NCBI GenBank assembly: GCA_963581225.1 | Contig: CAUZMW010000001.1 | Span: 3,405-67,404, forward strand | DNA from: Gammaproteobacteria bacterium | Lineage (GTDB): Bacteria > Pseudomonadota > Gammaproteobacteria > Steroidobacterales > Rariloculaceae | Reading direction: 5' to 3' | DNA length: 64,000 nucleotides | In this document: positions 1 to 64,000 of the stretch, piece by piece | How positions within the stretch are numbered: position 1 is the stretch's first letter | Layout: each line of letters starts with the position of its first letter | Made by a program: the position numbers and the translations under genes | The notes under the pieces: generated by a model | The model's input: only the letters and a program-made list of their open reading frames with translations | What the model was told of the DNA's origin: nothing | The model's database searches: none

Positions 1-985
1 GCGAACTACGGGAGTGGATGACATGGGCCACGAGCTCCTTGCCGACGCCGGATTCACCCTGAATCAAGACGCTGGCCGAAGTCTGCGCGACGGCCTCCAG
101 GTGTGTCAGCATTTTCTTCAATGCCTGACTCTCACCGATAATACGGCCGAAGTTCATCGACACCTGAACTTCCTCCCGAAGATAATCGCGCTCTCGCTCC
201 AATTCCTCTCGCAAGCGCGCGTTCTCCTCGAACGCCGCCCGTAGCTGTCTTTCGGCACGGTTTCTGTCGGTGACGTCTTTTAGCGCCACATAAAGGTAAG
301 TGACCTCACCGTTCTCGTCGCGGTCGGCCCGCGCTGACACCAGTGCCTCGATCTCTTCACCATCCCTGGTTAAATAATTTCTAGGCGCGTTATCGAGCTC
401 GCCCTGAGCGATGATGTTCTCGAGCGAGCGTCGATCGGGATTCTCGACGGAGTCCGCTGCCATAAAGTCGGCGATATTGCGGCCGATCACCTCTTCACGA
501 CGATAGCCGAGTTTCGTCAACCAGCGATCGCTGACGTACACGATCCGGCCTTCACTATCCACGGTATGCAACATAGCCGGCGTGTCTCTGTAGAGATCGC
601 GGTAGTGCTGCTCGATGCGCGCTTCCGCTCCGATCTCCGTGTACACGGCCACGGTGAGCACGTAGTCGCCACTATCCTCTTCCCACTCGACGACGGCATT
701 CGCAAGGCAGGCAACGGTCTCGCCGGCCTTGGTCACCAGGTCGATCGGCACATCGGTTAGACAACCGACGCGGCGTAACAGCGGCATGTAGTCCTCGACG
801 ATGCGCCGAGCGGACTCGGGGCTACTGAGATCCTGTGGACGCAGAGCGGCCAACTCGTCCCTACCGTATCCAAAGCGTGTGAGCCACGCGTCGCTGGCAT
901 CCAGGATTAAGCCGTCCTGATCGAGCGACACGGACAGCGCCGGGCTCTTACGGAACAACCGCTGGTAACGATTCTCGGAAGACAT
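1..985 (-). CDS. sigma-54-dependent transcriptional activator (enhancer-binding protein) with two N-terminal PAS domains. Partial: the rest of the AAA+ domain and the HTH lie beyond the window start.
   Basis: Absent from the ORF track because it runs off the edge. Reverse translation from the ATG (complement of 983-985) gives MSSENRYQRLFRKSPALSVSLDQDG... A second PAS-like block reads DLYRDTPAMLHTVDSEGRIVYVSDRWLTKLGYRREEVIGRNIADF. It is followed by IIGESQALKKMLTHLEAVAQTSASVLIQGESGVGKELVAHVIH, the start of a sigma-54 interaction domain with Walker A GESGVGKE. Confidence 0.85.
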   Translation of the reverse strand, partial: MSSENRYQRLFRKSPALSVSLDQDGLILDASDAWLTRFGYGRDELAALRPQDLSSPESARRIVEDYMPLLRRVGCLTDVPIDLVTKAGETVACLANAVVEWEEDSGDYVLTVAVYTEIGAEARIEQHYRDLYRDTPAMLHTVDSEGRIVYVSDRWLTKLGYRREEVIGRNIADFMAADSVENPDRRSLENIIAQGELDNAPRNYLTRDGEEIEALVSARADRDENGEVTYLYVALKDVTDRNRAERQLRAAFEENARLREELERERDYLREEVQVSMNFGRIIGESQALKKMLTHLEAVAQTSASVLIQGESGVGKELVAHVIHSRSS

Positions 986-996
986 AATACGAATTT

Positions 997-1049
997 ACGG
1001 ATATCCGTGATATTTTTCAACGGTATTCCGTATTTTAACGGATATCCGT
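997..1049. promoter_or_regulatory. Candidate enhancer (UAS): three copies of the palindrome ACGGATATCCGT
   Basis: Perfect 12-bp palindromes at 997-1008 and 1038-1049, both followed by GA. A degenerate copy ACGGTATTCCGT lies at 1020-1031. The sites sit in an AT-rich gap between the divergent activator and the small ORF. Confidence 0.5.
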
Positions 1050-1094
1050 GACATAATTATTCCGTAACACATTGTTTTTATTAATTTAACAAGT

Positions 1095-1110
1095 TGGCAC
1101 GGCATATGCA
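1095..1110 (+). promoter_or_regulatory. sigma-54 (-24/-12) promoter
   Basis: TGGCACGgcatATGCA compared with the consensus TGGCACG-N4-TTGCW: GG/GC spacing is correct and there is one mismatch in the -12 element. It lies 72 bp upstream of the ATG at 1182 and 45 bp downstream of the palindromes. Confidence 0.6.
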
Positions 1111-1181
1111 TTGTATGAAGCATCACGTGATTCCATCTTGAGCTATTTTTTCGGAATCTCGGCAACTTAAGGACGAAGACG

Positions 1182-1472
1182 ATGTTGTACAGACTACTAC
1201 AAATTACCTCATTGGCACGCCTCGGGACCGCTCTGGCGATCGTATCCCTCGGAGTAATCAGTGCACCGCTGGCCGCGATGGAAGAGATCACCGTTACCGG
1301 TGATCAAGCAGCCGCGAGTATCCGCGCAGATGACGCGCGCTTTCGGGCCGAAATGAACCAGTTCGTCAAGACTGTCGAGCTGCGGTTCAAAGCGGATCTG
1401 GCGTTCGATCTCAAGCAGTCGGTGACACCGCCGCTAAGGCTGGCGGGCTCACTCGCCAGCAATCGCGGCTAA
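1182..1472 (+). CDS. small secreted hypothetical protein (96 aa)
   Basis: Track ORF. AAGGA lies about 12 nt upstream of the ATG. The N-terminal signal peptide reads ...LGTALAIVSLGVISAPLAA/MEE. It sits directly downstream of the sigma-54 promoter. No family recognised. Confidence 0.5.
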   Translation: MLYRLLQITSLARLGTALAIVSLGVISAPLAAMEEITVTGDQAAASIRADDARFRAEMNQFVKTVELRFKADLAFDLKQSVTPPLRLAGSLASNRG

Positions 1473-1657
1473 CAGCCGATTGACGGCGGCCACACGGCAA
1501 TCTCCCCCTCGCCGACAGTGTGGCCAAGCCTCGCCGGGAGGCACTTTTGGGGGCCGGGGTTATCGCCCGGCGCGCATTGGAATTATGGGTAGTATCGGAG
1601 TTAAGGATGTCCGGCCCTGGCCCCCATTTTTTTTACCAGCCACTATCGACCAGAAGT

Positions 1658-2995
1658 CTATCCGGCCGTGAACTCCAGCCGCCGGCCCTGCGGTTCATCA
1701 CGCAGTAATCCGTCGCGGAAGACGATTTCGCCGTTCACGATCGTCACCACAATACTCGAACTGAACGTTAGTCCTTCGAGCGGCGACCAAGCACATTTAT
1801 AGCGCACACTCTCTGGCGTAACGTCGTACGGCTGCTCGAGATCGACGATCACGAGATCCGCATAGTAGCTCTCACGCAGAAAGCCCCGCTCGACGACACC
1901 AAACAATAGCGCGGGATTATGCGCGGCCTTCGTGACGACCCGTTCCAAACTGAAAACACCATCGTGGTATTGCTGCAGCAACATCTGGAGTGAATGCTGG
2001 ACGAGGGGCAGGCCGGCCGGCGCCTGAAAATAAGCCTGCTCTTTTTCTTCTCGGGTATGCGGCGCGTGATCGGTCGCGATCACATCGATCAGATCGTTCT
2101 GGACGCCGCGAATCAGCCCTTGCCGGTCCGCTGCCGTCTTTATCGCCGGGTTACATTTAATACGCGCACCCTGATCCGCATAATTGGACTCGTCAAACCA
2201 CAGGTGGTGGACACAGACTTCTGCGGTGATGTGCTTGGACTCGATCGGACCGCGAGCAAATAAATCCAACTCGCGCACCGTTGTCAGGTGCAGGACATGC
2301 AGCCGGGTATCGTGGCGTTGCGCGAGTTCCACCGCTAACGATGAGGACTTGAAGCACGCCTCCGCTGAACGTATCTCGGGATGCGCGCTCATCGGCACAT
2401 CCTCGCCATAGCGTTGCCGAAAGCGCTCTTCATTGGCGCGGATCGTTGGCGTGTCCTCGCAATGCGTCGCAACCAGCAACGACGCGTCCGAAAATATTCT
2501 CTCCAGGGTATCGTGGTCGTCCACGAGCATGTTGCCGGTCGAGGCACCCATAAAGACCTTGATGCCGCAGGCGTCTGCAGATGTGACGCGCCGGATCTCC
2601 TCGATATTGTCGTTCGTCGCGCCGAGGTAGAAGGCGTAGTTCGCGAAGCTGCGGCCGGCGGCCCGCGCGTACTTTTCCGCAAGCGCCGAGCGGTCCGTCG
2701 TCGCCGGGCTCGTGTTAGGCATCTCCAGAAAACTCGTGACGCCGCCGCAGATCGCGGCGCGAGACTCGCTGGGAATGGTCGCTTTATGCGTCAGACCTGG
2801 TTCCCGTAGATGCACTTGATCGTCGATCAACCCCGGCAAGATATGGCGCCCCTGCGCATCGATCACCTCATCCGCAGCGCTTGCCAACAGGCCCGTATCG
2901 ATTCTCTCGATACGGTCACCGTTAATCAGGATATCGGACTCGAAGATTCGCCCCTCGTTTACGAGCGTGCCGTTGACGATTAAGGTCTTACTCAC
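1658..2995 (-). CDS. dihydroorotase-type cyclic amidohydrolase (445 aa)
   Basis: Motifs seen: DDQVHLREPGLTHKATIPSESRAAICGGVTSFLEMPNT, KVFMGASTGN (carbamylated-Lys context), ATHCED and ATDHAPH. This resembles the long dihydroorotase class. The first His of the usual HxH pair is Gln here (QVH). The 4-nt overlap with pip suggests an operon. Confidence 0.7.
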   Translation of the reverse strand: MSKTLIVNGTLVNEGRIFESDILINGDRIERIDTGLLASAADEVIDAQGRHILPGLIDDQVHLREPGLTHKATIPSESRAAICGGVTSFLEMPNTSPATTDRSALAEKYARAAGRSFANYAFYLGATNDNIEEIRRVTSADACGIKVFMGASTGNMLVDDHDTLERIFSDASLLVATHCEDTPTIRANEERFRQRYGEDVPMSAHPEIRSAEACFKSSSLAVELAQRHDTRLHVLHLTTVRELDLFARGPIESKHITAEVCVHHLWFDESNYADQGARIKCNPAIKTAADRQGLIRGVQNDLIDVIATDHAPHTREEKEQAYFQAPAGLPLVQHSLQMLLQQYHDGVFSLERVVTKAAHNPALLFGVVERGFLRESYYADLVIVDLEQPYDVTPESVRYKCAWSPLEGLTFSSSIVVTIVNGEIVFRDGLLRDEPQGRRLEFTAG

Positions 2996-3942
2996 TTCAG
3001 GAATCCGTCCGTCGCGTTGATGAGTTCATCTATGATGCCCGGTTCATAGGCTGAGTGGCCGGCATTGTCGACGAGCCGAAAATTCGCCTCCGGCCAGCGG
3101 CCGGCAAGTTCCCAGGCCGTTTCCATTGGACAAACGACATCATAGCGACCTTGTACGATTACGGCGGGAATATGGCGAATACGATCCACACCGTCGAGCA
3201 GTTGATCCTCGCTTGCAAAAAATCCCGCATTGACAAAGTAATGCGTCTCGATTCGCGCTAACGCAATGGCGAAATCGAGTTGCTCGAACGGCAGCGTGTG
3301 TGCGGGGTCCGGAAGCAAATGGCTCGTCGCGCCTTCCCAATATGACCAGGCATGCGCCGCGGCAAGCTTGGCCTCCTCATCATCGCCCAGCAGCCGCCGA
3401 TGATAGGCTCCGAGGAGATCGCTCCGTTCGTCGACGGGGATCGGCGCCAGGAAACGCTCCCACTGGTCCGGGAACAACACGCTGGCCCCGTGTTGATAGA
3501 ACCAGTTGAGCTCCTGCTTGCGCAATAAAAATATCCCGCGTACGACCAACTCGCTGACCACGTCTGGATGCGCCTCGGCGTACGCCAATGAGAGCGTGCT
3601 GCCCCAAGATCCGCCAAACACGAGCCATTGCTTGATCCCCAACAGCGTTCGCAGGCGCTCCATATCGGCAATCAGATGCGCGGTCGTATTGTCCGTCAAC
3701 GACGCCGCCGGGCGGCTGCGGCCTGCGCCGCGTTGGTCGAAGACGACGATTCGATAGCGCCGCGGATCGAAGAACCGGCGCGCGCCTGTATCGCCACCGC
3801 CGCCAGGCCCACCGTGTACGAACACGGCTGGCTTGCCGTCCTCGTTACCGCACTGTTCGTAATAGACAGCATGCTCGCCGTCCAGCGGCAGATAGCCCTG
3901 ATCGTAGGGTTCCAGCGCGGGATAGAGCGTGCGTAGCGTCAC
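2992..3942 (-). CDS. pip: prolyl aminopeptidase (proline iminopeptidase)
   Basis: MTLRTLYPALEPYDQGYLPLDGEHAVYYEQCGNEDGKPAVFVHGGPGGG plus the nucleophile elbow GGSWGSTL are classic for the Pip family. Confidence 0.9.
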   Translation of the reverse strand: MTLRTLYPALEPYDQGYLPLDGEHAVYYEQCGNEDGKPAVFVHGGPGGGGDTGARRFFDPRRYRIVVFDQRGAGRSRPAASLTDNTTAHLIADMERLRTLLGIKQWLVFGGSWGSTLSLAYAEAHPDVVSELVVRGIFLLRKQELNWFYQHGASVLFPDQWERFLAPIPVDERSDLLGAYHRRLLGDDEEAKLAAAHAWSYWEGATSHLLPDPAHTLPFEQLDFAIALARIETHYFVNAGFFASEDQLLDGVDRIRHIPAVIVQGRYDVVCPMETAWELAGRWPEANFRLVDNAGHSAYEPGIIDELINATDGFLK

Positions 3943-4020
3943 CAGCCCTTGGCCGCCTTTCGTAGAAGGCGCCTGACTCGTTGCTCTATACTCCTACATT
4001 CGATCGTCTTGAGTGAGTCC

Positions 4021-6849
4021 ATGAACTCTCTGCGCAACCTGGTTCTCCCGCTCAGCCTCTGCGCTCTGGCAGCCTGTGAACAACAGGATGCCATTTCTCC
4101 GGCCGGCGATGCCAGCGCCGTCGTGTTGAACCGCGGCAATGGCGGCGAGCCCAGCACACTGATGTTCGCCTCCGCGCTCGTGGCGCAGGACGATCTGAAT
4201 ATTCCTTTCGAGGAGTTCACGCTCGAGAATGGTCTGCGCGTCATCGTGCATGAGGATCACAAGGCGCCAATCATCGCGACCAACCTCTGGTACCACGTCG
4301 GCTCCAAGAATGAGAACCCGGGCAAGACTGGCTTCGCCCATTTATTCGAACATCTGATGTTCAACGGCACAGAGAATTACGACGACGAGTATTTCGGGCC
4401 GTTCCAGGAAGTGGGCGCGACGAACATGAACGGCACAACCAATACAGACCGGACGAACTACTACCAGACCGTGCCCACGTCGGCGCTCGATCTCGCGCTG
4501 TGGATGGAGTCGGACCGTATGGGCCACCTGTTGGGTGTTATCACTCAGGAAAGGCTCGATGAACAACGCGGCGTCGTCCAGAACGAGAAACGCCAGGGCG
4601 AAAATCAACCGTACGGCAAAGCGTTCGACTACATCACCGCGAATGTATTCCCCCCGGGGCACCCGTATTCGTGGACAACGATCGGTTCGATGGAAGATCT
4701 CAACGCGGCCAGCCTGGAGGACGTCCAGGAGTGGTTTGCCACCTACTACGGTCCGAACAACGCCACGCTGGTCTTGGCCGGCGACATCGATGTCGCTACG
4801 GCCAGAGAGAAAACCGAGCTCTACTTCGGCGATATCCCACCCGGGCCACCGCTGGCACGGCTGGAGACCTGGATCCCGACGATCCTCCACGACCGCCGTA
4901 TGGTCGTGGAGGATCGCGTTCCACAGGCACGCATCTACAAGACCTGGTCCGCGCCTGAATGGGGAAGTCTCGACTCCGAGTGGCTGTCGCTCGCCGGCTC
5001 GATCCTCGGCGACGGTAGAAATTCACGTCTCTATCAGCGCCTCGTCTATGACGAGCAGATCGCGACCGACGTCGGCGTTTATGCGCTATCGGACGAGATT
5101 GCCGGTAGCTTCTTGGTCTATGCGACGGCCCAGCCGGGTCAGGATCTGGCCGAAGTCGAGAGATTGCTCGATGAGGAACTCGCGCGATTTCTCGAAGACG
5201 GACCGAGCCGCAAGGAGCTATCGCGAGTCGTGACAGAGACGCGGGCGAGTTTTATTCGGGTAATGGAGCGCATCAGTGGCAAAGCCAGCATCCTCGTTGA
5301 GGGAGCCGTATTCGGTGGCCGGCCGGATGCGTATCAGGACTCGCTTGCGATTATGGACAGCGCCGAGCCCGGCGATCTTCGCGACGCGGCACGTGTATGG
5401 CTGTCCCAGCCTGCATTTACGCTCGAGATACATCCGTTCGCAGGTAACCTCGTGGCGTCGGCGGAGGCAGCCGACCGCTCGTCACTACCGTTCCCGGAAA
5501 CGTTCCCGCAGGCCGAGTTCCCGGAATTGCAGATCGGTGAACTGTCTAACGGCATTCGCGTGATCGTCGCGACCCGCGATGCGGTACCGGTCATTCATAT
5601 GAGCCTGCAAGTGGACTCAGGCTACGCCGCCGATCAATTCTCCAAACCCGGCGCAGCGGGACTGACGATCGACATGCTGGAAGAGGGCACCACCAGCCGC
5701 GATGCGTTAGAGATCAGCGAGGAACTCGCCGAGCTCGGTGCGGACCTGCGAACCGGAGCCAACCTGGACTACGCGTTCGTCAGCCTGTCAGCGTTGACGG
5801 AAAATCTCGAAGCGTCGATGGATATCTACGGTGATGTGATTCTTAACCCAGCGTTCCCGCAGTCCGGACTCGATCGCCTGAAGAGATTAACTATCGCCGC
5901 TATCCAGCGCGAGAAGACGACACCCGTCAGCATGGCGCTGCGAATATTCCCGCAACTCATCTACGGTGAAGGCCACGCTTACTCTCTGCCGATGACCGGA
6001 TCAGGCACCGAGGCCTCGATCAACGCATTAGAGACTGCTGACTTGGTCGACTTTCACTCGACCTGGTTCCGGCCGAATAACGCGACGATGATCGTCGTCG
6101 GCGATACAAATCTGGCGGAAATAACCCCACACCTGGAAGCATTGTTCGAGGACTGGGCGCCGAGCGACATCCCGGAGAAGACCATCCCGGCCGTGACGCT
6201 CCCGGAGCAAACGAGAGTCGTCCTGATCGACCGGCCCGGGTCGGAGCAGAGCTTCATCATCGCCGGCCATATCATGACCCCGAAGTCCGACGAGCGTGAA
6301 CTCGCGATTCAGTCCATGAACTTTAGCTTCGGCGGCAGTTTCACCTCCCGCGTCAATATGAATCTGCGCGAGGATAAGGCGTGGTCCTACGGTGTCCGCT
6401 CCGTCATCATCGACACGATGAGACAGCGCCCGTTCATTACTTATGCGCCGGTCCAGACCGACAAGACGGCCGCGTCGATGCTCGAACTCGACCGTGAATT
6501 TCGTGAGATCAGAACCAGCCGCCCCATCAGTGAAGAAGAGGTTAACACGAGCAAGCGCCAGGACACGCTGAGACTCCCAGGCCGCTGGGAGACTGCACGC
6601 GCGGTCATGAACGACATCGCCGAGATCGTGCGCTTCGGACTGCCGGAGGACTACTGGCGCGGATACGCGGATCTCGTGGCAGCCGTGGACGTTGCTGAGG
6701 TTAATGCCGCCGCGCGGGACCTCCTCGCGCCGGACAGCCTGACCTGGGTGGTCGTCGGCGATCTGGCGTTAATTGAAGCCGATATCCGCGCGCTCAACCT
6801 CGGCCCCATCGAACTCATGGATGCTGACGGCAATCTGCTGGGCAATTGA
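4021..6849 (+). CDS. M16 (pitrilysin/insulinase) family zinc peptidase, double-unit, lipoprotein
   Basis: HxxEH zinc motif in GFAHLFEHLMFNGTENY. A second inactive M16 unit occupies the C-terminal half. Start moved from the track's 3949 to the Met at 4021, which begins a lipobox signal peptide MNSLRNLVLPLSLCALAAC. Confidence 0.85.
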   Translation: MNSLRNLVLPLSLCALAACEQQDAISPAGDASAVVLNRGNGGEPSTLMFASALVAQDDLNIPFEEFTLENGLRVIVHEDHKAPIIATNLWYHVGSKNENPGKTGFAHLFEHLMFNGTENYDDEYFGPFQEVGATNMNGTTNTDRTNYYQTVPTSALDLALWMESDRMGHLLGVITQERLDEQRGVVQNEKRQGENQPYGKAFDYITANVFPPGHPYSWTTIGSMEDLNAASLEDVQEWFATYYGPNNATLVLAGDIDVATAREKTELYFGDIPPGPPLARLETWIPTILHDRRMVVEDRVPQARIYKTWSAPEWGSLDSEWLSLAGSILGDGRNSRLYQRLVYDEQIATDVGVYALSDEIAGSFLVYATAQPGQDLAEVERLLDEELARFLEDGPSRKELSRVVTETRASFIRVMERISGKASILVEGAVFGGRPDAYQDSLAIMDSAEPGDLRDAARVWLSQPAFTLEIHPFAGNLVASAEAADRSSLPFPETFPQAEFPELQIGELSNGIRVIVATRDAVPVIHMSLQVDSGYAADQFSKPGAAGLTIDMLEEGTTSRDALEISEELAELGADLRTGANLDYAFVSLSALTENLEASMDIYGDVILNPAFPQSGLDRLKRLTIAAIQREKTTPVSMALRIFPQLIYGEGHAYSLPMTGSGTEASINALETADLVDFHSTWFRPNNATMIVVGDTNLAEITPHLEALFEDWAPSDIPEKTIPAVTLPEQTRVVLIDRPGSEQSFIIAGHIMTPKSDERELAIQSMNFSFGGSFTSRVNMNLREDKAWSYGVRSVIIDTMRQRPFITYAPVQTDKTAASMLELDREFREIRTSRPISEEEVNTSKRQDTLRLPGRWETARAVMNDIAEIVRFGLPEDYWRGYADLVAAVDVAEVNAAARDLLAPDSLTWVVVGDLALIEADIRALNLGPIELMDADGNLLGN

Positions 6850-6904
6850 CCGAAGAATCGCGACCGGGCGATGGGCCGCGACTAACGAGAGAACAGGAGT
6901 AGCG

Positions 6905-7840
6905 ATGATCAACTGCCAGAATTTGACCAAACGTTATGGTCCACTGCTCGCAGTTGATGACTTGAGCTTTCAGGTGGCGCCGGGAGAAGTCCTCGGCTTC
7001 CTTGGGCCCAACGGTGCCGGCAAAAGCACGACGATGAGAATCCTTGCTGGCTTCCTTCCGGCGACATCGGGCAGCGCGACAGTCTGCGGATTCGATGTGG
7101 ACACGCACGGTACGGCTGCCAAACGCCGTATCGGCTATCTCCCAGAGGGCGCGCCGAGCTATCCGGAGATGTCGCCACGATCGTTTCTTGAATTTGTCGC
7201 CGACGTCAGAGAGCTCAAAGGAACTCACCGAGCGAACCGCCTCGCTGAGGTCTATGGACTCCTGCATCTAGAGCCGGTGCTGGAGCAGACGATCGATACG
7301 CTATCCAAGGGTTATAAACGTCGAGTCGGGCTGGCCCAGGCGATCTTGCACGACCCCGAAGTCCTGATCCTGGATGAGCCGACCGATGGCCTCGACCCGA
7401 ATCAGAAACATGAGGTGCGTCAGCTCATCAATCAGATGTCGCAGAACAAGATCATCGTGATCTCTACGCATCTGCTCGAAGAAGTCGACGCGGTATGCAA
7501 TCGCGCGATTATCATCGCCCACGGTCGAATCCTTGCCGACGACACACCTGAGAAACTCGAAGCACGCTCTCGATTCCACAACGCCGTGTCGTTGAAACTC
7601 GTCAATCGCTCGCAACTCGATGAAGTACGCGGCGGTATTGCGGCCTTGTCGGAGGTCGATGCGATCGAGATTGACAGCCACTCGGAACGACTCACGGCAT
7701 TCCCGGCAGACGGTCAAATGCCGTTGGGCGCCATCACCGAACTCGCCACCGCCAAGGGTTGGGACTTCTCCGAGCTTCATCTCGAGTCGGGCCGCCTGGA
7801 TGAAGTCTTCCGCACGATCACCGGCGGAGCCAGCGCATGA
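6905..7840 (+). CDS. ABC transporter ATP-binding protein (GldA-like, ABC-2 type)
   Basis: MINCQNLTKRYG...GFLGPNGAGKSTTMRIL (Walker A), LSKGYKRRVGLA (signature) and ILDEPTDGLD (Walker B). Start moved from 6773 to 6905 to remove the overlap with the upstream peptidase. Confidence 0.85.
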   Translation: MINCQNLTKRYGPLLAVDDLSFQVAPGEVLGFLGPNGAGKSTTMRILAGFLPATSGSATVCGFDVDTHGTAAKRRIGYLPEGAPSYPEMSPRSFLEFVADVRELKGTHRANRLAEVYGLLHLEPVLEQTIDTLSKGYKRRVGLAQAILHDPEVLILDEPTDGLDPNQKHEVRQLINQMSQNKIIVISTHLLEEVDAVCNRAIIIAHGRILADDTPEKLEARSRFHNAVSLKLVNRSQLDEVRGGIAALSEVDAIEIDSHSERLTAFPADGQMPLGAITELATAKGWDFSELHLESGRLDEVFRTITGGASA

Positions 7841-8571
7841 ACGCCATGCTGGCAATCATGCGCCGCGAGCTCAGGAGTTACTTCCTGACGCCGGTCGCCT
7901 ATGTCTTCATCGTGATCTTTCTTGTCTTGACGAGCACGTTTACTTTTTATCTTGGTGGGTTCTACGAGCGCGGCCAGGCGGATCTAGCGCCGTTTTTCAA
8001 TTTTCATCCCTGGCTCTATCTGTTTCTGGTGCCCGCATTGAGCATGCGCCTGTGGGCAGAGGAACGTAAGTCCGGCAGTATCGAGTTGCTGATGACACTC
8101 CCGGTCGAGATCTGGCAGGCCGTTACCGGCAAATTTCTGGCTGCCTGGGCGTTTACCGGACTGGCACTCGCCCTGACATTTCCGATCTGGATTACTGTTA
8201 ACTACCTTGGCGATCCTGACAACGGCGTGATAATTGCCGCGTATATCGGCAGCCTGTTGATGGCGGGCGGCTTTCTGGCGGTCGGTTCCTGCATTTCCGC
8301 GGCGACGAAAAATCAGGTCATTGCATTCATTCTCGCCGTCGTCGCCTGTTTCCTGCTTCTGCTCGCCGGGTTTCCCCTGGTATTGGACATCTTTTCCGCC
8401 TGGGCGCCGCAGGCGTTGGTGGACGCGATCGCAAGCCTGAGCTTCCTGACGCACTTCTCGAGTATCAGCAAAGGCGTCATCGATCTTCGGGATCTCGTCT
8501 ACTTCGGCCTGTTGATCGGCGTCATGTTGTACGCCAACTCGATCGTCCTACAATTAAAGAAGGCGGATTGA
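7837..8571 (+). CDS. ABC-2 type transporter permease (GldF-like)
   Basis: 244-aa polytopic membrane protein. The 4-nt overlap with the ATPase gene indicates translational coupling. Confidence 0.8.
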   Translation: MNAMLAIMRRELRSYFLTPVAYVFIVIFLVLTSTFTFYLGGFYERGQADLAPFFNFHPWLYLFLVPALSMRLWAEERKSGSIELLMTLPVEIWQAVTGKFLAAWAFTGLALALTFPIWITVNYLGDPDNGVIIAAYIGSLLMAGGFLAVGSCISAATKNQVIAFILAVVACFLLLLAGFPLVLDIFSAWAPQALVDAIASLSFLTHFSSISKGVIDLRDLVYFGLLIGVMLYANSIVLQLKKAD

Positions 8572-8578
8572 CAATCTC

Positions 8579-10480
8579 GTGACTACGCAACAACAAAGAC
8601 GAGTCGGGTTGATGTCCTTGGGCCTGCTGGGGCTCACTTTCATCGCAGCCTTGATCGCGAGCAACACGCTGCTCCGGGGAATGCGTATCGACCTGACCGA
8701 GGCCAATCTCTACACGATATCAACCGGGACGATAGAACTGCTCGAGTCGATAGACGAGCCGATCAACCTCTATCTCTTCTTCTCCGATGATGAGACCGCG
8801 GATATTCCGTTCTTAAGAAGTTACGCGACGCGCGTTCGGGAGACCCTGGAGGAGTTCGCCAGAGTCGCCGACGGCAGAATCATCGTGCATATCATCGACC
8901 CGGCGCCGTTCTCGGAGGATGAAGATCGCGCGTCACAGTTCGGACTCGAATCAATCAGCCTGGGTCCATTGGGACAATCCGTCTACTTCGGACTCGCCGG
9001 CACGAACAGCGTCGGCGACGAGGACACGATCCCGTTCCTACAGCCGGAGAAGGAAACATTCCTCGAGTACGATCTCGCGAAACTCATTTACAACCTCGCC
9101 AATCCAGATAAGACAGTCGTAGGCCTGCTCGCAGGTGTCGCGATGACCGCAGGCTTCGATCCGCAGACCCAACAGATCACGCAACCGTGGGTGATCATGA
9201 CTCAGGGGCGGCAGCTTTTTGAGATTCGCGAGTTGACCCCAGGCATGGCGCAGATCGATGCAGATATCGGCGTGCTGTGGATCGTCCATCCGCGGGGACT
9301 GGATGAGACGACACTCTATGCGATCGACCAGTTCGTACTCCGCGGCGGCCGGGCGCTGATATTCGTCGATCCGTTCGCCGAGATCGACATGTCGACGACC
9401 GACCCGGCCACGATGGCTGCGGGTAGCCCCTCCGATCTCGGGCCGCTGTTCGCAGCTTGGGGAATCGAGTACTCGACTGAGAATACCGTCGCGGACGTTC
9501 GCTACGCGTTAAGCGTCAACGCCGGCCCGGGTTCGCGACCTATCCGCCATATCGGGCTGTTGGGCCTGGATGAGCTCGCCATGAGCACCGACGACATCGT
9601 CACTTCCGGGTTGGCGTCGATCAACCTGGGTACCGCCGGAAGTTTTAGCGTCGCCGACGGAAGCGACACGACACTCGTGCCGTTACTCACCTCGAGCACA
9701 TCCGCCGGAACGTTGCCGACGATACAATTCCAGTTCCTGTCCGATCCTGCTGCTCTGCTCGATGGCTTTATACCCAGCGGTGAAACCTACGTGCTCGCGG
9801 CCCGGCTTGAGGGTGCGCTTACGTCGGCTTTTCCGGACGGGCCGCCGGCTGCCGACGCGGACTCGGAGGACGAAGCAGCGGACCAGACAGAACTAGCATT
9901 GCCTGCACACCTGACATCGACGGACTCGGCAAACATCATCCTGGTCGGCGATGTCGACATACTGAGCGACCGGCTCTGGGCACAGAGTCAGAACTTCTTT
10001 GGGCAACAGCTGATTACGGCATTCGCGAACAACGGCGATTTTGTCATCAACGCGCTGGACAACCTCTCCGGAAGTGCCGCCTTGATCGGTATCCGGTCTC
10101 GCGCCAGCTTCTCGCGGCCATTCACGCGGGTCGATGACCTGCGTCGCGTCGCCGAAGCCGAATTCCGGGAAACGGAGCAACGCTTGCAAGCCGAGCTCGC
10201 GGAAACGGAGCAGCGGCTGGGAGAACTACAGACTGCTCGGAGCGACGTCGGATCCTTGCTCATGAGCGACGAACAGCAGGTGGAAATCGAGCGTTTCCTC
10301 GATCAACAGGTTCGCATTCGCCAGGAACTCAGAGCCGTACAGCGCAACCTCGACGTGAGCATCGAGCAACTCGGGACGAGGCTGAAGATCGTCAACGTCG
10401 GTCTCGTGCCGTTCTTGCTCACGGTCCTCGCGTTGCTATTCGTCTTCTATCGACGCCGCGAAGCGAAGACAACGCCATGA
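8579..10480 (+). CDS. GldG-like ABC-transport auxiliary protein
   Basis: 633 aa with N- and C-terminal TM anchors (LGLLGLTFIAALIASNTLL and VGLVPFLLTVLALLFVF) flanking a large periplasmic domain. It occupies the third position of a gldA-gldF-gldG-type operon. Confidence 0.7.
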   Translation: MTTQQQRRVGLMSLGLLGLTFIAALIASNTLLRGMRIDLTEANLYTISTGTIELLESIDEPINLYLFFSDDETADIPFLRSYATRVRETLEEFARVADGRIIVHIIDPAPFSEDEDRASQFGLESISLGPLGQSVYFGLAGTNSVGDEDTIPFLQPEKETFLEYDLAKLIYNLANPDKTVVGLLAGVAMTAGFDPQTQQITQPWVIMTQGRQLFEIRELTPGMAQIDADIGVLWIVHPRGLDETTLYAIDQFVLRGGRALIFVDPFAEIDMSTTDPATMAAGSPSDLGPLFAAWGIEYSTENTVADVRYALSVNAGPGSRPIRHIGLLGLDELAMSTDDIVTSGLASINLGTAGSFSVADGSDTTLVPLLTSSTSAGTLPTIQFQFLSDPAALLDGFIPSGETYVLAARLEGALTSAFPDGPPAADADSEDEAADQTELALPAHLTSTDSANIILVGDVDILSDRLWAQSQNFFGQQLITAFANNGDFVINALDNLSGSAALIGIRSRASFSRPFTRVDDLRRVAEAEFRETEQRLQAELAETEQRLGELQTARSDVGSLLMSDEQQVEIERFLDQQVRIRQELRAVQRNLDVSIEQLGTRLKIVNVGLVPFLLTVLALLFVFYRRREAKTTP

Positions 10481-11508
10481 ACAACCGGACGATAATATGG
10501 CTCGCAGGCGCGCTCGTCATATTGGCGATACTCGCCATGATCGGGCAGCGGGGACAACAACCGCAAACTCAGAGCGGCAACATGTTTCTGCCGGGTCTTC
10601 TGGAGTCGCTCGACGATGTCCGGCGAGTAGAAATTGTCGGCGCGGGCGAAGAGCGTTTAGCGACGCTAGAGCGAAACGACTCTGGGTGGACGGTCCTGGA
10701 GAGAGGCGGATATCCCGCCGATCTCACGAAGACCCGCCATGCGCTTCTCAGCCTCGCGGAAACGCAGATCCTGGAGGCCAAGACCGCCAATCCGGCGCTT
10801 CATGATCGCTTAGGCCTGGAAGCGATCACCTCAGACACGGCCGGCGGAATCGCCGTCGAGCTCATCGGCCTGGCCGAACCCGTCCGGATCATCGTCGGCG
10901 ATGCCGAGGGCGACTATCAACGCTATGTCCGCCGCCAAGGTGAAGACCAGACCTATCTGATCAACAGAGATCCCGAACTCGCTACGTCGGCTGTCGATTG
11001 GCTCGATACCGAGATCATCAACGTTGACGGGGAACGAATTCAGCACGTGACCGTGAGCCGTTCGGACGGCGAGCCACTCATCGTATCGAAGGCTGTCCGT
11101 GGGCAAGCTAACTTCACGGTCGAGAATATTCCGGAGGGTCGTAAGATACGCTACGACAGTATCGCCAATGTGATGGGCAATATTCTCGAGAGCTTGACGC
11201 TCGACGATGTCGAGCCCCTGACCGAGACGACCGATGAGGTCATCGTTACCGAATTCCGCACCTTCGACGGGCTCGTCATCACCGCGCGCTCCCTGGAACG
11301 CGACGATAGTGCCTGGGCGAGCTTCGCCTCGGCCGTAGACCCCACGCTACCGCCGGAGTCCGAGCAAACCCGCGCCGACGCCGCAGTAGAGGCGACGGAA
11401 ATTAACGAACGTGTTCAGGGCTGGCGGTACCAGATCGCGACATACAAGTTCGATCAGCTGACGCGCGAGATAGCCGACCTGCTGCAGGACGTCGAGACCG
11501 AGGAATAA
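10477..11508 (+). CDS. DUF4340-like membrane-anchored protein
   Basis: 343 aa with an N-terminal TM helix (IIWLAGALVILAILAMI). It overlaps the GldG-like gene by 4 nt. This is the usual fourth gene of this module as I recall it. Confidence 0.6.
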   Translation: MNNRTIIWLAGALVILAILAMIGQRGQQPQTQSGNMFLPGLLESLDDVRRVEIVGAGEERLATLERNDSGWTVLERGGYPADLTKTRHALLSLAETQILEAKTANPALHDRLGLEAITSDTAGGIAVELIGLAEPVRIIVGDAEGDYQRYVRRQGEDQTYLINRDPELATSAVDWLDTEIINVDGERIQHVTVSRSDGEPLIVSKAVRGQANFTVENIPEGRKIRYDSIANVMGNILESLTLDDVEPLTETTDEVIVTEFRTFDGLVITARSLERDDSAWASFASAVDPTLPPESEQTRADAAVEATEINERVQGWRYQIATYKFDQLTREIADLLQDVETEE

Positions 11509-11533
11509 TCGCGACGAGTCCGTCGCTCCAACA
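11508..11533 (+). repeat. REP element, family 1, stem variant B (ATCGCGACGAGTCCGTCGCTCCAACA)
   Basis: Shares the ATCGCG...GCTCC(T/A)ACA flanks and a GCGACG/CGTCGC hairpin with the copies at 55346 and 56926. It starts on the last base of the TAA stop of the upstream gene. Confidence 0.8.
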
Positions 11534-11557
11534 GATACGGGGACGGTCTACCTAACT
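11533..11557 (+). repeat. Half copy of hairpin repeat family 2 (AGATACGGGGACGGTCTACCTAACT)
   Basis: From ATACGGGG onward it is identical to 39237-39259; the first two bases differ (AG here, AA at 39235-39236). The complementary right arm present at 39292-39308 is missing here. Confidence 0.75.
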
Positions 11558-11558
11558 C

Positions 11559-11641
11559 GTAAAAGGTTCCGGGGTTATTTTCTCGCGACAGTGGACCACA
11601 TGCCAGCTGCTCTAACAGAAAATAAACCCGGAACCTTTTAC
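11559..11641. repeat. 25-bp imperfect inverted repeat (24/25 complementary) with a 33-nt loop
   Basis: GTAAAAGGTTCCGGGGTTATTTTCT (11559-11583) pairs with AGAAAATAAACCCGGAACCTTTTAC (11617-11641). Confidence 0.75.
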
Positions 11642-11650
11642 GAACAGATG

Positions 11651-11835
11651 CTACCAAGCCTTAACGGCTAAACCAGCGATGATCAGCCCGAGCCCTGCAG
11701 CGCTGATCAGACCCGCAAGCCACCAGAACTGCATCGGCGAGAGTTCTCGGCACGCTGACGGAAGGCGTGGTAACCCTCCGTCAGCGTGAGAAGGCCGAAG
11801 CTGATCAGCGTCCAGCCAAGTATTTCGAACAGCAT
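11651..11835 (-). CDS. Unannotated small hydrophobic ORF(s): MLFEILGWTLISFGLLTLTEGYHAFRQRAENSRR... (42 aa, 11707-11835) and MQFWWLAGLISAAGLGLIIAGLAVKAW (27 aa, 11651-11734)
   Basis: Below the track's size cut-off. Each encodes one TM-like helix. The first ATG lies 2 nt after the stop of the upstream gene. The two ORFs overlap in different frames, so this is either two mini-proteins or one ~60-aa two-TM gene with a frameshift. Confidence 0.3.
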
Positions 11836-11837
11836 GC

Positions 11838-12423
11838 CTACTCGAGCCTTAACTGGCGCCGTAAGGCCCGCTGCAATCTGAAACTCGCCTGTAGCCCGGC
11901 GTAGTAAGAATTCCCTATATCGGGATCGGCTCCGCTCAGATAGTAGTTGCGCGGTATGACCGGTAATCCCGTAGCTGGGGCTCCGCGCCGAATCTGCATA
12001 TCGATCAAGTGTTGCTCCCTGACGCTATCTTCCATCGGAAACGCATCCATAATTTCATCCGGCGTACATTCCGAACACAGTTGGAAGTCGCGCGTCATAC
12101 TTCGCGCAATGTCCTCGAGCGATTCGCACAAGTACTCTCCCGAGAAACAGTATATCTCCGCCGTCACCTTCATCACGGCCTCGATATGCTCGCATACGCC
12201 CGTGGCAAATCTCCTGCCTCCCAGACCGCCGACCGCCATTCCTGCACCTATAGAGCCCCGCAGATATCCAGTTGGTTATCGGGCCGATGTTACGAATGAG
12301 TTCGTAGACCGAAGCGCCACCGGCAAAGCCACCGACGATATCGGCAATCGTTGTACAACCCTGCGCAGACGCGTTCGAACTCCATGATGCGGCACAGAGA
12401 ACCAAAGCTGCAATCCTTTGCAT
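11838..12423 (-). pseudogene. Secreted glycine-zipper / Cys-rich protein split by a frameshift (or a sequencing error)
   Basis: ORF 12055..12423 starts with the signal peptide MQRIAALVLCAASWSSNASAQ and a Gly-rich stretch IVGGFAGGAS...NWISAG, then becomes Arg-rich nonsense. Frame -1 continues the Gly zipper as SIGAGMAVGGLGGRRFATG and runs into ORF 11838..12239. The junction is near a G4 run at about 12255-12262. Confidence 0.5.
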
Positions 12424-12577
12424 GATTCTTCCCCTGATTAAGTTGATCTACTCCACGTAGCTCAACCTAATCATCCGTCCGTGACTCAGCCATCGCCGAA
12501 TCGAGCGCGTTCCACCGGATTTGCCGGCTGCCCCGGATGGAGTAACCTCTAGCGAGTCGACTTCGTGACACGCGACC

Positions 12578-14128
12578 ATGACAAAACTCGAACCACGTCC
12601 CTTGGCATCCGCCTACGCGGAACGGATTCGGCACGCTCGCGTATACGACGTGGCGATCGAATCGCCGTTGGATCCGGCGCCACGACTGTCGGAACGACTA
12701 AGCAACACCATCTTGTTCAAACGCGAAGATCTGCAACCAATCTTCTCGTTCAAGCTGCGAGGAGCATTCAATAAGCTCGCGCATCTACCGAGAGAAGCGC
12801 TCCAGAGGGGCGTCATCTGTAGCTCCGCGGGTAACCACGCGCAGGGCGTTGCCTTGGCCGCGCAGCGACATGGTGTCCGTGCCGTCGTCGTGATGCCGAA
12901 GACGACGCCGTCCATAAAGATAGAGGCGGTGGAGGCGTTGGGAGGCGAGGTAATTCTCGAAGGTGACAGCTATGACGATGCGAACGCTTACGCGATTAAA
13001 CTCGCGGCCCAGCAAGATCTGACTATCGTCCATCCATTTAGCGACCCTGATGTTATCGCCGGCCAAGGCACCATCGCCGTGGAACTGCTCGAACAGTCGA
13101 ACGGCGTGCCGGACGCAGTCTTCGTGCCGATCGGCGGTGGCGGTCTCATCGCGGGAATCGGCTCTTACATCAAACATCACCATCCGGAGATAAAAATCAT
13201 CGGCGTCGAGCCCGTGGACTGCGCCAGCATGCACGAATCCTTCCGAGCCGGTGAAGTGGTGACACTCGATCACATCGGCACGTTCGCAGACGGCGCCGCC
13301 GTGAAACGTGTCAGCGAGGAGACTTTTCGCATCGCCCTCGAGGTTGTGGATCACATCGTCCTCGTCAACACGGACGAGATCTGTGCGGCGATCAAGGATG
13401 TGTTCGAAGACAGCCGGGTGATTCTGGAACCCGCTGGCGCGCTCGCCGTCGCGGGCTTAAAACGCTATGTGGAAACGGAGGGATGCCGTGATCAGACGCT
13501 CGTTACGCTGAACTGCGGCGCCAACATGAACTTCGACCGGTTGCGACATGTCTCCGAGCGCGCCGAACTTGGCGAACATCGAGAAGCACTGATCGCGGTC
13601 GAACTTCCGGAGCGTCCCGGTGCATTTCTAGATTTCTGCGGGACGATCGGGGCTCGCAATATTACCGAGTTCAATTATCGCTACGCGGCCGGAGACACGG
13701 CACGTGTCTTCGCCGGCATCGGCTTGAGCAGTGGCCGGAAGGAAGCCGAGACACTGATCAGCGCACTTGAGGCAAAAGGCTATCCGGTGCTGGACCTGAC
13801 CGATAACGAGCTCGCGAAACTCCACGTCCGGCATATGGTCGGCGGACGCGTCGCATCGCTTGAAGATGAGGTCCTGTATAGATTCGAATTTCCGGAGCGG
13901 CCGGGCGCCCTGCTGAAATTTCTCCAGGCGGTTGGGACCCGTTGGAATATCAGCCTGTTTCACTATCGCAATCACGGCTCGGATTTCGGCCGCGTCCTCG
14001 CGGGCATCCAGCTGCCTGAGGGCGACCGCGACAACTTCTCCAGCCATCTGGACGGCCTGGGCTATGCCTACTGGAACGAGACCGATAACCCTGCGTACCA
14101 GCTCTTTCTAAGCTCCGACGACGGCTAG
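12578..14128 (+). CDS. ilvA: biosynthetic threonine dehydratase (threonine ammonia-lyase)
   Basis: 516 aa. PLP site FKREDLQPIFSFKLRGAFNK, with two C-terminal ACT-like regulatory repeats typical of IlvA. Confidence 0.92.
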   Translation: MTKLEPRPLASAYAERIRHARVYDVAIESPLDPAPRLSERLSNTILFKREDLQPIFSFKLRGAFNKLAHLPREALQRGVICSSAGNHAQGVALAAQRHGVRAVVVMPKTTPSIKIEAVEALGGEVILEGDSYDDANAYAIKLAAQQDLTIVHPFSDPDVIAGQGTIAVELLEQSNGVPDAVFVPIGGGGLIAGIGSYIKHHHPEIKIIGVEPVDCASMHESFRAGEVVTLDHIGTFADGAAVKRVSEETFRIALEVVDHIVLVNTDEICAAIKDVFEDSRVILEPAGALAVAGLKRYVETEGCRDQTLVTLNCGANMNFDRLRHVSERAELGEHREALIAVELPERPGAFLDFCGTIGARNITEFNYRYAAGDTARVFAGIGLSSGRKEAETLISALEAKGYPVLDLTDNELAKLHVRHMVGGRVASLEDEVLYRFEFPERPGALLKFLQAVGTRWNISLFHYRNHGSDFGRVLAGIQLPEGDRDNFSSHLDGLGYAYWNETDNPAYQLFLSSDDG

Positions 14129-14296
14129 CCGCCTTCGGACGAGGATTCACGGGCCACGCACCAGACGAACGGCCCCTTGCTCCGATAAGACGACGGCTGT
14201 AGTCTTTTTCGGCTGCTCAAACTAGAAGACTAATTGGTCAATCAACGAAGTTGCAGCGTAACCTTCGAATAACGCCGTATCGCGGCTCAAGGGGGA

Positions 14297-15283
14297 ATGA
14301 TGTACCGACGAGAGTTTCTTAGAGACGCGAGCCTGGCGGGGCTCGCGCTGGGTGCGGGCAGCTTATCGGCCCAGACGATGGTTAACCACGCCGGTCGCAT
14401 CGACGTCCATCATCACTACTTGCCGCCATTTCTCGACGGCCCAACCTGGCCCTGGTCGATCGACTACGCACTCGATGCCATGGACAGGAATAACGTTGCG
14501 ACGTCGATTCTCTCAGGCACGACGTTTCCCGAGCCGCTGAACGACGGCACGCCGGAAGCTCGCGCACTCGCACGCCACGCCAACGACTTTATCGCGGAGG
14601 CCACCGAGCCTCATCCGGGGCGGCTCGGCTACTTCGCCGCCATACCGCTGGCCGACACCGAAGGGAGTCTGCGCGAAATCGAGTACGCGTTCGATACGCT
14701 CAACGCGGATGGCGTGACGATGAACAGCAGCGCTGGAAGAATGTGGCCCGGCGATCCGGCGCAGATGCCAATCTTCGAGGAGCTCAATCGCCGCAAGACC
14801 TCGGTTTTTATACATCCAAACACGACACCGTTTTGCTGCATGAACCCGCCGGGCGTGCCGAACAACGTCGCCGAGTTCGATAACGACGTCCTGCGTGCCG
14901 TGCTGAGCCTGCTCTGGAACGGCGTGCTGACGAATTATCCCGACATCAACTTCATCGTCGCTCATACCGGCGGCACCGTGCCGGCGCTGGCCGGCCGGAT
15001 TCAGGATCGCGTACCTGAAGATCGCGCCGATCTCTATCCCTATGGCGCGCTCGACAAGCTGCGGCGGCTCTATTTCGAGATTGGCCATGCGAGCTTTCCC
15101 TGGGTCGTCGCGGCTGCATTGGAGTTCGCGGGTCCGACGCAGTTACTATTCGGCACCGATTTTCCGGTAGAACCTTTTGCGACTACGACCCGCCATATAC
15201 CGTCGTTAGGACTTTCCCCCGATATCTTGCATGCGCTCGACCGCGGCAATGCCGAGCGCATCTTCCCCAGATACAGGACCTGA
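14297..15283 (+). CDS. amidohydrolase-2 (ACMSD/LigI/LigJ-type metal hydrolase/decarboxylase) family protein with a Tat signal
   Basis: Tat signal MMYRREFLRDASLAGLALGAGSLSAQT, then the metal motif RIDVHHHYLPP. Size and C-terminal FGTDFP are typical of the Amidohydro_2 family. Confidence 0.75.
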   Translation: MMYRREFLRDASLAGLALGAGSLSAQTMVNHAGRIDVHHHYLPPFLDGPTWPWSIDYALDAMDRNNVATSILSGTTFPEPLNDGTPEARALARHANDFIAEATEPHPGRLGYFAAIPLADTEGSLREIEYAFDTLNADGVTMNSSAGRMWPGDPAQMPIFEELNRRKTSVFIHPNTTPFCCMNPPGVPNNVAEFDNDVLRAVLSLLWNGVLTNYPDINFIVAHTGGTVPALAGRIQDRVPEDRADLYPYGALDKLRRLYFEIGHASFPWVVAAALEFAGPTQLLFGTDFPVEPFATTTRHIPSLGLSPDILHALDRGNAERIFPRYRT

Positions 15284-15287
15284 GCGT

Positions 15288-15455
15288 ATGACGACCAGTA
15301 GCAACCTCGCACACTCCGTCACGCGACTCGCACTCCTCGGCACGTTGGACGGCACGCTAACGGCCGAAGATATCGAAAAATATGAGCGCCACGCGAGCGA
15401 AAACTTAACACCGGACTGCGCGCATTGGCTCGCGATGGGCGAGAGGCGCGACTAA
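15288..15455 (+). CDS. possible small protein (55 aa) MTTSSNLAHSVTRLALLGTLDGTLTAEDIEKYERHASENLTPDCAHWLAMGERRD
   Basis: An internal ATG of track ORF 15231..15455, 4 nt after the amidohydrolase stop. Third-position GC bias is consistent with coding. No homolog recognised. Confidence 0.3.
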   Translation: MTTSSNLAHSVTRLALLGTLDGTLTAEDIEKYERHASENLTPDCAHWLAMGERRD

Positions 15456-15457
15456 GA

Positions 15458-15528
15458 GATCGCGGCCAGGGGGCCGATCCTACAGGGTCTTGCGCAGACG
15501 TTGTAGGAGCGGCCCCCTGGCCGCGATC
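15458..15528. repeat. REP family 1 inverted doublet (REPIN-like)
   Basis: GATCGCGGCCAGGGGGCCGATCCTACA (15458-15484) and its inverted partner TGTAGGAGCGGCCCCCTGGCCGCGATC (15502-15528). Confidence 0.85.
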
Positions 15529-15536
15529 ATCGGCAA

Positions 15537-16565
15537 CTATTCGATCGGCGTCACGAGCGTACCGATCCCCTCGACCTCTATCTCGACTGTATCGCCCGGC
15601 CTCAAAAACACCTGCGGCGTACGCCCGTTACCGACGCCCGACGGCGTGCCGGTCGCGATGACATCTCCGGGCCAAAGCGTCATCGTCCTGGTCGCGAAGC
15701 GCAACACGCGTTCGACGTCGTGAATCAGGTATGACGTGTCGGAGTCTTGCATGATCTCGCCGTTAACTCGCGTCGTTACCCGGACGTTGCCGTAGTTCGG
15801 CATGAATTCGAGCGGCACGATGTAGGGTCCCATCGGCGCGGAGTCGTCCATGCTCTTGCCTGCGTACCAGTCGCGCGCATAACGGCCGTCTATCGGTATC
15901 TGCGCCGCACGGTCACTGATGTCATACAGAATCGTGAATCCGAACACATAGTCCATCGCGTTCTCGAGTGTCAGACCTTTTGCCTCGCGGCCGATCACGA
16001 TGGAGAACTCGCCTTCCCAGTCAACGGTGTCGCGTCCCGGTGGAATCACGTAAGGCTGCCCGGGATCGATGATCGCCGAACGCGGCGATTTCGCGAACAG
16101 GAACGGGTCGTCTTCGTCCGGATCGATATCCGACGAGCCGCCCATTTCCTCCGCGTGCGCTCGATAGTTCTGTCCGGCCGCGAGTAGATTCCATGGGTAT
16201 TTGATCGGCGCCTTGATCGAGACATCATCCGGCTCGTAACCGAAACTGAGGTCCGCTGCGCGACCCGACAAGTAGTTGGCGATCTGGAACAGCCTGGGCT
16301 TCGTCGTAGCCGACTGCTCGATTAACGCCTTCATGTCGGTCGGCAGACCGACCGATGGAACACCGGCCTCCGCCACGAGATAGGCGTTGGCCTGCTGTAT
16401 ATCGAAGAGCCGATCGTCGATCAGGATGCCGACGCGTTCCGGGCCGGCGGTCGCGAATGTCGCCAGTTTGAAGCTAGCGTCGGGGGCAGCGGAGACCTGG
16501 GCCTGGGAAGCAGTCGCCATCAGGCTCAGTACGGTTAACAGACTCGCCACGAATTGGGTGTTCAT
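15537..16565 (-). CDS. fumarylacetoacetate hydrolase (FAH) family protein with an N-terminal signal peptide
   Basis: Signal peptide MNTQFVASLLTVLSLMATASQAQV. C-terminal FAH motifs include DWEGEFSIVIG and GDVIATGTPSGVGNGRTPQVFLRPGDTVEIEVEGIG. Confidence 0.8.
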   Translation of the reverse strand: MNTQFVASLLTVLSLMATASQAQVSAAPDASFKLATFATAGPERVGILIDDRLFDIQQANAYLVAEAGVPSVGLPTDMKALIEQSATTKPRLFQIANYLSGRAADLSFGYEPDDVSIKAPIKYPWNLLAAGQNYRAHAEEMGGSSDIDPDEDDPFLFAKSPRSAIIDPGQPYVIPPGRDTVDWEGEFSIVIGREAKGLTLENAMDYVFGFTILYDISDRAAQIPIDGRYARDWYAGKSMDDSAPMGPYIVPLEFMPNYGNVRVTTRVNGEIMQDSDTSYLIHDVERVLRFATRTMTLWPGDVIATGTPSGVGNGRTPQVFLRPGDTVEIEVEGIGTLVTPIE

Positions 16566-16632
16566 TATTCTTTCCTCACAAGTTCAGCGTAGGCGCGCCA
16601 TTCTAGGGTAACCCATACCGAGATTCACCGAA

Positions 16633-16707
16633 GATCGCGGCCGGACGGCCGCTCCTAAGGCGTTGCCGATGAACGAAGGGTGTGGGAGCGGCCGCCTGGC
16701 CGCGAGA
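16633..16707. repeat. REP family 1 inverted doublet
   Basis: GATCGCGGCCGGACGGCCGCTCCTAA (16633-16658) and TGTGGGAGCGGCCGCCTGGCCGCGAGA (16681-16707). Confidence 0.8.
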
Positions 16708-16751
16708 TGATAAACTTATGGCAAAGGCACACATCATGAGGGGGAAGAACA

Positions 16752-17675
16752 ATGACGGATTACCTGACAATGAACCGGCGCGAAGCGCTCGCGATGCTCT
16801 CGGCCATGGGCGTTGCTGGACTCGCGCCCTCTCACGCGCTTGCTCAACAACAGATGCCGCTACGCACAGTACCGAGCACCGGCGAGATGCTGCCGGTCGT
16901 CGGCCTCGGCTCGAGTAAGGTCGTCTCGCAGATCGTGGACAACGGCACGGAGCCCGTCGCGGCCGTGCTGCGGGCATTAGTGGCCAACGGCGGGACCGTG
17001 GTCGACTCCTGGCCGCGCAACCCTGCGAACGACATCGGCTTCGGGGAGGTCATTAATCTGCCAGGCCTGCGCGACAGCCTCTTCGTCACGACCAAGATCG
17101 ACCAGGTCGGCAAAGAAGCCGGCATCGCTCAGTTCCGGCAGACCCAAGAACTCTATCAACGCGAAACGATCGACCTCGTGCAGATCTTCAGCCTCACGGA
17201 TCTAGAGACGCAATGGCCGAACCTCAAAGACTGGAAAGATGAAGGGAGCGCGCGCTATATCGGCGTGACGGTGTCGAACTACGAGCGCTATGACCAACTG
17301 ATCGAGTTTCTCGGCCGCGAAACACCGGATTTCGTACAGATGAATTATTCGATCACGGAGCGGCGTGCCGAAGAACGCTTGTTGCCGATGGCCGCCGATA
17401 TGGGGCTCGCGGTGCTCCTCAATCGGCCGTTCATGAACGGCGCCTACTTCGGCCGGCTGGAAGGCCGGACGCTTCCCGAATGGGCCGCCGAGTTCGATTG
17501 CACGAGCTGGGCGCAGTTCTCTTTGAAATATATTCTCGCGCACCCAACGATCACCACCGTGTTTACGGAAACGAGCAACCCGACGCACATGGAAGAGAAC
17601 GCACAGGCCTCGTATGGCCGCATGCCCGACGCAGCCGCCCGCGCCAGAATGAGAGCACTGATAGACGAGGTCTAA
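16752..17675 (+). CDS. aldo/keto reductase family protein with a Tat-type signal
   Basis: N-terminus MTDYLTMNRREALAMLSAMGVAGLAPSHALAQQ, followed by an AKR-like body (VDSWPRNP..., IGVTVSNY..., FVQMNYSITERRAEERLLP). Confidence 0.7.
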   Translation: MTDYLTMNRREALAMLSAMGVAGLAPSHALAQQQMPLRTVPSTGEMLPVVGLGSSKVVSQIVDNGTEPVAAVLRALVANGGTVVDSWPRNPANDIGFGEVINLPGLRDSLFVTTKIDQVGKEAGIAQFRQTQELYQRETIDLVQIFSLTDLETQWPNLKDWKDEGSARYIGVTVSNYERYDQLIEFLGRETPDFVQMNYSITERRAEERLLPMAADMGLAVLLNRPFMNGAYFGRLEGRTLPEWAAEFDCTSWAQFSLKYILAHPTITTVFTETSNPTHMEENAQASYGRMPDAAARARMRALIDEV

Positions 17676-17768
17676 CTTCTACGCATAACAGTAAAGCGCT
17701 GGTTTCTGCGGCGATTACAACTGTACCCCGGAGAAATCCAATCGCTAGAGCCAGGACGTGGCAGCGTC

Positions 17769-18359
17769 TTACGGTGCCAGCAACGGAATGCTCTCAACAG
17801 CCGGTGGTTGCGGCCGCACCTGCAGGAACGCATGAATATCAGCGAGATCCTGATCCGACATCACCAGTTCAGTGTACGGTGGCATGCTGCCGCTCGGATT
17901 GCGCACATACCAAGTAAAACGAGCGAGCGTCAGCGGATCGGGGCCGACTCGCGGCCCCTGCGCCCCTCCCTGCCCCTCGTTCGCATGACATTGGTAGCAG
18001 CCCGTTTGCCGGTACAGCATGGCACCCGTCGCCACACGCCCAGGCGGCTCAGCCGCACCGGACACGGGCGCAAGGTAAGCATGCATGTCCGTCAGCCGCT
18101 CATCTAAGACAGTCTCTGCGGTGTAGGCCGGCATGGTGCCCGTCGGGCGCCGAACGTAATCGATGAACTCGGCGAGCGAGAGCCCGCCCGTGGCAATGTT
18201 CGGTCCGAGTGCGGTACCGCGGCCCTCGTCACCGTGGCAGACCCCGCAACCCAACGCGGTATAGACGTCGCCGGCGTCCTGGGCGACGGCATCCGAGGAC
18301 GCGATCAGGGCGAGAGCAGCCATCCTGAAGGCTGCTGCACGCAGAGTCAGCGTAGTCAT
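17769..18359 (-). CDS. dihaem c-type cytochrome (periplasmic)
   Basis: Two CxxCH motifs (CGVCHGDEG and CYQCHANEG). Start moved to Met71 of the track ORF (18359), giving the signal peptide MTTLTLRAAAFRMAALALIASSDAVAQD and a GAGGTG SD. It begins 10 nt after the TPP-enzyme stop. Confidence 0.85.
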   Translation of the reverse strand: MTTLTLRAAAFRMAALALIASSDAVAQDAGDVYTALGCGVCHGDEGRGTALGPNIATGGLSLAEFIDYVRRPTGTMPAYTAETVLDERLTDMHAYLAPVSGAAEPPGRVATGAMLYRQTGCYQCHANEGQGGAQGPRVGPDPLTLARFTWYVRNPSGSMPPYTELVMSDQDLADIHAFLQVRPQPPAVESIPLLAP

Positions 18360-18369
18360 CTTCGCCACC

Positions 18370-20355
18370 TCAACGTACCTGTGTGACGACATCGACGAGT
18401 GCCGGCTCGCCACGCTTGACGACTTCGATCGCGCGACGCAACGCCGGACCGAGATCTGCCGGATTGTCGATCGGACCTTCAGTATATACACCCAGGCCTT
18501 CGACCATCTTGGCGTAATCGATATTCGGATCGGTAAGTTGGCTGCCGATCTCGCCGCGATCGATGCCACGGTTGCGAGCGTTGCACATGCGCTGAACGTG
18601 CATGACTTCCATGTGGTAGGCGCGGTTGTTATTCATGACGCTTAACAACGGGATGCGGTGATGCGCCGCGGTCCAGAGCACACCGGGTGCGTACATGAGG
18701 TCGCCGTCAGTCTGAATCGCCACGGAAAAGCGGCCGTGTTTACGATTGGCGAGCGCGCCGCCAACCGAGGCTGGGGCACCGTAGCCGATACCGCCGCCTC
18801 CCGCGTGCCCGAGCCACTGATAGGACTTGTCGAAGTCCCAGAGCCGCCGCGGCCAGCCGCCGCCATCGCTATAGTAGCTAGACACGAGTGACCAGTCCTC
18901 GTCCTTGATCTGCGCCCAGAGTTCCGCGCAGAGTCGCGCCGTGCTGACGGGGCTCGCATCCCAGCCGTAACTCGCGGCCTTGCGCGACTCCTCGTCCGCG
19001 ACACGACTCGCCGCCGCGAGCCGCTCGCCGCGCTCCTCGAACGCACGTCGGCGCGCCCTGGTCGTGAGGCGGTTTACGGCCTCGATCAGCGATGGCAACG
19101 TGGCCTCGCCGTCCGCGGCGATCGCGAGATCGACCTCCTGCATGCGGCGGAAATCCTGGTAGTTCGAACGGATATAGAGATCGCCCGTGGTGATGGAAAT
19201 GAGCTTCGCGTCGGACTTCGCAATCCGGCTGATAGAACGGTGCACCTGATCCCGGAGCACATTGACCGTTGACCAGAAATCCATGACTTCTAACCCTAAG
19301 ATCACATCGGCCTGGGGAATGACCACGCGATTCATCGGCGGTGGACCGTTCGAATAGAGGTGAGTCTGATTCAGCGGATGACGCGTGGGGAAATTGAGGC
19401 GACTACCCCGGTCGATCACGGCCGCCTGCAAAGTCTCGGCAAGCTCCACGAGCAAGGTCATTCCCCGCGGCGTGCGCGCGAGACGATCGGCCACCAGTAC
19501 CGGATACTCGGCATCGACGAGCATGCGCGCCGTTTCTTCGACCGCGCCAGACTCGCCCTGAGGCGGCACGGGAATCGTGAGCCGGGGAATGTGCAGCCCC
19601 GCATCGCGTGCGATAGGCCCTTCCTGTAGATGACCGTCGAGTACGAGCACCACCGGCGCCATCGGCGGCGTCATCGCTACCTTGTAGGCGCGAACCGCCG
19701 ACTCGGCGAAATGCCCGAGCGACCGCGGCGTATCGTCCCACTTGGTGTAGTCGCGAACCATGTCGGCCGCATCCTGCACGCCGTGATACCACTCCGCGGA
19801 CCTGCGCAGTGCGGCATCGCTGTGATTGCCGAGGATTACGTACACCGGCACGCGGTCGCACCAGGCGTTGTAGATCGCCATGGCGGCGTGTTGTAGGCCG
19901 ACCGTGCCGTGCGCCATGATCGCAAGCGGTTTTCCTTCCGCCTTGAAGTAGCCGTGAGCCATGGCGACTGACGATTCCTCGTGGCAGCAGGTGATGAGTT
20001 CGGGACACTCGTTTCCGCCGTAGTTGATGATCGACTCATGGAGGCCGCGAAAACTCGAGCCCGGATTCGCACAGATGTAATCAAAATCCAGCGACTTGAT
20101 CACGTCGACCATGAAATCGGAGCCGCTGCGCTCATCGGCACCGATCACCTGCACGCTTGCCGGTGACATCGCCTCGGCCTCGGCCGTCATGATCGGTGTG
20201 GTAATGGATTGCTCCGCCGCCTCGGCACCGGCCTGAGCTTGCGCGTCGCTAACCCTCGCCGGTCCGATCAATGCAGCTGCGCCCGCAAGGGTTCCCTGCT
20301 TGAGGAATTGCCGGCGTTCGACGGACGCCTCGTTCGAATCACGGGACTGGTTCAT
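18370..20355 (-). CDS. thiamine-diphosphate-dependent enzyme (acetolactate synthase/PoxB/Xsc superfamily) with a Tat signal
   Basis: Tat signal VERRQFLKQGTLAGAAALIGPARVSDAQAQA. The PYR domain carries the catalytic Glu (CCHEESSVAMAHGY). The PP domain carries the ThDP motif GGGGIGYGAPASVGG...QTDGDLMY...MNNNRAYH. An AGGAG SD precedes the ATG. Confidence 0.8.
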   Translation of the reverse strand: MNQSRDSNEASVERRQFLKQGTLAGAAALIGPARVSDAQAQAGAEAAEQSITTPIMTAEAEAMSPASVQVIGADERSGSDFMVDVIKSLDFDYICANPGSSFRGLHESIINYGGNECPELITCCHEESSVAMAHGYFKAEGKPLAIMAHGTVGLQHAAMAIYNAWCDRVPVYVILGNHSDAALRRSAEWYHGVQDAADMVRDYTKWDDTPRSLGHFAESAVRAYKVAMTPPMAPVVLVLDGHLQEGPIARDAGLHIPRLTIPVPPQGESGAVEETARMLVDAEYPVLVADRLARTPRGMTLLVELAETLQAAVIDRGSRLNFPTRHPLNQTHLYSNGPPPMNRVVIPQADVILGLEVMDFWSTVNVLRDQVHRSISRIAKSDAKLISITTGDLYIRSNYQDFRRMQEVDLAIAADGEATLPSLIEAVNRLTTRARRRAFEERGERLAAASRVADEESRKAASYGWDASPVSTARLCAELWAQIKDEDWSLVSSYYSDGGGWPRRLWDFDKSYQWLGHAGGGGIGYGAPASVGGALANRKHGRFSVAIQTDGDLMYAPGVLWTAAHHRIPLLSVMNNNRAYHMEVMHVQRMCNARNRGIDRGEIGSQLTDPNIDYAKMVEGLGVYTEGPIDNPADLGPALRRAIEVVKRGEPALVDVVTQVR

Positions 20356-20510
20356 GATGAGCGCTCCTATCTATAGTTTGCGGAGACGTCTTTCTGTCGC
20401 GCCCCCGCCGCGGTTCGCTCCGATTCTAACAACTAGCCGCGAGAAGGTAATCGGCTGCCGGATCCTGTGGTACCGTAGCGGAAGCGCGCGAGTGAGAGGG
20501 AGAGGATACC

Positions 20511-21827
20511 GTGTTAGATAAACACGCGACACAGAATTGGGAAGACATGGAACCGTCGGCGGCGAACGGGTTGTTCGACCGTCGTGCTTTTTTCAAAGGT
20601 GGCGCGACCTTCGCCGCCACCATGGCAGGTTACACGCTAAGCGATTCCGCGGGCGCCCAGCAGCTGATCGACGACCCCTGGAGCGCCGCACCGGGCACGC
20701 CGACCGGCCCCTACGAGTCACCGTCCCGGTTCGAGAGCGGCGTCGTGCGCACGATGACCAATCCCAACGGTGAGCCGCGGGGCCAGCAGTCACGTACGCC
20801 GCATCACCTGCTCGACGGCTCGTTCACACCAAACGGCCTGCACATGGTCATCTCGCGTTCCGGCGCGCCCGACATCGACCCGGAACAGCACCGCCTCGTC
20901 ATCCACGGCTTGGCGCGGCAGCCGCTGACGTTCACGCTCGACGCGCTCGCACGCTACCCCATGGTGTCGCGTATGGCGTTCGTTGAATGCGGCGGTAACA
21001 GCGCGCCGCTGTGGTCGCCGGAACCGCTCGACGTGGGCGTGCAGCAGCTCCATGGGCTCGTCTCCTGTGCTGAGTGGACCGGCGTCATGCTCTCCACGCT
21101 GCTCGAGGAGACCGGCATTGACCCGAGCGCGAAGTGGCTCATCGCCGAAGGCTCGGACGCACTGACACCGCACCGCAGCGTACCGATCGCCAAGGCGCTG
21201 GACGATGCCATGATTGCTCTCTACCAGAACGGCGAACGCATCATGCCGGGCAACGGTTACCCGATGCGCCTTCTGCTGCCGGGCTGGGAAGGCAACATGC
21301 AGGTCAAATGGCTGCGTCGTATCGAGCTTGTGGATCAGCCGGCCATGAGCATCTACGAGGCGCGAACCTACACGCAGCTTCTGCCTGGCGGTAAAGCCTA
21401 CCGTTTCCACTTTCTCCAAGAAGTGAAATCGTTCATCACCCGCCCCTCACCTGGTGTGGGTCTAAACGAACCGGGCTTCTATGAGATCTCGGGTGTTGCC
21501 TATTCCGCCACCGGACGGATCTCGAAGGTCATGGTCTCGGCCGACGGCGGTCAGACTTGGGCGGAGGCCGCACTGGATGGGCCCGTGCTACCGAAGGCGT
21601 TCACCCGCTTCCGGGCGCCGTGGCGCTGGGACGGTGGTCCCGCCGTACTGCAGAGCCGCGCATGGGACGAGTCCGGCAACTTCCAACCAACCCGAGAGCA
21701 AATCGTCGCCGTCCGCGGCGAGGCGACACGCGTACCGAACCCGAATGCGTTCCCGAACCAGCACTACAACGGACCGACGAGCTGGGCCGTCGACACCGAC
21801 GGCGAGGTGAAACATGTTTACGCGTAA
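20511..21827 (+). CDS. sulfite-oxidase-family molybdoenzyme (SorA/SoxC-like sulfite dehydrogenase catalytic subunit), Tat-exported
   Basis: Tat signal FDRRAFFKGGATFAATMAG. Mo-ligand Cys context FVECGGNSA. Approximately 430 aa, as in SoxC. The gene uses a GTG start with a GAGGGAGAGGA SD, and ATG 20547 is an alternative start. Confidence 0.8.
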   Translation: MLDKHATQNWEDMEPSAANGLFDRRAFFKGGATFAATMAGYTLSDSAGAQQLIDDPWSAAPGTPTGPYESPSRFESGVVRTMTNPNGEPRGQQSRTPHHLLDGSFTPNGLHMVISRSGAPDIDPEQHRLVIHGLARQPLTFTLDALARYPMVSRMAFVECGGNSAPLWSPEPLDVGVQQLHGLVSCAEWTGVMLSTLLEETGIDPSAKWLIAEGSDALTPHRSVPIAKALDDAMIALYQNGERIMPGNGYPMRLLLPGWEGNMQVKWLRRIELVDQPAMSIYEARTYTQLLPGGKAYRFHFLQEVKSFITRPSPGVGLNEPGFYEISGVAYSATGRISKVMVSADGGQTWAEAALDGPVLPKAFTRFRAPWRWDGGPAVLQSRAWDESGNFQPTREQIVAVRGEATRVPNPNAFPNQHYNGPTSWAVDTDGEVKHVYA

Positions 21828-22350
21828 GCGTCGATGCGCTGTCGCTCTCGTCGCTTTTGCGCTGAGTTCGAGTTATGCCCTAGCCCAGACGCCACATCTC
21901 GGTACGCCAATTTCCGCGGCAGACATCGCGGCATGGGATATCGACATCCTGCCCGACGGCACGGGACTGCCACCAGGCAGCGGCACGGCAACGCAGGGCG
22001 CGCCAATCTACGCGGTTAAATGCGCGCTCTGTCATGGCGTGAACGGCGAGGGCGGCATCAGCCTTGCGCTTATCGGCGGTGAACCGCTCACGAACGGTAT
22101 CGACACGGGCAAGACCATCGGCAACTTCTTGCAATACGCCACTACTATTTTCGACTACACGCGCCGGGCGATGCCGTGGCTGACGCCGCGCACACTCAGT
22201 GACGACGAAGTCTATGCACTGACGGCTCATCTGCTAGAGATCAACGACATCATCAGCGCTGACGACGTCATGAACGCCGAGACGCTGCCCGCCGTGCAGA
22301 TGCCGAACCGTGACGGTTTTATCGACCGGTTCCCGGAGCTGATGCCATAG
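21814..22350 (+). CDS. monohaem cytochrome c subunit (SorB/SoxD-like)
   Basis: Signal peptide MFTRKRRCAVALVAFALSSSYALAQ. A single CALCHGVNGEG motif. A 14-nt overlap with the molybdoenzyme gene. Confidence 0.8.
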   Translation: MFTRKRRCAVALVAFALSSSYALAQTPHLGTPISAADIAAWDIDILPDGTGLPPGSGTATQGAPIYAVKCALCHGVNGEGGISLALIGGEPLTNGIDTGKTIGNFLQYATTIFDYTRRAMPWLTPRTLSDDEVYALTAHLLEINDIISADDVMNAETLPAVQMPNRDGFIDRFPELMP

Positions 22351-22362
22351 CGGAGAAACCGC

Positions 22363-23850
22363 TTGTCTTTTAATCAAGCTAATGTCGTCATCGTCGGCGG
22401 TGGCAACGCGGCCTTGTGTGCAGCGCTGGCAGCCCAGGAGAGCGGCGCTAGCGTCACCGTGCTCGAACGAGCGCCCGAGGATGAGAGCGGCGGCAACACG
22501 CGTTTCACTGCAGGTTCCATTCGTTTCGCCTATTCGGGTGTCGAGGATTTGCGCGAACTCATGCCCGATCTGCCCGAGAACGAGATCGCGGCGACCGACT
22601 TCGGCACCTACACGGAGGATCAGTACTTTGACGACATGTTTCGCGTCACGCAGTACCGCTGCGATCCAGACCTCGTCGAGTGCCTCGTGCGCCAATCCAA
22701 GGAGACAATGTTCTGGATGCGTGACAAGGGCGTCAGATTCATTCCGATTTACGGTCGTCAGGCGTTTAAGATCGACGGACGATTCAAGTTTTGGGGCGGG
22801 CTGACGGTCGAGTCGGTCGGCGGCGGGCCAGGTCTCGTCGACAGCCTGACAAAAGTCTGCCTGAGCCACGGCATCGAGATTCAGTACGACACGCGAGCCG
22901 TCGATCTCGATACCGACGGCAAGCGCGTCACAGGCGTGGTCGCCCGCCGCGGCGGCGAGCGTCCCGAAACAATTCCCGCCCGCGCCGTCGTGCTCGCCTC
23001 GGGCGGATTCGAAGCCAACCCGGAGTGGCGCACCCGCTATCTCGGGCCCGGTTGGGAGATCGCGAAAGTGCGTGGCACGCGTTTCAATACCGGCGACGGT
23101 ATCAGCATGGCGCTGGCTCATGGCGCGGCATCCTACGGCAACTGGTCCGGTTGTCACGCGGTCGGCTGGGATCGCAACGCGCCCGAGTTCGGTGATCTCG
23201 CCGTCGGCGATCAGTTCCAGAAACACTCTTACCCGTTCGGTATCATGGTGAACGCAAACGGACATCGTTTTGTGGACGAGGGCGCCGACTTTCGCAACTA
23301 CACCTACGCGAAATACGGCACCGAAATAATGAAGCAACCGGGCCACTTCGCCTGGCAGCTCTTCGACGCGAAAACCGCGCATCTGCTGCGCGATGAATAC
23401 CGAATCCGCCAGATCACGAAAGTCACGGCGAACTCGTTGGAGGAACTGGTTACCAAGCTTGACGACGTCGATGCAGAAGCCTGCCTTGCCGAGATAAAGG
23501 CTTACAACTCCGCCGTCAGAGACGACATTCACTTCGATCCCAACATCCAGGACGGCCGCTGCACGGAGGGGCTCGCGATCGACAAGAGCAACTGGGCCAA
23601 CGCGCTCGATGAGCCGCCGTTCGAAGGCTACGCCGTGACCTGCGGTATCACATTCACGTTCGGCGGCTTGCGCGTCAACACCGACGCGCAGGTTCTCGAC
23701 TCCGACCTGCGCTCGATTCCGGGTCTATACGCGGCCGGCGAGCTCGTTGGCGGACTCTTCTACAACAACTATCCTGGCGGCACCGGCCTGATGTCCGGCG
23801 CCGTCTTCGGCAAGATTGCCGGCACATCCGCGGCGCGAGAGAACGCGTGA
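22363..23850 (+). CDS. FAD-dependent dehydrogenase, TcuA (tricarballylate dehydrogenase)/fumarate-reductase-flavoprotein-like
   Basis: N-terminal dinucleotide fold VVIVGGGNAALCAALAAQESGASVTVLERAPEDESGGNTRFTAG. C-terminal GLYAAGELVGGLFYNNYPGGTGL. TTG start with a GGAGAA SD. Confidence 0.75.
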   Translation: MSFNQANVVIVGGGNAALCAALAAQESGASVTVLERAPEDESGGNTRFTAGSIRFAYSGVEDLRELMPDLPENEIAATDFGTYTEDQYFDDMFRVTQYRCDPDLVECLVRQSKETMFWMRDKGVRFIPIYGRQAFKIDGRFKFWGGLTVESVGGGPGLVDSLTKVCLSHGIEIQYDTRAVDLDTDGKRVTGVVARRGGERPETIPARAVVLASGGFEANPEWRTRYLGPGWEIAKVRGTRFNTGDGISMALAHGAASYGNWSGCHAVGWDRNAPEFGDLAVGDQFQKHSYPFGIMVNANGHRFVDEGADFRNYTYAKYGTEIMKQPGHFAWQLFDAKTAHLLRDEYRIRQITKVTANSLEELVTKLDDVDAEACLAEIKAYNSAVRDDIHFDPNIQDGRCTEGLAIDKSNWANALDEPPFEGYAVTCGITFTFGGLRVNTDAQVLDSDLRSIPGLYAAGELVGGLFYNNYPGGTGLMSGAVFGKIAGTSAARENA

Positions 23851-24944
23851 ACACGATAGACCGCAGACGCTTTCTATCATCCGTCTCGTTCGGCCTGGGC
23901 GCTCTCGCGATTGGCGGGTCCCGCGCGCAGAGCGTCGATTTTTCCGGTCAACTCATCGAGATCATTATTCCGTTCAAGGAGGGTGGCGGCTCCGACACCT
24001 GGGGACGATTCAACGCGCCGTTTCTATCCCGCTACCTGCCCGGTCAACCGACCGTCATCGTGAGAAACGTTCCGGGCGGCAACTCCATCGCGGGTGCTAA
24101 CCGCTTCGCTGCACGCGCGCACCCCGACGGCCTCTCGGTGCTCGGCACGTCGGCATCAACACAGTTTCCGTATCTGATGGAGGATCCCCGCGTCGACTAC
24201 GACTATCGCGACTGGCGTGTGCTCTGGGCTTACGGCACCGGCGGTGTTGTGTACGTCTCCGCGGATCTCGGAATCTCGAGCGCGGCTGAGCTCGGCGCCA
24301 TCACGGATCGGGAACTTCTCTACGGCAGCCAGGGCCCGACCTCGCTCGATCTGGTTCCGGTCCTGGGGTTTAAGTTGCTGGGATTGAACGTCAGACCAAT
24401 ATTCGGCATGAGCGGCCGCGGCGCGGGACGGCTTGCATTCGAGCGCGGCGAGCTCAACCTCGACTATCAAACCTCCACGGCTTACCTGCGAAATGTCGTG
24501 CCGTTGATCGAGCAGGGAGATGCCGTGCCACTCTTTTCCTGGGGTGCGCTCGACAATGCCGGTAGGCTCGTTCGCGACCCGACATTTCCGAATCTACCGC
24601 ACTATGGAGAAGTCTACGAACTGATTCATGGGACGCCGCCCGGCGGGCTGCCCTGGGATGCCTGGTTCTCATTCTTCACGGCCGGATTCCCGGCGCAAAA
24701 GCTGATGGTCGTTCCGAGGGAGACACCCGACGCGATCGTGGTCGCTTACGAAGACGCCGTGCAGTCGATGAAACTGGATCCCGACTACCGCGCCAGAAAA
24801 CCCGCCGCGCTCGGCGCTTACGAGCAGGTCACGGGCAGCGCGGCGCAGACCATTTATGAACTCGCAACTGATGTGCCGCGAAGCGCCCGTGACTGGGTCA
24901 GAACCTGGCTCAGAGATGAGTTCCGGGTCAACCTCGAGGCTTAA
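23847..24944 (+). CDS. tctC: tripartite tricarboxylate transporter (TTT) substrate-binding protein, TctC/Bug family, Tat-type signal
   Basis: Signal IDRRRFLSSVSFGLGALAIGGSRAQS, then IIIPFKEGGGSDTWGR...VRNVPGGNSIAG...PDG, typical of Bug/TctC. The GTG start overlaps the upstream stop. Confidence 0.75.
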   Translation: MNTIDRRRFLSSVSFGLGALAIGGSRAQSVDFSGQLIEIIIPFKEGGGSDTWGRFNAPFLSRYLPGQPTVIVRNVPGGNSIAGANRFAARAHPDGLSVLGTSASTQFPYLMEDPRVDYDYRDWRVLWAYGTGGVVYVSADLGISSAAELGAITDRELLYGSQGPTSLDLVPVLGFKLLGLNVRPIFGMSGRGAGRLAFERGELNLDYQTSTAYLRNVVPLIEQGDAVPLFSWGALDNAGRLVRDPTFPNLPHYGEVYELIHGTPPGGLPWDAWFSFFTAGFPAQKLMVVPRETPDAIVVAYEDAVQSMKLDPDYRARKPAALGAYEQVTGSAAQTIYELATDVPRSARDWVRTWLRDEFRVNLEA

Positions 24945-24946
24945 GC

Positions 24947-26923
24947 GTGACTGAGGCGCTCTTAAGCGCGCTCGCGAACTTCGCAACGCTCCAGCATTTG
25001 TCGTACCTGGGTCTTGGCGTGACGTTGGGGCTTGCCATCGGCGCCTTTCCCGGACTCGGGGGCATTGCCGGGCTATCGATCATGATGCCGTTTCTCTACG
25101 GCATGGATACGCTATCGGCCCTAGCTATGCTCGTGGGCCTCGTCGCCGTGATACCGACGTCGGACACGTTCACCTCCGTACTCATGGGCATTCCCGGCTC
25201 GAGTGCGAGCCAGGCCACCGTGCTCGACGGCTTTCCTCTGGCACAGCAGGGCCAAGCGGCTCGCGCCCTCTCTGCAGCGTTCTCAGCATCGCTCGTCGGC
25301 GGTCTTGTGGGCGCCGTCATTCTCACGTTTTTCGTCCAGATCGCGCGACCGCTCATACTCGCGTTCGGCTCGGCCGAGCTGTTTATGCTGGCATTACTCG
25401 GACTCTCTATGGTCGGCGTGCTGTCCGGCACAAGTCTCGTCAAGGGGCTCGCGGCCTGCGGCTTGGGCCTGATCGTCGGCTCCATCGGCAGCGCACCCGC
25501 CACGGGCGAGTTCCGGATGACGTTCGGCATCGACTATCTCTACGACGGCTTACCGCTCGTGGTCGTCGGGATCGGACTCTTCGCCTTTCCCGAGATCACG
25601 GATCTGCTGCGACGGAATCGCTCGATCGCCGCCGGCGGCGTGCAGTCTGGCCAGTGGCTGGACGGAATTCGAGACATGCTGCGGCATAAGCTGTTGGTAC
25701 TTCGTTGCGCCGGTATCGGCACGGTGATCGGTGCTATCCCCGGGCTGGGCGGTACCGTCGTGGATTGGATCGCCTACGGGCACGTCGTTCAAACCGCGAA
25801 AGATAAATCCCTCTTCGGCAAAGGCGATATTCGCGGCGTATTGGCGCCCGAGTCCGCCAACAATGCGAAGGAAGGCGGTGGTCTGGTGCCTACTTTGTTG
25901 TTCGGTATCCCGGGTTCGGGCGCGATGGCTGTCTTTCTCGGCGGCATGGTCTTGCTGGGTATCGAAGCGGGCCCTGCGATGGTGTCGACCGATCTCGATC
26001 TCACCTATACGATCATCTGGTCGCTCGCCCTCGCGAACGTGCTGGGCGCCGGCAGTTGCTTGTTATTGGCCCGGCCGATCAGCCGCTTGACCACGATCCC
26101 GTTCAATCTGGTCGCCCCATTCATGATCATGGTCGTCAACTTCGCCGCGTTCCAGGCGACACGAAATTTCATGGACCTGGTGGCGTTATTCGCGATCGGC
26201 GTGTTGGGCGTACTGCTGAAGCGCTTCGGCTGGTCACGGCCTGCGTTTCTGATCGGCTTCGTATTGGCGCCTCAAGCCGAGGGCTATCTAAATCTGGCCG
26301 TGCAGTTCTACGGCTGGGGTATGCTTGCCCGACCCGGCGTGCTGATAATACTCGCCATCATTCTGGTCTCTGTCTGGCTCGGGTTCCGTGATCGTCAGAG
26401 TGGCACCCAGCTGATTGGTCACGGCTCCGATGGTCCCGCGAGCGACGCTCCGGTACTCACACGCGGGCCGCAGCTAATATTTCTCGGCGGCTCCAGCGCC
26501 GTTCTCCTCTACTCGATCTGGAGTAGTCTCGATCTGTCGCCGTTGGGCAGCATGTTCCCACTCAGCGTCTCGATGGTGACATTGGGATTGTGCCTGTATC
26601 TGCTGGGCGCGCTGATATTCGGTCCCGTAGAGAACCGCGCCAACGTCGACCTTGAATATGGCGTCCAGTACAACGAGGAGACCGAAAAGAGCGGAGTGTG
26701 GGTCAATGTCGCCTGGTTCGCTGCGCTGATCGGCGCGACGGCACTATTCGGTTTCATACTCGGGACCTTGTGCTTCTTCGTCACATTCCTCAGGCTCAAG
26801 GCGCAGATCGACTGGAAGAGGGTGATGGTTCTCTCGACATCCGCGCTTATCGTACTCGTCGTGCTCACGAACACGCTGCTCGTGGAGTTGCCGGAGAGTC
26901 TTATTTTATCTTACGTACGCTAG
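24947..26923 (+). CDS. tctA: TTT transporter large permease TctA fused to a TctB-like C-terminal 4-TM module
   Basis: TctA-like N-terminus (GAFPGLGGIAGLSIMMPFLY...GIPGSSASQATVLDGFPLAQQG). At 658 aa it is about 150 aa longer than standard TctA. The extra C-terminal part is a block of hydrophobic helices. Confidence 0.75.
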   Translation: MTEALLSALANFATLQHLSYLGLGVTLGLAIGAFPGLGGIAGLSIMMPFLYGMDTLSALAMLVGLVAVIPTSDTFTSVLMGIPGSSASQATVLDGFPLAQQGQAARALSAAFSASLVGGLVGAVILTFFVQIARPLILAFGSAELFMLALLGLSMVGVLSGTSLVKGLAACGLGLIVGSIGSAPATGEFRMTFGIDYLYDGLPLVVVGIGLFAFPEITDLLRRNRSIAAGGVQSGQWLDGIRDMLRHKLLVLRCAGIGTVIGAIPGLGGTVVDWIAYGHVVQTAKDKSLFGKGDIRGVLAPESANNAKEGGGLVPTLLFGIPGSGAMAVFLGGMVLLGIEAGPAMVSTDLDLTYTIIWSLALANVLGAGSCLLLARPISRLTTIPFNLVAPFMIMVVNFAAFQATRNFMDLVALFAIGVLGVLLKRFGWSRPAFLIGFVLAPQAEGYLNLAVQFYGWGMLARPGVLIILAIILVSVWLGFRDRQSGTQLIGHGSDGPASDAPVLTRGPQLIFLGGSSAVLLYSIWSSLDLSPLGSMFPLSVSMVTLGLCLYLLGALIFGPVENRANVDLEYGVQYNEETEKSGVWVNVAWFAALIGATALFGFILGTLCFFVTFLRLKAQIDWKRVMVLSTSALIVLVVLTNTLLVELPESLILSYVR

Positions 26924-26940
26924 AGTTCGACACGACAACG

Positions 26941-28023
26941 ATGACGCAACGCGAAATTCCCTGTCTGTTCATGCGCGGTGGCACGTCGCGCGGCCCGTTT
27001 TTCGAGTCGGGCGATCTGCCCGGAGACATCGCAGTTCGTGATCGCGTGCTACTCGCGATCATGGGTTCACCCGATGCGCGCCAGATCGACGGCCTGGGCG
27101 GCGCGACCACGCCGACGAGTAAGGTCGCGATCGTCGATCGCTCTGAACGGCAGGATACCGATGTCGACTATCTGTTCGCTCAAGTGTCGGTCGAGAAAGC
27201 TATCGTGGACACGGCGCCGTCGTGCGGCAACATGTTAGCCGGCGTTGGGCCGTTCGCGATAGAGCGCGGACTCGTGACCCCCACGGCGGATGAAACTCGC
27301 GTCAACGTATTCAATATGAATACGCAAAGTCACATCGAGGCCGTTATACAGACGCCCGGCGGGAAGGTCGCGTACGAGGGCGATCAACACATCGACGGTG
27401 TACCGGGTACGGCCGCGCCAATCCTGCTCAACTTCTCGAACGTGGTGGGATCGAAGTGCGCCGCGCTGTTTCCGACAGGCGTTATCAGGGAGAAGATCGA
27501 AGAGGCAATCGTCACCTGTATCGACGTGGCGATGCCGATGGTGTTGATTCGCGCCGCCGATCTCGGCATCAGCGGCTACGAGGCTGAAGCCATTGTCGGC
27601 GATCGAGAGTTGATGCAGCGCGTCGAGAGTATCAGGCTCATCGCGGGACAGCGCATGGGCCTGGGCGACGTAACCGACAGCGTCGTACCGAAGGTCGGGA
27701 TTCTCTCGCGCGCGCGTGACGGCGGCGTTATCTCCTCTCGCTACCTGACACCGCATACTCTTCACGCCGCCCACGCCGTGACGGGCGCGATCTGTGTGGC
27801 GTCCTGCGTATCGATCGAAGGCTCGGTCGCCGAGGAACTCGCTACCTTGAATTCACAACGCCTGGGCAGAGTTCGGATAGAGCACCCTTCCGGCGTGATC
27901 GACGTGGAACTCGAAACCGCTGGCAGCGGCAAGGATCTGGACGTGTTGAGTGCAGGGGTCGTACGCACGGCGCGCAAGATCATGAACGGACGATTGTTCG
28001 TACCGGCTAACGTTTGGCCGTAG
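26941..28023 (+). CDS. PrpF/AcnD-accessory/4-oxalomesaconate tautomerase family isomerase
   Basis: MTQREIPCLFMRGGTSRGPFF and the internal APSCGNMLAGVGPFA are family hallmarks. Start moved from 26698 (which overlaps tctA) to Met82 at 26941. Confidence 0.8.
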   Translation: MTQREIPCLFMRGGTSRGPFFESGDLPGDIAVRDRVLLAIMGSPDARQIDGLGGATTPTSKVAIVDRSERQDTDVDYLFAQVSVEKAIVDTAPSCGNMLAGVGPFAIERGLVTPTADETRVNVFNMNTQSHIEAVIQTPGGKVAYEGDQHIDGVPGTAAPILLNFSNVVGSKCAALFPTGVIREKIEEAIVTCIDVAMPMVLIRAADLGISGYEAEAIVGDRELMQRVESIRLIAGQRMGLGDVTDSVVPKVGILSRARDGGVISSRYLTPHTLHAAHAVTGAICVASCVSIEGSVAEELATLNSQRLGRVRIEHPSGVIDVELETAGSGKDLDVLSAGVVRTARKIMNGRLFVPANVWP

Positions 28024-28065
28024 GAGCGACGGCCTCGTCGCGATCCTCCAGGGAGAGTCGTCGCG

Positions 28066-28881
28066 CTAGACCGGATCGACGCCGGCGCGAAGACAATAGT
28101 ACTCCCAGACTCGGTCCAGGGCGAGCGGCGAGAGTTGGGCGACGGTTGACTGTTCGATCTCGTCGTCAGTCAGATACGTGGGATCGCCCAGTCTGAGCGC
28201 CTCCGAAAGTAGCTGCGCGTTCACCTGCAGATACACCGACGTCACGACAGCCTGCTGCACGGTGGGCGTCGCTACCACGGCGCCATGGCCGCGCATGAGC
28301 AAGCAGGTGTTGTCGCCGAGCGTGTCGGCCAGGTTATGGCCCATCTCCATGGTCCGCACGAGCATGTCCGTATCGCCGTATTCGTTCTGAATGTCCCATA
28401 CCGGGATTTCGGCACCGATGATCGAGGCCGAGTGCGCAATGGGCCGCAGCGGCACAGTCGAGACACTGAACGGCACGACGGCGTAGGAGTGGTGGTGGAC
28501 GACGGCCCCGACGTCGGGGCGTGACTCGTAGATCGCGCCGTGGATCATACGTTCGCCGTACGGCCGCCTCGTATCGTTCGGATCGACACGATCGCCGTTG
28601 CTGTGAAACTCCATGAGGTCCGAGAGTTCGACGAACTCGGGGCTGAGTGAGCGTGACATGACGTAACGACCCGGATCTCGCGGATCGCGAACGCTGACGT
28701 GACCGAACCCGTCCACGACTGCCTCGTTTGACAAGATCCGATTCGCCGCCACGACGCGCCGAAATTCGACGAGGTCATCGACAGCGGGCTGCGCGCGGAG
28801 CGATTGCAGAGGCGCTGCTGCGCCGACCGCTGCCAGGGCCAGTGATCGTTCGAGAAGCTCGCGTCGAGTCAGTGTTTTCAT
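28066..28881 (-). CDS. class II aldolase/adducin family protein with a Tat signal
   Basis: Tat signal MKTLTRRELLERSLALAAVGAAAPLQSLRAQP. Metal-binding His cluster GAVVHHHSYAVVPFS and MRGHGAVV. Confidence 0.75.
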   Translation of the reverse strand: MKTLTRRELLERSLALAAVGAAAPLQSLRAQPAVDDLVEFRRVVAANRILSNEAVVDGFGHVSVRDPRDPGRYVMSRSLSPEFVELSDLMEFHSNGDRVDPNDTRRPYGERMIHGAIYESRPDVGAVVHHHSYAVVPFSVSTVPLRPIAHSASIIGAEIPVWDIQNEYGDTDMLVRTMEMGHNLADTLGDNTCLLMRGHGAVVATPTVQQAVVTSVYLQVNAQLLSEALRLGDPTYLTDDEIEQSTVAQLSPLALDRVWEYYCLRAGVDPV

Positions 28882-28909
28882 TAATTAGACTCTCCAGCGC
28901 TGATAAGCG

Positions 28910-31315
28910 CTATGCCGTATTCACCTGTAAAGGACGGTGCGACTGCGCTCGCCCGCTGACCGCGTTGACGATCATGTCCGGCGAAATCGGTGTCCGGTTG
29001 AAATACACTCCTCCCAGCGCGTCGGAGATCGCGCACACCAGCGCCGCCGCCGCGCACCCCAGCGGCGGCTCACCCATACCCTTCGCACCGACTGGATTCT
29101 GCGGATCGACGAGCTCGACAGCAGCAGTCTGCATCGTCGGTGGCACATCGAGGTAAGACGGTGGCTTGCATCCCAGGAAACCAACGTTGGCCGGCAGACC
29201 GTTCTGCGGATCGTAGATATGCCGCTCCGTCGCGGCCATGCCGATGCCCTGCACTGCACCGCCCTTGATCTGAGTCGATAGACTTTGTGGATGTAACACG
29301 GTACCGCAGTCGGTCACGCCGATGTAGTCGAGAATCTCAAATTGCCCGGTCTCAGTATCCAACTCAATTTCCATGAAGCCAATCGTGATACCAGCGACCA
29401 CGCCTTCGACGGGAACGGTGTCCTTCGCCATGCCGATCAACCCCGTTCCAGCGAGCGCTGCTACCGACGCTTTCGTGATCTCATGCAAGTTTGAAGGCAT
29501 CTCCTGACCCGAGAACTTACCTCCCAACTCGATCGCCCGCTGCGCGGCCTGTGCATAGGTCATGCTCTCGGACGGGTCGGCGGTTGCGAACACGGTTTCG
29601 TCCTTTATATCGTAGTCGTCCGGTGTACCACCGAAATCGTTCGCCGCGATCTCTTTAAGCTTTTCGATTATATCCATCGCGGCGACATAGCTCTGACGCG
29701 AACTCGAGAACGACGTCTTGCTGCCGGATTGCGTTGGACTCCAGGGAAGATGTCGACGGGAATCGCCGCGCTCAACAATACAATTATCCCAGTTGCATTT
29801 CAGGACCTCTGCCGCAACTCGCGCGGTATCGCTATATGAGTAAGTACCCAGATTGCCGACGCCGCTGTGAATATGCAGTTTACCATCGGGAGTAAGCCGT
29901 GCCAGACCGTCATAGCCGCCGCGCCCCGCCGGGTGGAACGCCTGACCGACACCCACGCCGCGCACCTTGGAGCCGTCCCGTTGGCCGCTGCGCGCACTCA
30001 TTGCGTCCCAGGCAGCCATCGTCGCACCTCTATCGAGCGCCTCGCGTTGATGTGCGCTTGTTACCGGTCCCTGGTCCGCATAGTACTTCGCGTTGCTGTC
30101 AGCCGCGTTGATCCGTCGAACGTCCAAGCGGTCAACACCAAGCTGGTCAGCAGCCTTGTCGATCAGCGGTTCCATCGCGACCGCCATCTGGTTTTCACCC
30201 GGACCCCGCATCGCGCCGCGGGGGACCGTGTTGGTCTGCACCGGCATGGCGCGAAAACGCATGGAGAGAGGTTGGTATAACAAGGTCGCGGCAGAAGCTG
30301 CAGCGTCAAAATCATCGAAGCCGCGGTAAGGGCCGTTCTCGTGCACGATATAGAGATCAATGGCGGTAACCCGCCCGTCCGCTCGGAACCCGAGTTTTAT
30401 TCGCCCCTGGAAACCCGGCCGCGCCGAGCCAACGTAGGATTCTTCGTCGCGGCTGATACGCATTAACACGGGGCGCTGCAGCTTCTTAGACATCAGCGCG
30501 GGAATGCCCATAACCGGATAGGCGTTCGACTTGGAACCGAAGCCACCACCGCAATACTCGGATACGTAGACGATGTCCTCGACCGACATGTCGAGCATCG
30601 ATGCAAGTGCGGGCATGATTGCGGTCTGGCTCTGGGTGGAACCGTGCAGATGGAGTTTTCCGTTCTCCCAATAGGCCATCGCCGTGCGCGACTCCATCGA
30701 GTGATGCGATACCCCTGCAGTCGTAAATGTCTCATCGAGCACCAGAGCAGCTTCTGCAAATCCGGCGTCGATATCGCCGAAACTCCACTCCTCGATTGGG
30801 TCGCCCATTGGCAATTCATCATCGCCGACGGCCGCGAAGTCGCGCGCAGTCCACTTCACAAGTGAAAAAGTATCCGATAGAGAACTGTAGGAATTGCCGT
30901 CAGTACGGGCATTAGGTCCGCCGGGATAGAGGCTCTGCAGCGGATCGACCGTGAAAGGCAGCGGCTCGAGTTCGATATCTATCGCCTCGATCGCCTCCTG
31001 TGCGGTGGTCTCATCAACAGCTGCGATCGCGAGAATCGGATCGCCGACGTACAACGGTTCATTCGTTAGCAACGCCTGATTCGGCGCCTTAACGGTAGGC
31101 ACCTCGTCGGCCACCAGTATGCCTACGACGCCTTCCATCGCCAGCGCTGCGGTAGTGTCAAGGCGCACGACCCGGCCGTGTGGAACCGTACTCGTCAACA
31201 ACCGGCAGAAAACCATGCCTTCGGCACGAAAGTCTTCCGCATACTTAGCCTGTCCGGTTAATTTTCCCCTCAGATCCGGGGGGGCGAAATCCTTGCCGAG
31301 TAGGTCGTATGCCAC
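28910..31315 (-). CDS. xanthine dehydrogenase/aldehyde oxidase/CoxL-family molybdopterin-binding large subunit (no adjacent Fe-S or FAD subunits)
   Basis: Approximately 800 aa with family-typical blocks (GKLTGQAKYAEDF, GGGFGSK, RGPGENQ, GMGEPPLG). The track uses TTG 31339. I prefer GTG 31315, which has a GGAGGA SD 8 nt upstream. Confidence 0.8.
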   Translation of the reverse strand: MAYDLLGKDFAPPDLRGKLTGQAKYAEDFRAEGMVFCRLLTSTVPHGRVVRLDTTAALAMEGVVGILVADEVPTVKAPNQALLTNEPLYVGDPILAIAAVDETTAQEAIEAIDIELEPLPFTVDPLQSLYPGGPNARTDGNSYSSLSDTFSLVKWTARDFAAVGDDELPMGDPIEEWSFGDIDAGFAEAALVLDETFTTAGVSHHSMESRTAMAYWENGKLHLHGSTQSQTAIMPALASMLDMSVEDIVYVSEYCGGGFGSKSNAYPVMGIPALMSKKLQRPVLMRISRDEESYVGSARPGFQGRIKLGFRADGRVTAIDLYIVHENGPYRGFDDFDAAASAATLLYQPLSMRFRAMPVQTNTVPRGAMRGPGENQMAVAMEPLIDKAADQLGVDRLDVRRINAADSNAKYYADQGPVTSAHQREALDRGATMAAWDAMSARSGQRDGSKVRGVGVGQAFHPAGRGGYDGLARLTPDGKLHIHSGVGNLGTYSYSDTARVAAEVLKCNWDNCIVERGDSRRHLPWSPTQSGSKTSFSSSRQSYVAAMDIIEKLKEIAANDFGGTPDDYDIKDETVFATADPSESMTYAQAAQRAIELGGKFSGQEMPSNLHEITKASVAALAGTGLIGMAKDTVPVEGVVAGITIGFMEIELDTETGQFEILDYIGVTDCGTVLHPQSLSTQIKGGAVQGIGMAATERHIYDPQNGLPANVGFLGCKPPSYLDVPPTMQTAAVELVDPQNPVGAKGMGEPPLGCAAAALVCAISDALGGVYFNRTPISPDMIVNAVSGRAQSHRPLQVNTA

Positions 31316-31762
31316 GCCGTAGCTCCTCCAGCAATCCAAACCTCAATGTGCCCTGAGCAGCATAGTCCTGGAAGCTCAGCGAGTAAATTACCGTTTCGCG
31401 GTGCGGTTACTACCATAAGGTCGTATTCGTTCTGTTGGCAGTAGGCTTACCCGTGGCGATCATTCTTGCCTGACCCCTCGATCCTACGCCTGACAGCGTG
31501 GTCCGCGCGCACCGATAGTGCGCCAATAGGTGGCAACGAGCCCAAGATAACACCGCTGTCAAAATCACCCGCCACAACCGCAACAAACCCGGAAATTCTG
31601 AAAACTTCGTCGCCGCCCCGCCACTGAATAACCTAAGCTCCCACAACGCGAGGACACCAAGCGACTTGAGGCGCAGGCTGCCCCTATATTTTTATTTAAA
31701 TATCGGCCATTTAGCCACCAAACTCGGTAATATCCCACGCTACAGTTTTTGGGGGGAGGAAT

Positions 31763-32035
31763 ATGTACTCGTTCCTTGCGAAGCTAAGACATAGATACGC
31801 CGCCCGGATCGCGGCAGGTTACACCATCGTCGGACTACTGATTGTCGCGGTCACGTTCGTTTTCATCGACAAATATGTGCTGAATGCGCCGCGCCCGCCG
31901 TTCGCGGGAGCCGAAGTGGATCCGGATTCACTCGGGCCAACGCTGGATCAGCCGCCCACCCCGGCAGCGGTTCAGCCTGCTCCGACAATCCCCGATGAAG
32001 CGAATAACGCATCACGACTGGGGTCCATCGAATGA
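31763..32035 (+). CDS. small single-pass membrane protein with a Pro-rich tail (90 aa)
   Basis: Strong GGGGGGAGGA SD. TM helix IAAGYTIVGLLIVAVTFVFI, then the tail PRPPFAGAEVDPDSLGPTLDQPPTPAAVQPAPTIP. The stop overlaps the next start (ATGA). Confidence 0.6.
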   Translation: MYSFLAKLRHRYAARIAAGYTIVGLLIVAVTFVFIDKYVLNAPRPPFAGAEVDPDSLGPTLDQPPTPAAVQPAPTIPDEANNASRLGSIE

Positions 32036-33075
32036 GAACGAGGCGCCTTCAAGGCATCGCATTTGGGGCATGTTTGACTCCCTTCCTGGCTTTCGCCCAC
32101 CACTCGACCCTAGAATACGATCGAAGCGTGATACTCGAGTTCACCGGTCAAATCATGCGCGTGCAATGGCAGAACCCGCACGTACGGATGCATATCCGCG
32201 TCCGGACCGACGACGGAACCGATCAGGTCTGGGAAGCCGAGGCGATGGACGTCAACAGCCTCGACCGTGCAGGCGTTGCGCGCAACCTTGTCGAGGTCGG
32301 ACAGGTAATTCAGTTCGCGGGCTCACCCTCCATTCGCCGAGCAGATGGGTTTCTTGTTACCAACCTCCTTCTGCCCGATGGCAGGGAACTACTCACGCAC
32401 TCGTCCGGCGCTGCTCGCTGGAACAACGAGGCGATCGGCAACTACCAGGGTCTGCAGGGCAGGGCGGATGAGTACGAGGCACCTGTCGACGACATCTTTC
32501 GTACCTGGACGACCGTGCGGTCGAACACTCCTGCATTTTCGGCGAATCCTCCGTTAACGGACGCGGCAAGCAGCGCCTACGAAGCGTTCGACCCTCAAGT
32601 CGACGATCCCGTTTTACGTTGTATCGCTCCCGGCATGCCAGAAGCGATGACCTATATCGGCCCACATCCGGTCGGCTTCGTTCAGCTTCCGAGTGCCGAC
32701 ATCGAAATTCAGATCGAATCCGACGATAACGTGCGCGTTATACATATGAACGACGATGCGAGTCCGGAGGGACAACCACACTCACCGTTAGGATATTCCG
32801 TCGGTCGCTGGGAAGGCGAAACGCTCGTCGTGACAACAACGCGCCTCAATTGGCCCTACTTCAAAGTCGAAGACCTCGTCGCTGTACCGCAAAGTACGCA
32901 GATGGAGATCGTCGAGCGTTTCGCACTCGATGGAGAGCGAGGGGAATTGACATACAGCTTCACAGCAACCGATCCCGTAAACTTCACCGAGACGGTCGTC
33001 GCGGACGCGTATCACGTCTGGCGCTATCGCCCGGGCGCCACAATTCAAACTTACGGATGTACCCTCGACGAGTAG
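32032..33075 (+). CDS. secreted protein of unknown function; mature N-terminus predicted as HHS... (DUF6152-like N-domain plus a C-terminal GRWEGETLVV domain)
   Basis: Signal peptide MRTRRLQGIAFGACLTPFLAFA/HHSTLEYD. The VQWQNPH block resembles what I recall of DUF6152. The C-terminal half contains CIAPGMPEAM and LGYSVGRWEGETLVVTTT. Confidence 0.7.
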   Translation: MRTRRLQGIAFGACLTPFLAFAHHSTLEYDRSVILEFTGQIMRVQWQNPHVRMHIRVRTDDGTDQVWEAEAMDVNSLDRAGVARNLVEVGQVIQFAGSPSIRRADGFLVTNLLLPDGRELLTHSSGAARWNNEAIGNYQGLQGRADEYEAPVDDIFRTWTTVRSNTPAFSANPPLTDAASSAYEAFDPQVDDPVLRCIAPGMPEAMTYIGPHPVGFVQLPSADIEIQIESDDNVRVIHMNDDASPEGQPHSPLGYSVGRWEGETLVVTTTRLNWPYFKVEDLVAVPQSTQMEIVERFALDGERGELTYSFTATDPVNFTETVVADAYHVWRYRPGATIQTYGCTLDE

Positions 33076-33460
33076 CCTAGCCAGGAAAATCAATGAGGCG
33101 GTGTGACAGTACTCGGACGTGAATCTGATGAAGACGAAACCGCGTTTTTAGGCAAATCCCGCGGCGGCATGGGAACGGTGACGCCTCCTTGCACCAAGCC
33201 AAAATCGCTAAGCAAACATATCCACCTCCGCCAATCGCTTATTGATTAGAGCGGGTTCGGTTGCCGCTTATCACCTCAGAATCCTGAGATTCAGATCGCT
33301 GATTGCGAGTATCGACATTCGTTTTGTTATGATTAATGGGAGCTACCTGTCAGCTAGCAAGTCAAAACAAATGGATTTTATTGATAAAATTTCATTTGAA
33401 AAGTATTACCCTAACAATGGGAAATCACACTTCATTAAGCATTTAAAAATAGTAAAAATC

Positions 33461-34514
33461 ATGTTTAAACCCATCACACTAGCCGTAGGCATACTGGTCA
33501 CATTACCCCTCTCGGTCATAGCACATCATTCGATGTCCGAGTTCGATCGCAGCGTGGTCGAAGAAGTGACAGGAGTTGCCTCTAGAGTGTCGTGGAAGAA
33601 TCCGCACATTCTTCTGGAAGTAACGAACACGGACGCAAACGGCGCGGAGGCAATCTACTATTTTGAAGGCAGCGCCGTCAGTTCGCAGCGCCGCCGCAGA
33701 CTGACGGGTGACGAGATCTCGGTCGGAGATTCGGTGCGCGTCGCCGGCTGGCCGTCCACCCGCCGGGAGAACTACATCCAGGTCAACCACGTCTTATTGC
33801 CAAGCGGCATCGAGTTACTCGTCGGCGGCCAGCAGGAGCCGCGCTGGGCGGACGAGTCGTTGGGCGGAGACAGAGACGTACTCGATCCCGCGCTAGTCGC
33901 GGCAGCAACCGGAGACGGGATCTACCGAGTCTGGAGCCAGGGCTCACGCGCCTGGTTCTTTACGGGGCGTTCCGGATACCAGCTCAACGACGCGGCTATG
34001 GCTGCGGTTGCCGATTGGGACGACATCGCCGACAACCCGATCATCGAATGCATCGCGCCGGGCATGCCGTCACTGATGGGGAAACCCCTATCCGATGGAA
34101 TTCACGCAGGTCGGCGACAGCATTGAGCTGCGCTTCGAGGAATTCGATGCGCTGCGGATTATTCACATGGGCGACGATGTCGCCGATCCGGCTGAAGTGC
34201 CGTTATCGCATTGGGGTTACTCCGTAGGGCGTTGGGAAGGCGAGACGCTCGTCGTCGACACGTCCCGGGTCGGCTGGCACTACTTCAACCGCTCCGGTGC
34301 GCCGCAGACGCCGAACGTCAAAATCAACGAGCGTTTCACGGTCGTGGACGGCGGCAACCGGCTCGACTGGCTGCTGACAGTGGATGAACCTGCGACTCTG
34401 GTTGAGCCGTTCGTCCTCGACGGATATTTTATCTGGAAGCCTGGCGAGCAGATCAATCCTTACGAGTGCGAACTCGAGGAGTGGGCGTCGACCGAGAACA
34501 CGCTGACGAACTGA
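33461..34514 (+). pseudogene. Paralog of 32032..33075, interrupted by a 1-nt frameshift near 34079-34088
   Basis: Signal peptide MFKPITLAVGILVTLPLSVIA/HHSMSEFD...VSWKNPH...ECIAPGMPSLMG, after which the frame is lost. ORF 34095..34514 continues with ...RIIHMGDD...WGYSVGRWEGETLVVDTS, collinear with the paralog. Removing one base from ATGGGGAAACCCCTAT restores MGNPYPMEF. Confidence 0.7.
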
Positions 34515-34539
34515 TCGCGGCCAGGCCCCCGCTCCTACA
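34513..34539 (+). repeat. REP family 1 copy filling a convergent gene gap
   Basis: GATCGCGGCCAGGCCCCCGCTCCTACA. Its first bases overlap the TGA of 33461..34514. Its CTA (34535-34537) is the complement of the amidase TAG stop. Confidence 0.8.
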
Positions 34540-36274
34540 ACGCGGGGGCGCTGGACGGCGGCACGCGCCGCATCGTTGCTTGTTCGAACGCATACGCCAG
34601 GCCGATTAACCCCGGCTCGCTACAAGCCGTACCCGTGAACGTCACGCCGAACGGCTGCGGCTCGGCATCGAAACCGGCCGGGAAGGGCGGGTCGGGCTCG
34701 TTCGTCACGCGCCCGAAAGGAACGATCACGCTCGGGTAGCCCGGCCGCGCGGCGACCCAGGCGCCGCGGTTGGCAGGAAACAGCAACGCGTCAAGGCCAT
34801 GTTCCTCCATCGCCGCATCGATTCCGTAGGCGCCGGCGAGCTGGATATCCTTAGCGCGATCGGCATCGTAGCGCACCCGATCACCGTCCAGGTCCATCTC
34901 ATCTGAGATATCGAGACGCGTTTGACCGTATGGAATAGCGCCTGTAGGAGCATGCGCCTCGTTCCACTGCCGCAACTCCGTGATCGAATTCACCGGGACA
35001 CTCGAGCCCAACGTCGAGAGCCACGCGTTGAAATCTCGCTTCATGCCGTACTTCAGGACGACAGAGCAGTCGTCGTCCAGGCCTTTCGCGGCATTCGCGC
35101 CCGCGCAGACGCCGAAGCTCAGAAGGTTTCGTGCGGGATCGGGGTCGAGGACTGTCGGCAGATCGGCAGGATCGACGATGACCGCGCCCTGCGCTTCGAG
35201 TACGGCAATCGCGTCAGCCATGACTCGGCCCTCCTCCGGCGTTAACTCACCGGACTGACGATCTGTACCCGGTACCGGTATGGGTTCGAGGAATCCGGCC
35301 CGCGGGATACCGATTCGCGCGCCGTTCAAAGCGGCGGCATCCAGAAAGACCGTGTAGTCATTGTCCGCGGGCGCCTCGCAACGACCCGTCGCGGCGTCGT
35401 TCGGGTCGGCAACGTCGCCCTCGAGCACGCCGAGAAGTATGGCCGCATCCAACACGGTTCGGGTCATCGGCCCGGCCGTGTCCTGATCCGCCGTAATCGG
35501 AATAATGCCGTAGCGACTCACCCGGCCAACCGTCGGTTTGATGCCGACGAGCATCGTCTGGCTCGACGGCCACAGGATGGAGCCCGAGGTCTCGGTACCG
35601 ACACTGGCTGCCCACAGATTCGCGCTCGTGCCTATCCCCGAGCTGGATCCGCCGGTCTCCAGGACAGGCCACACCTCGGTCGTGGCAAGCCGCGGATCGC
35701 GTCGCGGGTCGTAGGGATTGGACGCGTAGCCGCCGAGCGGGCTGAAATTGTCCGGCGATTCGAACGGGTCGCCGGCGACCCAGTTTGCGAGTTCGGTCAG
35801 GACGGTCTTAGCGAGAATAATCGCGCCGGCTTCGCGGAGATTCTCCGTCAGCGTGGCTTCGTAGGGCGGGACCAGGCCGGCGAATGCCTGCGCGCCGCCC
35901 GTCGTCGGCATATCCGTCGTATGGATGTTGTCCTTTAGCGCGACCGGGATCCCGTGCAGAGGGCCGCGCACCGTGCCTTCGGCCCGCTCCCGGTCCAGGC
36001 GTTCGGCCTCGCCCAGCGCGTTCGGGTTCACGGCGATCGTGGCGTTGAGAAGATTCTCGTAGGTCGCAATACGGGCGAGATAGGTCAACGTGAGATCGCG
36101 GGACGTGAGCGTGCCGTCGGTCATCGCGGCCTGCATCTCCGTGATCGTCGCTTCGATCACGTCGAAGCGCGGGGCGTCTGTGCGGATGACGATTTCCTCT
36201 TCCTTGTTCTCGCAAGCGGCTAGTGATAACAGCAGCGCTAGCGCCGTTGAGGTGAAAATTGAACGTCTGAGCAT
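34535..36274 (-). CDS. amidase-signature family amidase, lipoprotein
   Basis: AS motif GGSSSGIGTSANLWAASVGTETSGSILWPS. Start moved from 36604 to Met111 (36274), which gives the lipobox signal MLRRSIFTSTALALLLSLAAC and stops the ORF crossing a REP and the neighbouring gene. Confidence 0.85.
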   Translation of the reverse strand: MLRRSIFTSTALALLLSLAACENKEEEIVIRTDAPRFDVIEATITEMQAAMTDGTLTSRDLTLTYLARIATYENLLNATIAVNPNALGEAERLDRERAEGTVRGPLHGIPVALKDNIHTTDMPTTGGAQAFAGLVPPYEATLTENLREAGAIILAKTVLTELANWVAGDPFESPDNFSPLGGYASNPYDPRRDPRLATTEVWPVLETGGSSSGIGTSANLWAASVGTETSGSILWPSSQTMLVGIKPTVGRVSRYGIIPITADQDTAGPMTRTVLDAAILLGVLEGDVADPNDAATGRCEAPADNDYTVFLDAAALNGARIGIPRAGFLEPIPVPGTDRQSGELTPEEGRVMADAIAVLEAQGAVIVDPADLPTVLDPDPARNLLSFGVCAGANAAKGLDDDCSVVLKYGMKRDFNAWLSTLGSSVPVNSITELRQWNEAHAPTGAIPYGQTRLDISDEMDLDGDRVRYDADRAKDIQLAGAYGIDAAMEEHGLDALLFPANRGAWVAARPGYPSVIVPFGRVTNEPDPPFPAGFDAEPQPFGVTFTGTACSEPGLIGLAYAFEQATMRRVPPSSAPAL

Positions 36275-36309
36275 CAGGGTGTTCTCCGCAGATCTGATCG
36301 GTCGATAGT

Positions 36310-36335
36310 ATCGCGGCCGGGAGGCCACTCCTACA
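36310..36335 (+). repeat. REP family 1 copy
   Basis: ATCGCGGCCGGGAGGCCACTCCTACA, in the same orientation as the copy at 34513. Confidence 0.75.
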
Positions 36336-36355
36336 ATGGAGCCTGATGCAGCGAG

Positions 36356-36679
36356 GTGACAACTATGCTCGACATTGAAGCGGTCAATCACGTCGGCATT
36401 CGTGTCGCGGACAAAACGCGGTCCATCGCGTTCTACGACAATCTCGGCTTCGCGCTCGTAAGCGACGTCGGCTTCGAGCACGGCCATCCCGTCATCATGA
36501 AGCATCCCTGCGGCGGCGTGCTGAATCTGCTGGGTCCGGCGAACGCATCCGCCGGAACGAATATTTTGATGGACGTCGACGAAAAACATCCTGGCTACAC
36601 GCACATCGCGCTGACGGTCAGTTCACTGGCAGATGCGAAGGACTTTATCAAGACCAACGGCCGCGGCCACGGCGGATAA
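36356..36679 (+). CDS. VOC/glyoxalase-family protein, probably C-terminally truncated (107 aa)
   Basis: LDIEAVNHVGIRVADKTRSIAFYDNLGF...GYTHIALTV is a VOC fold. The ORF ends right after the start of the last beta-alpha unit (DFIKTNGRGHGG*). About 20-25 aa expected from family members are missing. Confidence 0.6.
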   Translation: MTTMLDIEAVNHVGIRVADKTRSIAFYDNLGFALVSDVGFEHGHPVIMKHPCGGVLNLLGPANASAGTNILMDVDEKHPGYTHIALTVSSLADAKDFIKTNGRGHGG

Positions 36680-36971
36680 TCGAGCCACGGCGTTAGACGT
36701 AGGTCTGCCCCAACCGAGGCAGGCCGTCGGCGTCTCCTAGCCACTGATCTGAACCCCAGCGGCTTTTTGCGAGCATCTGTATCAGCGCCGAGAACACCTG
36801 TGTTATCGGGGCAGCCAACGTCGCTTCATGTCGTTGCCGAAGCACGGCCTTTCTCCCTGACGGTTTCCGTACCGTCGTTGGAGAACCAGCCTAAGTTCGT
36901 CGACTAAATTATCCCAGTCGCCTAATCTCGCGAAGCTTGTGGAAACGTCGCTTGCGCCAAGCGCGGCAGAC

Positions 36972-37946
36972 TCACGGCACGAGTATGGTCGAACCTGTCG
37001 TGCGTCTCGCTTCGAGCGCCCGGTGGGCGTCTGCAGCATCAGCCAAAGCGAATCGCTGACCGATTTCGATTTTCACGTGCCCGCCGCCAACCACGCTCAT
37101 GAGCTCACCGGCGCCCCACTCGAGATCTTCGCGTGTTGCGATGTAGTTCGGCAGGGCCGGTCGCGTCACATATAGCGATCCGCGCTTCATGAGCTCCAGC
37201 AACGGCAGACAGTCGACCGGGCCGGAAGCGTTGCCAAAACTGACCAGGAGACCGCGCGACTTCAGGCAGTCGAGAGACGTGTACAGCGCGTCCTTGCCGA
37301 CCGGATCATAGACGACCGGTACGCCATCGCCATTCGTGAGGTCTCGAACGGCCTCGACGATGTTGCTGTCGGAGAGCAGCACCTCCTCGCATCCATGCGC
37401 GAGCGCCGCTTCCCGCTTCTCCTCCGTGCTCACGACACCGATAACCCTGGCACCGAGATGCTTCGCCCACTGTGCCGCGATCGTGCCGACGCCGCCAGCC
37501 GCCGCGTATAACAGGATCCAGTCGCCGGCCTGAACTTCGTAGGTGCGTCTGAGCAAATACCACGATGTCAGGCCCTTGAGCATCATCGCGGCGGCGGTTT
37601 CATCGTCGATGCCATCGGGCAGCTTCAGCAAGGCCTTCGCATCCATGACGCATTCTTCGGAATAAGCCTGAGGAGGTACGGAGTACGCGTAGGCAATTCG
37701 ATCTCCCGGCGCGACGTGCTCGACCCCCTCGCCGACGGAGACGACGGTACCCGCAGCTTCGCCACCGAGCCCGCTGGGCAGCTGGACAGGATACATTCCC
37801 GTCCGGATGTGCGTGTCAATGTAGTTCAGGCCGACGGCTGTATGGGCGACCCTCGCCTGCCCCGGCCCGGGATCGCCTAGTTCCACCTCGACGAATTCGA
37901 GATTCTCAGGGCCGCCAAACTCATTTATTCTTATCGCGTGGGTCAT
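36972..37946 (-). CDS. qor: NADPH:quinone oxidoreductase (zeta-crystallin type MDR)
   Basis: MTHAIRINEFGGPENLEFVEVELGDPGPGQARVAHTAVGLNYID and the cofactor loop AAAGGVG. Confidence 0.85.
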   Translation of the reverse strand: MTHAIRINEFGGPENLEFVEVELGDPGPGQARVAHTAVGLNYIDTHIRTGMYPVQLPSGLGGEAAGTVVSVGEGVEHVAPGDRIAYAYSVPPQAYSEECVMDAKALLKLPDGIDDETAAAMMLKGLTSWYLLRRTYEVQAGDWILLYAAAGGVGTIAAQWAKHLGARVIGVVSTEEKREAALAHGCEEVLLSDSNIVEAVRDLTNGDGVPVVYDPVGKDALYTSLDCLKSRGLLVSFGNASGPVDCLPLLELMKRGSLYVTRPALPNYIATREDLEWGAGELMSVVGGGHVKIEIGQRFALADAADAHRALEARRTTGSTILVP

Positions 37947-38006
37947 TGCTCTAACTGTCCTCTCTTGAAGCTATTCGTTAACTGAGCGGCTACGATACAA
38001 CATCCC

Positions 38007-39221
38007 ATGCCCAAGCACTTCATCATCATAGGCGGCGGCCAGGCGGGCGCGCAGGCGGTCCAAACACTACGCCAGAACAACTTCGACGGCCTCATCACGC
38101 TGGTAGGCGAAGAGCGTCAACTACCCTATCAACGGCCGCCGCTGTCGAAAAATTATCTAGCCGGTAAGCTGGACGCTGAACGGTTGAGTCTCCGGTCTGC
38201 GAGCTTCTACTCAGACCGGAACGTCACGCTGGAACTCGGTACGCGTGCGGATACTCTGGAGCCGTCAAGCCGCCGGTTAAGACTCGGTGACGGTCGAGTA
38301 CTCGACTACGACGGACTGCTACTCGCGACCGGAAGCCGGGTTCGGCGACTCGATTCGCCCGGCTCCGACCTCGCCGGGATTCACTACCTCCGTACTACTG
38401 CTGACGCAGATGCTATCCGGGCTGAGTTTCTACCCGGCAAGAAACTCGTGATCGTGGGCGCCGGTTATATCGGGCTGGAAGTTGCTTCCATCGCGGCCAC
38501 GCTCGGCGTGGACGTGACAATACTCGAGGCCGCCGATCGCGTGATGGCCCGTGTCGTCAGCGTCGAGACATCGCATTTCTATCTTAACTATCACTCCAGC
38601 GCGGGCGTAGAGATTCATTGCGATTCGAGCGTTACGGTTTTCCACGGTCGGGATCGGGTCGCAGCGGTTGAGACGGCGGCGGGCCGGCGCTTCAGTTGTG
38701 ACATCGTCGTCGCCGGAATCGGCATCATGCCCGAGGTCAGCCTGGCCGAAGCGTCGGGCCTGAAATGCGACAACGGCATTCATGTCGATGACCATGCGCG
38801 TACCGATGAACCGAGAATCGTCGCGGCGGGCGACTGCACGAATCATCCGAACCCGTTCGCGGGCCGGAGGATTCGTCTTGAGTCCGTGCACAATGCGATC
38901 GAGCAAGCGAAAACTGCCGCGCTGAGCCTGCTTGAAAAGTCCCAACCGTATGCGCAGGTTCCATGGTTCTGGTCCGATCAGTACGACCTGAAACTACAGA
39001 TTGCCGGACTCTCCGGAGATCATGACCAGATAATCGTCAGGGGCAACCCGAAGGAGAACCGGTTCTCGGCGTGTTATCTGCGCGCTGGAAGGCTCGCCGC
39101 CGTGGAGGCGGTAAATTCTCCGCGAGATTTCATGTTCGGTAAGAAGCTAATCGCGGCCGAGGTGGTGGTGACACCGGAGCAGGTAGCGGATTCGGCCGTA
39201 AGCCTTGGCGATCTCTTATAG
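38007..39221 (+). CDS. FAD/NAD(P)H-dependent ferredoxin (rubredoxin/putidaredoxin-type) reductase
   Basis: IIIGGGQAGAQAV...LPYQRPPLSK, a second dinucleotide fold VIVGAGYIGLEVA, and WFWSDQYD in the C-terminal dimerisation domain. Confidence 0.85.
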   Translation: MPKHFIIIGGGQAGAQAVQTLRQNNFDGLITLVGEERQLPYQRPPLSKNYLAGKLDAERLSLRSASFYSDRNVTLELGTRADTLEPSSRRLRLGDGRVLDYDGLLLATGSRVRRLDSPGSDLAGIHYLRTTADADAIRAEFLPGKKLVIVGAGYIGLEVASIAATLGVDVTILEAADRVMARVVSVETSHFYLNYHSSAGVEIHCDSSVTVFHGRDRVAAVETAAGRRFSCDIVVAGIGIMPEVSLAEASGLKCDNGIHVDDHARTDEPRIVAAGDCTNHPNPFAGRRIRLESVHNAIEQAKTAALSLLEKSQPYAQVPWFWSDQYDLKLQIAGLSGDHDQIIVRGNPKENRFSACYLRAGRLAAVEAVNSPRDFMFGKKLIAAEVVVTPEQVADSAVSLGDLL

Positions 39222-39234
39222 CGCAAATACGGGC

Positions 39235-39310
39235 AAATACGGGGACGGTCTACCTAACTATCTAGACAGTTCAACAGGGTTCGTGAATTAAGTAGACCGT
39301 CCCCGTATCT
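39235..39310. repeat. Hairpin repeat family 2, complete copy (17-bp perfect stem, 38-nt loop); possible terminator
   Basis: ATACGGGGACGGTCTAC (39237-39253) pairs with GTAGACCGTCCCCGTAT (39292-39308). The element starts 14 nt after the reductase stop. The left arm plus flank recurs at 11533-11557. Confidence 0.8.
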
Positions 39311-39333
39311 CGCGAAAGTAAAAGCTGCCCGGT

Positions 39334-40017
39334 TTATTCCGCGGCGAGGCTGGTCGCCTTCCCGGGCAGACTCACGAATAGTCGCGCGGTAAAATCCCCG
39401 GGGCCGCGGATTTTATCGAAACCGGAGAGTTCGTAGCTCTCGACAGCCGTACCCTCGAGGTTGGCGAAGCGACCCGTCGCGCCTGCGGTGATCGCCGAAC
39501 CGCCCTCGCCCGGACCGGCGGTTGGGCGATAGTTTCGCGGTCCCTGCCAAGGCCGATCGAGATACCAGACAGGAATTAACGTCTCTTTCAGAAATGGCCA
39601 GAGGTTGCTGTCCGCTCGAATAAAGAACGAGCCCTCGCCCGAGATCGTGACGAGCCAGTCGTCGTCGACCATAATGCCCCGCGTCAACATTTCCGTACTC
39701 TCGGAAAACTGGCTTAAGCGACTCGCTATGCCAACCGGAGCGTCCTCCTCATCCCTTAGCACGACGACACTCAGCATCGACTTACTGATCGTGCTCTCCC
39801 ACAACTCGGGGATAGATGCCGGTCGTAACGGTAACCGGGACCCGCCGCTATGGGTTACGACGAGGCCCTCAGCGAATGGCGAGCGATACGTAAACACGCG
39901 CGCGTTGACGCCGGAAATGAAGCCAGCGTCCGCTGTGATCGGATTGTAGTAAAGCCCGACCAGCACGAGCGCGCTGCCGAGCACGAACCCGAGTACCGAA
40001 GTGAGCAAGAATTTCAT
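39334..40017 (-). CDS. membrane-anchored hypothetical protein (227 aa), paralog of the upstream gene
   Basis: N-terminal TM MKFLLTSVLGFVLGSALVLVGLY followed by a beta-rich soluble domain. ATGA overlap with 40014..40664. Confidence 0.6.
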   Translation of the reverse strand: MKFLLTSVLGFVLGSALVLVGLYYNPITADAGFISGVNARVFTYRSPFAEGLVVTHSGGSRLPLRPASIPELWESTISKSMLSVVVLRDEEDAPVGIASRLSQFSESTEMLTRGIMVDDDWLVTISGEGSFFIRADSNLWPFLKETLIPVWYLDRPWQGPRNYRPTAGPGEGGSAITAGATGRFANLEGTAVESYELSGFDKIRGPGDFTARLFVSLPGKATSLAAE

Positions 40018-40664
40018 CCGCCAGCCTCTGCTATGGTATGCAGCTGAATTGTTCCGCGCAGTTCGCCAGCCTGACTCACTCCGCTGATAGACCAGCTCTC
40101 CGAGTAGCTGCCGATCAGGCCTGCAAACTCGTGGCTGCCTCCGGCAACAAGGCCGGACTCAGCCTCGACAGATCCGATCGCCAATTCGACATCGCCGCTC
40201 CATGCCTGGCCTTCGACGCGGCCTGCGGCACCAAGCGCGCGATCGAGCGCGGCCGGATCGGCCGCACCGCGCAGACGCAGCGTACCCCGACTCGGTATAG
40301 TCAACGCCCAAGCGGCGGTTGCCTCCGCGTCGGTGACACTCGTATGCCTGGCCGCTACGCCAATCACGTCACCGTCAATATTGCGTAGTTTGAAATGCTC
40401 CACCAGCACTGGATTGGCTGCGAACTCCTCGGGAAGTTCAATATCCGCGGGAAAAGAGCTGGCCCGCAGCCCCATCTGGGCCGTGCCCGCGCTCGAGATT
40501 CGGTCGACAGGGAATCGGATCAGGAAGTCTTCGATACGCCCCCCGTTGTGAAGTACCGTCGTGATTGACGCTGAACGTGGATGGTCCACCCACGGATAGA
40601 ACCGTGCGGCACCAAGGGCCACGATGATGCCTAAGAGAATCCCTGCGACGAAGGCTGCTTTCAT
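40014..40664 (-). CDS. membrane-anchored hypothetical protein (216 aa)
   Basis: N-terminal TM MKAAFVAGILLGIIVALGAARF. Blocks collinear with its neighbour: VEHFKLRNIDGDVIGVAARHT vs VVVLRDEEDAPVGIASRLS, and WALTIPSRGTL vs WLVTISGEGSF. Confidence 0.6.
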   Translation of the reverse strand: MKAAFVAGILLGIIVALGAARFYPWVDHPRSASITTVLHNGGRIEDFLIRFPVDRISSAGTAQMGLRASSFPADIELPEEFAANPVLVEHFKLRNIDGDVIGVAARHTSVTDAEATAAWALTIPSRGTLRLRGAADPAALDRALGAAGRVEGQAWSGDVELAIGSVEAESGLVAGGSHEFAGLIGSYSESWSISGVSQAGELRGTIQLHTIAEAGG

Positions 40665-40737
40665 TGGTTGCTAGCTTACTGATCGTGCCTCGGACGTAAA
40701 GTATCTCTTCTTCCGCGGCAGGATACGGGTACGGATT

Positions 40738-42327
40738 TCACAAAATAGCACGCTCAGCACCTAAAATACTCCCGAAATAGCCGGCCAGGTAGTCCTCGAA
40801 GGACTGATCCGGCCGCCGCTCCAGAGCCTGAGCTCGAGCGAGCGAGCGCTCCGCGGCGCGGGCGAACAACGCCAACTTATCCGGCGACAAGCTGAGACTA
40901 CGGAAGTACTCTGCATGAGATTTTGAGAGGTCCAGTGTGAAGTCGAGGAAACCCTGCCCGCTCTCCCTTATATTGGCCACCAGCTGGGCCGACGGCGTCA
41001 GACTCGAATCTCGCAGGGCCGTGCGTTGCGCCTCGACGGCCGCCAGATAGCCCTCTCCGTCAACATCCAGAATCGCCGCGACTTCCAATAGGCGCTCGGT
41101 GAGCGCGAGCCCGCGGTCACGCATCGAAACATTCTTCCCAGACTCGGGCAGTGTCAGCCCGGGTTTGCGGCCCTCCCGTGCGACCACAAGGTCTCTTTCG
41201 TCAATCTCGGCCTGCTCAGCGGCGTCAATCGGCGGGCTTTCCGCCAACAAACAGTAGATCAATGTGGCCTCCGCAAAGCGCAGTTGGTTCTGATTGACGC
41301 CGACGGGATCGAGCATGTTGATGTCTAGCGTCCGTACCTCGACGTAGTCGACGCCCACATCACGCAGACGGACGATCGGCGGAGAATCTCCTCCCGGCGC
41401 GGGTTTGGGGCGAATCGAACTGTAGTACTCATTTTCAATCTGCAGAATATTGGCGTTGAGCTGACGGTAAGTTCCGTTTACTCGAACACCAATTTTCTCG
41501 TAGCCGGCGCTGGGCGTCGTGACCGCCGCGGCGAGTCCCGCCGTGTAGTCCTCGAGAGAGTTAGCCGAAATCTGCAGTCCGGCCTGGGTCTTGTTGCGGT
41601 AGCCGATATCGCTCATGCGCAAGCTTGTGCTGAACGGTCCGTACCATGTCGATGAGTTCAGCTCCTCAAGTATTTCATGACCATTGGGACAGAAGGATTT
41701 GCACAGCGCCGGCGAGGCACCGAATAGGTAGACGAACAGCCACGCGATACGCCGATAGTTTCGGACTAAACCCATGTACTGAGCGGAGATGAAGCGCTGC
41801 AGCGACTCCGTACTCTTCTGCTGCTCGCGGAATGGCTCCCAGAACGAGACCGGCAACGAGTAATTGTAATGAACGCCGGATATCGCCTGCATCGCCCGGC
41901 CATAGCGATAGCCAAGCCCGCGCCGATAAATAGTCTTCATCTGGCCGAGGTTCGATTGGCCGTAGGTAGCGATCGGAAGGCCCGCGTTTGGATTGACGAT
42001 GCACGGCATGCTTTGAGCCCACAGCAATTCGTCTTCCAGGTTTTGAGACACGAAGCAGTGACTGTCACATAGAAACTGGACCGTCTCCCAGTTCGTTGGA
42101 TAAGGCGGGGTGACGAACTCCAGCTGAGCTTCCGAGTAGTCGGTCGTTAGATACGGATGGGTGAGCGCGGATCCGAGACGCGTGGGATGCATTCGCGCTG
42201 ACAGGTGCCCCTCACTGTCCACGCGCAGGCATTCCTTCTCAATGCCACGAAGCCCACACCGTATTAGCTTGGCGTGAGCCTCGTCCTGCAACCAGCCTAA
42301 GGGCGGGGAATTTCCGATGGAATTCAT
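40738..42327 (-). CDS. gshA: glutamate--cysteine ligase (proteobacterial type)
   Basis: 529 aa. GIEKECLRVDSEGHLSARMHPTRLGSALTHPYLTTDYSEAQLEFVTPP matches the canonical GshA N-terminal region. Confidence 0.92.
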   Translation of the reverse strand: MNSIGNSPPLGWLQDEAHAKLIRCGLRGIEKECLRVDSEGHLSARMHPTRLGSALTHPYLTTDYSEAQLEFVTPPYPTNWETVQFLCDSHCFVSQNLEDELLWAQSMPCIVNPNAGLPIATYGQSNLGQMKTIYRRGLGYRYGRAMQAISGVHYNYSLPVSFWEPFREQQKSTESLQRFISAQYMGLVRNYRRIAWLFVYLFGASPALCKSFCPNGHEILEELNSSTWYGPFSTSLRMSDIGYRNKTQAGLQISANSLEDYTAGLAAAVTTPSAGYEKIGVRVNGTYRQLNANILQIENEYYSSIRPKPAPGGDSPPIVRLRDVGVDYVEVRTLDINMLDPVGVNQNQLRFAEATLIYCLLAESPPIDAAEQAEIDERDLVVAREGRKPGLTLPESGKNVSMRDRGLALTERLLEVAAILDVDGEGYLAAVEAQRTALRDSSLTPSAQLVANIRESGQGFLDFTLDLSKSHAEYFRSLSLSPDKLALFARAAERSLARAQALERRPDQSFEDYLAGYFGSILGAERAIL

Positions 42328-42368
42328 GGTCGAATAGTAAGTCGATCCAGGCCGCTCGGGAACCGTGT

Positions 42369-42716
42369 ATGAAAAAGATCAGAACTATCGCAACCGCTAG
42401 TCTTCTAATACTCGGACTAGCCAGCGCCTCGAACGCTCTCGCGATGCGTTGCGGCACTAGGCTCATCTCCAAAGGCGACCATATATCAAAACTACTGCGT
42501 TACTGTGGCGAGCCGGATTTTGCGCAAACTCGCTCGGCTCAGCGGTCATATTACAACCGCTTCGGTCAAGTACTCTTTACAGGTTTTTATGAGGAGGTCT
42601 TGATCCAGGAATGGACCTTCAACCTTGGGCCGAATAAATTGATGCGCGTCGTCAAGATGGAGAATGGCGTCGTTACCGACGTTCGGCATCTCGGCTACGG
42701 CTATACCCGACGCTGA
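42369..42716 (+). CDS. DUF2845-like small periplasmic protein
   Basis: Signal peptide, then MRCGTRLISKGDHISKLLRYCGEPD, the Cys-pair motif I associate with DUF2845. Confidence 0.6.
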   Translation: MKKIRTIATASLLILGLASASNALAMRCGTRLISKGDHISKLLRYCGEPDFAQTRSAQRSYYNRFGQVLFTGFYEEVLIQEWTFNLGPNKLMRVVKMENGVVTDVRHLGYGYTRR

Positions 42717-42749
42717 ACACCCACAGACGTCGTACTCGACTGATCTCCG

Positions 42750-43028
42750 TTAGCCGGTCGTGCCGGTTCGCAGACTAGGCACTTCTTCGAACTCATAGCC
42801 GATGACATCGCGGGTGTCCGGGTTCACAATCGCCTTGCCGCGGCGAAAACACCCGGTTGTGCTCGCCGTCTGATCGAATTCTTCCGCAGACTTTACCGTC
42901 TCGAGCGTGACATGCCCGTCGGCATCCCGCACCAGACGCTGCGCGCCAGCGACGAAATCGTGCGGCTGCCAGCGTTCGTCATCCGAATTCCCAAGTAATA
43001 GCGCGATGGTTTCTGTATCGTCGTTCAT
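42750..43028 (-). CDS. hypothetical protein (92 aa)
   Basis: Track ORF with coding-like composition. No motif recognised. Confidence 0.4.
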   Translation of the reverse strand: MNDDTETIALLLGNSDDERWQPHDFVAGAQRLVRDADGHVTLETVKSAEEFDQTASTTGCFRRGKAIVNPDTRDVIGYEFEEVPSLRTGTTG

Positions 43029-43150
43029 TGTCGCCGGCCTTCCTTAGCTTGACTGCCATTACCTAGCAAGGCGCGTGCCAGAGACTGTAATGGTTTTTAA
43101 ATTAACTGGTTAGAGGACGGCCCACCGAGCGGGGCGCCCAAATGGGGCAC

Positions 43151-43496
43151 ATGTTGACGCGGATTGACAACTTCGGCACCGGCTACTCCTCTTAGCACCC
43201 TACAACAGTTCCCAATCAGTACGCTGAAGATCGACAAATCATTCGTTCGCGATGTCGCCGTGGACGAAGACGACGCGACGATCGTGGCGACGATCATCAA
43301 AATTGCACGCAGTCTGAAAATGGCTGTCGTCGCGGAAGGCGTCGAGTCGCAGGAACAGTTGGAATTTCTACGCGAACACGACTGTGATTACGTCCAGGGT
43401 CACCTGTTTGGCGACCCGATGACCGCCGAAGGCCTGTTGGAACTGCTCATCGATCAGGAGGAGGGCAGTAATCAATATCAGGCGCTGTTCGGCTGA
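43151..43496 (+). pseudogene. Remnant of an EAL (c-di-GMP phosphodiesterase) domain gene: C-terminal third only, with an internal frameshift
   Basis: Frame 1 reads ...MLTRIDNFGTGYSS then a TAG (43193-43195). Frame 2 (track ORF 43164..43496) continues LSTLQQFPISTLKIDKSFVRDV...VVAEGVESQEQLEFLREHDCDYVQGHLFGDP. Together these match the DDFGTGYSSL...KIDRSF...AEGVE...QGY end of EAL domains. No upstream part of the gene exists. Confidence 0.75.
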
Positions 43497-43616
43497 GTTC
43501 CTCGAGCCGCGCCGGTCCCCGCTCGGGAGGTCGAGACAAGGTCGAGACTTGGTATCACCAGAGCCCCTGGGGTATAGTTGCGCGCATAAGAACCCAAGTG
43601 TTGCCGAGGTAACAAC

Positions 43617-43982
43617 ATGAATTCACTGAAGTTTCTCCTTGTATTAGTGGCGGGCAGTTCGGCGGGAGTCAGCCTGGCATGCGATTACCCTGCTCTGATA
43701 ACCGTTCCGGACGGCCAGAGTTCGACTATGGAAGAACTGATCACGGCGCAGGCGGGCGTCCGGTCCTACATCGCCGGTATGGAGGCCTACCTGGCGTGTG
43801 TGAATGAGGAACTAGATGCCACTGGCAACAATGCACCGACTGAGTACAAAGCCATCATGTTCTCTCGGCACAACGCCGCCGTCGCCGAAATGGAGGCAGT
43901 CGCTGCCGCATTCAACGAGCAGGTCCAAGCCTATAAAGAAGCGAACCCAGAGCCTACCGCGCCCGCCGGGATGGGCAATTAG
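43617..43982 (+). CDS. small secreted hypothetical protein (121 aa)
   Basis: Signal peptide MNSLKFLLVLVAGSSAGVSLA/C, helical body with two Cys. No family recognised. Confidence 0.55.
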   Translation: MNSLKFLLVLVAGSSAGVSLACDYPALITVPDGQSSTMEELITAQAGVRSYIAGMEAYLACVNEELDATGNNAPTEYKAIMFSRHNAAVAEMEAVAAAFNEQVQAYKEANPEPTAPAGMGN

Positions 43983-44061
43983 TAAGCGTCGTAATCAACT
44001 TATAGCCGAACACGATGACGAGTATCGTCAAGGCGAACTCGAATGGATTATCGCGATCTCT

Positions 44062-44463
44062 CTAGTCTTTGAGGGACTCGAATTCTCGGTCGAGCTTGAA
44101 GCGGCTTGACGTCAGATATTTCTCCATTCGCTGCAGCCGCGCATCCATTTCCCGGAAACGATGTCTCACACTGTCCAGGGTCGCGTGAGGCGCGGAGCGC
44201 ACCTGGCGTTGCAGAGAGTCAGCATCGGCATTGGTTGGTCTACCGAGGCTACGAAGTCTTTTTGGCAGCAACAACACCAGCAAAAAGTAGGCGACAAAGG
44301 TCGGGAAAGCAAAGAAGAAAAGGCTGAGCGCGGTGACGATTCGCGTGATCGCAAGATCGAAACCGAAGTACTCCGCGATGCCGGCGCAGACACCGAGAAT
44401 GCATCCTTTGTCCCGGTCACGATAAAGCCGTCGTCCACCCATAAGATGTGTAGATCCACTCAT
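44062..44463 (-). CDS. pspC: envelope stress response membrane protein PspC
   Basis: LYRDRDKGCILGVCAGIAEYFGFDLAITRIVTALSLFF plus the C-terminal LQRMEKYLTSSRFKLDREF align with E. coli PspC. Confidence 0.88.
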   Translation of the reverse strand: MSGSTHLMGGRRLYRDRDKGCILGVCAGIAEYFGFDLAITRIVTALSLFFFAFPTFVAYFLLVLLLPKRLRSLGRPTNADADSLQRQVRSAPHATLDSVRHRFREMDARLQRMEKYLTSSRFKLDREFESLKD

Positions 44464-44687
44464 GATCGTTTCCTCCAGTCCGGGACTTCATCTTCGAGAA
44501 TGGCCTCCAGCGAGCTCAAGCGACTCTCCATACGCTGACCGGTCCGCCACAAGTCCTCCAGCATCTGCTCTTCGTCTGCCGACAGGCCACGGGTCGCTTT
44601 CCACTTCGTGATGTAGTGCATGATGATCGCGAGGGGTAAAACGCAAACCCCAATCGCGGCCATAAAGACAATAAGTACAACTTCCAT
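44460..44687 (-). CDS. pspB: envelope stress response membrane protein PspB
   Basis: 75 aa. A TM helix, then LSADEEQMLEDLWRTGQRMESRLSSLEAILEDEVPDWRKR, closely parallel to E. coli PspB. Confidence 0.88.
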   Translation of the reverse strand: MEVVLIVFMAAIGVCVLPLAIIMHYITKWKATRGLSADEEQMLEDLWRTGQRMESRLSSLEAILEDEVPDWRKRS

Positions 44688-44693
44688 CGTTTG

Positions 44694-45332
44694 CTATCCT
44701 GCATCGGAGTTTTCTGACACACGTCTCGCGCCAAGGTCGTAGGACTCGACATGGCCCTCGACGCCGTCTATCCGCCGTTCGAAACCCTCGAATCGGACCA
44801 GCGCATCATCAATCCTTCGGTCGCGTATCCTTTTTCGAACTTCCAGCTGGCAGCTGACGGTCTCATGCCTGGCCAGCAGAGCCTCCTGCTGAACCTTCGC
44901 GTCCGCCAATTTATCTTCGAGCCGGCCGACGTCGGCGTTGAGTTTCTCAAGGCCTTCATCCAGCGCAGCGCGGGTCGCCGCCAACGCATCGATAGCCTTA
45001 CGGGCGCGAGATTTCTCGGCAAGTGCCGCCTTGGCCAGATCGTCACGACCTTTGTCGATGGCGAGTTCGGCCTTCGCTTGCCAGTCATCGGCTTCTTCGT
45101 GGAGAGCTTTCAACGTCCGCGAGGACTCTTTCCGGTCGGCGATCGACCGTGCCGCCGCGGAGCGAACCTCGACGAGCGTATCCTCCATCTCCTGGATCAT
45201 AAGCCGCACGATCTTTTCTGGATCTTCGGCCTTATCCAGAATGGCATTGATATTGGAATTTACGATATCAGTGAAGCGTAAAAAACGCCCATGGCTAAGC
45301 CCTCTGCAGTAACGTTCCGTTACCGTGTTCAT
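44694..45332 (-). CDS. pspA: phage shock protein A (PspA/IM30 family); N-terminus uncertain
   Basis: RFTDIVNSNINAILDKAEDPEKIVRLMIQEMEDTLVEVRSAAAR is canonical PspA. The conventional MGVF start (ATG at complement 45292, GAGGG SD) is one base out of frame, next to an A6/T6 run (45280-45285). The only in-frame start is ATG 45332, which adds 14 residues. Confidence 0.85.
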   Translation of the reverse strand: MNTVTERYCRGLSHGRFLRFTDIVNSNINAILDKAEDPEKIVRLMIQEMEDTLVEVRSAAARSIADRKESSRTLKALHEEADDWQAKAELAIDKGRDDLAKAALAEKSRARKAIDALAATRAALDEGLEKLNADVGRLEDKLADAKVQQEALLARHETVSCQLEVRKRIRDRRIDDALVRFEGFERRIDGVEGHVESYDLGARRVSENSDAG

Positions 45333-45732
45333 TGTCAGTTCTCAGGTTGCGCTGTCTGTGATCCGTTTTCCTGCTTCTCTTTATCTTTTCCGTATTGCGC
45401 ACAACATCCTCGTCGATCACTACCGCCGTGCAGGTCGGCTGCCTGAGCTAACGTCGACGGAACATCTGGAACTACCGGATCCCGGCGCCGGTCCGGAGCG
45501 TGAGTTCACACAGTCCGAAATGCGCGCGGCAATCTCCGGGGCACTTGCCGATCTACCGGCCGCGCAGCGCGAAACATTCCTGCCCCACGAGGAAGCGGGC
45601 TTAACGTTGGAGCAAATTGCCACGATTGTCGGTACGGCCCGCAAGACGATCAAAAGCCGCCTGCGTTATGCCTTGAATCGGTTGCGGCGAGATCTGCGCG
45701 AACGGGAGGCCGTGGAGGTGAGACAGGCATGA
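45325..45732 (+). pseudogene. ECF sigma-70 family factor lacking most of region 2 (5'-truncated)
   Basis: The ORF begins only about 20 codons before LYLFRIAHNILVDHYRR (end of region 2) and has an intact region 4 (LPAAQRETFLPHEEAGLTLEQIATIVGTARKTIKSRLRYALNRLR). An in-frame TAA lies at about 45309. The upstream space is occupied by pspA on the opposite strand. Confidence 0.65.
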
Positions 45733-46304
45733 ATATACGAGAGTCGAAGAACACATTGCCCGAAGCGGAGCAGGTATCGAGTGCGTATCGTGCGGCGAAC
45801 TTCGACGAAGAACCGCCGGCCGAGCTGGATCGCACGGTACTTGCGGCAGCAAACCGACATCGACGACGCCCGTTGGCGTCCTATCTGCCATCGCTCGCTC
45901 TCGCGGCAACCGTGGTGTTATCGGTTTCCCTGGTATTGACATCCGGCGTGTTGAATGAGAACACGGAGATCTTCTCGGATGAAGAAGCGGATGCGCCTGG
46001 CATCAGCGCGTTCCGGGCAGTTGAAGTGCGCTCTCGCGAAGCGGTGGACAACAATCGCGACGAGGCCGTCACTCCTACATTGCCTGAACGAGCTCTTCTG
46101 GGTGCGGCCGCCAACACAGCGGCAGCCGTGCAAACGATCTGTAACAACACCGACCGCGAAGAGCCCGTTGCCTGGCTTGGTTGTATTTCAACGATCCTCG
46201 AAGAAGGTAACGAAGACGACGCACGCCGAGAGCTAGCGGCATTCACTCAAGCGTACGCCGACTACCCACTGCCAGCAGATCTCGCCGCGGCGATTGAACC
46301 GTAG
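45729..46304 (+). CDS. putative anti-sigma factor (single-pass membrane protein)
   Basis: ATGA overlap with the sigma gene. It has a cytoplasmic N-terminus, one TM (LPSLALAATVVLSVSLVLT) and a periplasmic tail. The assignment rests on position and topology only. Confidence 0.5.
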   Translation: MNIRESKNTLPEAEQVSSAYRAANFDEEPPAELDRTVLAAANRHRRRPLASYLPSLALAATVVLSVSLVLTSGVLNENTEIFSDEEADAPGISAFRAVEVRSREAVDNNRDEAVTPTLPERALLGAAANTAAAVQTICNNTDREEPVAWLGCISTILEEGNEDDARRELAAFTQAYADYPLPADLAAAIEP

Positions 46305-46382
46305 CCAGGGATGCGTAGGTTGCCATGCTAAGATCTGCGCCCCTTCTTACAGATTCATGTTATTCGCGGAGCGTACATTCAG

Positions 46383-47372
46383 ATGACTACGGAGACGAAC
46401 ACCCCCGTCCGTATTGCGATTACGGGCGCCGCCGGACAGATCGGCTATCAGCTAGCTTTTAGAATCGCATCGGGGCAACTATTCGGACCTGATCAACAAG
46501 TCATTCTGCAGTTACTGGAGATAGCGCCGGCGATGAACGCCCTGAATGGTGTCGCAATGGAGCTGGACGATTGCGCTTTCGACACGCTGGACAGCGTCAT
46601 CGTAACGGATCAGGCGGAAGTCGCCTTCCGCAATATTCAATGCGCATTGCTCGTTGGCGCGAAACCGCGAACGGCTGACATGGAGCGTAAGGATCTGCTC
46701 CTCGGTAACGCGCAGATTTTCTCTGCGCAGGGCAAGGCACTGAACGAAGTGGCAGCGCGGGATGTCAAAGTTCTGGTCGTCGGTAATCCGGCGAATACGA
46801 ATGCATTGATCGCGCGCGAGAACGCCCCTGATCTGGACCCTCGGAACTTCACGGCCATGATGCGCCTGGATCACAACCGCGCCAAAGCACAGCTCGCGAC
46901 AAAAACAGGCACACATGTTTCCAATGTGCACGGCATGATCATCTGGGGCAATCATTCGGCGACTCAGTATCCCGACATCTCCCACGCAACCATTGGCTCA
47001 GAAGCCGCCGCGACCCAAGTCTCGGATGATTGGTACCGCGATGAGTTCATCCCCACCGTGCAACAGCGTGGCACGGCCATCATCAAGGCTCGGGGTGCCT
47101 CCTCTGCCGCATCGGCCGCATCGGCGGCCATCGATCACGTACGCGATTGGGCATTGGGCACCGATGGTGACGATTGGGTCAGTATGGGAGTTGCTTCCGA
47201 CGGTAGTTACGGAATTGCCGAGGGCGTCGTCTACTCCTACCCTGTGACCTGCGCTAACGGAACCTATAGCGTCGTTCAGGGTCTGGACATCAGCGACTTT
47301 AGTCGGGGGAAAATGGATGCGACCGATGTGGAACTTCGAGAGGAGCGGGAAAACGTAGCGGAGCTTTTCTAG
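46383..47372 (+). CDS. mdh: malate dehydrogenase (LDH-like 'long' MDH clade)
   Basis: [52 protein letters not shown], 329 aa. Confidence 0.92.
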
Positions 47373-47402
47373 GCGCTCCGCTAGAGGTTTAGGAGAGATA
47401 AC

Positions 47403-49931
47403 GTGGCGACTCTGTTCTGGCTCATCGTTATTCTTGGCACCTGCCTCGCTCTGGCCTATCACCGAGTCGAGCTGAAGATCTCCACTGCCGCTGTCGGCGC
47501 CGTGGTCATCGCTTACACGCTCCTGGGCGAGAGCACGCTCTGGGCCATTGTCCTCTGGCTCGCCTTCGCGCCGTTGGCGACGTTAAACGTTGAGTCGCTC
47601 CGGCGTGAGCACCTGACCTTTCCGCTACTGAACATTTTTCGGACGATGGTGCCGTCACTCTCCCGCACGGAGCGCGATGCGCTCGAGGCAGGTAATGTCT
47701 GGTGGGAGGGCGAGCTGTTCTCCGGCAAGCCCGATTGGCGACGGCTGACAGAACTGCCGGCACCCAAATTGACCGATGAAGAGCAGGCCTTCCTGGACGG
47801 GCCGACTGAAGAACTGTGCCGAATGCTCAACGACTGGGAAGTGACACACCAGCTACTCGATCTGTCGAGCGAGGTCTGGGCGTTTATCAAGAAAGAACGC
47901 TTCTTCGCCATGATCATTCCGAAGGAGTACGGCGGCCTCGGCTTCTCGCCGCTGGCGAATTCAGTTGTTCTAACGAAACTCTCGTCACGCAACGGCACGG
48001 CTTCTTCCACGATCGGCGTCCCTAACTCCCTCGGGCCGGCAGAATTGCTATTGCACTACGGCACCGAAGAGCAGAAGCAGCGCTGGCTTCCCGGGCTGGC
48101 TTCGGCCGAAGAGATACCGTGTTTCGCCCTGACTTCGCCGCGAGCAGGCTCGGATGCCACCGCAATCGTGGACTCAGGAGTCGTCTGCAAGGGCTCCTTC
48201 GACGGCAAACGAATCATCGGTATCCGCCTGAACTGGGATAAGCGCTATATCACCCTCGCGCCCATCGCTACCGTACTTGGACTCGCGTTTAAGCTCTATG
48301 ACCCGGATCACCTTCTTGGCGATCGTGACGAATACGGCATTACGGCCGCGTTGATTCCAACCAATCTTCCGGGCGTGACGTTCGGCCGCCGGCATCTCCC
48401 GGTCGGTATGCCGTTCCAGAATGGTCCCACCCAGGGTAAAGACGTGTTCGTCCCGCTGGATGCGATTATCGGCGGACCCGAAATGGCGGGTCAGGGATGG
48501 CGAATGCTGGTTGAGTTGCTCTCGGTGGGGCGCGGCATCACGTTGCCGAGCAACGCGTTGGGCGGCGCCAAGGCTGCCGTGTACGCGACCGGCGCGTACG
48601 CGCGTATCCGCCGCCAGTTCAATCTACCGATCGGAAAATTTCACGGCGTCGGCGAGGTCCTGGCGAGAATGGCCGGCAAGACCTACATCATGACCGCCGC
48701 ATCGCAAGTTACTTGTGCGGCCCTGAATTCGGGAGAGAAACCAGCCGTCCCTACCGCTATTTTGAAGTACCACAACACGGAATTCGGGCGAGACGTTGCC
48801 ATCGATGCGATGGATGTGCATGGCGGCAAGGGCATCATGCTGGGACCCAGTAACTATCTCGCCCGCAACTACGAATCCGTGCCTATTGGCGTTACGGTCG
48901 AGGGCGCGAATATTCTCACTCGAAGCCTGATCATCTTCGGCCAGGGCGCCGTCCGCTGTCATCCTTTCGTCCTCCCCGAACTGGAAGCCGCAGCCGACGA
49001 GGATAAGGAACGCGGCCTGATAGAGTTCGATCGATTGCTTTTTAAACACATCGGTTACGCGGTATCGAATGCCGTGCGCTCGCTCGTAATGGGGTTAACG
49101 CTGTCTAAGTTTACCAACGTTCCCGCGAGCGGCTGGATTAGGCGTTATTACCAGCGCGTGAATCGCTACAGCGCGTCATTCGCACTGGCAACCGATATCG
49201 CCATGCTCACTCTGGGTGGAGAGCTCAAGCGTAAGGAGCTCCTCTCGGCCCGGCTCGGCGATGTACTAAGCTATCTCTACCTCGTTTCGATGGTACTCAA
49301 GCACTATCAGGATCAAGGCTCTCCGGAGGCCGATCGACCCTTGGTCGAGTGGTCGTGCCGCATGCTTTTCTACAGGACGCAGGAACAGCTACACAGCTTC
49401 TTACGAAATTTTCCCAATCGCTGGATCGCCGCCGGGCTGCGGCTTTTTATCTTCCCGCGTGGCCGAACCTTCTCGTCTCCATCCGATGAACTCGGTCAAG
49501 AACTCGTGGAACTCATTATTAACCCAACAGATGCTCGCGAACGGCTGTGCGCGGATATCTACAAGACCCCAGAGCCCAGCAATCCCCTGAGCTTACTGCA
49601 GGAAGCATTGCAACTCGCCGAGAAAATGAAACCGCTGGAACGGAAGGTATTCGACGCGAAGCGCCGTGGCGCTCTTCGCGCCGACGACACGCCGGGGCAG
49701 ATCGAAGAGGCAAGAAAACACGGCATCATCAGCGCCGCGGAAGCAAAACAGATAATGGCCTTCGATCGGCAAGTCATGGCGCTCATTGCTGTAGACGATT
49801 TTTCCCCCGAGGATCTAACGCGCAGCGCGCCCGACGTTCGGGAGAAACCCCGCCGGAAGCCCACGGCGAAGAAGAAAGCCAAGCGAAAGACTAGCGGCAG
49901 CGCGAAGAAGCGCCCAAGCACATCAGACTAA
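47403..49931 (+). CDS. fadE: large membrane-associated acyl-CoA dehydrogenase
   Basis: The N-terminal hydrophobic region plus MVPSLSRTERDALEAGNVWWEGELFSGKPDW parallels E. coli FadE. An ACAD core and a DUF1974-like C-domain follow, with an extra Lys/Arg-rich tail. GTG start. Confidence 0.88.
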   Translation: MATLFWLIVILGTCLALAYHRVELKISTAAVGAVVIAYTLLGESTLWAIVLWLAFAPLATLNVESLRREHLTFPLLNIFRTMVPSLSRTERDALEAGNVWWEGELFSGKPDWRRLTELPAPKLTDEEQAFLDGPTEELCRMLNDWEVTHQLLDLSSEVWAFIKKERFFAMIIPKEYGGLGFSPLANSVVLTKLSSRNGTASSTIGVPNSLGPAELLLHYGTEEQKQRWLPGLASAEEIPCFALTSPRAGSDATAIVDSGVVCKGSFDGKRIIGIRLNWDKRYITLAPIATVLGLAFKLYDPDHLLGDRDEYGITAALIPTNLPGVTFGRRHLPVGMPFQNGPTQGKDVFVPLDAIIGGPEMAGQGWRMLVELLSVGRGITLPSNALGGAKAAVYATGAYARIRRQFNLPIGKFHGVGEVLARMAGKTYIMTAASQVTCAALNSGEKPAVPTAILKYHNTEFGRDVAIDAMDVHGGKGIMLGPSNYLARNYESVPIGVTVEGANILTRSLIIFGQGAVRCHPFVLPELEAAADEDKERGLIEFDRLLFKHIGYAVSNAVRSLVMGLTLSKFTNVPASGWIRRYYQRVNRYSASFALATDIAMLTLGGELKRKELLSARLGDVLSYLYLVSMVLKHYQDQGSPEADRPLVEWSCRMLFYRTQEQLHSFLRNFPNRWIAAGLRLFIFPRGRTFSSPSDELGQELVELIINPTDARERLCADIYKTPEPSNPLSLLQEALQLAEKMKPLERKVFDAKRRGALRADDTPGQIEEARKHGIISAAEAKQIMAFDRQVMALIAVDDFSPEDLTRSAPDVREKPRRKPTAKKKAKRKTSGSAKKRPSTSD

Positions 49932-50009
49932 TTCCAGCGCGGGCGCCGTCACAGAAGCCGCTATGCGGGTGGCTGTGCTACATTTGCGGTCCACCGATAC
50001 CCTCTTGCA

Positions 50010-50513
50010 GTGGAGAATCTTATGCTCACTCGTTCGCTCATGACCCTAGTCTGTTGTCTGGCAGTGACAGGCTGTAGCCAGGAGGCCAGCGAGCCGGCGA
50101 GTGAGGCCCCAGCAGCGGCTGCGGCACCCGCACCCGCGCCGGCACCGACACTGCCGCGGCAAACATCCCCGCAGGGAGCGATGGTCTATATCATCTCCCC
50201 TGAAGACGGCGAAGAAGTTCAGAGTCCCGTCACGGTTGTATTCGGTATCAAGGGCGCAGGTATCGCGCCAGCCGGTATCAACCTGCCGAGTACCGGCCAT
50301 CATCACCTGATCGTCGATAGCGAACTCGCGAGCATGGCCACGCCGATTCCGGCCGATGCTCAGCATATTCACTTTGGCGGCGGGCAGACAGAGGCTACCG
50401 TGGAGCTGTCGGCAGGTGAGCACGTACTGCAGCTCGCGCTCGGTGATTATCTCCATATTCCCCACGATCCGCCATTGCTATCCGATCCGGTTACAGTACA
50501 GGTGGTTGAATGA
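50010..50513 (+). CDS. DUF4399-like periplasmic lipoprotein
   Basis: Lipobox LAVTGC. The blocks GHHHLIVD and HIHFGGGQTE...GEHVLQLALGD are what I associate with DUF4399. Met5 (50022) is an alternative start. Confidence 0.65.
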   Translation: MENLMLTRSLMTLVCCLAVTGCSQEASEPASEAPAAAAAPAPAPAPTLPRQTSPQGAMVYIISPEDGEEVQSPVTVVFGIKGAGIAPAGINLPSTGHHHLIVDSELASMATPIPADAQHIHFGGGQTEATVELSAGEHVLQLALGDYLHIPHDPPLLSDPVTVQVVE

Positions 50514-50583
50514 CGGGACTCCGGGGTCGAAAATAGCGTCGGAGTAGTTCAGGTGACAGCATAGCGGTTCCTAGGAGTCAGGC

Positions 50584-52188
50584 GTGTATACGCAGTTTTT
50601 CGGGTTAACGGAAAAGCCCTTCTCGATTACTCCGGACCCGCGCTATCTCTATATGAGCCGGCGCCACGCTGACGCGCTGGCGCACCTTATCTATGGCATC
50701 TCACAAAGCGGCGGTTTTATTCAGCTGACCGGAGAAGTCGGCACCGGAAAAACGACGCTTGTCCGGAGTTTACTCGAGCAGCTTCCTGAGGAAGCCGACG
50801 TCGCCCTGATTCTCAATCCTGAACTGACGACACAGGAATTTCTGACGACGATCGCCGAGGAGTTGAACGTCGAGTTGCCGACCGACGGCTCCACGAAATC
50901 TCTGGTCGATCGCCTAAGTGCCCATCTTCTGGATGCGCACGCCCGAGGCCGGCGCACGGTATTGATTGTCGATGAAGCACAGAACCTGGCGACCGATGTC
51001 CTCGAGCAGGTCCGGCTGCTGACCAATCTCGAGACACCAAAGCAGAAACTTCTCCAGATTATCCTGATCGGACAACCCGAGCTCCGCGAGGTACTCGATC
51101 GCGAAGACATGCGGCAGCTGGCACAGCGCGTCACCGGACGCTATCACCTCGAACCTCTGAGCCAGGACGATACGGCCAAATACCTGGAACATCGTATGAA
51201 GGTCGCGGGCGCCCCGGGGGCGATTTTCTCTAAGTCAGCCGTACGGGAGATCTTCCGCTGGTCGAAGGGCGTGCCGCGAATCATTAACGTCATCGCTGAT
51301 CGATCGTTGCTGGCCGCGTATACGCGGCACACGAGAACCGTCGATAGGCCACTTGTGAAGAGGGCAGCAAGCGAAGTCTATGGCAAGCGACTGGTGCCAA
51401 TCGTCGAACGACGGCTCGTGGCAGGTATCGCGCTCGCCGGTATCGCCCTGCTCGTTCTCGGGACCTGGCGTAGTCTGAACTCTGGCGGTTCATGGATCCA
51501 AACGCAGTTCGGGCGAACACCGGGGTTCACGCTCGATATTTCGGCTATCGGCGGCTCATCGGAAGTCTCTCTCTCGGCACTCCTGGCGGACCGGACTCTA
51601 CCCAGAGGTACGGACGCGGCATTCGAGACACTGTTCGGTATCTGGGGAATCCAGTATTTGCGTGGGCCGGACACAGCCTGCCAACAGGCGGAACGGAACT
51701 ACCTGCGATGTTGGTTTCAGAAAGGCTCGCTCAACCATCTGAAGCGGCTCAATCGGCCCGCGATATTGAGTCTGATCGATGAGCGCGGTGAGCAGTACCA
51801 GGTGGTCATGACGGCCCTCGATGCGGAAACCGCGGAGTTCACGATCGCCAATCGTACTTACACGGTGACATTGGAGGAACTCTCCCGATATTGGTATGGC
51901 GATCACCTCATGCTGTGGAAACCTGGTACCGGCGCCGAAGAGACCTTGTCACCCGGAATGCAGGACAACGGCGTCAGATGGCTCCGGGAGAGCCTTGCTT
52001 TGCTCCAAGGCGAGCCGCTACTCGAGCCGAACTCCGAAGTCTATGATCCGGCGCTCGCGGAACGGGTGCGAGACTATCAGCGCAATCATCGCCTCACCGT
52101 CGATGGTATTGTCGGCACGCAGACACAGATCGTCATGAATACGGAGTTGGCGATCCCCGGTACTCCGTTTCTCGTAGAGGCTCCGTGA
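50584..52188 (+). CDS. gspA: ExeA/GspA-type AAA ATPase with a C-terminal peptidoglycan-binding domain
   Basis: MYTQFFGLTEKPFSITPDPRYLYMSRRHADALAHLIYG...LTGEVGTGKTTL, and a C-terminal PG_binding_1-like segment YDPALAERVRDYQRNHRLTVDGIVGTQT. Confidence 0.85.
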   Translation: MYTQFFGLTEKPFSITPDPRYLYMSRRHADALAHLIYGISQSGGFIQLTGEVGTGKTTLVRSLLEQLPEEADVALILNPELTTQEFLTTIAEELNVELPTDGSTKSLVDRLSAHLLDAHARGRRTVLIVDEAQNLATDVLEQVRLLTNLETPKQKLLQIILIGQPELREVLDREDMRQLAQRVTGRYHLEPLSQDDTAKYLEHRMKVAGAPGAIFSKSAVREIFRWSKGVPRIINVIADRSLLAAYTRHTRTVDRPLVKRAASEVYGKRLVPIVERRLVAGIALAGIALLVLGTWRSLNSGGSWIQTQFGRTPGFTLDISAIGGSSEVSLSALLADRTLPRGTDAAFETLFGIWGIQYLRGPDTACQQAERNYLRCWFQKGSLNHLKRLNRPAILSLIDERGEQYQVVMTALDAETAEFTIANRTYTVTLEELSRYWYGDHLMLWKPGTGAEETLSPGMQDNGVRWLRESLALLQGEPLLEPNSEVYDPALAERVRDYQRNHRLTVDGIVGTQTQIVMNTELAIPGTPFLVEAP

Positions 52189-52189
52189 C

Positions 52190-52798
52190 ATGTCTTTTAT
52201 TCTGGACGCGTTGAGAAAATCTGAGAACGAACGGCAGCAGAGCGCAGTGCCCGGAATCAGCGACGTGCCCACCGTCGTGCATGATGCTCGAGTGCCGAAG
52301 TGGGTTCTGGGAGTCATCGCAACGCTGTCAGCCGGAATTTTGGTCCTCGGTTGGGCTTGGTGGCAGAGCAGCGGCGAGAGCAACTTTGCGAACGTCCGTC
52401 CAAGTGGAGTGCTGCCGCGGACTCAAACCATACCGCCTGCGAACACGGCAGGCACCGTGAGGAATCTTGCACGGGAGCCTGGCGCGGGGACGGCTTCAGC
52501 CTCACAACAGACCACGGCCGCGCCGGTTACTCCGCCCGCGCCTGAACCGAACATTGCCACGATGGTCATCGGACCACCGACGATGATGGCACTACTCGCC
52601 GCCGGTACGGTGTTGCCGGAGATGACTCTGGAGCTGCACGTCTACAGTCGCACCCCAGCTCAACGCTTCATCCGAATCAATTCAGCAAGCTATCGGGAAG
52701 GCGATGTGTTGAGCGAGGGACCGCGGGTCGTTTCGATTACCCAAGAAGGCGTTATTTTGGACTCTCGGGGGCAAGAATTCCTGCTCTCCGCCGATTAG
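52190..52798 (+). CDS. gspB: GspB/ExeB-like protein
   Basis: MSFILDALRKSENERQQ start, one TM helix and a conserved C-terminal IRINSASYREGDVLSEGPRVVSITQEGVIL. It starts 1 nt after the gspA stop. Confidence 0.75.
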   Translation: MSFILDALRKSENERQQSAVPGISDVPTVVHDARVPKWVLGVIATLSAGILVLGWAWWQSSGESNFANVRPSGVLPRTQTIPPANTAGTVRNLAREPGAGTASASQQTTAAPVTPPAPEPNIATMVIGPPTMMALLAAGTVLPEMTLELHVYSRTPAQRFIRINSASYREGDVLSEGPRVVSITQEGVILDSRGQEFLLSAD

Positions 52799-52821
52799 AG
52801 CTTTTCGAAAAGACTCAGCCG

Positions 52822-53493
52822 TTATTCGAGCGTTTCCGGTTCGACCAGTTCGGCGCCCTCGTTGCGCGGGTTATTGACGATTCGCCGAACCTGTCGAACC
52901 TCGAGTTCGTGTTCCGGCGCCGGTTTCAATAACTCCAAACGCTCATTCTTTGGTGTCTCGCCCGCTAACCAAAGTGCCTGAGCATCCGCCGCAAGTATCG
53001 CGGGCATGCGTTCGTGAACTTTCGCGAGTTTCGCGTTAGCGGCCGTCGTGATGATCACGCAGGTTTCCAGGACCTCCTCGCCACCGCTTCGCCACTCTTC
53101 CCACAGCCCCGCGAATGCCAGGCACTCGCCACTGCCGGGACTCATGAAGAATGGCGACTTACCGGCCGGCGTCTGGCCCCATTCATAGAAACCGCTCGCA
53201 AGCACGAGGCAGCGGCGGCGTGAAAAAGCCTGCCGGAAGGCAGGTTTCTCGGCGACAGTCTCCGCCCGGGCGTTAATCAATCGATTACCGATACCGACAT
53301 CTTTGGCCCAATGGGGCACAAGACCCCAGCGCAATAGATCGAGGCTGCGCAGGCCCTGTTCGTCAGCACGTATCGTCGCTACCGATTGACTTGGAGCGAT
53401 GTTGTAACGAGGTTCGAACGACGCGTCGGCGCTGACGTCGAACTGGCGAACGATCTCCGCCAGCGGCGCGAACATGGCGAACCGACCACACAC
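52822..53493 (-). CDS. SOS response-associated peptidase (SRAP/YedK, abasic-site crosslinking protein)
   Basis: CGRFAMF...RYNIAPSQ...WGLVPHWAK. The family requires Cys2, so I place the start at GTG 53493 (V16 of the track ORF) to give fMet-Cys-Gly-Arg-Phe. This start is 1 nt after the upstream stop. Confidence 0.8.
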   Translation of the reverse strand: MCGRFAMFAPLAEIVRQFDVSADASFEPRYNIAPSQSVATIRADEQGLRSLDLLRWGLVPHWAKDVGIGNRLINARAETVAEKPAFRQAFSRRRCLVLASGFYEWGQTPAGKSPFFMSPGSGECLAFAGLWEEWRSGGEEVLETCVIITTAANAKLAKVHERMPAILAADAQALWLAGETPKNERLELLKPAPEHELEVRQVRRIVNNPRNEGAELVEPETLE

Positions 53494-53494
53494 G

Positions 53495-54328
53495 TCAGGT
53501 CCGTATGCCGGTACCTCGATTGAGCAGGTAAACGACAATCGAGTACAGGACGATCAACGAGACACCGATAATCGCGTACGCGGTTCCGATCGGTATATCC
53601 GAGGACCCGAGCATACCGTAGCGGAACGCATTGACCATGTAGAGGATCGGATTGAGCCGTGCCACAACTTGCCACGCCGGCGAAAGTAACGAGATGGAGA
53701 AGAACACGCCGCCAAGGTACGTCAACGGTGTTAGGACGAATGTCGGTATGACGGAGATCTCATCGAAATTCTTCGCGAATATCGCGTTCAACAATCCGGC
53801 CAACGAGAACACCATCGACGTCAGTATCACGACCGATATGGTAACGAGCGGATGAACGATGCTGAGATCGGCGAACAACAGCGCGACGACGGTAACCAGC
53901 GATGCAACGGCCAGCCCTCTGACGACACCACCGATGACATAGCCGGCAACAATAGTCGGAAATGCTAGCGGCGAAACCAGCATCTCCTCGAGATGCCGGT
54001 GAAGTTTCCCGGAGAAGAATGATGAGACAACGTTACCGAAGGAATTGGTGATCACGGCCATCATGATCAAGCCGGGGGCGATAAAGGTCATGTACGGAAC
54101 ACCGTCCATTTCCCCGATTCTTCGGCCGATCAAGTTACCGAAGATAATAAAGTACAGCGTCATCGTGATCGCCGGGGGTACGATTGTTTGCACCCAGATT
54201 CTGACGACACGACGAATCTCTCGGCGGACGATGGTACCTAGACCAACGATGTTGATTCGTAGCAGATTCGGGTCCCGCTGGTCGCGGAGATTCAGCGTTG
54301 TAGAAACAAGAGGCTCTTCAGCGGCCAT
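53495..54328 (-). CDS. yadH: ABC-2 type transporter permease (YadH-like)
   Basis: REIRRVVRIWVQTIVPPAITMTLYFIIFGNLIG... polytopic. Coupled to the upstream ATPase. Confidence 0.8.
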   Translation of the reverse strand: MAAEEPLVSTTLNLRDQRDPNLLRINIVGLGTIVRREIRRVVRIWVQTIVPPAITMTLYFIIFGNLIGRRIGEMDGVPYMTFIAPGLIMMAVITNSFGNVVSSFFSGKLHRHLEEMLVSPLAFPTIVAGYVIGGVVRGLAVASLVTVVALLFADLSIVHPLVTISVVILTSMVFSLAGLLNAIFAKNFDEISVIPTFVLTPLTYLGGVFFSISLLSPAWQVVARLNPILYMVNAFRYGMLGSSDIPIGTAYAIIGVSLIVLYSIVVYLLNRGTGIRT

Positions 54329-55257
54329 TACGCTGAGCGCTCCTTTGTCTTCTGCGCCACCAGGCCCATGAAGAGTTCCTCCAAGCGGTTGCTCTTGGTT
54401 CGCATGCTCGAGACCTGTAGCCCCGTAGCAGACAGTGTACTGAACAACGCGTTCAAATCCTGCTCGCTGGAGACTTCGACCTCTATCTCGTGCTCGTTTC
54501 GCAGCCGCACCTGATAACCATCCAATCTGGGTGCCTCATGGACCGGCTGTTGCAGCGTGAGCACGAATATCTCGCGTTGCAACTTGCTCACGACGTTGGC
54601 CATGGTGTCGTTCTCGATAATTCGTCCTTCGTCGATAATTGCGATGTTTCTGCAGAGACTCTCGGCTTCCTCCAGATAATGTGTCGTCAGGATGATCGTC
54701 ATCCCGAAATCGTTGAGCTCGCGCATGAGTTGCCACATGGAGCGGCGGATTTCGATATCCACACCCGCCGTCGGCTCGTCCAGCATCAGCAACCGGGGCT
54801 CGTGAACGAGCGCTCTCGCGATCATTAGGCGGCGCTTCATACCACCTGACAGAGTTCGCGCCATGTCATCGCGCCGATCCCAGAGATGCAGCGCCTTTAG
54901 ATATTTCTCGGCACGCGCCGTCGCGAGCCGGCGCGACACGCCGTAGTAACCCGCTTGGTTGACCAATATTCTATTGCAGGTCTCAAAGACATTGAGGTTG
55001 ATCTCCTGCGGGACGACGCCGATACACGCCTTTGCGGCATCAGGACGGAGATCCAGATCTCGACCGAAGACGCTGACGTGACCGCTGGTCTTGTTTACCA
55101 GTGACGTAATGATGCCGATAGCGGTTGTTTTACCGGCGCCATTCGGTCCCAACAAGGCGAAGAAGTCACCCTCTTCTACAGTCAGGTCGATGCCTTTCAG
55201 TGCCTCGAGGCCATTGGCGTAGACCTTGCGGAGCTGCTTGATGGCGAGTGCGTCCAG
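54328..55257 (-). CDS. yadG: ABC transporter ATP-binding protein (YadG-like)
   Basis: The track ORF starts inside Walker A (MLGPNGAGKTT). The in-frame upstream sequence (L)DALAIKQLRKVYANGLEALKGIDLTVEEGDFFALLGPNGAGKTT is required. The only plausible initiator is CTG 55257, 8 nt after a GGAGGA SD. Confidence 0.75.
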   Translation of the reverse strand: MDALAIKQLRKVYANGLEALKGIDLTVEEGDFFALLGPNGAGKTTAIGIITSLVNKTSGHVSVFGRDLDLRPDAAKACIGVVPQEINLNVFETCNRILVNQAGYYGVSRRLATARAEKYLKALHLWDRRDDMARTLSGGMKRRLMIARALVHEPRLLMLDEPTAGVDIEIRRSMWQLMRELNDFGMTIILTTHYLEEAESLCRNIAIIDEGRIIENDTMANVVSKLQREIFVLTLQQPVHEAPRLDGYQVRLRNEHEIEVEVSSEQDLNALFSTLSATGLQVSSMRTKSNRLEELFMGLVAQKTKERSA

Positions 55258-55345
55258 CGGAACGATCCTCCATACCGCGAGACGCGGAGTCGGAATAAGG
55301 AGTTCCCTATTCTACTCAGCAAGCCGGGAAAATACTTAATGAAAT

Positions 55346-55371
55346 ATCGCGACGAGGCCGTCGCTCCCACA
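55346..55371 (+). repeat. REP family 1, stem variant B
   Basis: ATCGCGACGAGGCCGTCGCTCCCACA. Confidence 0.8.
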
Positions 55372-55564
55372 AATACGCCGCTAGAGCTGATGTAGAGAGA
55401 TAGCCTGACGGACTGGACGAAACTCTGCGTCGGGATGTAACGCAATCATCCTGAGTGCACGCGGCATCTCGGTCTCGGTCCGGCTGATCAACGTAATCCA
55501 AAGCGCTCGGGAACGCACAGGTCAACCGGCCGGGCGTGACAGCCAGTAGCGGTAACTCCGACAA

Positions 55565-56134
55565 GTGAGAGCAACCGACAACCGATATCGAGACGAACGC
55601 GCTCGTTTCGAGCTTGCGATGCGAATGATCAGGCACGAAGCTCGGACCGGAACGATCCGCTACTTCACCGGCTTAAGCGACGATCGGATCCGCAAAGTCT
55701 ATACGAGCTATTTTAAATTCGACGAGGGAGCGCCGGTGAAGGACCGCCGCGGCAAGTCACCGACTCAGATCGCACCACTGATTCAAACGCCCGAGCGCAC
55801 CCTCGAGTCCGGCGTATTCGTCAGCCTGTTACGCGCGAACGGCTTACTCAGCGTTGAGGATCCACCCGGCCCGACTCTGAAAGGCAGTGTAGATCTGGGG
55901 CATCGATTCTGCCAATGTTACGAGACGCATTTACTGGTGGTACCCGATCCTATGCTGTCGTTCGAATGGGGATGGAATTTGTTGTTGGGCATCCGCCGCG
56001 AAGACAAGCTGGGAATCACGCGTTGCGAGGACTGCTTGATGAGCTATATCTACGATCTACTGGCACTGCCCCGTAGTGCGTGCCCTGACTGCCTCTCTCT
56101 TCAGCTCCCTCAGCACGCCGAATCGATGATCTGA
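55565..56134 (+). CDS. FlhC-like zinc-binding transcriptional regulator, orphan (no flhD, no flagellar genes nearby)
   Basis: 189 aa against 192 aa for E. coli FlhC. FELAMRMIRHEARTGTIRYFTGLSDDRIRKVYTSY parallels [35 protein letters not shown]. The C-terminal CEDC-N15-CPDC parallels the FlhC CxxC-N16-CxxC zinc site. GTG start. Confidence 0.65.
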   Translation: MRATDNRYRDERARFELAMRMIRHEARTGTIRYFTGLSDDRIRKVYTSYFKFDEGAPVKDRRGKSPTQIAPLIQTPERTLESGVFVSLLRANGLLSVEDPPGPTLKGSVDLGHRFCQCYETHLLVVPDPMLSFEWGWNLLLGIRREDKLGITRCEDCLMSYIYDLLALPRSACPDCLSLQLPQHAESMI

Positions 56135-56139
56135 TTCCG

Positions 56140-56892
56140 ATGTGCCTTGCCGCATTCTCACTCCAAGCCTCGGCGGAGTACTCGCTCGTTTTCGCCGCGA
56201 ATCGTGACGAACTGCATGAACGACCGACTACACCCGCTGGTTGGTGGGACGAGTCCCGCGCGATTCTCGGGGGCAGAGATCTGGTTGCCGGAGGAAGCTG
56301 GCTTGCCGTAGACCGCAGCGGGCGACTTGCGGCCGTAACGAATTTTCGTGAAATCTCAGATACCGTTTATTCAGTCTCGCGGGGCCGCCTTGTCCAAGAC
56401 TATCTGGGCTCATCTGTTGGCGCCGAGGAATACCTCGCCGGCCTCGATGCGCATGCGGCCGATTACGGCCCCTTCAACCTCGTGATTTTCGACGGACAGC
56501 GACTTCACTACGCGAGCAACCGCGCCCCTGGGCAAGAGCTCGACCCCGGCGTCTATGCGCTCAGCAATACCCATCTCGGCTCGACCTGGCCCAAGGTAAC
56601 GCACGCGGAGGCGAGATTAACGGCATGTCTCGATAGCGGCGATCTAAGCGCCTGCCTGTTCGACCTGCTGGCCGATCGAACGCTGCACGGCGAATGGCTT
56701 GATTCCGATGACCGCGAATTCAGGTTGAAGTCCACTATTTTTCTTCAGGACGATCATTACGGCACGCGCGCATCCACTGTCGTCCTGCTGTCGCGGAATG
56801 GCGAACTGCGATTTATCGAACGCCGGTTCGACGCCGACGGCATGCTGGTCGGTGAGAGTAGCGAGTCGTTCGTAACCCGCACTTCGACGTAG
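56140..56892 (+). CDS. NRDE family protein (TANGO2/DUF833 homolog)
   Basis: MCLAAFSLQ...SLVFAANRDELHERPT, giving Cys2 and the NRDE motif. Starts 5 nt after the FlhC-like gene. Confidence 0.85.
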   Translation: MCLAAFSLQASAEYSLVFAANRDELHERPTTPAGWWDESRAILGGRDLVAGGSWLAVDRSGRLAAVTNFREISDTVYSVSRGRLVQDYLGSSVGAEEYLAGLDAHAADYGPFNLVIFDGQRLHYASNRAPGQELDPGVYALSNTHLGSTWPKVTHAEARLTACLDSGDLSACLFDLLADRTLHGEWLDSDDREFRLKSTIFLQDDHYGTRASTVVLLSRNGELRFIERRFDADGMLVGESSESFVTRTST

Positions 56893-56951
56893 GAGCGGTC
56901 GCCTGGCCGCGACAGTCGTCGAAAAATCGCGACGAGGCCGTCGCTCCTACA
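56889..56951. repeat. REP family 1 doublet (reverse copy then forward copy)
   Basis: GTAGGAGCGGTCGCCTGGCCGCGAC (56889-56913) and ATCGCGACGAGGCCGTCGCTCCTACA (56926-56951). The TAG of the NRDE gene and the TAG (complement) of the esterase gene both lie inside the TGTAGG/CCTACA ends. Confidence 0.85.
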
Positions 56952-57651
56952 GCGTGCGGCTTAACCAGCGATTGATGTCGTTAATCTCCTCCGCGCACAC
57001 CGAATGCCCCATCGAATAGCTGTGCCATTCAATCTCATAGCCCTGCCTCTGCAGCGTTTCTCTCGAAGACAGTCCGAGCGCTTCCGGCAGCGTGGCATCG
57101 TCGGCGCCGTGCGCCATGAAGACCGGTATGGAGGCGTTGGCCTGACTTTTCTCGGCTTCCAGCGTCCAAGCCAACGGCAGGTAGGTGGACAACGCCAGCA
57201 CACCAGCCAGGGGAATTGGATAACGTAGCGCGACCTGTAGCGCAATTGCGCCGCCCTGCGAGAAACCCGCGATCACGACCCTTTCCGCGGGTATTCCACG
57301 TTCCACCTCCGCGCCGATCAACGCGCCCACTGACGCCGCGCTAGCGTAGATTCCCTCCTCGTCTTCGAGGTCCGTGCGCTCCATTGAGAGGATGTCGTAC
57401 CACGCGCGCATGCGCGCACCTAGATTGACGGTCACCGACCGCACCGGGGCGTGCGGAAAAACGAAACGCGTCGCGACCGGCAGCGTCAACTCTCGAACGA
57501 TAGGCTCGAAGTCATGTCCGTCCGCGCCCAGGCCATGCAACCAGATAACGCTGGCCACAACCGGCTCGCCGGTCGTGATTTCCACGTTTTCGAGCGTATC
57601 TACCAAATTCTGCTCCGTATTGTGCTCAGGACCCTTGTGAAATTTGCGCAT
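56947..57651 (-). CDS. alpha/beta hydrolase: carboxylesterase/phospholipase family (Abhydrolase_2)
   Basis: VIWLHGLGADGHDFEPI and the nucleophile elbow GFSQGGAIAL. C-terminal His context HSYSMGHSV. Confidence 0.8.
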   Translation of the reverse strand: MRKFHKGPEHNTEQNLVDTLENVEITTGEPVVASVIWLHGLGADGHDFEPIVRELTLPVATRFVFPHAPVRSVTVNLGARMRAWYDILSMERTDLEDEEGIYASAASVGALIGAEVERGIPAERVVIAGFSQGGAIALQVALRYPIPLAGVLALSTYLPLAWTLEAEKSQANASIPVFMAHGADDATLPEALGLSSRETLQRQGYEIEWHSYSMGHSVCAEEINDINRWLSRTL

Positions 57652-57675
57652 AACCTATATCGTATGCGCAAATTT
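57640..57675. promoter_or_regulatory. Perfect 13-bp inverted repeat AAATTTGCGCATA-N10-TATGCGCAAATTT; candidate operator upstream of argR
   Basis: Located 57640-57652 and 57663-57675, about 22 bp upstream of the preferred argR ATG and overlapping the divergent esterase start. A/T-centred half sites (TGTGAAATTTGCGCA, TGCGCAAATTTATGCA) loosely resemble ARG boxes. Confidence 0.45.
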
Positions 57676-57696
57676 ATGCACGGAGAGACAGAGACC

Positions 57697-58161
57697 ATGC
57701 CAAGTGCCGTCGCCCTACAACACGCTCGCCGGCGCGCGATTGCTCAGATCCTGAAGCGTAACGCCATCGTTCGCCAGGCAGAGTTGGTGCAACGACTTCG
57801 CGACGAGGGCTATCACGCGACTCAGTCGAGCGTCAGCCGGGATCTGAAGGACATGGGCGCCGCCAAGCTCCATTCCGGCTATAGCTTGCCCGAACGTCAC
57901 AACGGCGACAACGAGCAACAACTTGCGGCCGTCGCAGAGTTCGTCCGGGAAATCCGCTCGGCCGGACCGAATATGCTCGTCATCACGACGGCTATCGGTG
58001 CTGCGCAACGAGTCGCCCTGACGCTGGACCGAATTGATTGGCCGGAGATCGTCGGCACACTCTCCGGCGACGACACGATTTTTATCGCGACGACGGGCGC
58101 GGCTCAGCTACGACGATTGAGCTCCCGGCTGCGGCAGAGTTTAAAGAAGGCGACATCATGA
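57697..58161 (+). CDS. argR: arginine repressor
   Basis: RRRAIAQILKRNAIVRQAELVQRLRDEGYHATQSSVSRDLKDMG (winged helix) and a C-terminal oligomerisation/arginine-binding part ending GTLSGDDTIFIA. Start chosen at Met83 of the track ORF (GGAGAG SD), giving 154 aa. Confidence 0.85.
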   Translation: MPSAVALQHARRRAIAQILKRNAIVRQAELVQRLRDEGYHATQSSVSRDLKDMGAAKLHSGYSLPERHNGDNEQQLAAVAEFVREIRSAGPNMLVITTAIGAAQRVALTLDRIDWPEIVGTLSGDDTIFIATTGAAQLRRLSSRLRQSLKKATS

Positions 58162-59366
58162 CCGAAAACACGAACCCTATCGTATTAGCCTTCTCCGGCG
58201 GACTGGATACATCGTTCTGCGTGCCCTGGTTGCAGGAAACCTACGGCCGCCCGGTGGTAACTGCAACCATCAATACCGGCGGGCTGGATGCCGCGGCGAC
58301 CGAGGCACTGGCCGAACGAGCCAAGCTTCTCGGTGCAGCCGACCACTTCATCGTGGAGGCGCGCGACGAGTTCTTCGAGAAGGTCCTGAAGTTCCTGATT
58401 ATGGGCAACGTCCGACGCGGTCAACTCTACCCGTTATGTGTCGGCGCGGAACGCGGCATCCAGGCCCGTTATCTTGCGGAACTCGCTACCAAGCTCGGCG
58501 CAGACACCGTTGCTCACGGCTGTACGGCAGCCGGTAACGACCAGGTCCGCTTCGAGATCATCCTCAAGACGCTGGCGCCCGATCTCGAGGTATTGGCGCC
58601 CGTACGGGATCACTCGTGGGCGCGCGAGGACCAACTCGCGTACCTGGCCGAACACGGTCTCCCTGAACCCACTGCAGGTTCCGCGTATTCGATCAATCGC
58701 GGTCTCTGGGGTGTCACGATCGGTGGTACTGAGACGCTCGATTCGGTCGACTCTATCCCCGAGTCGGCGTGGGTCTTGAGCTCCGGTGCGTTCGACTCAC
58801 CGGCAACAGCCGAGGAACTCACGATCGGCTTCGAAAAGGGCGTCCCGGTTGCGCTCAACGGCAAGTCGTTAGCGCCGGTCGCGTTAATCGAGCAGCTCGA
58901 ACTGTTCGGTCAACGATTCGGCATCGGCCGCGGTATACATCTCGGCGACACGATTCTGGGCACCAAGGGCCGAGTAGCGTTCGAAGCGCCGGCGGCCGAC
59001 CTACTGCTGACCTGTCACCGCGAGCTCGAGAAACTCACGCTATCCGCTTTACAGCAACGCATAAAGGAACAGCTGAGTCTCACCTATGGCGATCTCGTTC
59101 ATGAAGGTAAGCAACTGGATCCAGCATGCCGGGATATCGAGGCGTTACTTATGTCATCGCAAGAACGCGTCACCGGGACCGTCCGCTGTCGGTTACGCGC
59201 CGGTAATGTCTTCGTGATCGGTGTCGAGTCGCCGCACTCATTGATGGCCGCAAGCCGTAGCCAGTACGGCGAGGCGACCGGCGAGTGGACGCCGGCGGAT
59301 GCGCTCGGGTTTTCTCGAATTCTGTCGCTGCCCGGCATGTTGCAGACGCGAGCCAAGGGGGACTGA
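58158..59366 (+). CDS. argG: argininosuccinate synthase
   Basis: IVLAFSGGLDTSFCVPWL (N-type ATP-PPase motif), 402 aa from Met41 of the track ORF. ATGA overlap with argR. Confidence 0.9.
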   Translation: MTENTNPIVLAFSGGLDTSFCVPWLQETYGRPVVTATINTGGLDAAATEALAERAKLLGAADHFIVEARDEFFEKVLKFLIMGNVRRGQLYPLCVGAERGIQARYLAELATKLGADTVAHGCTAAGNDQVRFEIILKTLAPDLEVLAPVRDHSWAREDQLAYLAEHGLPEPTAGSAYSINRGLWGVTIGGTETLDSVDSIPESAWVLSSGAFDSPATAEELTIGFEKGVPVALNGKSLAPVALIEQLELFGQRFGIGRGIHLGDTILGTKGRVAFEAPAADLLLTCHRELEKLTLSALQQRIKEQLSLTYGDLVHEGKQLDPACRDIEALLMSSQERVTGTVRCRLRAGNVFVIGVESPHSLMAASRSQYGEATGEWTPADALGFSRILSLPGMLQTRAKGD

Positions 59367-59367
59367 G

Positions 59368-60441
59368 ATGCGTTCCCTCGTCGTAGACAAGATCGCGTCG
59401 GTGGCATTGGCCAGCGACATCGGAAGGGAGGTTCGAATCAGCCCGGACATCCCCTGCGAGGAGGGTGTCCTCGTCGCGGCCGAAGTCTTGAACAACAAGT
59501 CCCGTTACAACACATTGGAACTCACGAGCGGACGCATGGCGCGAGTCAAACGCGGCGATATCATCGTGGGTGCGTTGGGTCACCGCAAAGCTTTATTCGG
59601 TTACTCGGGACATATCCCCGAGGAGCTCCACGCCGGTGACGTGATCCAGATCCTCAATCTCGGTGGAGTCCTGGGCGTGTGCGATTCGATCAATCCGAAT
59701 CAAGGTCAGCCGTTCGACTGCCGGGTACTCGGTGTCATCCTCGACTTTCCCTACCTCGGTGAGCGTATCGGCGTCCCGGCACGCGTCGGTTCACGCGACG
59801 ACACAGAGACAGCGCCGCTGGACGTTGGCGACGTGCCCATTGTCGCGATCGCGGGCACCGGCATGGATTCGGGCAAGACCGTCGCAGCCTGCACGGTAAT
59901 CAGCCGCTTTCGTCACAACGGCCTCACCGTCGACGCATTCAAGAGTACCGGCGTCGCATTGCGTCGGGACATCCTCGCCATGGAGGATGCCGGCGCGCGA
60001 CATACCGGCATCTTCTCGGACCATGGGATCGTGGCAACCACCTCGGACAATGCGCCCGCGCTGACACGTAAGCTGCTACACACCCTCGCGGCGGAGCAGC
60101 CGGACGTGATCGTATTCGAACTCGGCGATGGCCTACTCGGTGCTTACGGCGTCGAGGCCATCCTGCACGACGCCGAGATACGCAATACGCTGGATGCCGT
60201 GGTGCTGTGCGCGAACGATCCGGTTGGCGCCTGGGGCGGCGTCAAGCTATTGCGCGAGAGTTTCGAGATCGAGCCGACGGTTGTGACGGGCCCCGCGACC
60301 GACAACCAGGTCGGCCTCGAGATTATCGAGCGACGCTCGAAGGTCCAGGCCGTGAACGCACTGACTCACGGCGCCGATCTCGGCGACCTGATTCAGAATG
60401 CTCTCGGCGTCGCAAGCCGGCACGCGGAAACGTCGTCATGA
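59368..60441 (+). CDS. uncharacterised two-domain protein with a SIMIBI/dethiobiotin-synthetase-like P-loop, embedded in the arginine operon ('gene X')
   Basis: 357 aa from Met24 of the track ORF. It starts 1 nt after the argG stop, and its stop overlaps the argC ATG. Walker A-like IAGTGMDSGKT sits at about residue 170. Walker B-like DVIVFELGDGLLGAYG follows, then DAVVLCANDP. The N-terminal 150 aa are unrecognised. Confidence 0.7.
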   Translation: MRSLVVDKIASVALASDIGREVRISPDIPCEEGVLVAAEVLNNKSRYNTLELTSGRMARVKRGDIIVGALGHRKALFGYSGHIPEELHAGDVIQILNLGGVLGVCDSINPNQGQPFDCRVLGVILDFPYLGERIGVPARVGSRDDTETAPLDVGDVPIVAIAGTGMDSGKTVAACTVISRFRHNGLTVDAFKSTGVALRRDILAMEDAGARHTGIFSDHGIVATTSDNAPALTRKLLHTLAAEQPDVIVFELGDGLLGAYGVEAILHDAEIRNTLDAVVLCANDPVGAWGGVKLLRESFEIEPTVVTGPATDNQVGLEIIERRSKVQAVNALTHGADLGDLIQNALGVASRHAETSS

Positions 60442-61499
60442 CCGAGCCACTACCCGTCATCGTTCTCGGCGGCTCCGGCTATGTCGCCGGCGAGTTGTTA
60501 CGACTGATCGCCACGCACCCGCGGCTTCACCTCGGTGCCGTCGTATCGACCAGTCAAGTGGGCAAACCGCTCGCCGCAAGCTTCGCCCATCTGTCCGGGG
60601 TCTACCCTGACACGGCGTTCGTCTCATTGGATCATGCGATCGATCAGCTCGGCGAGTCGGACGACTGGGTCGTTGTATCTGCTGCGCCGCATGGCGCGTC
60701 TGCCGGACTCGTCGACCTGCTATTGACTGCTGCGGAGGCAGCAAACGTAAAGATGACCGTCGTCGATGCTTCAGCGGACTTTCGCTACTCGGACGCCGCG
60801 AGCTTCGAAGCGATTTACAAACAGCCGCATCCCGCCCCGCAATGGTTGTCGTCGTTCAGCTGCGCCGTACCTGAGCACTTGTCCGAGATCCAGACACCGC
60901 ATGCAGCCCAGCCGGGCTGTTTCGCGACTGCCATGTTGCTCGGCATCGTACCGATGATCGAGCACGACTTGTGTGAGCCGCAGTTTTTCGTCAGTGCGGT
61001 GACGGGTAGCACGGGCGCCGGACGCACGCCGCGAGACACGACCCATCATCCCCTGCGCCAGAGCAATTTGTTCGCTTATCAGCCGCTCGTGCATCGACAT
61101 CAGCCGGAGGTCGGCGCACTGACTCATAGTGCGACGCAGAAGAATATTCGCCTGCATTTCGTGCCCCACGCCGGGCCGTTCGCACGCGGTATTCACGCGA
61201 CGATCTTCGCGCCGCGTGTGGCTTCAGTGAGCGAGGAACAGATCCGGGCAGGACTAACGGCCTACTACGCAGATTCCGCATTCGTATCTGTCGCGACGTC
61301 GCCGCCGCGATTGAAGGACATAGTCGGCACCAACAACGCGGTCCTAAGTGTCAGTGTGGATGACGAGAGCGTCGCGATCTGCTGCGTTCTCGATAACCTC
61401 GTTAAGGGCGCGGCCGGCGGGACGATACAGTGGGTCAACCGCCTCTGCGACTGGCCGGATGCCGAGGGCCTTGTCATTGCCCCCGCGGGGTGGGTCTGA
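60438..61499 (+). CDS. argC: N-acetyl-gamma-glutamyl-phosphate reductase
   Basis: VIVLGGSGYVAGELLRLIATHP, the catalytic Cys context AAQPGCFATA, and a C-terminal LDNLVKGAAG. Start at Met78 of the track ORF. Confidence 0.88.
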   Translation: MTEPLPVIVLGGSGYVAGELLRLIATHPRLHLGAVVSTSQVGKPLAASFAHLSGVYPDTAFVSLDHAIDQLGESDDWVVVSAAPHGASAGLVDLLLTAAEAANVKMTVVDASADFRYSDAASFEAIYKQPHPAPQWLSSFSCAVPEHLSEIQTPHAAQPGCFATAMLLGIVPMIEHDLCEPQFFVSAVTGSTGAGRTPRDTTHHPLRQSNLFAYQPLVHRHQPEVGALTHSATQKNIRLHFVPHAGPFARGIHATIFAPRVASVSEEQIRAGLTAYYADSAFVSVATSPPRLKDIVGTNNAVLSVSVDDESVAICCVLDNLVKGAAGGTIQWVNRLCDWPDAEGLVIAPAGWV

Positions 61500-62653
61500 T
61501 GACTGCCGCCACCGCCCATCTGAGTGAAGTCTACCCGACGCTGCCGTTCGAGCCCGTGACGGGCGAGGGCGTCTATCTCGAGGATGCGCAGCAACGCCGC
61601 GTACTTGATTTGTACGGCGGTCATGCCGTTGCCGGTCTCGGTTACGCACATCCGCGTCTCACGGAAGCTCTTTTAACGCAGGCGCGACAACTCATGTTCC
61701 AGAGCAACGCGGTAACGATGCGTGTTCGGGACGAGGCGGCCGACAAGCTGGCCGCATTCGCGCCCAAAGGTCTCGATCGCGTGTTCTTCGTCAACAGCGG
61801 CGCAGAAGCGAACGAGAACGCATTACGGCTAGCTCTGAAGACGACGGGCCGCAACAAGATAGTCGCGATCGAACACAGCTTTCACGGCCGGAGCGCCGCA
61901 GCCGGCGCCGTGACCTGGGGAGCGCGGGAACGCTGGTATGGCTTTCCGAATACGCCGATGGACGTCACGTTCGTCCCGCGAAACGACGAAACCGCGCTGG
62001 CTGCTGCCGTGGACGAGGAAACCGCCGGCGTCATCATCGAACCGGTGCAGGGCGTCGCGGGCGCGTTCGATTTCTCGAAAGCGTTTCTGGCGGCAGCTCG
62101 GGCGGCGTGCGATGCGCGCGGCGCGTTACTGATTCTCGATGAAGTGCAGACCGGTGTCGGCCGGCTCGGCACTCCGTTCGGCGCCGACTACTTCGATGTC
62201 ACTCCGGACCTCATGACGACGGCCAAAGCTTTGGGCGGTGGCTTTCCCTGCGGCGCGTTACTGATGCGTAACGACCTGGCCAAGGATCTCGGCCCGGGCG
62301 CATTGGGCACGACCTTCGGCGGTGGCCCGTTGGCGTGCGCGGTCATAATCGCGGTCCTCGATGCGATCGAGGAGGAGGGCCTCCTGGCGCAGGTGACGGA
62401 GGTTTCGGCGCTGATTCGCGAAACCTGTGTCCGCGGCCCGGTTACCGGCATCCAGGGCGCCGGTTTTCTGTTGGGGCTTAAGACAACACCCCGAGCGGCC
62501 AGCGTACGCGACGCGTTACTCAATAAGGATATCCTCGCCGGTACCAGCGCCGATCCACATATCTTGCGGCTGTTGCCGGCGCTGATTTTGCAACCGGCCC
62601 ATATAGAAAGTCTGGCGCAGGCCCTGGAGAAGTTAACCGATGAATCGCTTTAA
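61499..62653 (+). CDS. argD: acetylornithine/succinylornithine-type class III aminotransferase
   Basis: GGHAVAGLGYAHPRL, FFVNSGAEANENALRLA, ILDEVQTGVGRLG and TTAKALGGGFP (PLP Lys). Start at Met24 of the track ORF (TGATG overlap with argC). Confidence 0.88.
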   Translation: MTAATAHLSEVYPTLPFEPVTGEGVYLEDAQQRRVLDLYGGHAVAGLGYAHPRLTEALLTQARQLMFQSNAVTMRVRDEAADKLAAFAPKGLDRVFFVNSGAEANENALRLALKTTGRNKIVAIEHSFHGRSAAAGAVTWGARERWYGFPNTPMDVTFVPRNDETALAAAVDEETAGVIIEPVQGVAGAFDFSKAFLAAARAACDARGALLILDEVQTGVGRLGTPFGADYFDVTPDLMTTAKALGGGFPCGALLMRNDLAKDLGPGALGTTFGGGPLACAVIIAVLDAIEEEGLLAQVTEVSALIRETCVRGPVTGIQGAGFLLGLKTTPRAASVRDALLNKDILAGTSADPHILRLLPALILQPAHIESLAQALEKLTDESL

Positions 62654-63641
62654 TGATCTTACCGATTTCTCGACGGAGGAGATCAACGCACTCCTCGAGC
62701 TGGCCACGCGCCTCGAGCAACAACCCGAGCCACGAGCACTCGAAGGCAAGATTCTCTCGCTCCTGTTCCTTAGCCCCTCGCTCAGGACCCTGGCTTCCTT
62801 CCAGGCCGCGATGGGTCGGCTCGGCGGCGGCTCATTCGTCATCTCGCCGGATATGTCCATACACGGGTTGGAGACGCGCCCGGGGATCGTCATGGATGGT
62901 GCGGCGGCAGAACACATTCGCGAAGCCGTGCCGGTTATCGCGTCGTATGGGGACGCAATCGGTATCAGGGCATTCGCCGAGCGGCGCAACCTCGATGACG
63001 ACCTCGCCGATCGCGAGTTCGAGAAACTTGGATCGCTCGTTGACGTCCCACTGATCAATATGGAGTCCGCCATCCAGCACCCGTGCCAGAATCTCGCCGA
63101 CTGGAAGACGATGGACGACCTGGAGGTACCCGCACAAGGCGGCCGATTCGTGTTGTCGTGGGCATACCACCCGCGCGCGTTGCCCCTCGCCGTACCCGCG
63201 TCGACGGTGCAGATGGCGGCGATGCGCGGCATGGATGTCGTCGTCCTGAATCCGCCGGGTTTCGACTTGCCGCAGCCCGTTATGGATAAGGCCCGCGCGG
63301 CATCGGCAGCCTCAGGCGGCAGTGTGACGGAAACCGGCGACCGCCGTGAAGCGATGGAAGGCGCGCACATCGTCTACGCCAAGTCCTGGTCCTCAACACA
63401 GCACTACGGCGACCGGCTCGCCGACCAGGCGCAACGCGAGGAGCTGATCGACTGGTGTATCGACGATCCCTGGTTCGAAAACGCGCGAACAGATTGCCGG
63501 TTCATGCACTGCCTGCCGGTACGGCGCGGCGTCGTGGTCACCGATCGCGTTCTCGACGGTCCGCGCAGTATCGTTCTGCCCGAAGCACGTAATCGAATGC
63601 TCGCGCAGATGGCCGTCCTCTATCGGATGTTGAAAGGATAG
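62640..63641 (+). CDS. argF': N-acyl-L-ornithine carbamoyltransferase (acetyl/succinyl-ornithine transcarbamylase type, ArgF')
   Basis: SPSLRT, INMESAIQHPCQ, the SWAYHPRALPLAV insertion region and HCLPVRRG align with my recollection of Xanthomonas AOTCase and Bacteroides SOTCase, rather than classical OTCase (which has SMRTR...HCLP). Confidence 0.75.
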   Translation: MNRFNDLTDFSTEEINALLELATRLEQQPEPRALEGKILSLLFLSPSLRTLASFQAAMGRLGGGSFVISPDMSIHGLETRPGIVMDGAAAEHIREAVPVIASYGDAIGIRAFAERRNLDDDLADREFEKLGSLVDVPLINMESAIQHPCQNLADWKTMDDLEVPAQGGRFVLSWAYHPRALPLAVPASTVQMAAMRGMDVVVLNPPGFDLPQPVMDKARAASAASGGSVTETGDRREAMEGAHIVYAKSWSSTQHYGDRLADQAQREELIDWCIDDPWFENARTDCRFMHCLPVRRGVVVTDRVLDGPRSIVLPEARNRMLAQMAVLYRMLKG

Positions 63642-63647
63642 AGCGCG

Positions 63648-64000
63648 ATGTCACGCCTCACCGGAAACGAGCGAGCCATCGTCGTCACGGCCCTGAAACA
63701 CGCGGCACCCTACATTCGAATGTTCAAACGTAAGGTATTCGTGATCAAGGCGGGTGGCGAGGCGTTCCAATCCGCTGCAACGACACGCTCAATCGTCGAA
63801 CAGGTCGGGATCCTCCACGAAGTCGGCATCCGCGTCGTACTCGTCCACGGCGGCGGGCCGCAGTCGACTCAGCTCGCAAAGGAACGGGGGATTCCGATTC
63901 AGTTCGTTGACGGTCGTCGTGTCACCGATGAGAGCACGCTCGAAGTATCCGCTGCCGTTTTGAACGATCAGATCAATCCTATGATCGTCGCAGCATTCGG
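63648..64000 (+). CDS. argB: acetylglutamate kinase, 5' part (continues beyond the window)
   Basis: My own translation: MSRLTGNERAIVVTALKHAAPYIRMFKRKVFVIKAGGEAF...RVVLVHGGGPQSTQ. These are AAK-family motifs typical of ArgB. Whether a C-terminal NAGS domain is fused cannot be seen. Confidence 0.85.
   Translation, partial: MSRLTGNERAIVVTALKHAAPYIRMFKRKVFVIKAGGEAFQSAATTRSIVEQVGILHEVGIRVVLVHGGGPQSTQLAKERGIPIQFVDGRRVTDESTLEVSAAVLNDQINPMIVAAF

Follow-up and report, generated by a model that had tools for sequence, protein, structure and literature searches.

A widespread gene pair couples a predicted Tat-exported thiamine-diphosphate enzyme with a dihaem cytochrome c and points to carbonyl oxidation in the periplasm

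Thiamine-diphosphate (ThDP) enzymes of the ALS/PoxB/Xsc superfamily are textbook cytoplasmic catalysts and, to our knowledge, the oxidative ones need either FAD (PoxB, POX) or Fe-S clusters together with CoA (PFOR). The window, which is the whole stretch of 64,000 nucleotides of gammaproteobacterial DNA analysed here, contains a gene of this kind that begins with an apparent export signal and is followed almost immediately by a cytochrome c gene. What could such an enzyme do outside the cytoplasm, and is the cytochrome its electron acceptor? The conserved export signal and the possession of its own cytochrome gene point to an undescribed periplasmic enzyme that oxidises keto acids or aldehydes and feeds respiration. 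The enzyme gene has the following features.

18370..20355, minus strand: gene for a predicted Tat-exported ThDP-dependent enzyme, 661-aa precursor (open reading frame, translation, Pfam and AF2 model)
20230..20355, minus strand: predicted twin-arginine signal peptide, residues 1-40/42, SVERRQFLKQGTLAGAAALIGPARVSDAQAQA, with a putative cleavage site after AQA
20299..20319, minus strand: Tat consensus motif ERRQFLK, residues 13-19, read from the sequence and conserved in the Tat clade
19804..20127, minus strand: PYR (N-terminal ThDP) domain (Pfam; alignment with PoxB, IlvI, Gcl, Oxc and BFD)
19978..19980, minus strand: catalytic Glu E126 of the PYR domain, invariant in the alignment
19096..19542, minus strand: middle domain without the FAD/ADP-binding glycine loop (weak Pfam TPP_enzyme_M match; segment-by-segment comparison)
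18388..18855, minus strand: PP (C-terminal ThDP) domain (Pfam; alignment)
18625..18711, minus strand: Mg/diphosphate motif TDGD...NNN of the PP domain, with D550 and N577 (alignment)
18607..18609, minus strand: E583, within the clade-specific H581-x-E583-x-M585 helix of the PP domain (clade-specific conservation analysis)

The translated protein starts with MNQSRDSNEASVERRQFLKQGTLAGAAALIGPARVSDAQAQA and carries ELITCCHEESSVAMAHGY as well as GGGGIGYG...QTDGDLMY...VMNNNRAYH, so that the catalytic Glu and the ThDP motif named in the preliminary description are both in place. All three Pfam domains of the PYR/middle/PP architecture exceed their gathering cut-offs, namely TPP_enzyme_N (residues 77-184, 66.6 bits), TPP_enzyme_M (residues 272-420, 32.7 bits, barely above the cut-off of 30.4) and TPP_enzyme_C (residues 501-656, 76.6 bits). 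Similarly, the AF2 model (pLDDT 81, pTM 0.81) matched the ThDP-enzyme fold in Foldseek, with a probability of 1.00 against Gcl, benzoylformate decarboxylase (BFD), BAL, HACL and AHAS. The sequence was aligned with four E. coli proteins (PoxB, IlvI, Gcl and Oxc) and with BFD of P. putida, for which the sequence used was only partly verified against the solved-structure match alignment and is otherwise presumed correct. E126, which occupies the position of PoxB E50 and BFD E47, is invariant among relatives, S100 and H149 are the equivalents of BFD Ser26 and His70, and D550...N576-N577 are likewise invariant, with TDG replacing the GDG of the GDG-(X)n-NN motif. Judged by this alignment, the ThDP machinery (E126, the Mg ligands D550 and N577, S100 and H149) is intact.

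The export signal was assessed in 88 relatives (80 genome relatives and 8 further loci) that are 44-100% identical to the window protein. No start codon comes between an in-frame stop and the ATG at 20353-20355, which has AGGAG 8 nt upstream, and the signal that follows reads SVERRQFLK-QGTLAGAAALIGPA-RVSDAQAQA, with the RR motif, h-region and AxA site of a Tat substrate all present. In principle, the internal M56 could be the start, and the protein could then be cytoplasmic, or its signal non-functional, and the gene adjacency incidental. This is extremely improbable. The ribosome-binding sequence sits before the annotated ATG, RRxF[LI]K with an Ala-rich h-region is found at the protein level in 80/80 genome relatives and 8/8 further loci, and the RR motif, h-region and AxA site are kept in 88/88 relatives down to 44% identity, with R14, R15, F17 and L18 each at least 90% conserved in the Tat clade. 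Precomputed Pfam TAT_signal matches exist for some members, and the cytochrome adjacency described below lies far above background. The strong twin-arginine signal first noticed in the window protein is thus shared by its whole clade, and a true start downstream of the RR motif is contradicted by these relatives. As such, the enzyme would be exported folded via Tat.

The second gene and its junction with the first have these features.

17769..18359, minus strand: predicted soluble periplasmic dihaem class-I cytochrome c, 196 aa, with a Sec-type signal peptide and two Cytochrome_CBB3 domains
18234..18248, minus strand: haem site CGVCH of this cytochrome (CxxCH coordinates)
17985..17999, minus strand: haem site CYQCH of this cytochrome (CxxCH coordinates)
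18360..18369, minus strand: 10-nt intergenic spacer, GGTGGCGAAG

The ThDP gene stops with TGA at 18370-18372 and the ATG of the cytochrome gene is at 18357-18359, while a Shine-Dalgarno-like GAGGTGG overlaps the stop codon in a geometry typical of translational coupling. In the mechanical list of open reading frames the cytochrome frame begins further upstream, at a GTG (18569) within the ThDP gene; because of the signal peptide (MTTLTLRAAAFRMAALALIASSDAVA|QD) and the start positions of homologues, the real start is taken to be the ATG at 18359. A G(T/S)MP(A/P)Y motif follows each haem site and supplies the distal Met, so that export signal, CxxCH sites and distal Met are all as in class I c-type cytochromes. 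The signal peptide, the two haem sites, the cytochrome's own Shine-Dalgarno sequence and the 10-nt distance were therefore all correctly described at the outset. Homologous pairs are spaced in much the same way, with gaps of 8 nt in Caballeronia, 7 nt in B. cenocepacia, 11 nt in Rhodoplanes and 2 and 10 nt in MAGs.

The pairing is not an oddity of the window genome; the ThDP gene and the cytochrome gene form a widespread two-gene module. The 88 relatives span Acidobacteriota, Gamma-, Beta- and Alphaproteobacteria, Verrucomicrobiia and Dormibacterota, are mostly soil or sediment bacteria, and have an adjacent c-type cytochrome gene in 79/88 loci. In 65 of the 80 genome loci it follows on the same strand, in 6 more it is convergent and adjacent, and it is present in all 8 further loci, six of which are from cultured strains; by clustering and tblastn the adjacent cytochrome is homologous in 69/80. 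Furthermore, 65/80 relatives have an open frame with CxxCH on the same strand in the first kilobase downstream, as against 19 of the 557 one-kb windows taken from the rest of these loci, a background of 3.4% per kb which the adjacency exceeds about 24-fold. Co-conservation of the two genes, for which the preliminary description proposed a survey, is hence well founded. Across the 80 loci the cytochrome is the sole conserved neighbour, mostly at a distance of about 10 nt or less. It keeps this place in widely differing phyla and genomic surroundings, and no third gene is conserved with the pair. Close relatives of the ThDP protein in databases number at least 8000, species-representative genomes gave at least 581 matches, and the family is concentrated in Acidobacteriota; cultured carriers include Caballeronia (in C. 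zhejiangensis the pair is WP_244808613 and WP_244808614), Paraburkholderia, Burkholderia cenocepacia, Rhodoplanes and Novosphingobium.

If the cytochrome is the acceptor, what carries the electrons to it? The closest functional analogues are E. coli PoxB (pyruvate:quinone oxidoreductase) and Lactobacillus pyruvate oxidase, which catalyse ThDP-dependent oxidative decarboxylation of a 2-oxoacid to an acid. PoxB feeds electrons into the respiratory chain: it contains FAD, sits on the cytoplasmic membrane face via a C-terminal peptide and reduces ubiquinone. A PoxB/POX-type flavoenzyme, in which middle-domain FAD relays electrons from hydroxyethyl-ThDP to cytochrome c in a periplasmic pyruvate:cytochrome c oxidoreductase, would account for the three-domain architecture, for the FAD-containing Gcl and AHAS among the top Foldseek matches and for the precedent of a ThDP enzyme serving respiration. 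The middle domain makes this improbable. Where PoxB has CGSGC, IlvI VGGGA and Gcl AGGGV, the window protein has VADRLA, with ADR instead of the glycine loop; it has lost the GMxGxxG segment through a deletion; and LEVMDFW stands in place of RFDDR of AHAS and SITTG at the IDI segment, neither of which is conserved. The segments compared are those that the computed alignment shows to be common to all three flavoenzymes of E. coli, and the PoxB FAD-contact residue numbers are presumably those of the UniProt annotation. In addition, the protein ends at the core (…VVTQVR), whereas PoxB runs about 40 residues further, so that the membrane-binding peptide is missing, and the pyruvate oxidase model PRK08611 gives 63.3 bits against a cut-off of 742. 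The absence of the FAD segments shared by PoxB, IlvI and Gcl suggests that the enzyme is probably flavin-free, and with no Cys invariant in the family alignment there is no conserved Fe-S motif.

Placement within the superfamily leads in the same direction. BFD-type models and structures outscore every flavoenzyme, with best sequence matches among solved structures to BFD-like enzymes (PDB 1bfd, 4q9d) and benzaldehyde lyase (E 4e-26 to 1e-18); the closest solved structures, BFD-like enzymes and Gcl, are about 20-25% identical. BFD (MdlC) and benzaldehyde lyase share with the window protein the three-domain fold (TM about 0.65-0.85), and BFD-like enzymes share the catalytic Glu, the Ser26/His70 equivalents and the lack of the FAD/ADP glycine loop. 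However, the BFD model PRK07092, the second-best NCBIfam match, gives only 145.2 bits against 493, the BFD His281 position is occupied by F360/W361, and BFD is a cytoplasmic, non-oxidative enzyme that has an NAD-dependent benzaldehyde dehydrogenase, not a cytochrome, as its partner. NCBIfam PRK08327 ('thiamine pyrophosphate-requiring protein') scores 226.5 for the window protein and 209-289 for other Tat-clade and sister-clade representatives, against a cut-off of 456, and no curated NCBIfam cut-off is reached. Literature searches yielded no description of it, and no characterised ortholog was found. The original assignment to the ALS/PoxB/Xsc superfamily consequently stands as regards the three domains, the Glu and the ThDP motif, and fails as regards a PoxB-like cofactor content: the FAD-binding residues considered for the middle domain are absent by sequence comparison, and the nearest characterised enzymes are flavin-free BFD-type decarboxylases.

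Genes on the other side of the pair, and one further away, are relevant to other readings.

20511..21827, plus strand: SoxC-type sulfite dehydrogenase, divergent neighbour (TIGR04555, 494.6 bits against a cut-off of 420)
21814..22350: SoxD-like cytochrome c gene after SoxC (Pfam/NCBIfam)
28910..31339: molybdenum hydroxylase gene, 8.5 kb from the pair, found in the window

The divergent sulfite dehydrogenase was recognised from the start, and with it came the idea, flagged then as pure inference, of an Xsc-like desulfonating enzyme that would release sulfite from a sulfonated carbonyl in the periplasm for oxidation by the divergent SoxCD. The arrangement in the window would suit such a pathway, but SoxCD adjoins the pair only there and, among the 80 loci, in one closely syntenic relative (L002), and the neighbours read in 8 further Tat-clade loci include no adjoining sulfite dehydrogenase; the idea is therefore rejected. 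The models for Xsc (sulfoacetaldehyde acetyltransferase) are far from their cut-offs (TIGR03457, 80.2 against 676.4 bits; PRK07525, 90.3 against 620), and there is no conserved association with sulfite handling. Moreover, Xsc chemistry requires phosphate, forms acetyl phosphate and is redox-neutral, and so would leave a dedicated cytochrome unexplained. We regard this reading as highly implausible.

A more instructive comparison is with the nearest relatives outside the Tat clade, a sister clade at 34-42% identity without signal peptides, for instance Phyllobacterium WP_262291239, Terrarubrum WP_342364039 and Salipiger WP_076694631 ('thiamine pyrophosphate-binding proteins'). An equivalent Tat signal is absent from every full-length representative at or below 42% identity. 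The sister clade is cytoplasmic and itself an uncharacterised group, collinear with the Tat clade across the whole catalytic core, and R184, W189, H191, K205 and R596 are invariant in both. A cytochrome gene was found beside none of seven sister-clade loci; whereas the Tat clade has cytochrome c, the neighbours here are NAD(P)-dependent aldehyde dehydrogenases and SDRs, plus an alpha-hydroxy-acid oxidase. Two of the three annotated loci, those of Terrarubrum and Salipiger, have flanking aldehyde dehydrogenases and one has the alpha-hydroxy-acid oxidase nearby, a layout of the mandelate-pathway type (decarboxylase plus NAD-ALDH), and the third, from Phyllobacterium, adjoins an NAD(P)-dependent oxidoreductase and TctABC genes. 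The sister clade thus looks like plain decarboxylases feeding aldehyde dehydrogenases. The residues setting the Tat clade apart (H581, E583, M585 and Q588) cluster on the active-site helix just after the ThDP NN motif, with Tyr, Asp and Glu in the sister clade at the first three positions.

Taken together, we consider that the two genes encode a periplasmic ThDP-dependent carbonyl:cytochrome c oxidoreductase acting on a 2-oxoacid or an aldehyde, with a probability of roughly 0.6. The preliminary description had suggested as much, and the suggestion gains support at sequence level, having come through the comparisons of start codon, co-conservation and characterised orthologs. ThDP-Mg would be bound and the enzyme would dimerise in the cytoplasm, because ThDP sites in this superfamily lie at the dimer interface, and the folded holo-enzyme would then leave via Tat. 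In the periplasm, ThDP would add to a 2-oxoacid with loss of CO2, or directly to an aldehyde, giving the enamine (Breslow) intermediate. Cytoplasmic relatives would protonate this, and the aldehyde set free would go to an NAD-dependent aldehyde dehydrogenase; here the intermediate may instead be oxidised in two one-electron steps, with electrons passing to the co-encoded, Sec-exported cytochrome c and presumably on to a terminal oxidase, while the acyl-ThDP would be hydrolysed to the carboxylic acid. Since the periplasm has no NAD(P) or CoA, oxidising enzymes there usually hand their electrons to a c-type cytochrome, as SorAB, SoxCD and p-cresol methylhydroxylase do. One-electron acceptors oxidise ThDP enamines readily; examples are the Fe-S clusters of PFOR and, in classical assays with transketolase and PDC, ferricyanide. 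With most likely no flavin, the path from ThDP to haem would be direct or via protein side chains. A bolder version, somewhat less likely than not, is a new class of respiratory dehydrogenase, a periplasmic ThDP enzyme free of flavin and Fe-S in which the enamine may be oxidised by haem c directly or through H581/E583/M585. PFOR/OFOR set the precedent of a neighbouring metal centre that takes single electrons from the enamine without a flavin, but have an unrelated domain organisation, Fe-S clusters, CoA dependence and a cytoplasmic location. We know of no flavin-free ThDP enzyme that reduces a cytochrome, and this counts against the proposal.

The serious competitor is a periplasmic non-oxidative ThDP decarboxylase, lyase or carboligase that releases an aldehyde or acyloin, with the cytochrome serving another periplasmic dehydrogenase (a molybdenum or PQQ aldehyde dehydrogenase) or acting as a general carrier. 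BFD and BAL, the closest characterised relatives, are non-oxidative, as the sister clade seems to be. The acidic E583 occupies the position of the PDC catalytic Glu, which is associated with enamine protonation in non-oxidative decarboxylases and weighs against the oxidoreductase, as do the 9/80 loci that have no cytochrome. In one of these (L048) the next gene downstream is instead that of a Tat-signal molybdenum aldehyde oxidoreductase, as would suit a decarboxylase that releases an aldehyde, and the window itself has the molybdenum hydroxylase gene at a distance. However, if the cytochrome served another enzyme, one would expect its gene next to the gene for that enzyme, and it is the ThDP gene, with no third partner, that it accompanies across phyla. 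On balance this alternative seems unlikely.

If the oxidoreductase reading is true, a Tat-exported, apparently flavin-free ThDP enzyme wired to cytochrome c would be a new combination of cofactor and acceptor and would open a new route into aerobic respiratory chains, by which soil and sediment bacteria, Acidobacteriota above all, could fuel respiration with 2-oxoacids or aldehydes from outside the cell without taking them up. The family is found above all in Acidobacteriota, a group of poorly known physiology, and so may matter for the turnover of organic acids and aldehydes in soil. Genetically tractable cultured carriers exist (Burkholderia, Paraburkholderia, Caballeronia, Novosphingobium and Rhodoplanes), and coupling of a ThDP enzyme to an electrode-friendly cytochrome would interest biocatalysis.

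Parts of this arrangement have parallels elsewhere. Zymomonas glucose-fructose oxidoreductase (GFOR) is a precedent for Tat export of a normally cytoplasmic type of enzyme, there with tightly bound NADP, but has another fold and cofactor and no cytochrome partner. SorAB, SoxCD, p-cresol methylhydroxylase PchFC and NicA2-CycN follow the same logic, with the gene for a Tat- or Sec-exported cofactor enzyme beside that of a small class-I acceptor cytochrome c; their cofactors are molybdenum-pterin or flavin, and none has ThDP. The partner cytochrome of the window itself shows a weak likeness to PchC (E 1.8e-4).

Comparative genomics supports the reading, put forward in the preliminary description, that the gene pair of a thiamine-diphosphate (ThDP) enzyme with a twin-arginine (Tat) signal and a neighbouring c-type cytochrome forms a periplasmic carbonyl:cytochrome c oxidoreductase, with a chemistry that we infer. 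The pair lies beside a divergently encoded sulfite dehydrogenase (SoxCD).

18370..20355, minus strand: ThDP enzyme gene, 661 aa (ORF translation), containing CCHEESSVAMAHGY and GGGGIGYG…TDGDLMY…NNN
20511..22350, plus strand: SoxC (TIGR04555, above cut-off) and a SoxD-like cytochrome

The ThDP gene starts at ATG 20355, the first start codon downstream of an in-frame stop, with AGGAG 8 nt 5' of it, and the encoded N-terminus, …SVERRQFLKQGTLAGAAALIGPARVSDAQAQA, carries the twin-arginine signal. The strings taken as superfamily hallmarks were located in the 661-aa ORF, to which Pfam assigns TPP_enzyme_N, TPP_enzyme_C and, barely over its cut-off, TPP_enzyme_M. The stop codon at 18370-18372 is followed by a 10-nt gap (GGTGGCGAAG) and then by the ATG at 18359 of a 196-aa protein led by a signal peptide; two Cytochrome_CBB3 domains mark it as a cytochrome, with CGVCH and CYQCH as its haem sites. 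A mechanical ORF listing runs the cytochrome frame back to a GTG within the ThDP gene; the true start is placed at ATG 18359 because both the signal peptide and the homologues point there. No promoter or terminator was found in a scan of window positions 17600-20600. As the coordinates, domains, junction and neighbouring SoxC-type gene, itself followed by a cytochrome c gene, all check out, the preliminary description of the locus is accurate.

At least 8000 relatives of the window ThDP protein were returned by the protein search, and at least 581 when each species was represented by a single genome; from the latter the best 80 loci were fetched. These loci, all from MAGs, span Acidobacteriota (Vicinamibacterales, Terriglobia, Bryobacterales), Gammaproteobacteria, one Rhodospirillaceae MAG, Verrucomicrobiia and Dormibacterota. 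RRxF[LI]K and an Ala-rich h-region are encoded in 80/80 loci, and with eight further loci of the signal-bearing (Tat) clade the signal is kept in 88/88 relatives, which contradicts the idea of a non-functional signal and argues against a true start downstream of the RR motif. A same-strand open frame with CxxCH occurs within 1 kb downstream in 65/80 loci (one haem site in 48, two in 17) and a convergent one in 6 more, against a background of 19/557 one-kb windows elsewhere in the same loci. The remaining nine have none, one of them with downstream sequence only 121 bases long. All-against-all ORF clustering of the 80 loci found the cytochrome as the sole neighbour common across the set (69 loci, with the next commonest family at 9) and no other conserved neighbour. 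Cultured carriers also keep the pair, with gaps of 7-68 nt, namely Caballeronia zhejiangensis (WP_244808613 and WP_244808614 on plasmid p3, with the annotations 'thiamine pyrophosphate-binding protein' and 'c-type cytochrome'), Burkholderia sp. SFA1, Novosphingobium sp. KACC 22771, B. cenocepacia GCA_018146755.1, Paraburkholderia acidicola and Rhodoplanes sp. Z2-YC6860.

The ThDP proteins of Vicinamibacterales and other Acidobacteria MAGs (loci L005, L007, L009-L017) are 69-78% identical to the window protein, which is gammaproteobacterial. Identity this high between phyla far exceeds what vertical descent would lead one to expect, and it suggests that the module was transferred horizontally. 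Several acidobacterial MAGs hold two diverged copies on separate contigs, each with its own cytochrome (L012/L036, L028/L047, L034/L035), which suggests more than one specificity, with paralogues acting on different substrates.

A negative control is offered by the sister clade. When representatives clustered at 50% identity were searched exhaustively with HMMER, 1047 clusters passed E ≤ 1e-30; all full-length representatives at ~45% identity or more carry the Tat motif and none at 42% or less has a signal peptide. Seven sister-clade loci, carried on plasmids and chromids in Sinorhizobium, Cupriavidus, Phyllobacterium, Terrarubrum and Salipiger, were sampled, and a CxxCH frame within 1.5 kb of the ThDP gene was found in 0/7. 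Among three annotated sister loci, NAD-dependent aldehyde dehydrogenases flank the gene in Terrarubrum and Salipiger, and one of these two loci has an alpha-hydroxy-acid oxidase close by; the Phyllobacterium gene has TctABC and an NAD(P)-dependent oxidoreductase as neighbours. The Terrarubrum and Salipiger layout is the classical one, known for example from the mandelate pathway, in which an aldehyde dehydrogenase takes over after the non-oxidative decarboxylation of a 2-oxoacid. Cytochrome c is the usual acceptor where NAD(P) and CoA are absent, and the core of the argument is that the cytoplasmic form pairs with NAD-using partners and the Tat-signal form with cytochrome c.

None of the curated NCBIfam cut-offs was reached by the window protein, by other clade members or by the sister representatives tried. 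For the window protein the best model was PRK08327 (226 bits against a cut-off of 456), and the benzoylformate decarboxylase (BFD) model gave 145 bits against 493, the Xsc models 80-90 against 620-676 and the pyruvate oxidase model 63 against 742. An Xsc-like, sulfite-releasing enzyme, which the preliminary description had raised from the adjacent SoxCD while flagging the link as inference, is rejected on these scores and on synteny, as the SoxC/SoxD-like pair is not conserved with the ThDP module. That pair is probably an independent sulfite:cytochrome c dehydrogenase; no other sox genes were seen near it in the examined part of the window.

The nearest solved structures by sequence are the Mycobacterium BFD-like 4q9d (E 4e-26), P. 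putida BFD and benzaldehyde lyase (BAL). The AlphaFold model used (54-sequence alignment reaching 42% identity; pLDDT 81, pTM 0.81) resembles Gcl, 4q9d, 2-hydroxyacyl-CoA lyase, BFD and BAL at ~20% identity; a shallower alignment of 29 sequences, none below 76% identity, had given a model with pLDDT 53, which was set aside. The window protein was aligned with E. coli PoxB, IlvI, Gcl and Oxc (MG1655 record) and with a BFD sequence only partly checked against the structure-search alignment. The result assigns the role of catalytic Glu to E126 and that of Mg ligand to D550 and N577; E583 falls at the catalytic-Glu position of PDC, and S100 and H149 align with Ser26 and His70 of the partly checked BFD sequence.

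The same alignment bears on the cofactor. The G-x-G loop of the three flavoenzymes (PoxB, IlvI and Gcl) is absent from the window protein, which has ADR there instead, the GMxGxxG segment is deleted, and the RF(DD)R and IDI segments are replaced by LEVMDFW and SITTG. The PoxB-type C-terminal membrane peptide is also absent from the window protein, and the alignment of relatives contains no invariant Cys. The missing FAD segments and the lack of an invariant Cys suggest, at the level of sequence, that the enzyme is probably free of flavin and Fe-S clusters. A PoxB-like flavoenzyme is unlikely given these missing segments and the low pyruvate oxidase score.

The residues that separate the two clades concentrate on the helix directly after the ThDP NN motif.

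18592..18615, residues 581-588 of the window ThDP protein: motif H581-x-E583-x-M585-x-x-Q588, near-invariant in the exported clade

H581, E583, M585 and Q588 each reach 95% conservation or more in the Tat clade and 7% or less in the sister clade, which has Y/D/E/variable residues at the motif. In other family members the helix past the NN motif faces the C2 atom of ThDP, and the substitutions are consistent with an altered fate of the enamine intermediate. H565 and H566 are also invariant, and the resulting His/Met/Glu-rich patch near ThDP could be an electron relay or a metal site.

What the sequences show is an intact ThDP site, a conserved Tat signal, a cytochrome gene that is both conserved and in tight coupling, and no FAD motifs. 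In the proposed mechanism Tat would export the enzyme as a holo-dimer, ThDP would attack either an aldehyde or a 2-oxoacid, which would lose CO2, and the cytochrome would oxidise the enamine in two one-electron steps. Hydrolysis of acyl-ThDP would then yield the acid, and a terminal oxidase would reoxidise the reduced cytochrome. PFOR and the ferricyanide assays of transketolase and PDC give chemical precedent for taking single electrons from a ThDP enamine. The module is best placed under two known headings, that of ThDP oxidoreductases and that of periplasmic dehydrogenase-cytochrome c pairs. We know of no cytochrome-linked, flavin-free ThDP enzyme, and full-text literature searches found none; the ThDP family appears uncharacterised. 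Two literature leads were discarded, scytonemin ScyA with its predicted site of action on the cytoplasmic side, and the IAA mutants of Gluconacetobacter, in which the mutated loci belong to cytochrome c biogenesis and to a Tat L-amino-acid oxidase and no ThDP enzyme is involved. The module is surprising and widespread, and a flavin-free direct route from ThDP to haem, if true, would constitute a new enzyme class.

The chief competing explanation is that the enzyme simply decarboxylates in the periplasm and that another enzyme deals with its aldehyde product. The BFD-like relatives and the position of E583 favour this, as does one of the loci that lack the cytochrome, L048, with a molybdenum aldehyde oxidoreductase where the cytochrome would be; against it, no third conserved gene accompanies the pair.

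L048, 3387..6008: no cytochrome; Tat-signal molybdenum subunit (aldehyde oxidase/xanthine dehydrogenase family) directly downstream
L065, 2396..5869: no cytochrome; putative large TonB-dependent-receptor-type outer-membrane protein directly upstream
L079, 2329..5892: no cytochrome; putative large TonB-dependent-receptor-type outer-membrane protein directly upstream

In L065 and L079 the ThDP protein is diverged and its W501…W506 region altered.

Substrate candidates are speculative and include pyruvate, glyoxylate, 2-ketogluconate, aromatic 2-oxoacids, aromatic aldehydes and 4-carboxy-4-hydroxy-2-oxoadipate, which would give citrate. Locus contexts vary widely, and the recurrent minor neighbours are too sparse or lineage-bound to name the substrate. 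Aromatic-catabolism genes (Rieske dioxygenase, UbiD, CoA ligase, FAH hydrolase, glyoxalase) lie near the pair in Caballeronia and Paraburkholderia, Burkholderiaceae loci have a porin and MFS transporters, and the B. cenocepacia locus has an actP-like DUF485-SSF permease. A LysR regulator gene adjoins the pair in B. cenocepacia (upstream, same strand) and in Caballeronia (downstream, opposite strand). Porins or TonB-dependent receptors recur, the latter as putative assignments in two loci, and FAH-family hydrolases, Amidohydro_2 and AKR proteins are other minor recurrent neighbours. TcuA/TcuB with Tct or MHS-MFS transporters are present in the window and, across several acidobacterial lineages, in ~10 loci, and secreted NHL-repeat beta-propeller proteins adjoin the module in at least 7 loci.

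22363..26923, plus strand, window: region with a TcuA-like FAD_binding_2 protein; such a protein also in L009, L010, L013-L017, L021 and L041
L012, 2184..3380: NHL-repeat gene
L013, 8374..9471: NHL-repeat gene, directly downstream of the cytochrome (5 further loci also have an NHL-repeat gene near the module)
L083, 5269..6537 and 18026..19258: NHL-repeat genes

The TcuA proteins near the module are only 34-38% identical. In the window the companions of the gene are TctC and a TctA-family protein that is long, at 658 aa; elsewhere they are TctA, an MHS-MFS transporter or a putative TcuB (N-terminus CNACRYCEQ.CP…). This recurrence may be chance, or it may mean that the substrate or product is of tricarboxylate type.

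Export signals are also found in the window genome on families that are normally cytoplasmic.

14297..15283 (plus) and 16752..17675 (plus), window: exported-type Amidohydro_2 and aldo/keto reductase (AKR) genes
15537..16565 (minus) and 28066..28881 (minus), window: exported-type FAH-family and class II aldolase genes
L083, 13798..15863: Tat-signal Amidohydro_2 and Tat-signal AKR, directly after the ThDP-cytochrome pair
28910..31339, minus strand, window: molybdenum hydroxylase large subunit (Ald_Xan_dh_C, MoCoBD_1, MoCoBD_2)

The Tat-signal N-termini read MMYRREFLRD… (Amidohydro_2), MNRREALAML… (AKR) and MKTLTRRELLER… (class II aldolase), and the FAH-family hydrolase has a Sec-type signal. In the window lineage the pair travels with the Tat-signal Amidohydro_2 and AKR genes (14297..15283 and 16752..17675 in the window, and L083), which hints at a larger periplasmic catabolic pathway. 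An AKR outside the cytoplasm would need some supply of a nicotinamide cofactor. The molybdenum hydroxylase of the window adjoins the Tat-signal class II aldolase and lies 8.5 kb from the ThDP gene.
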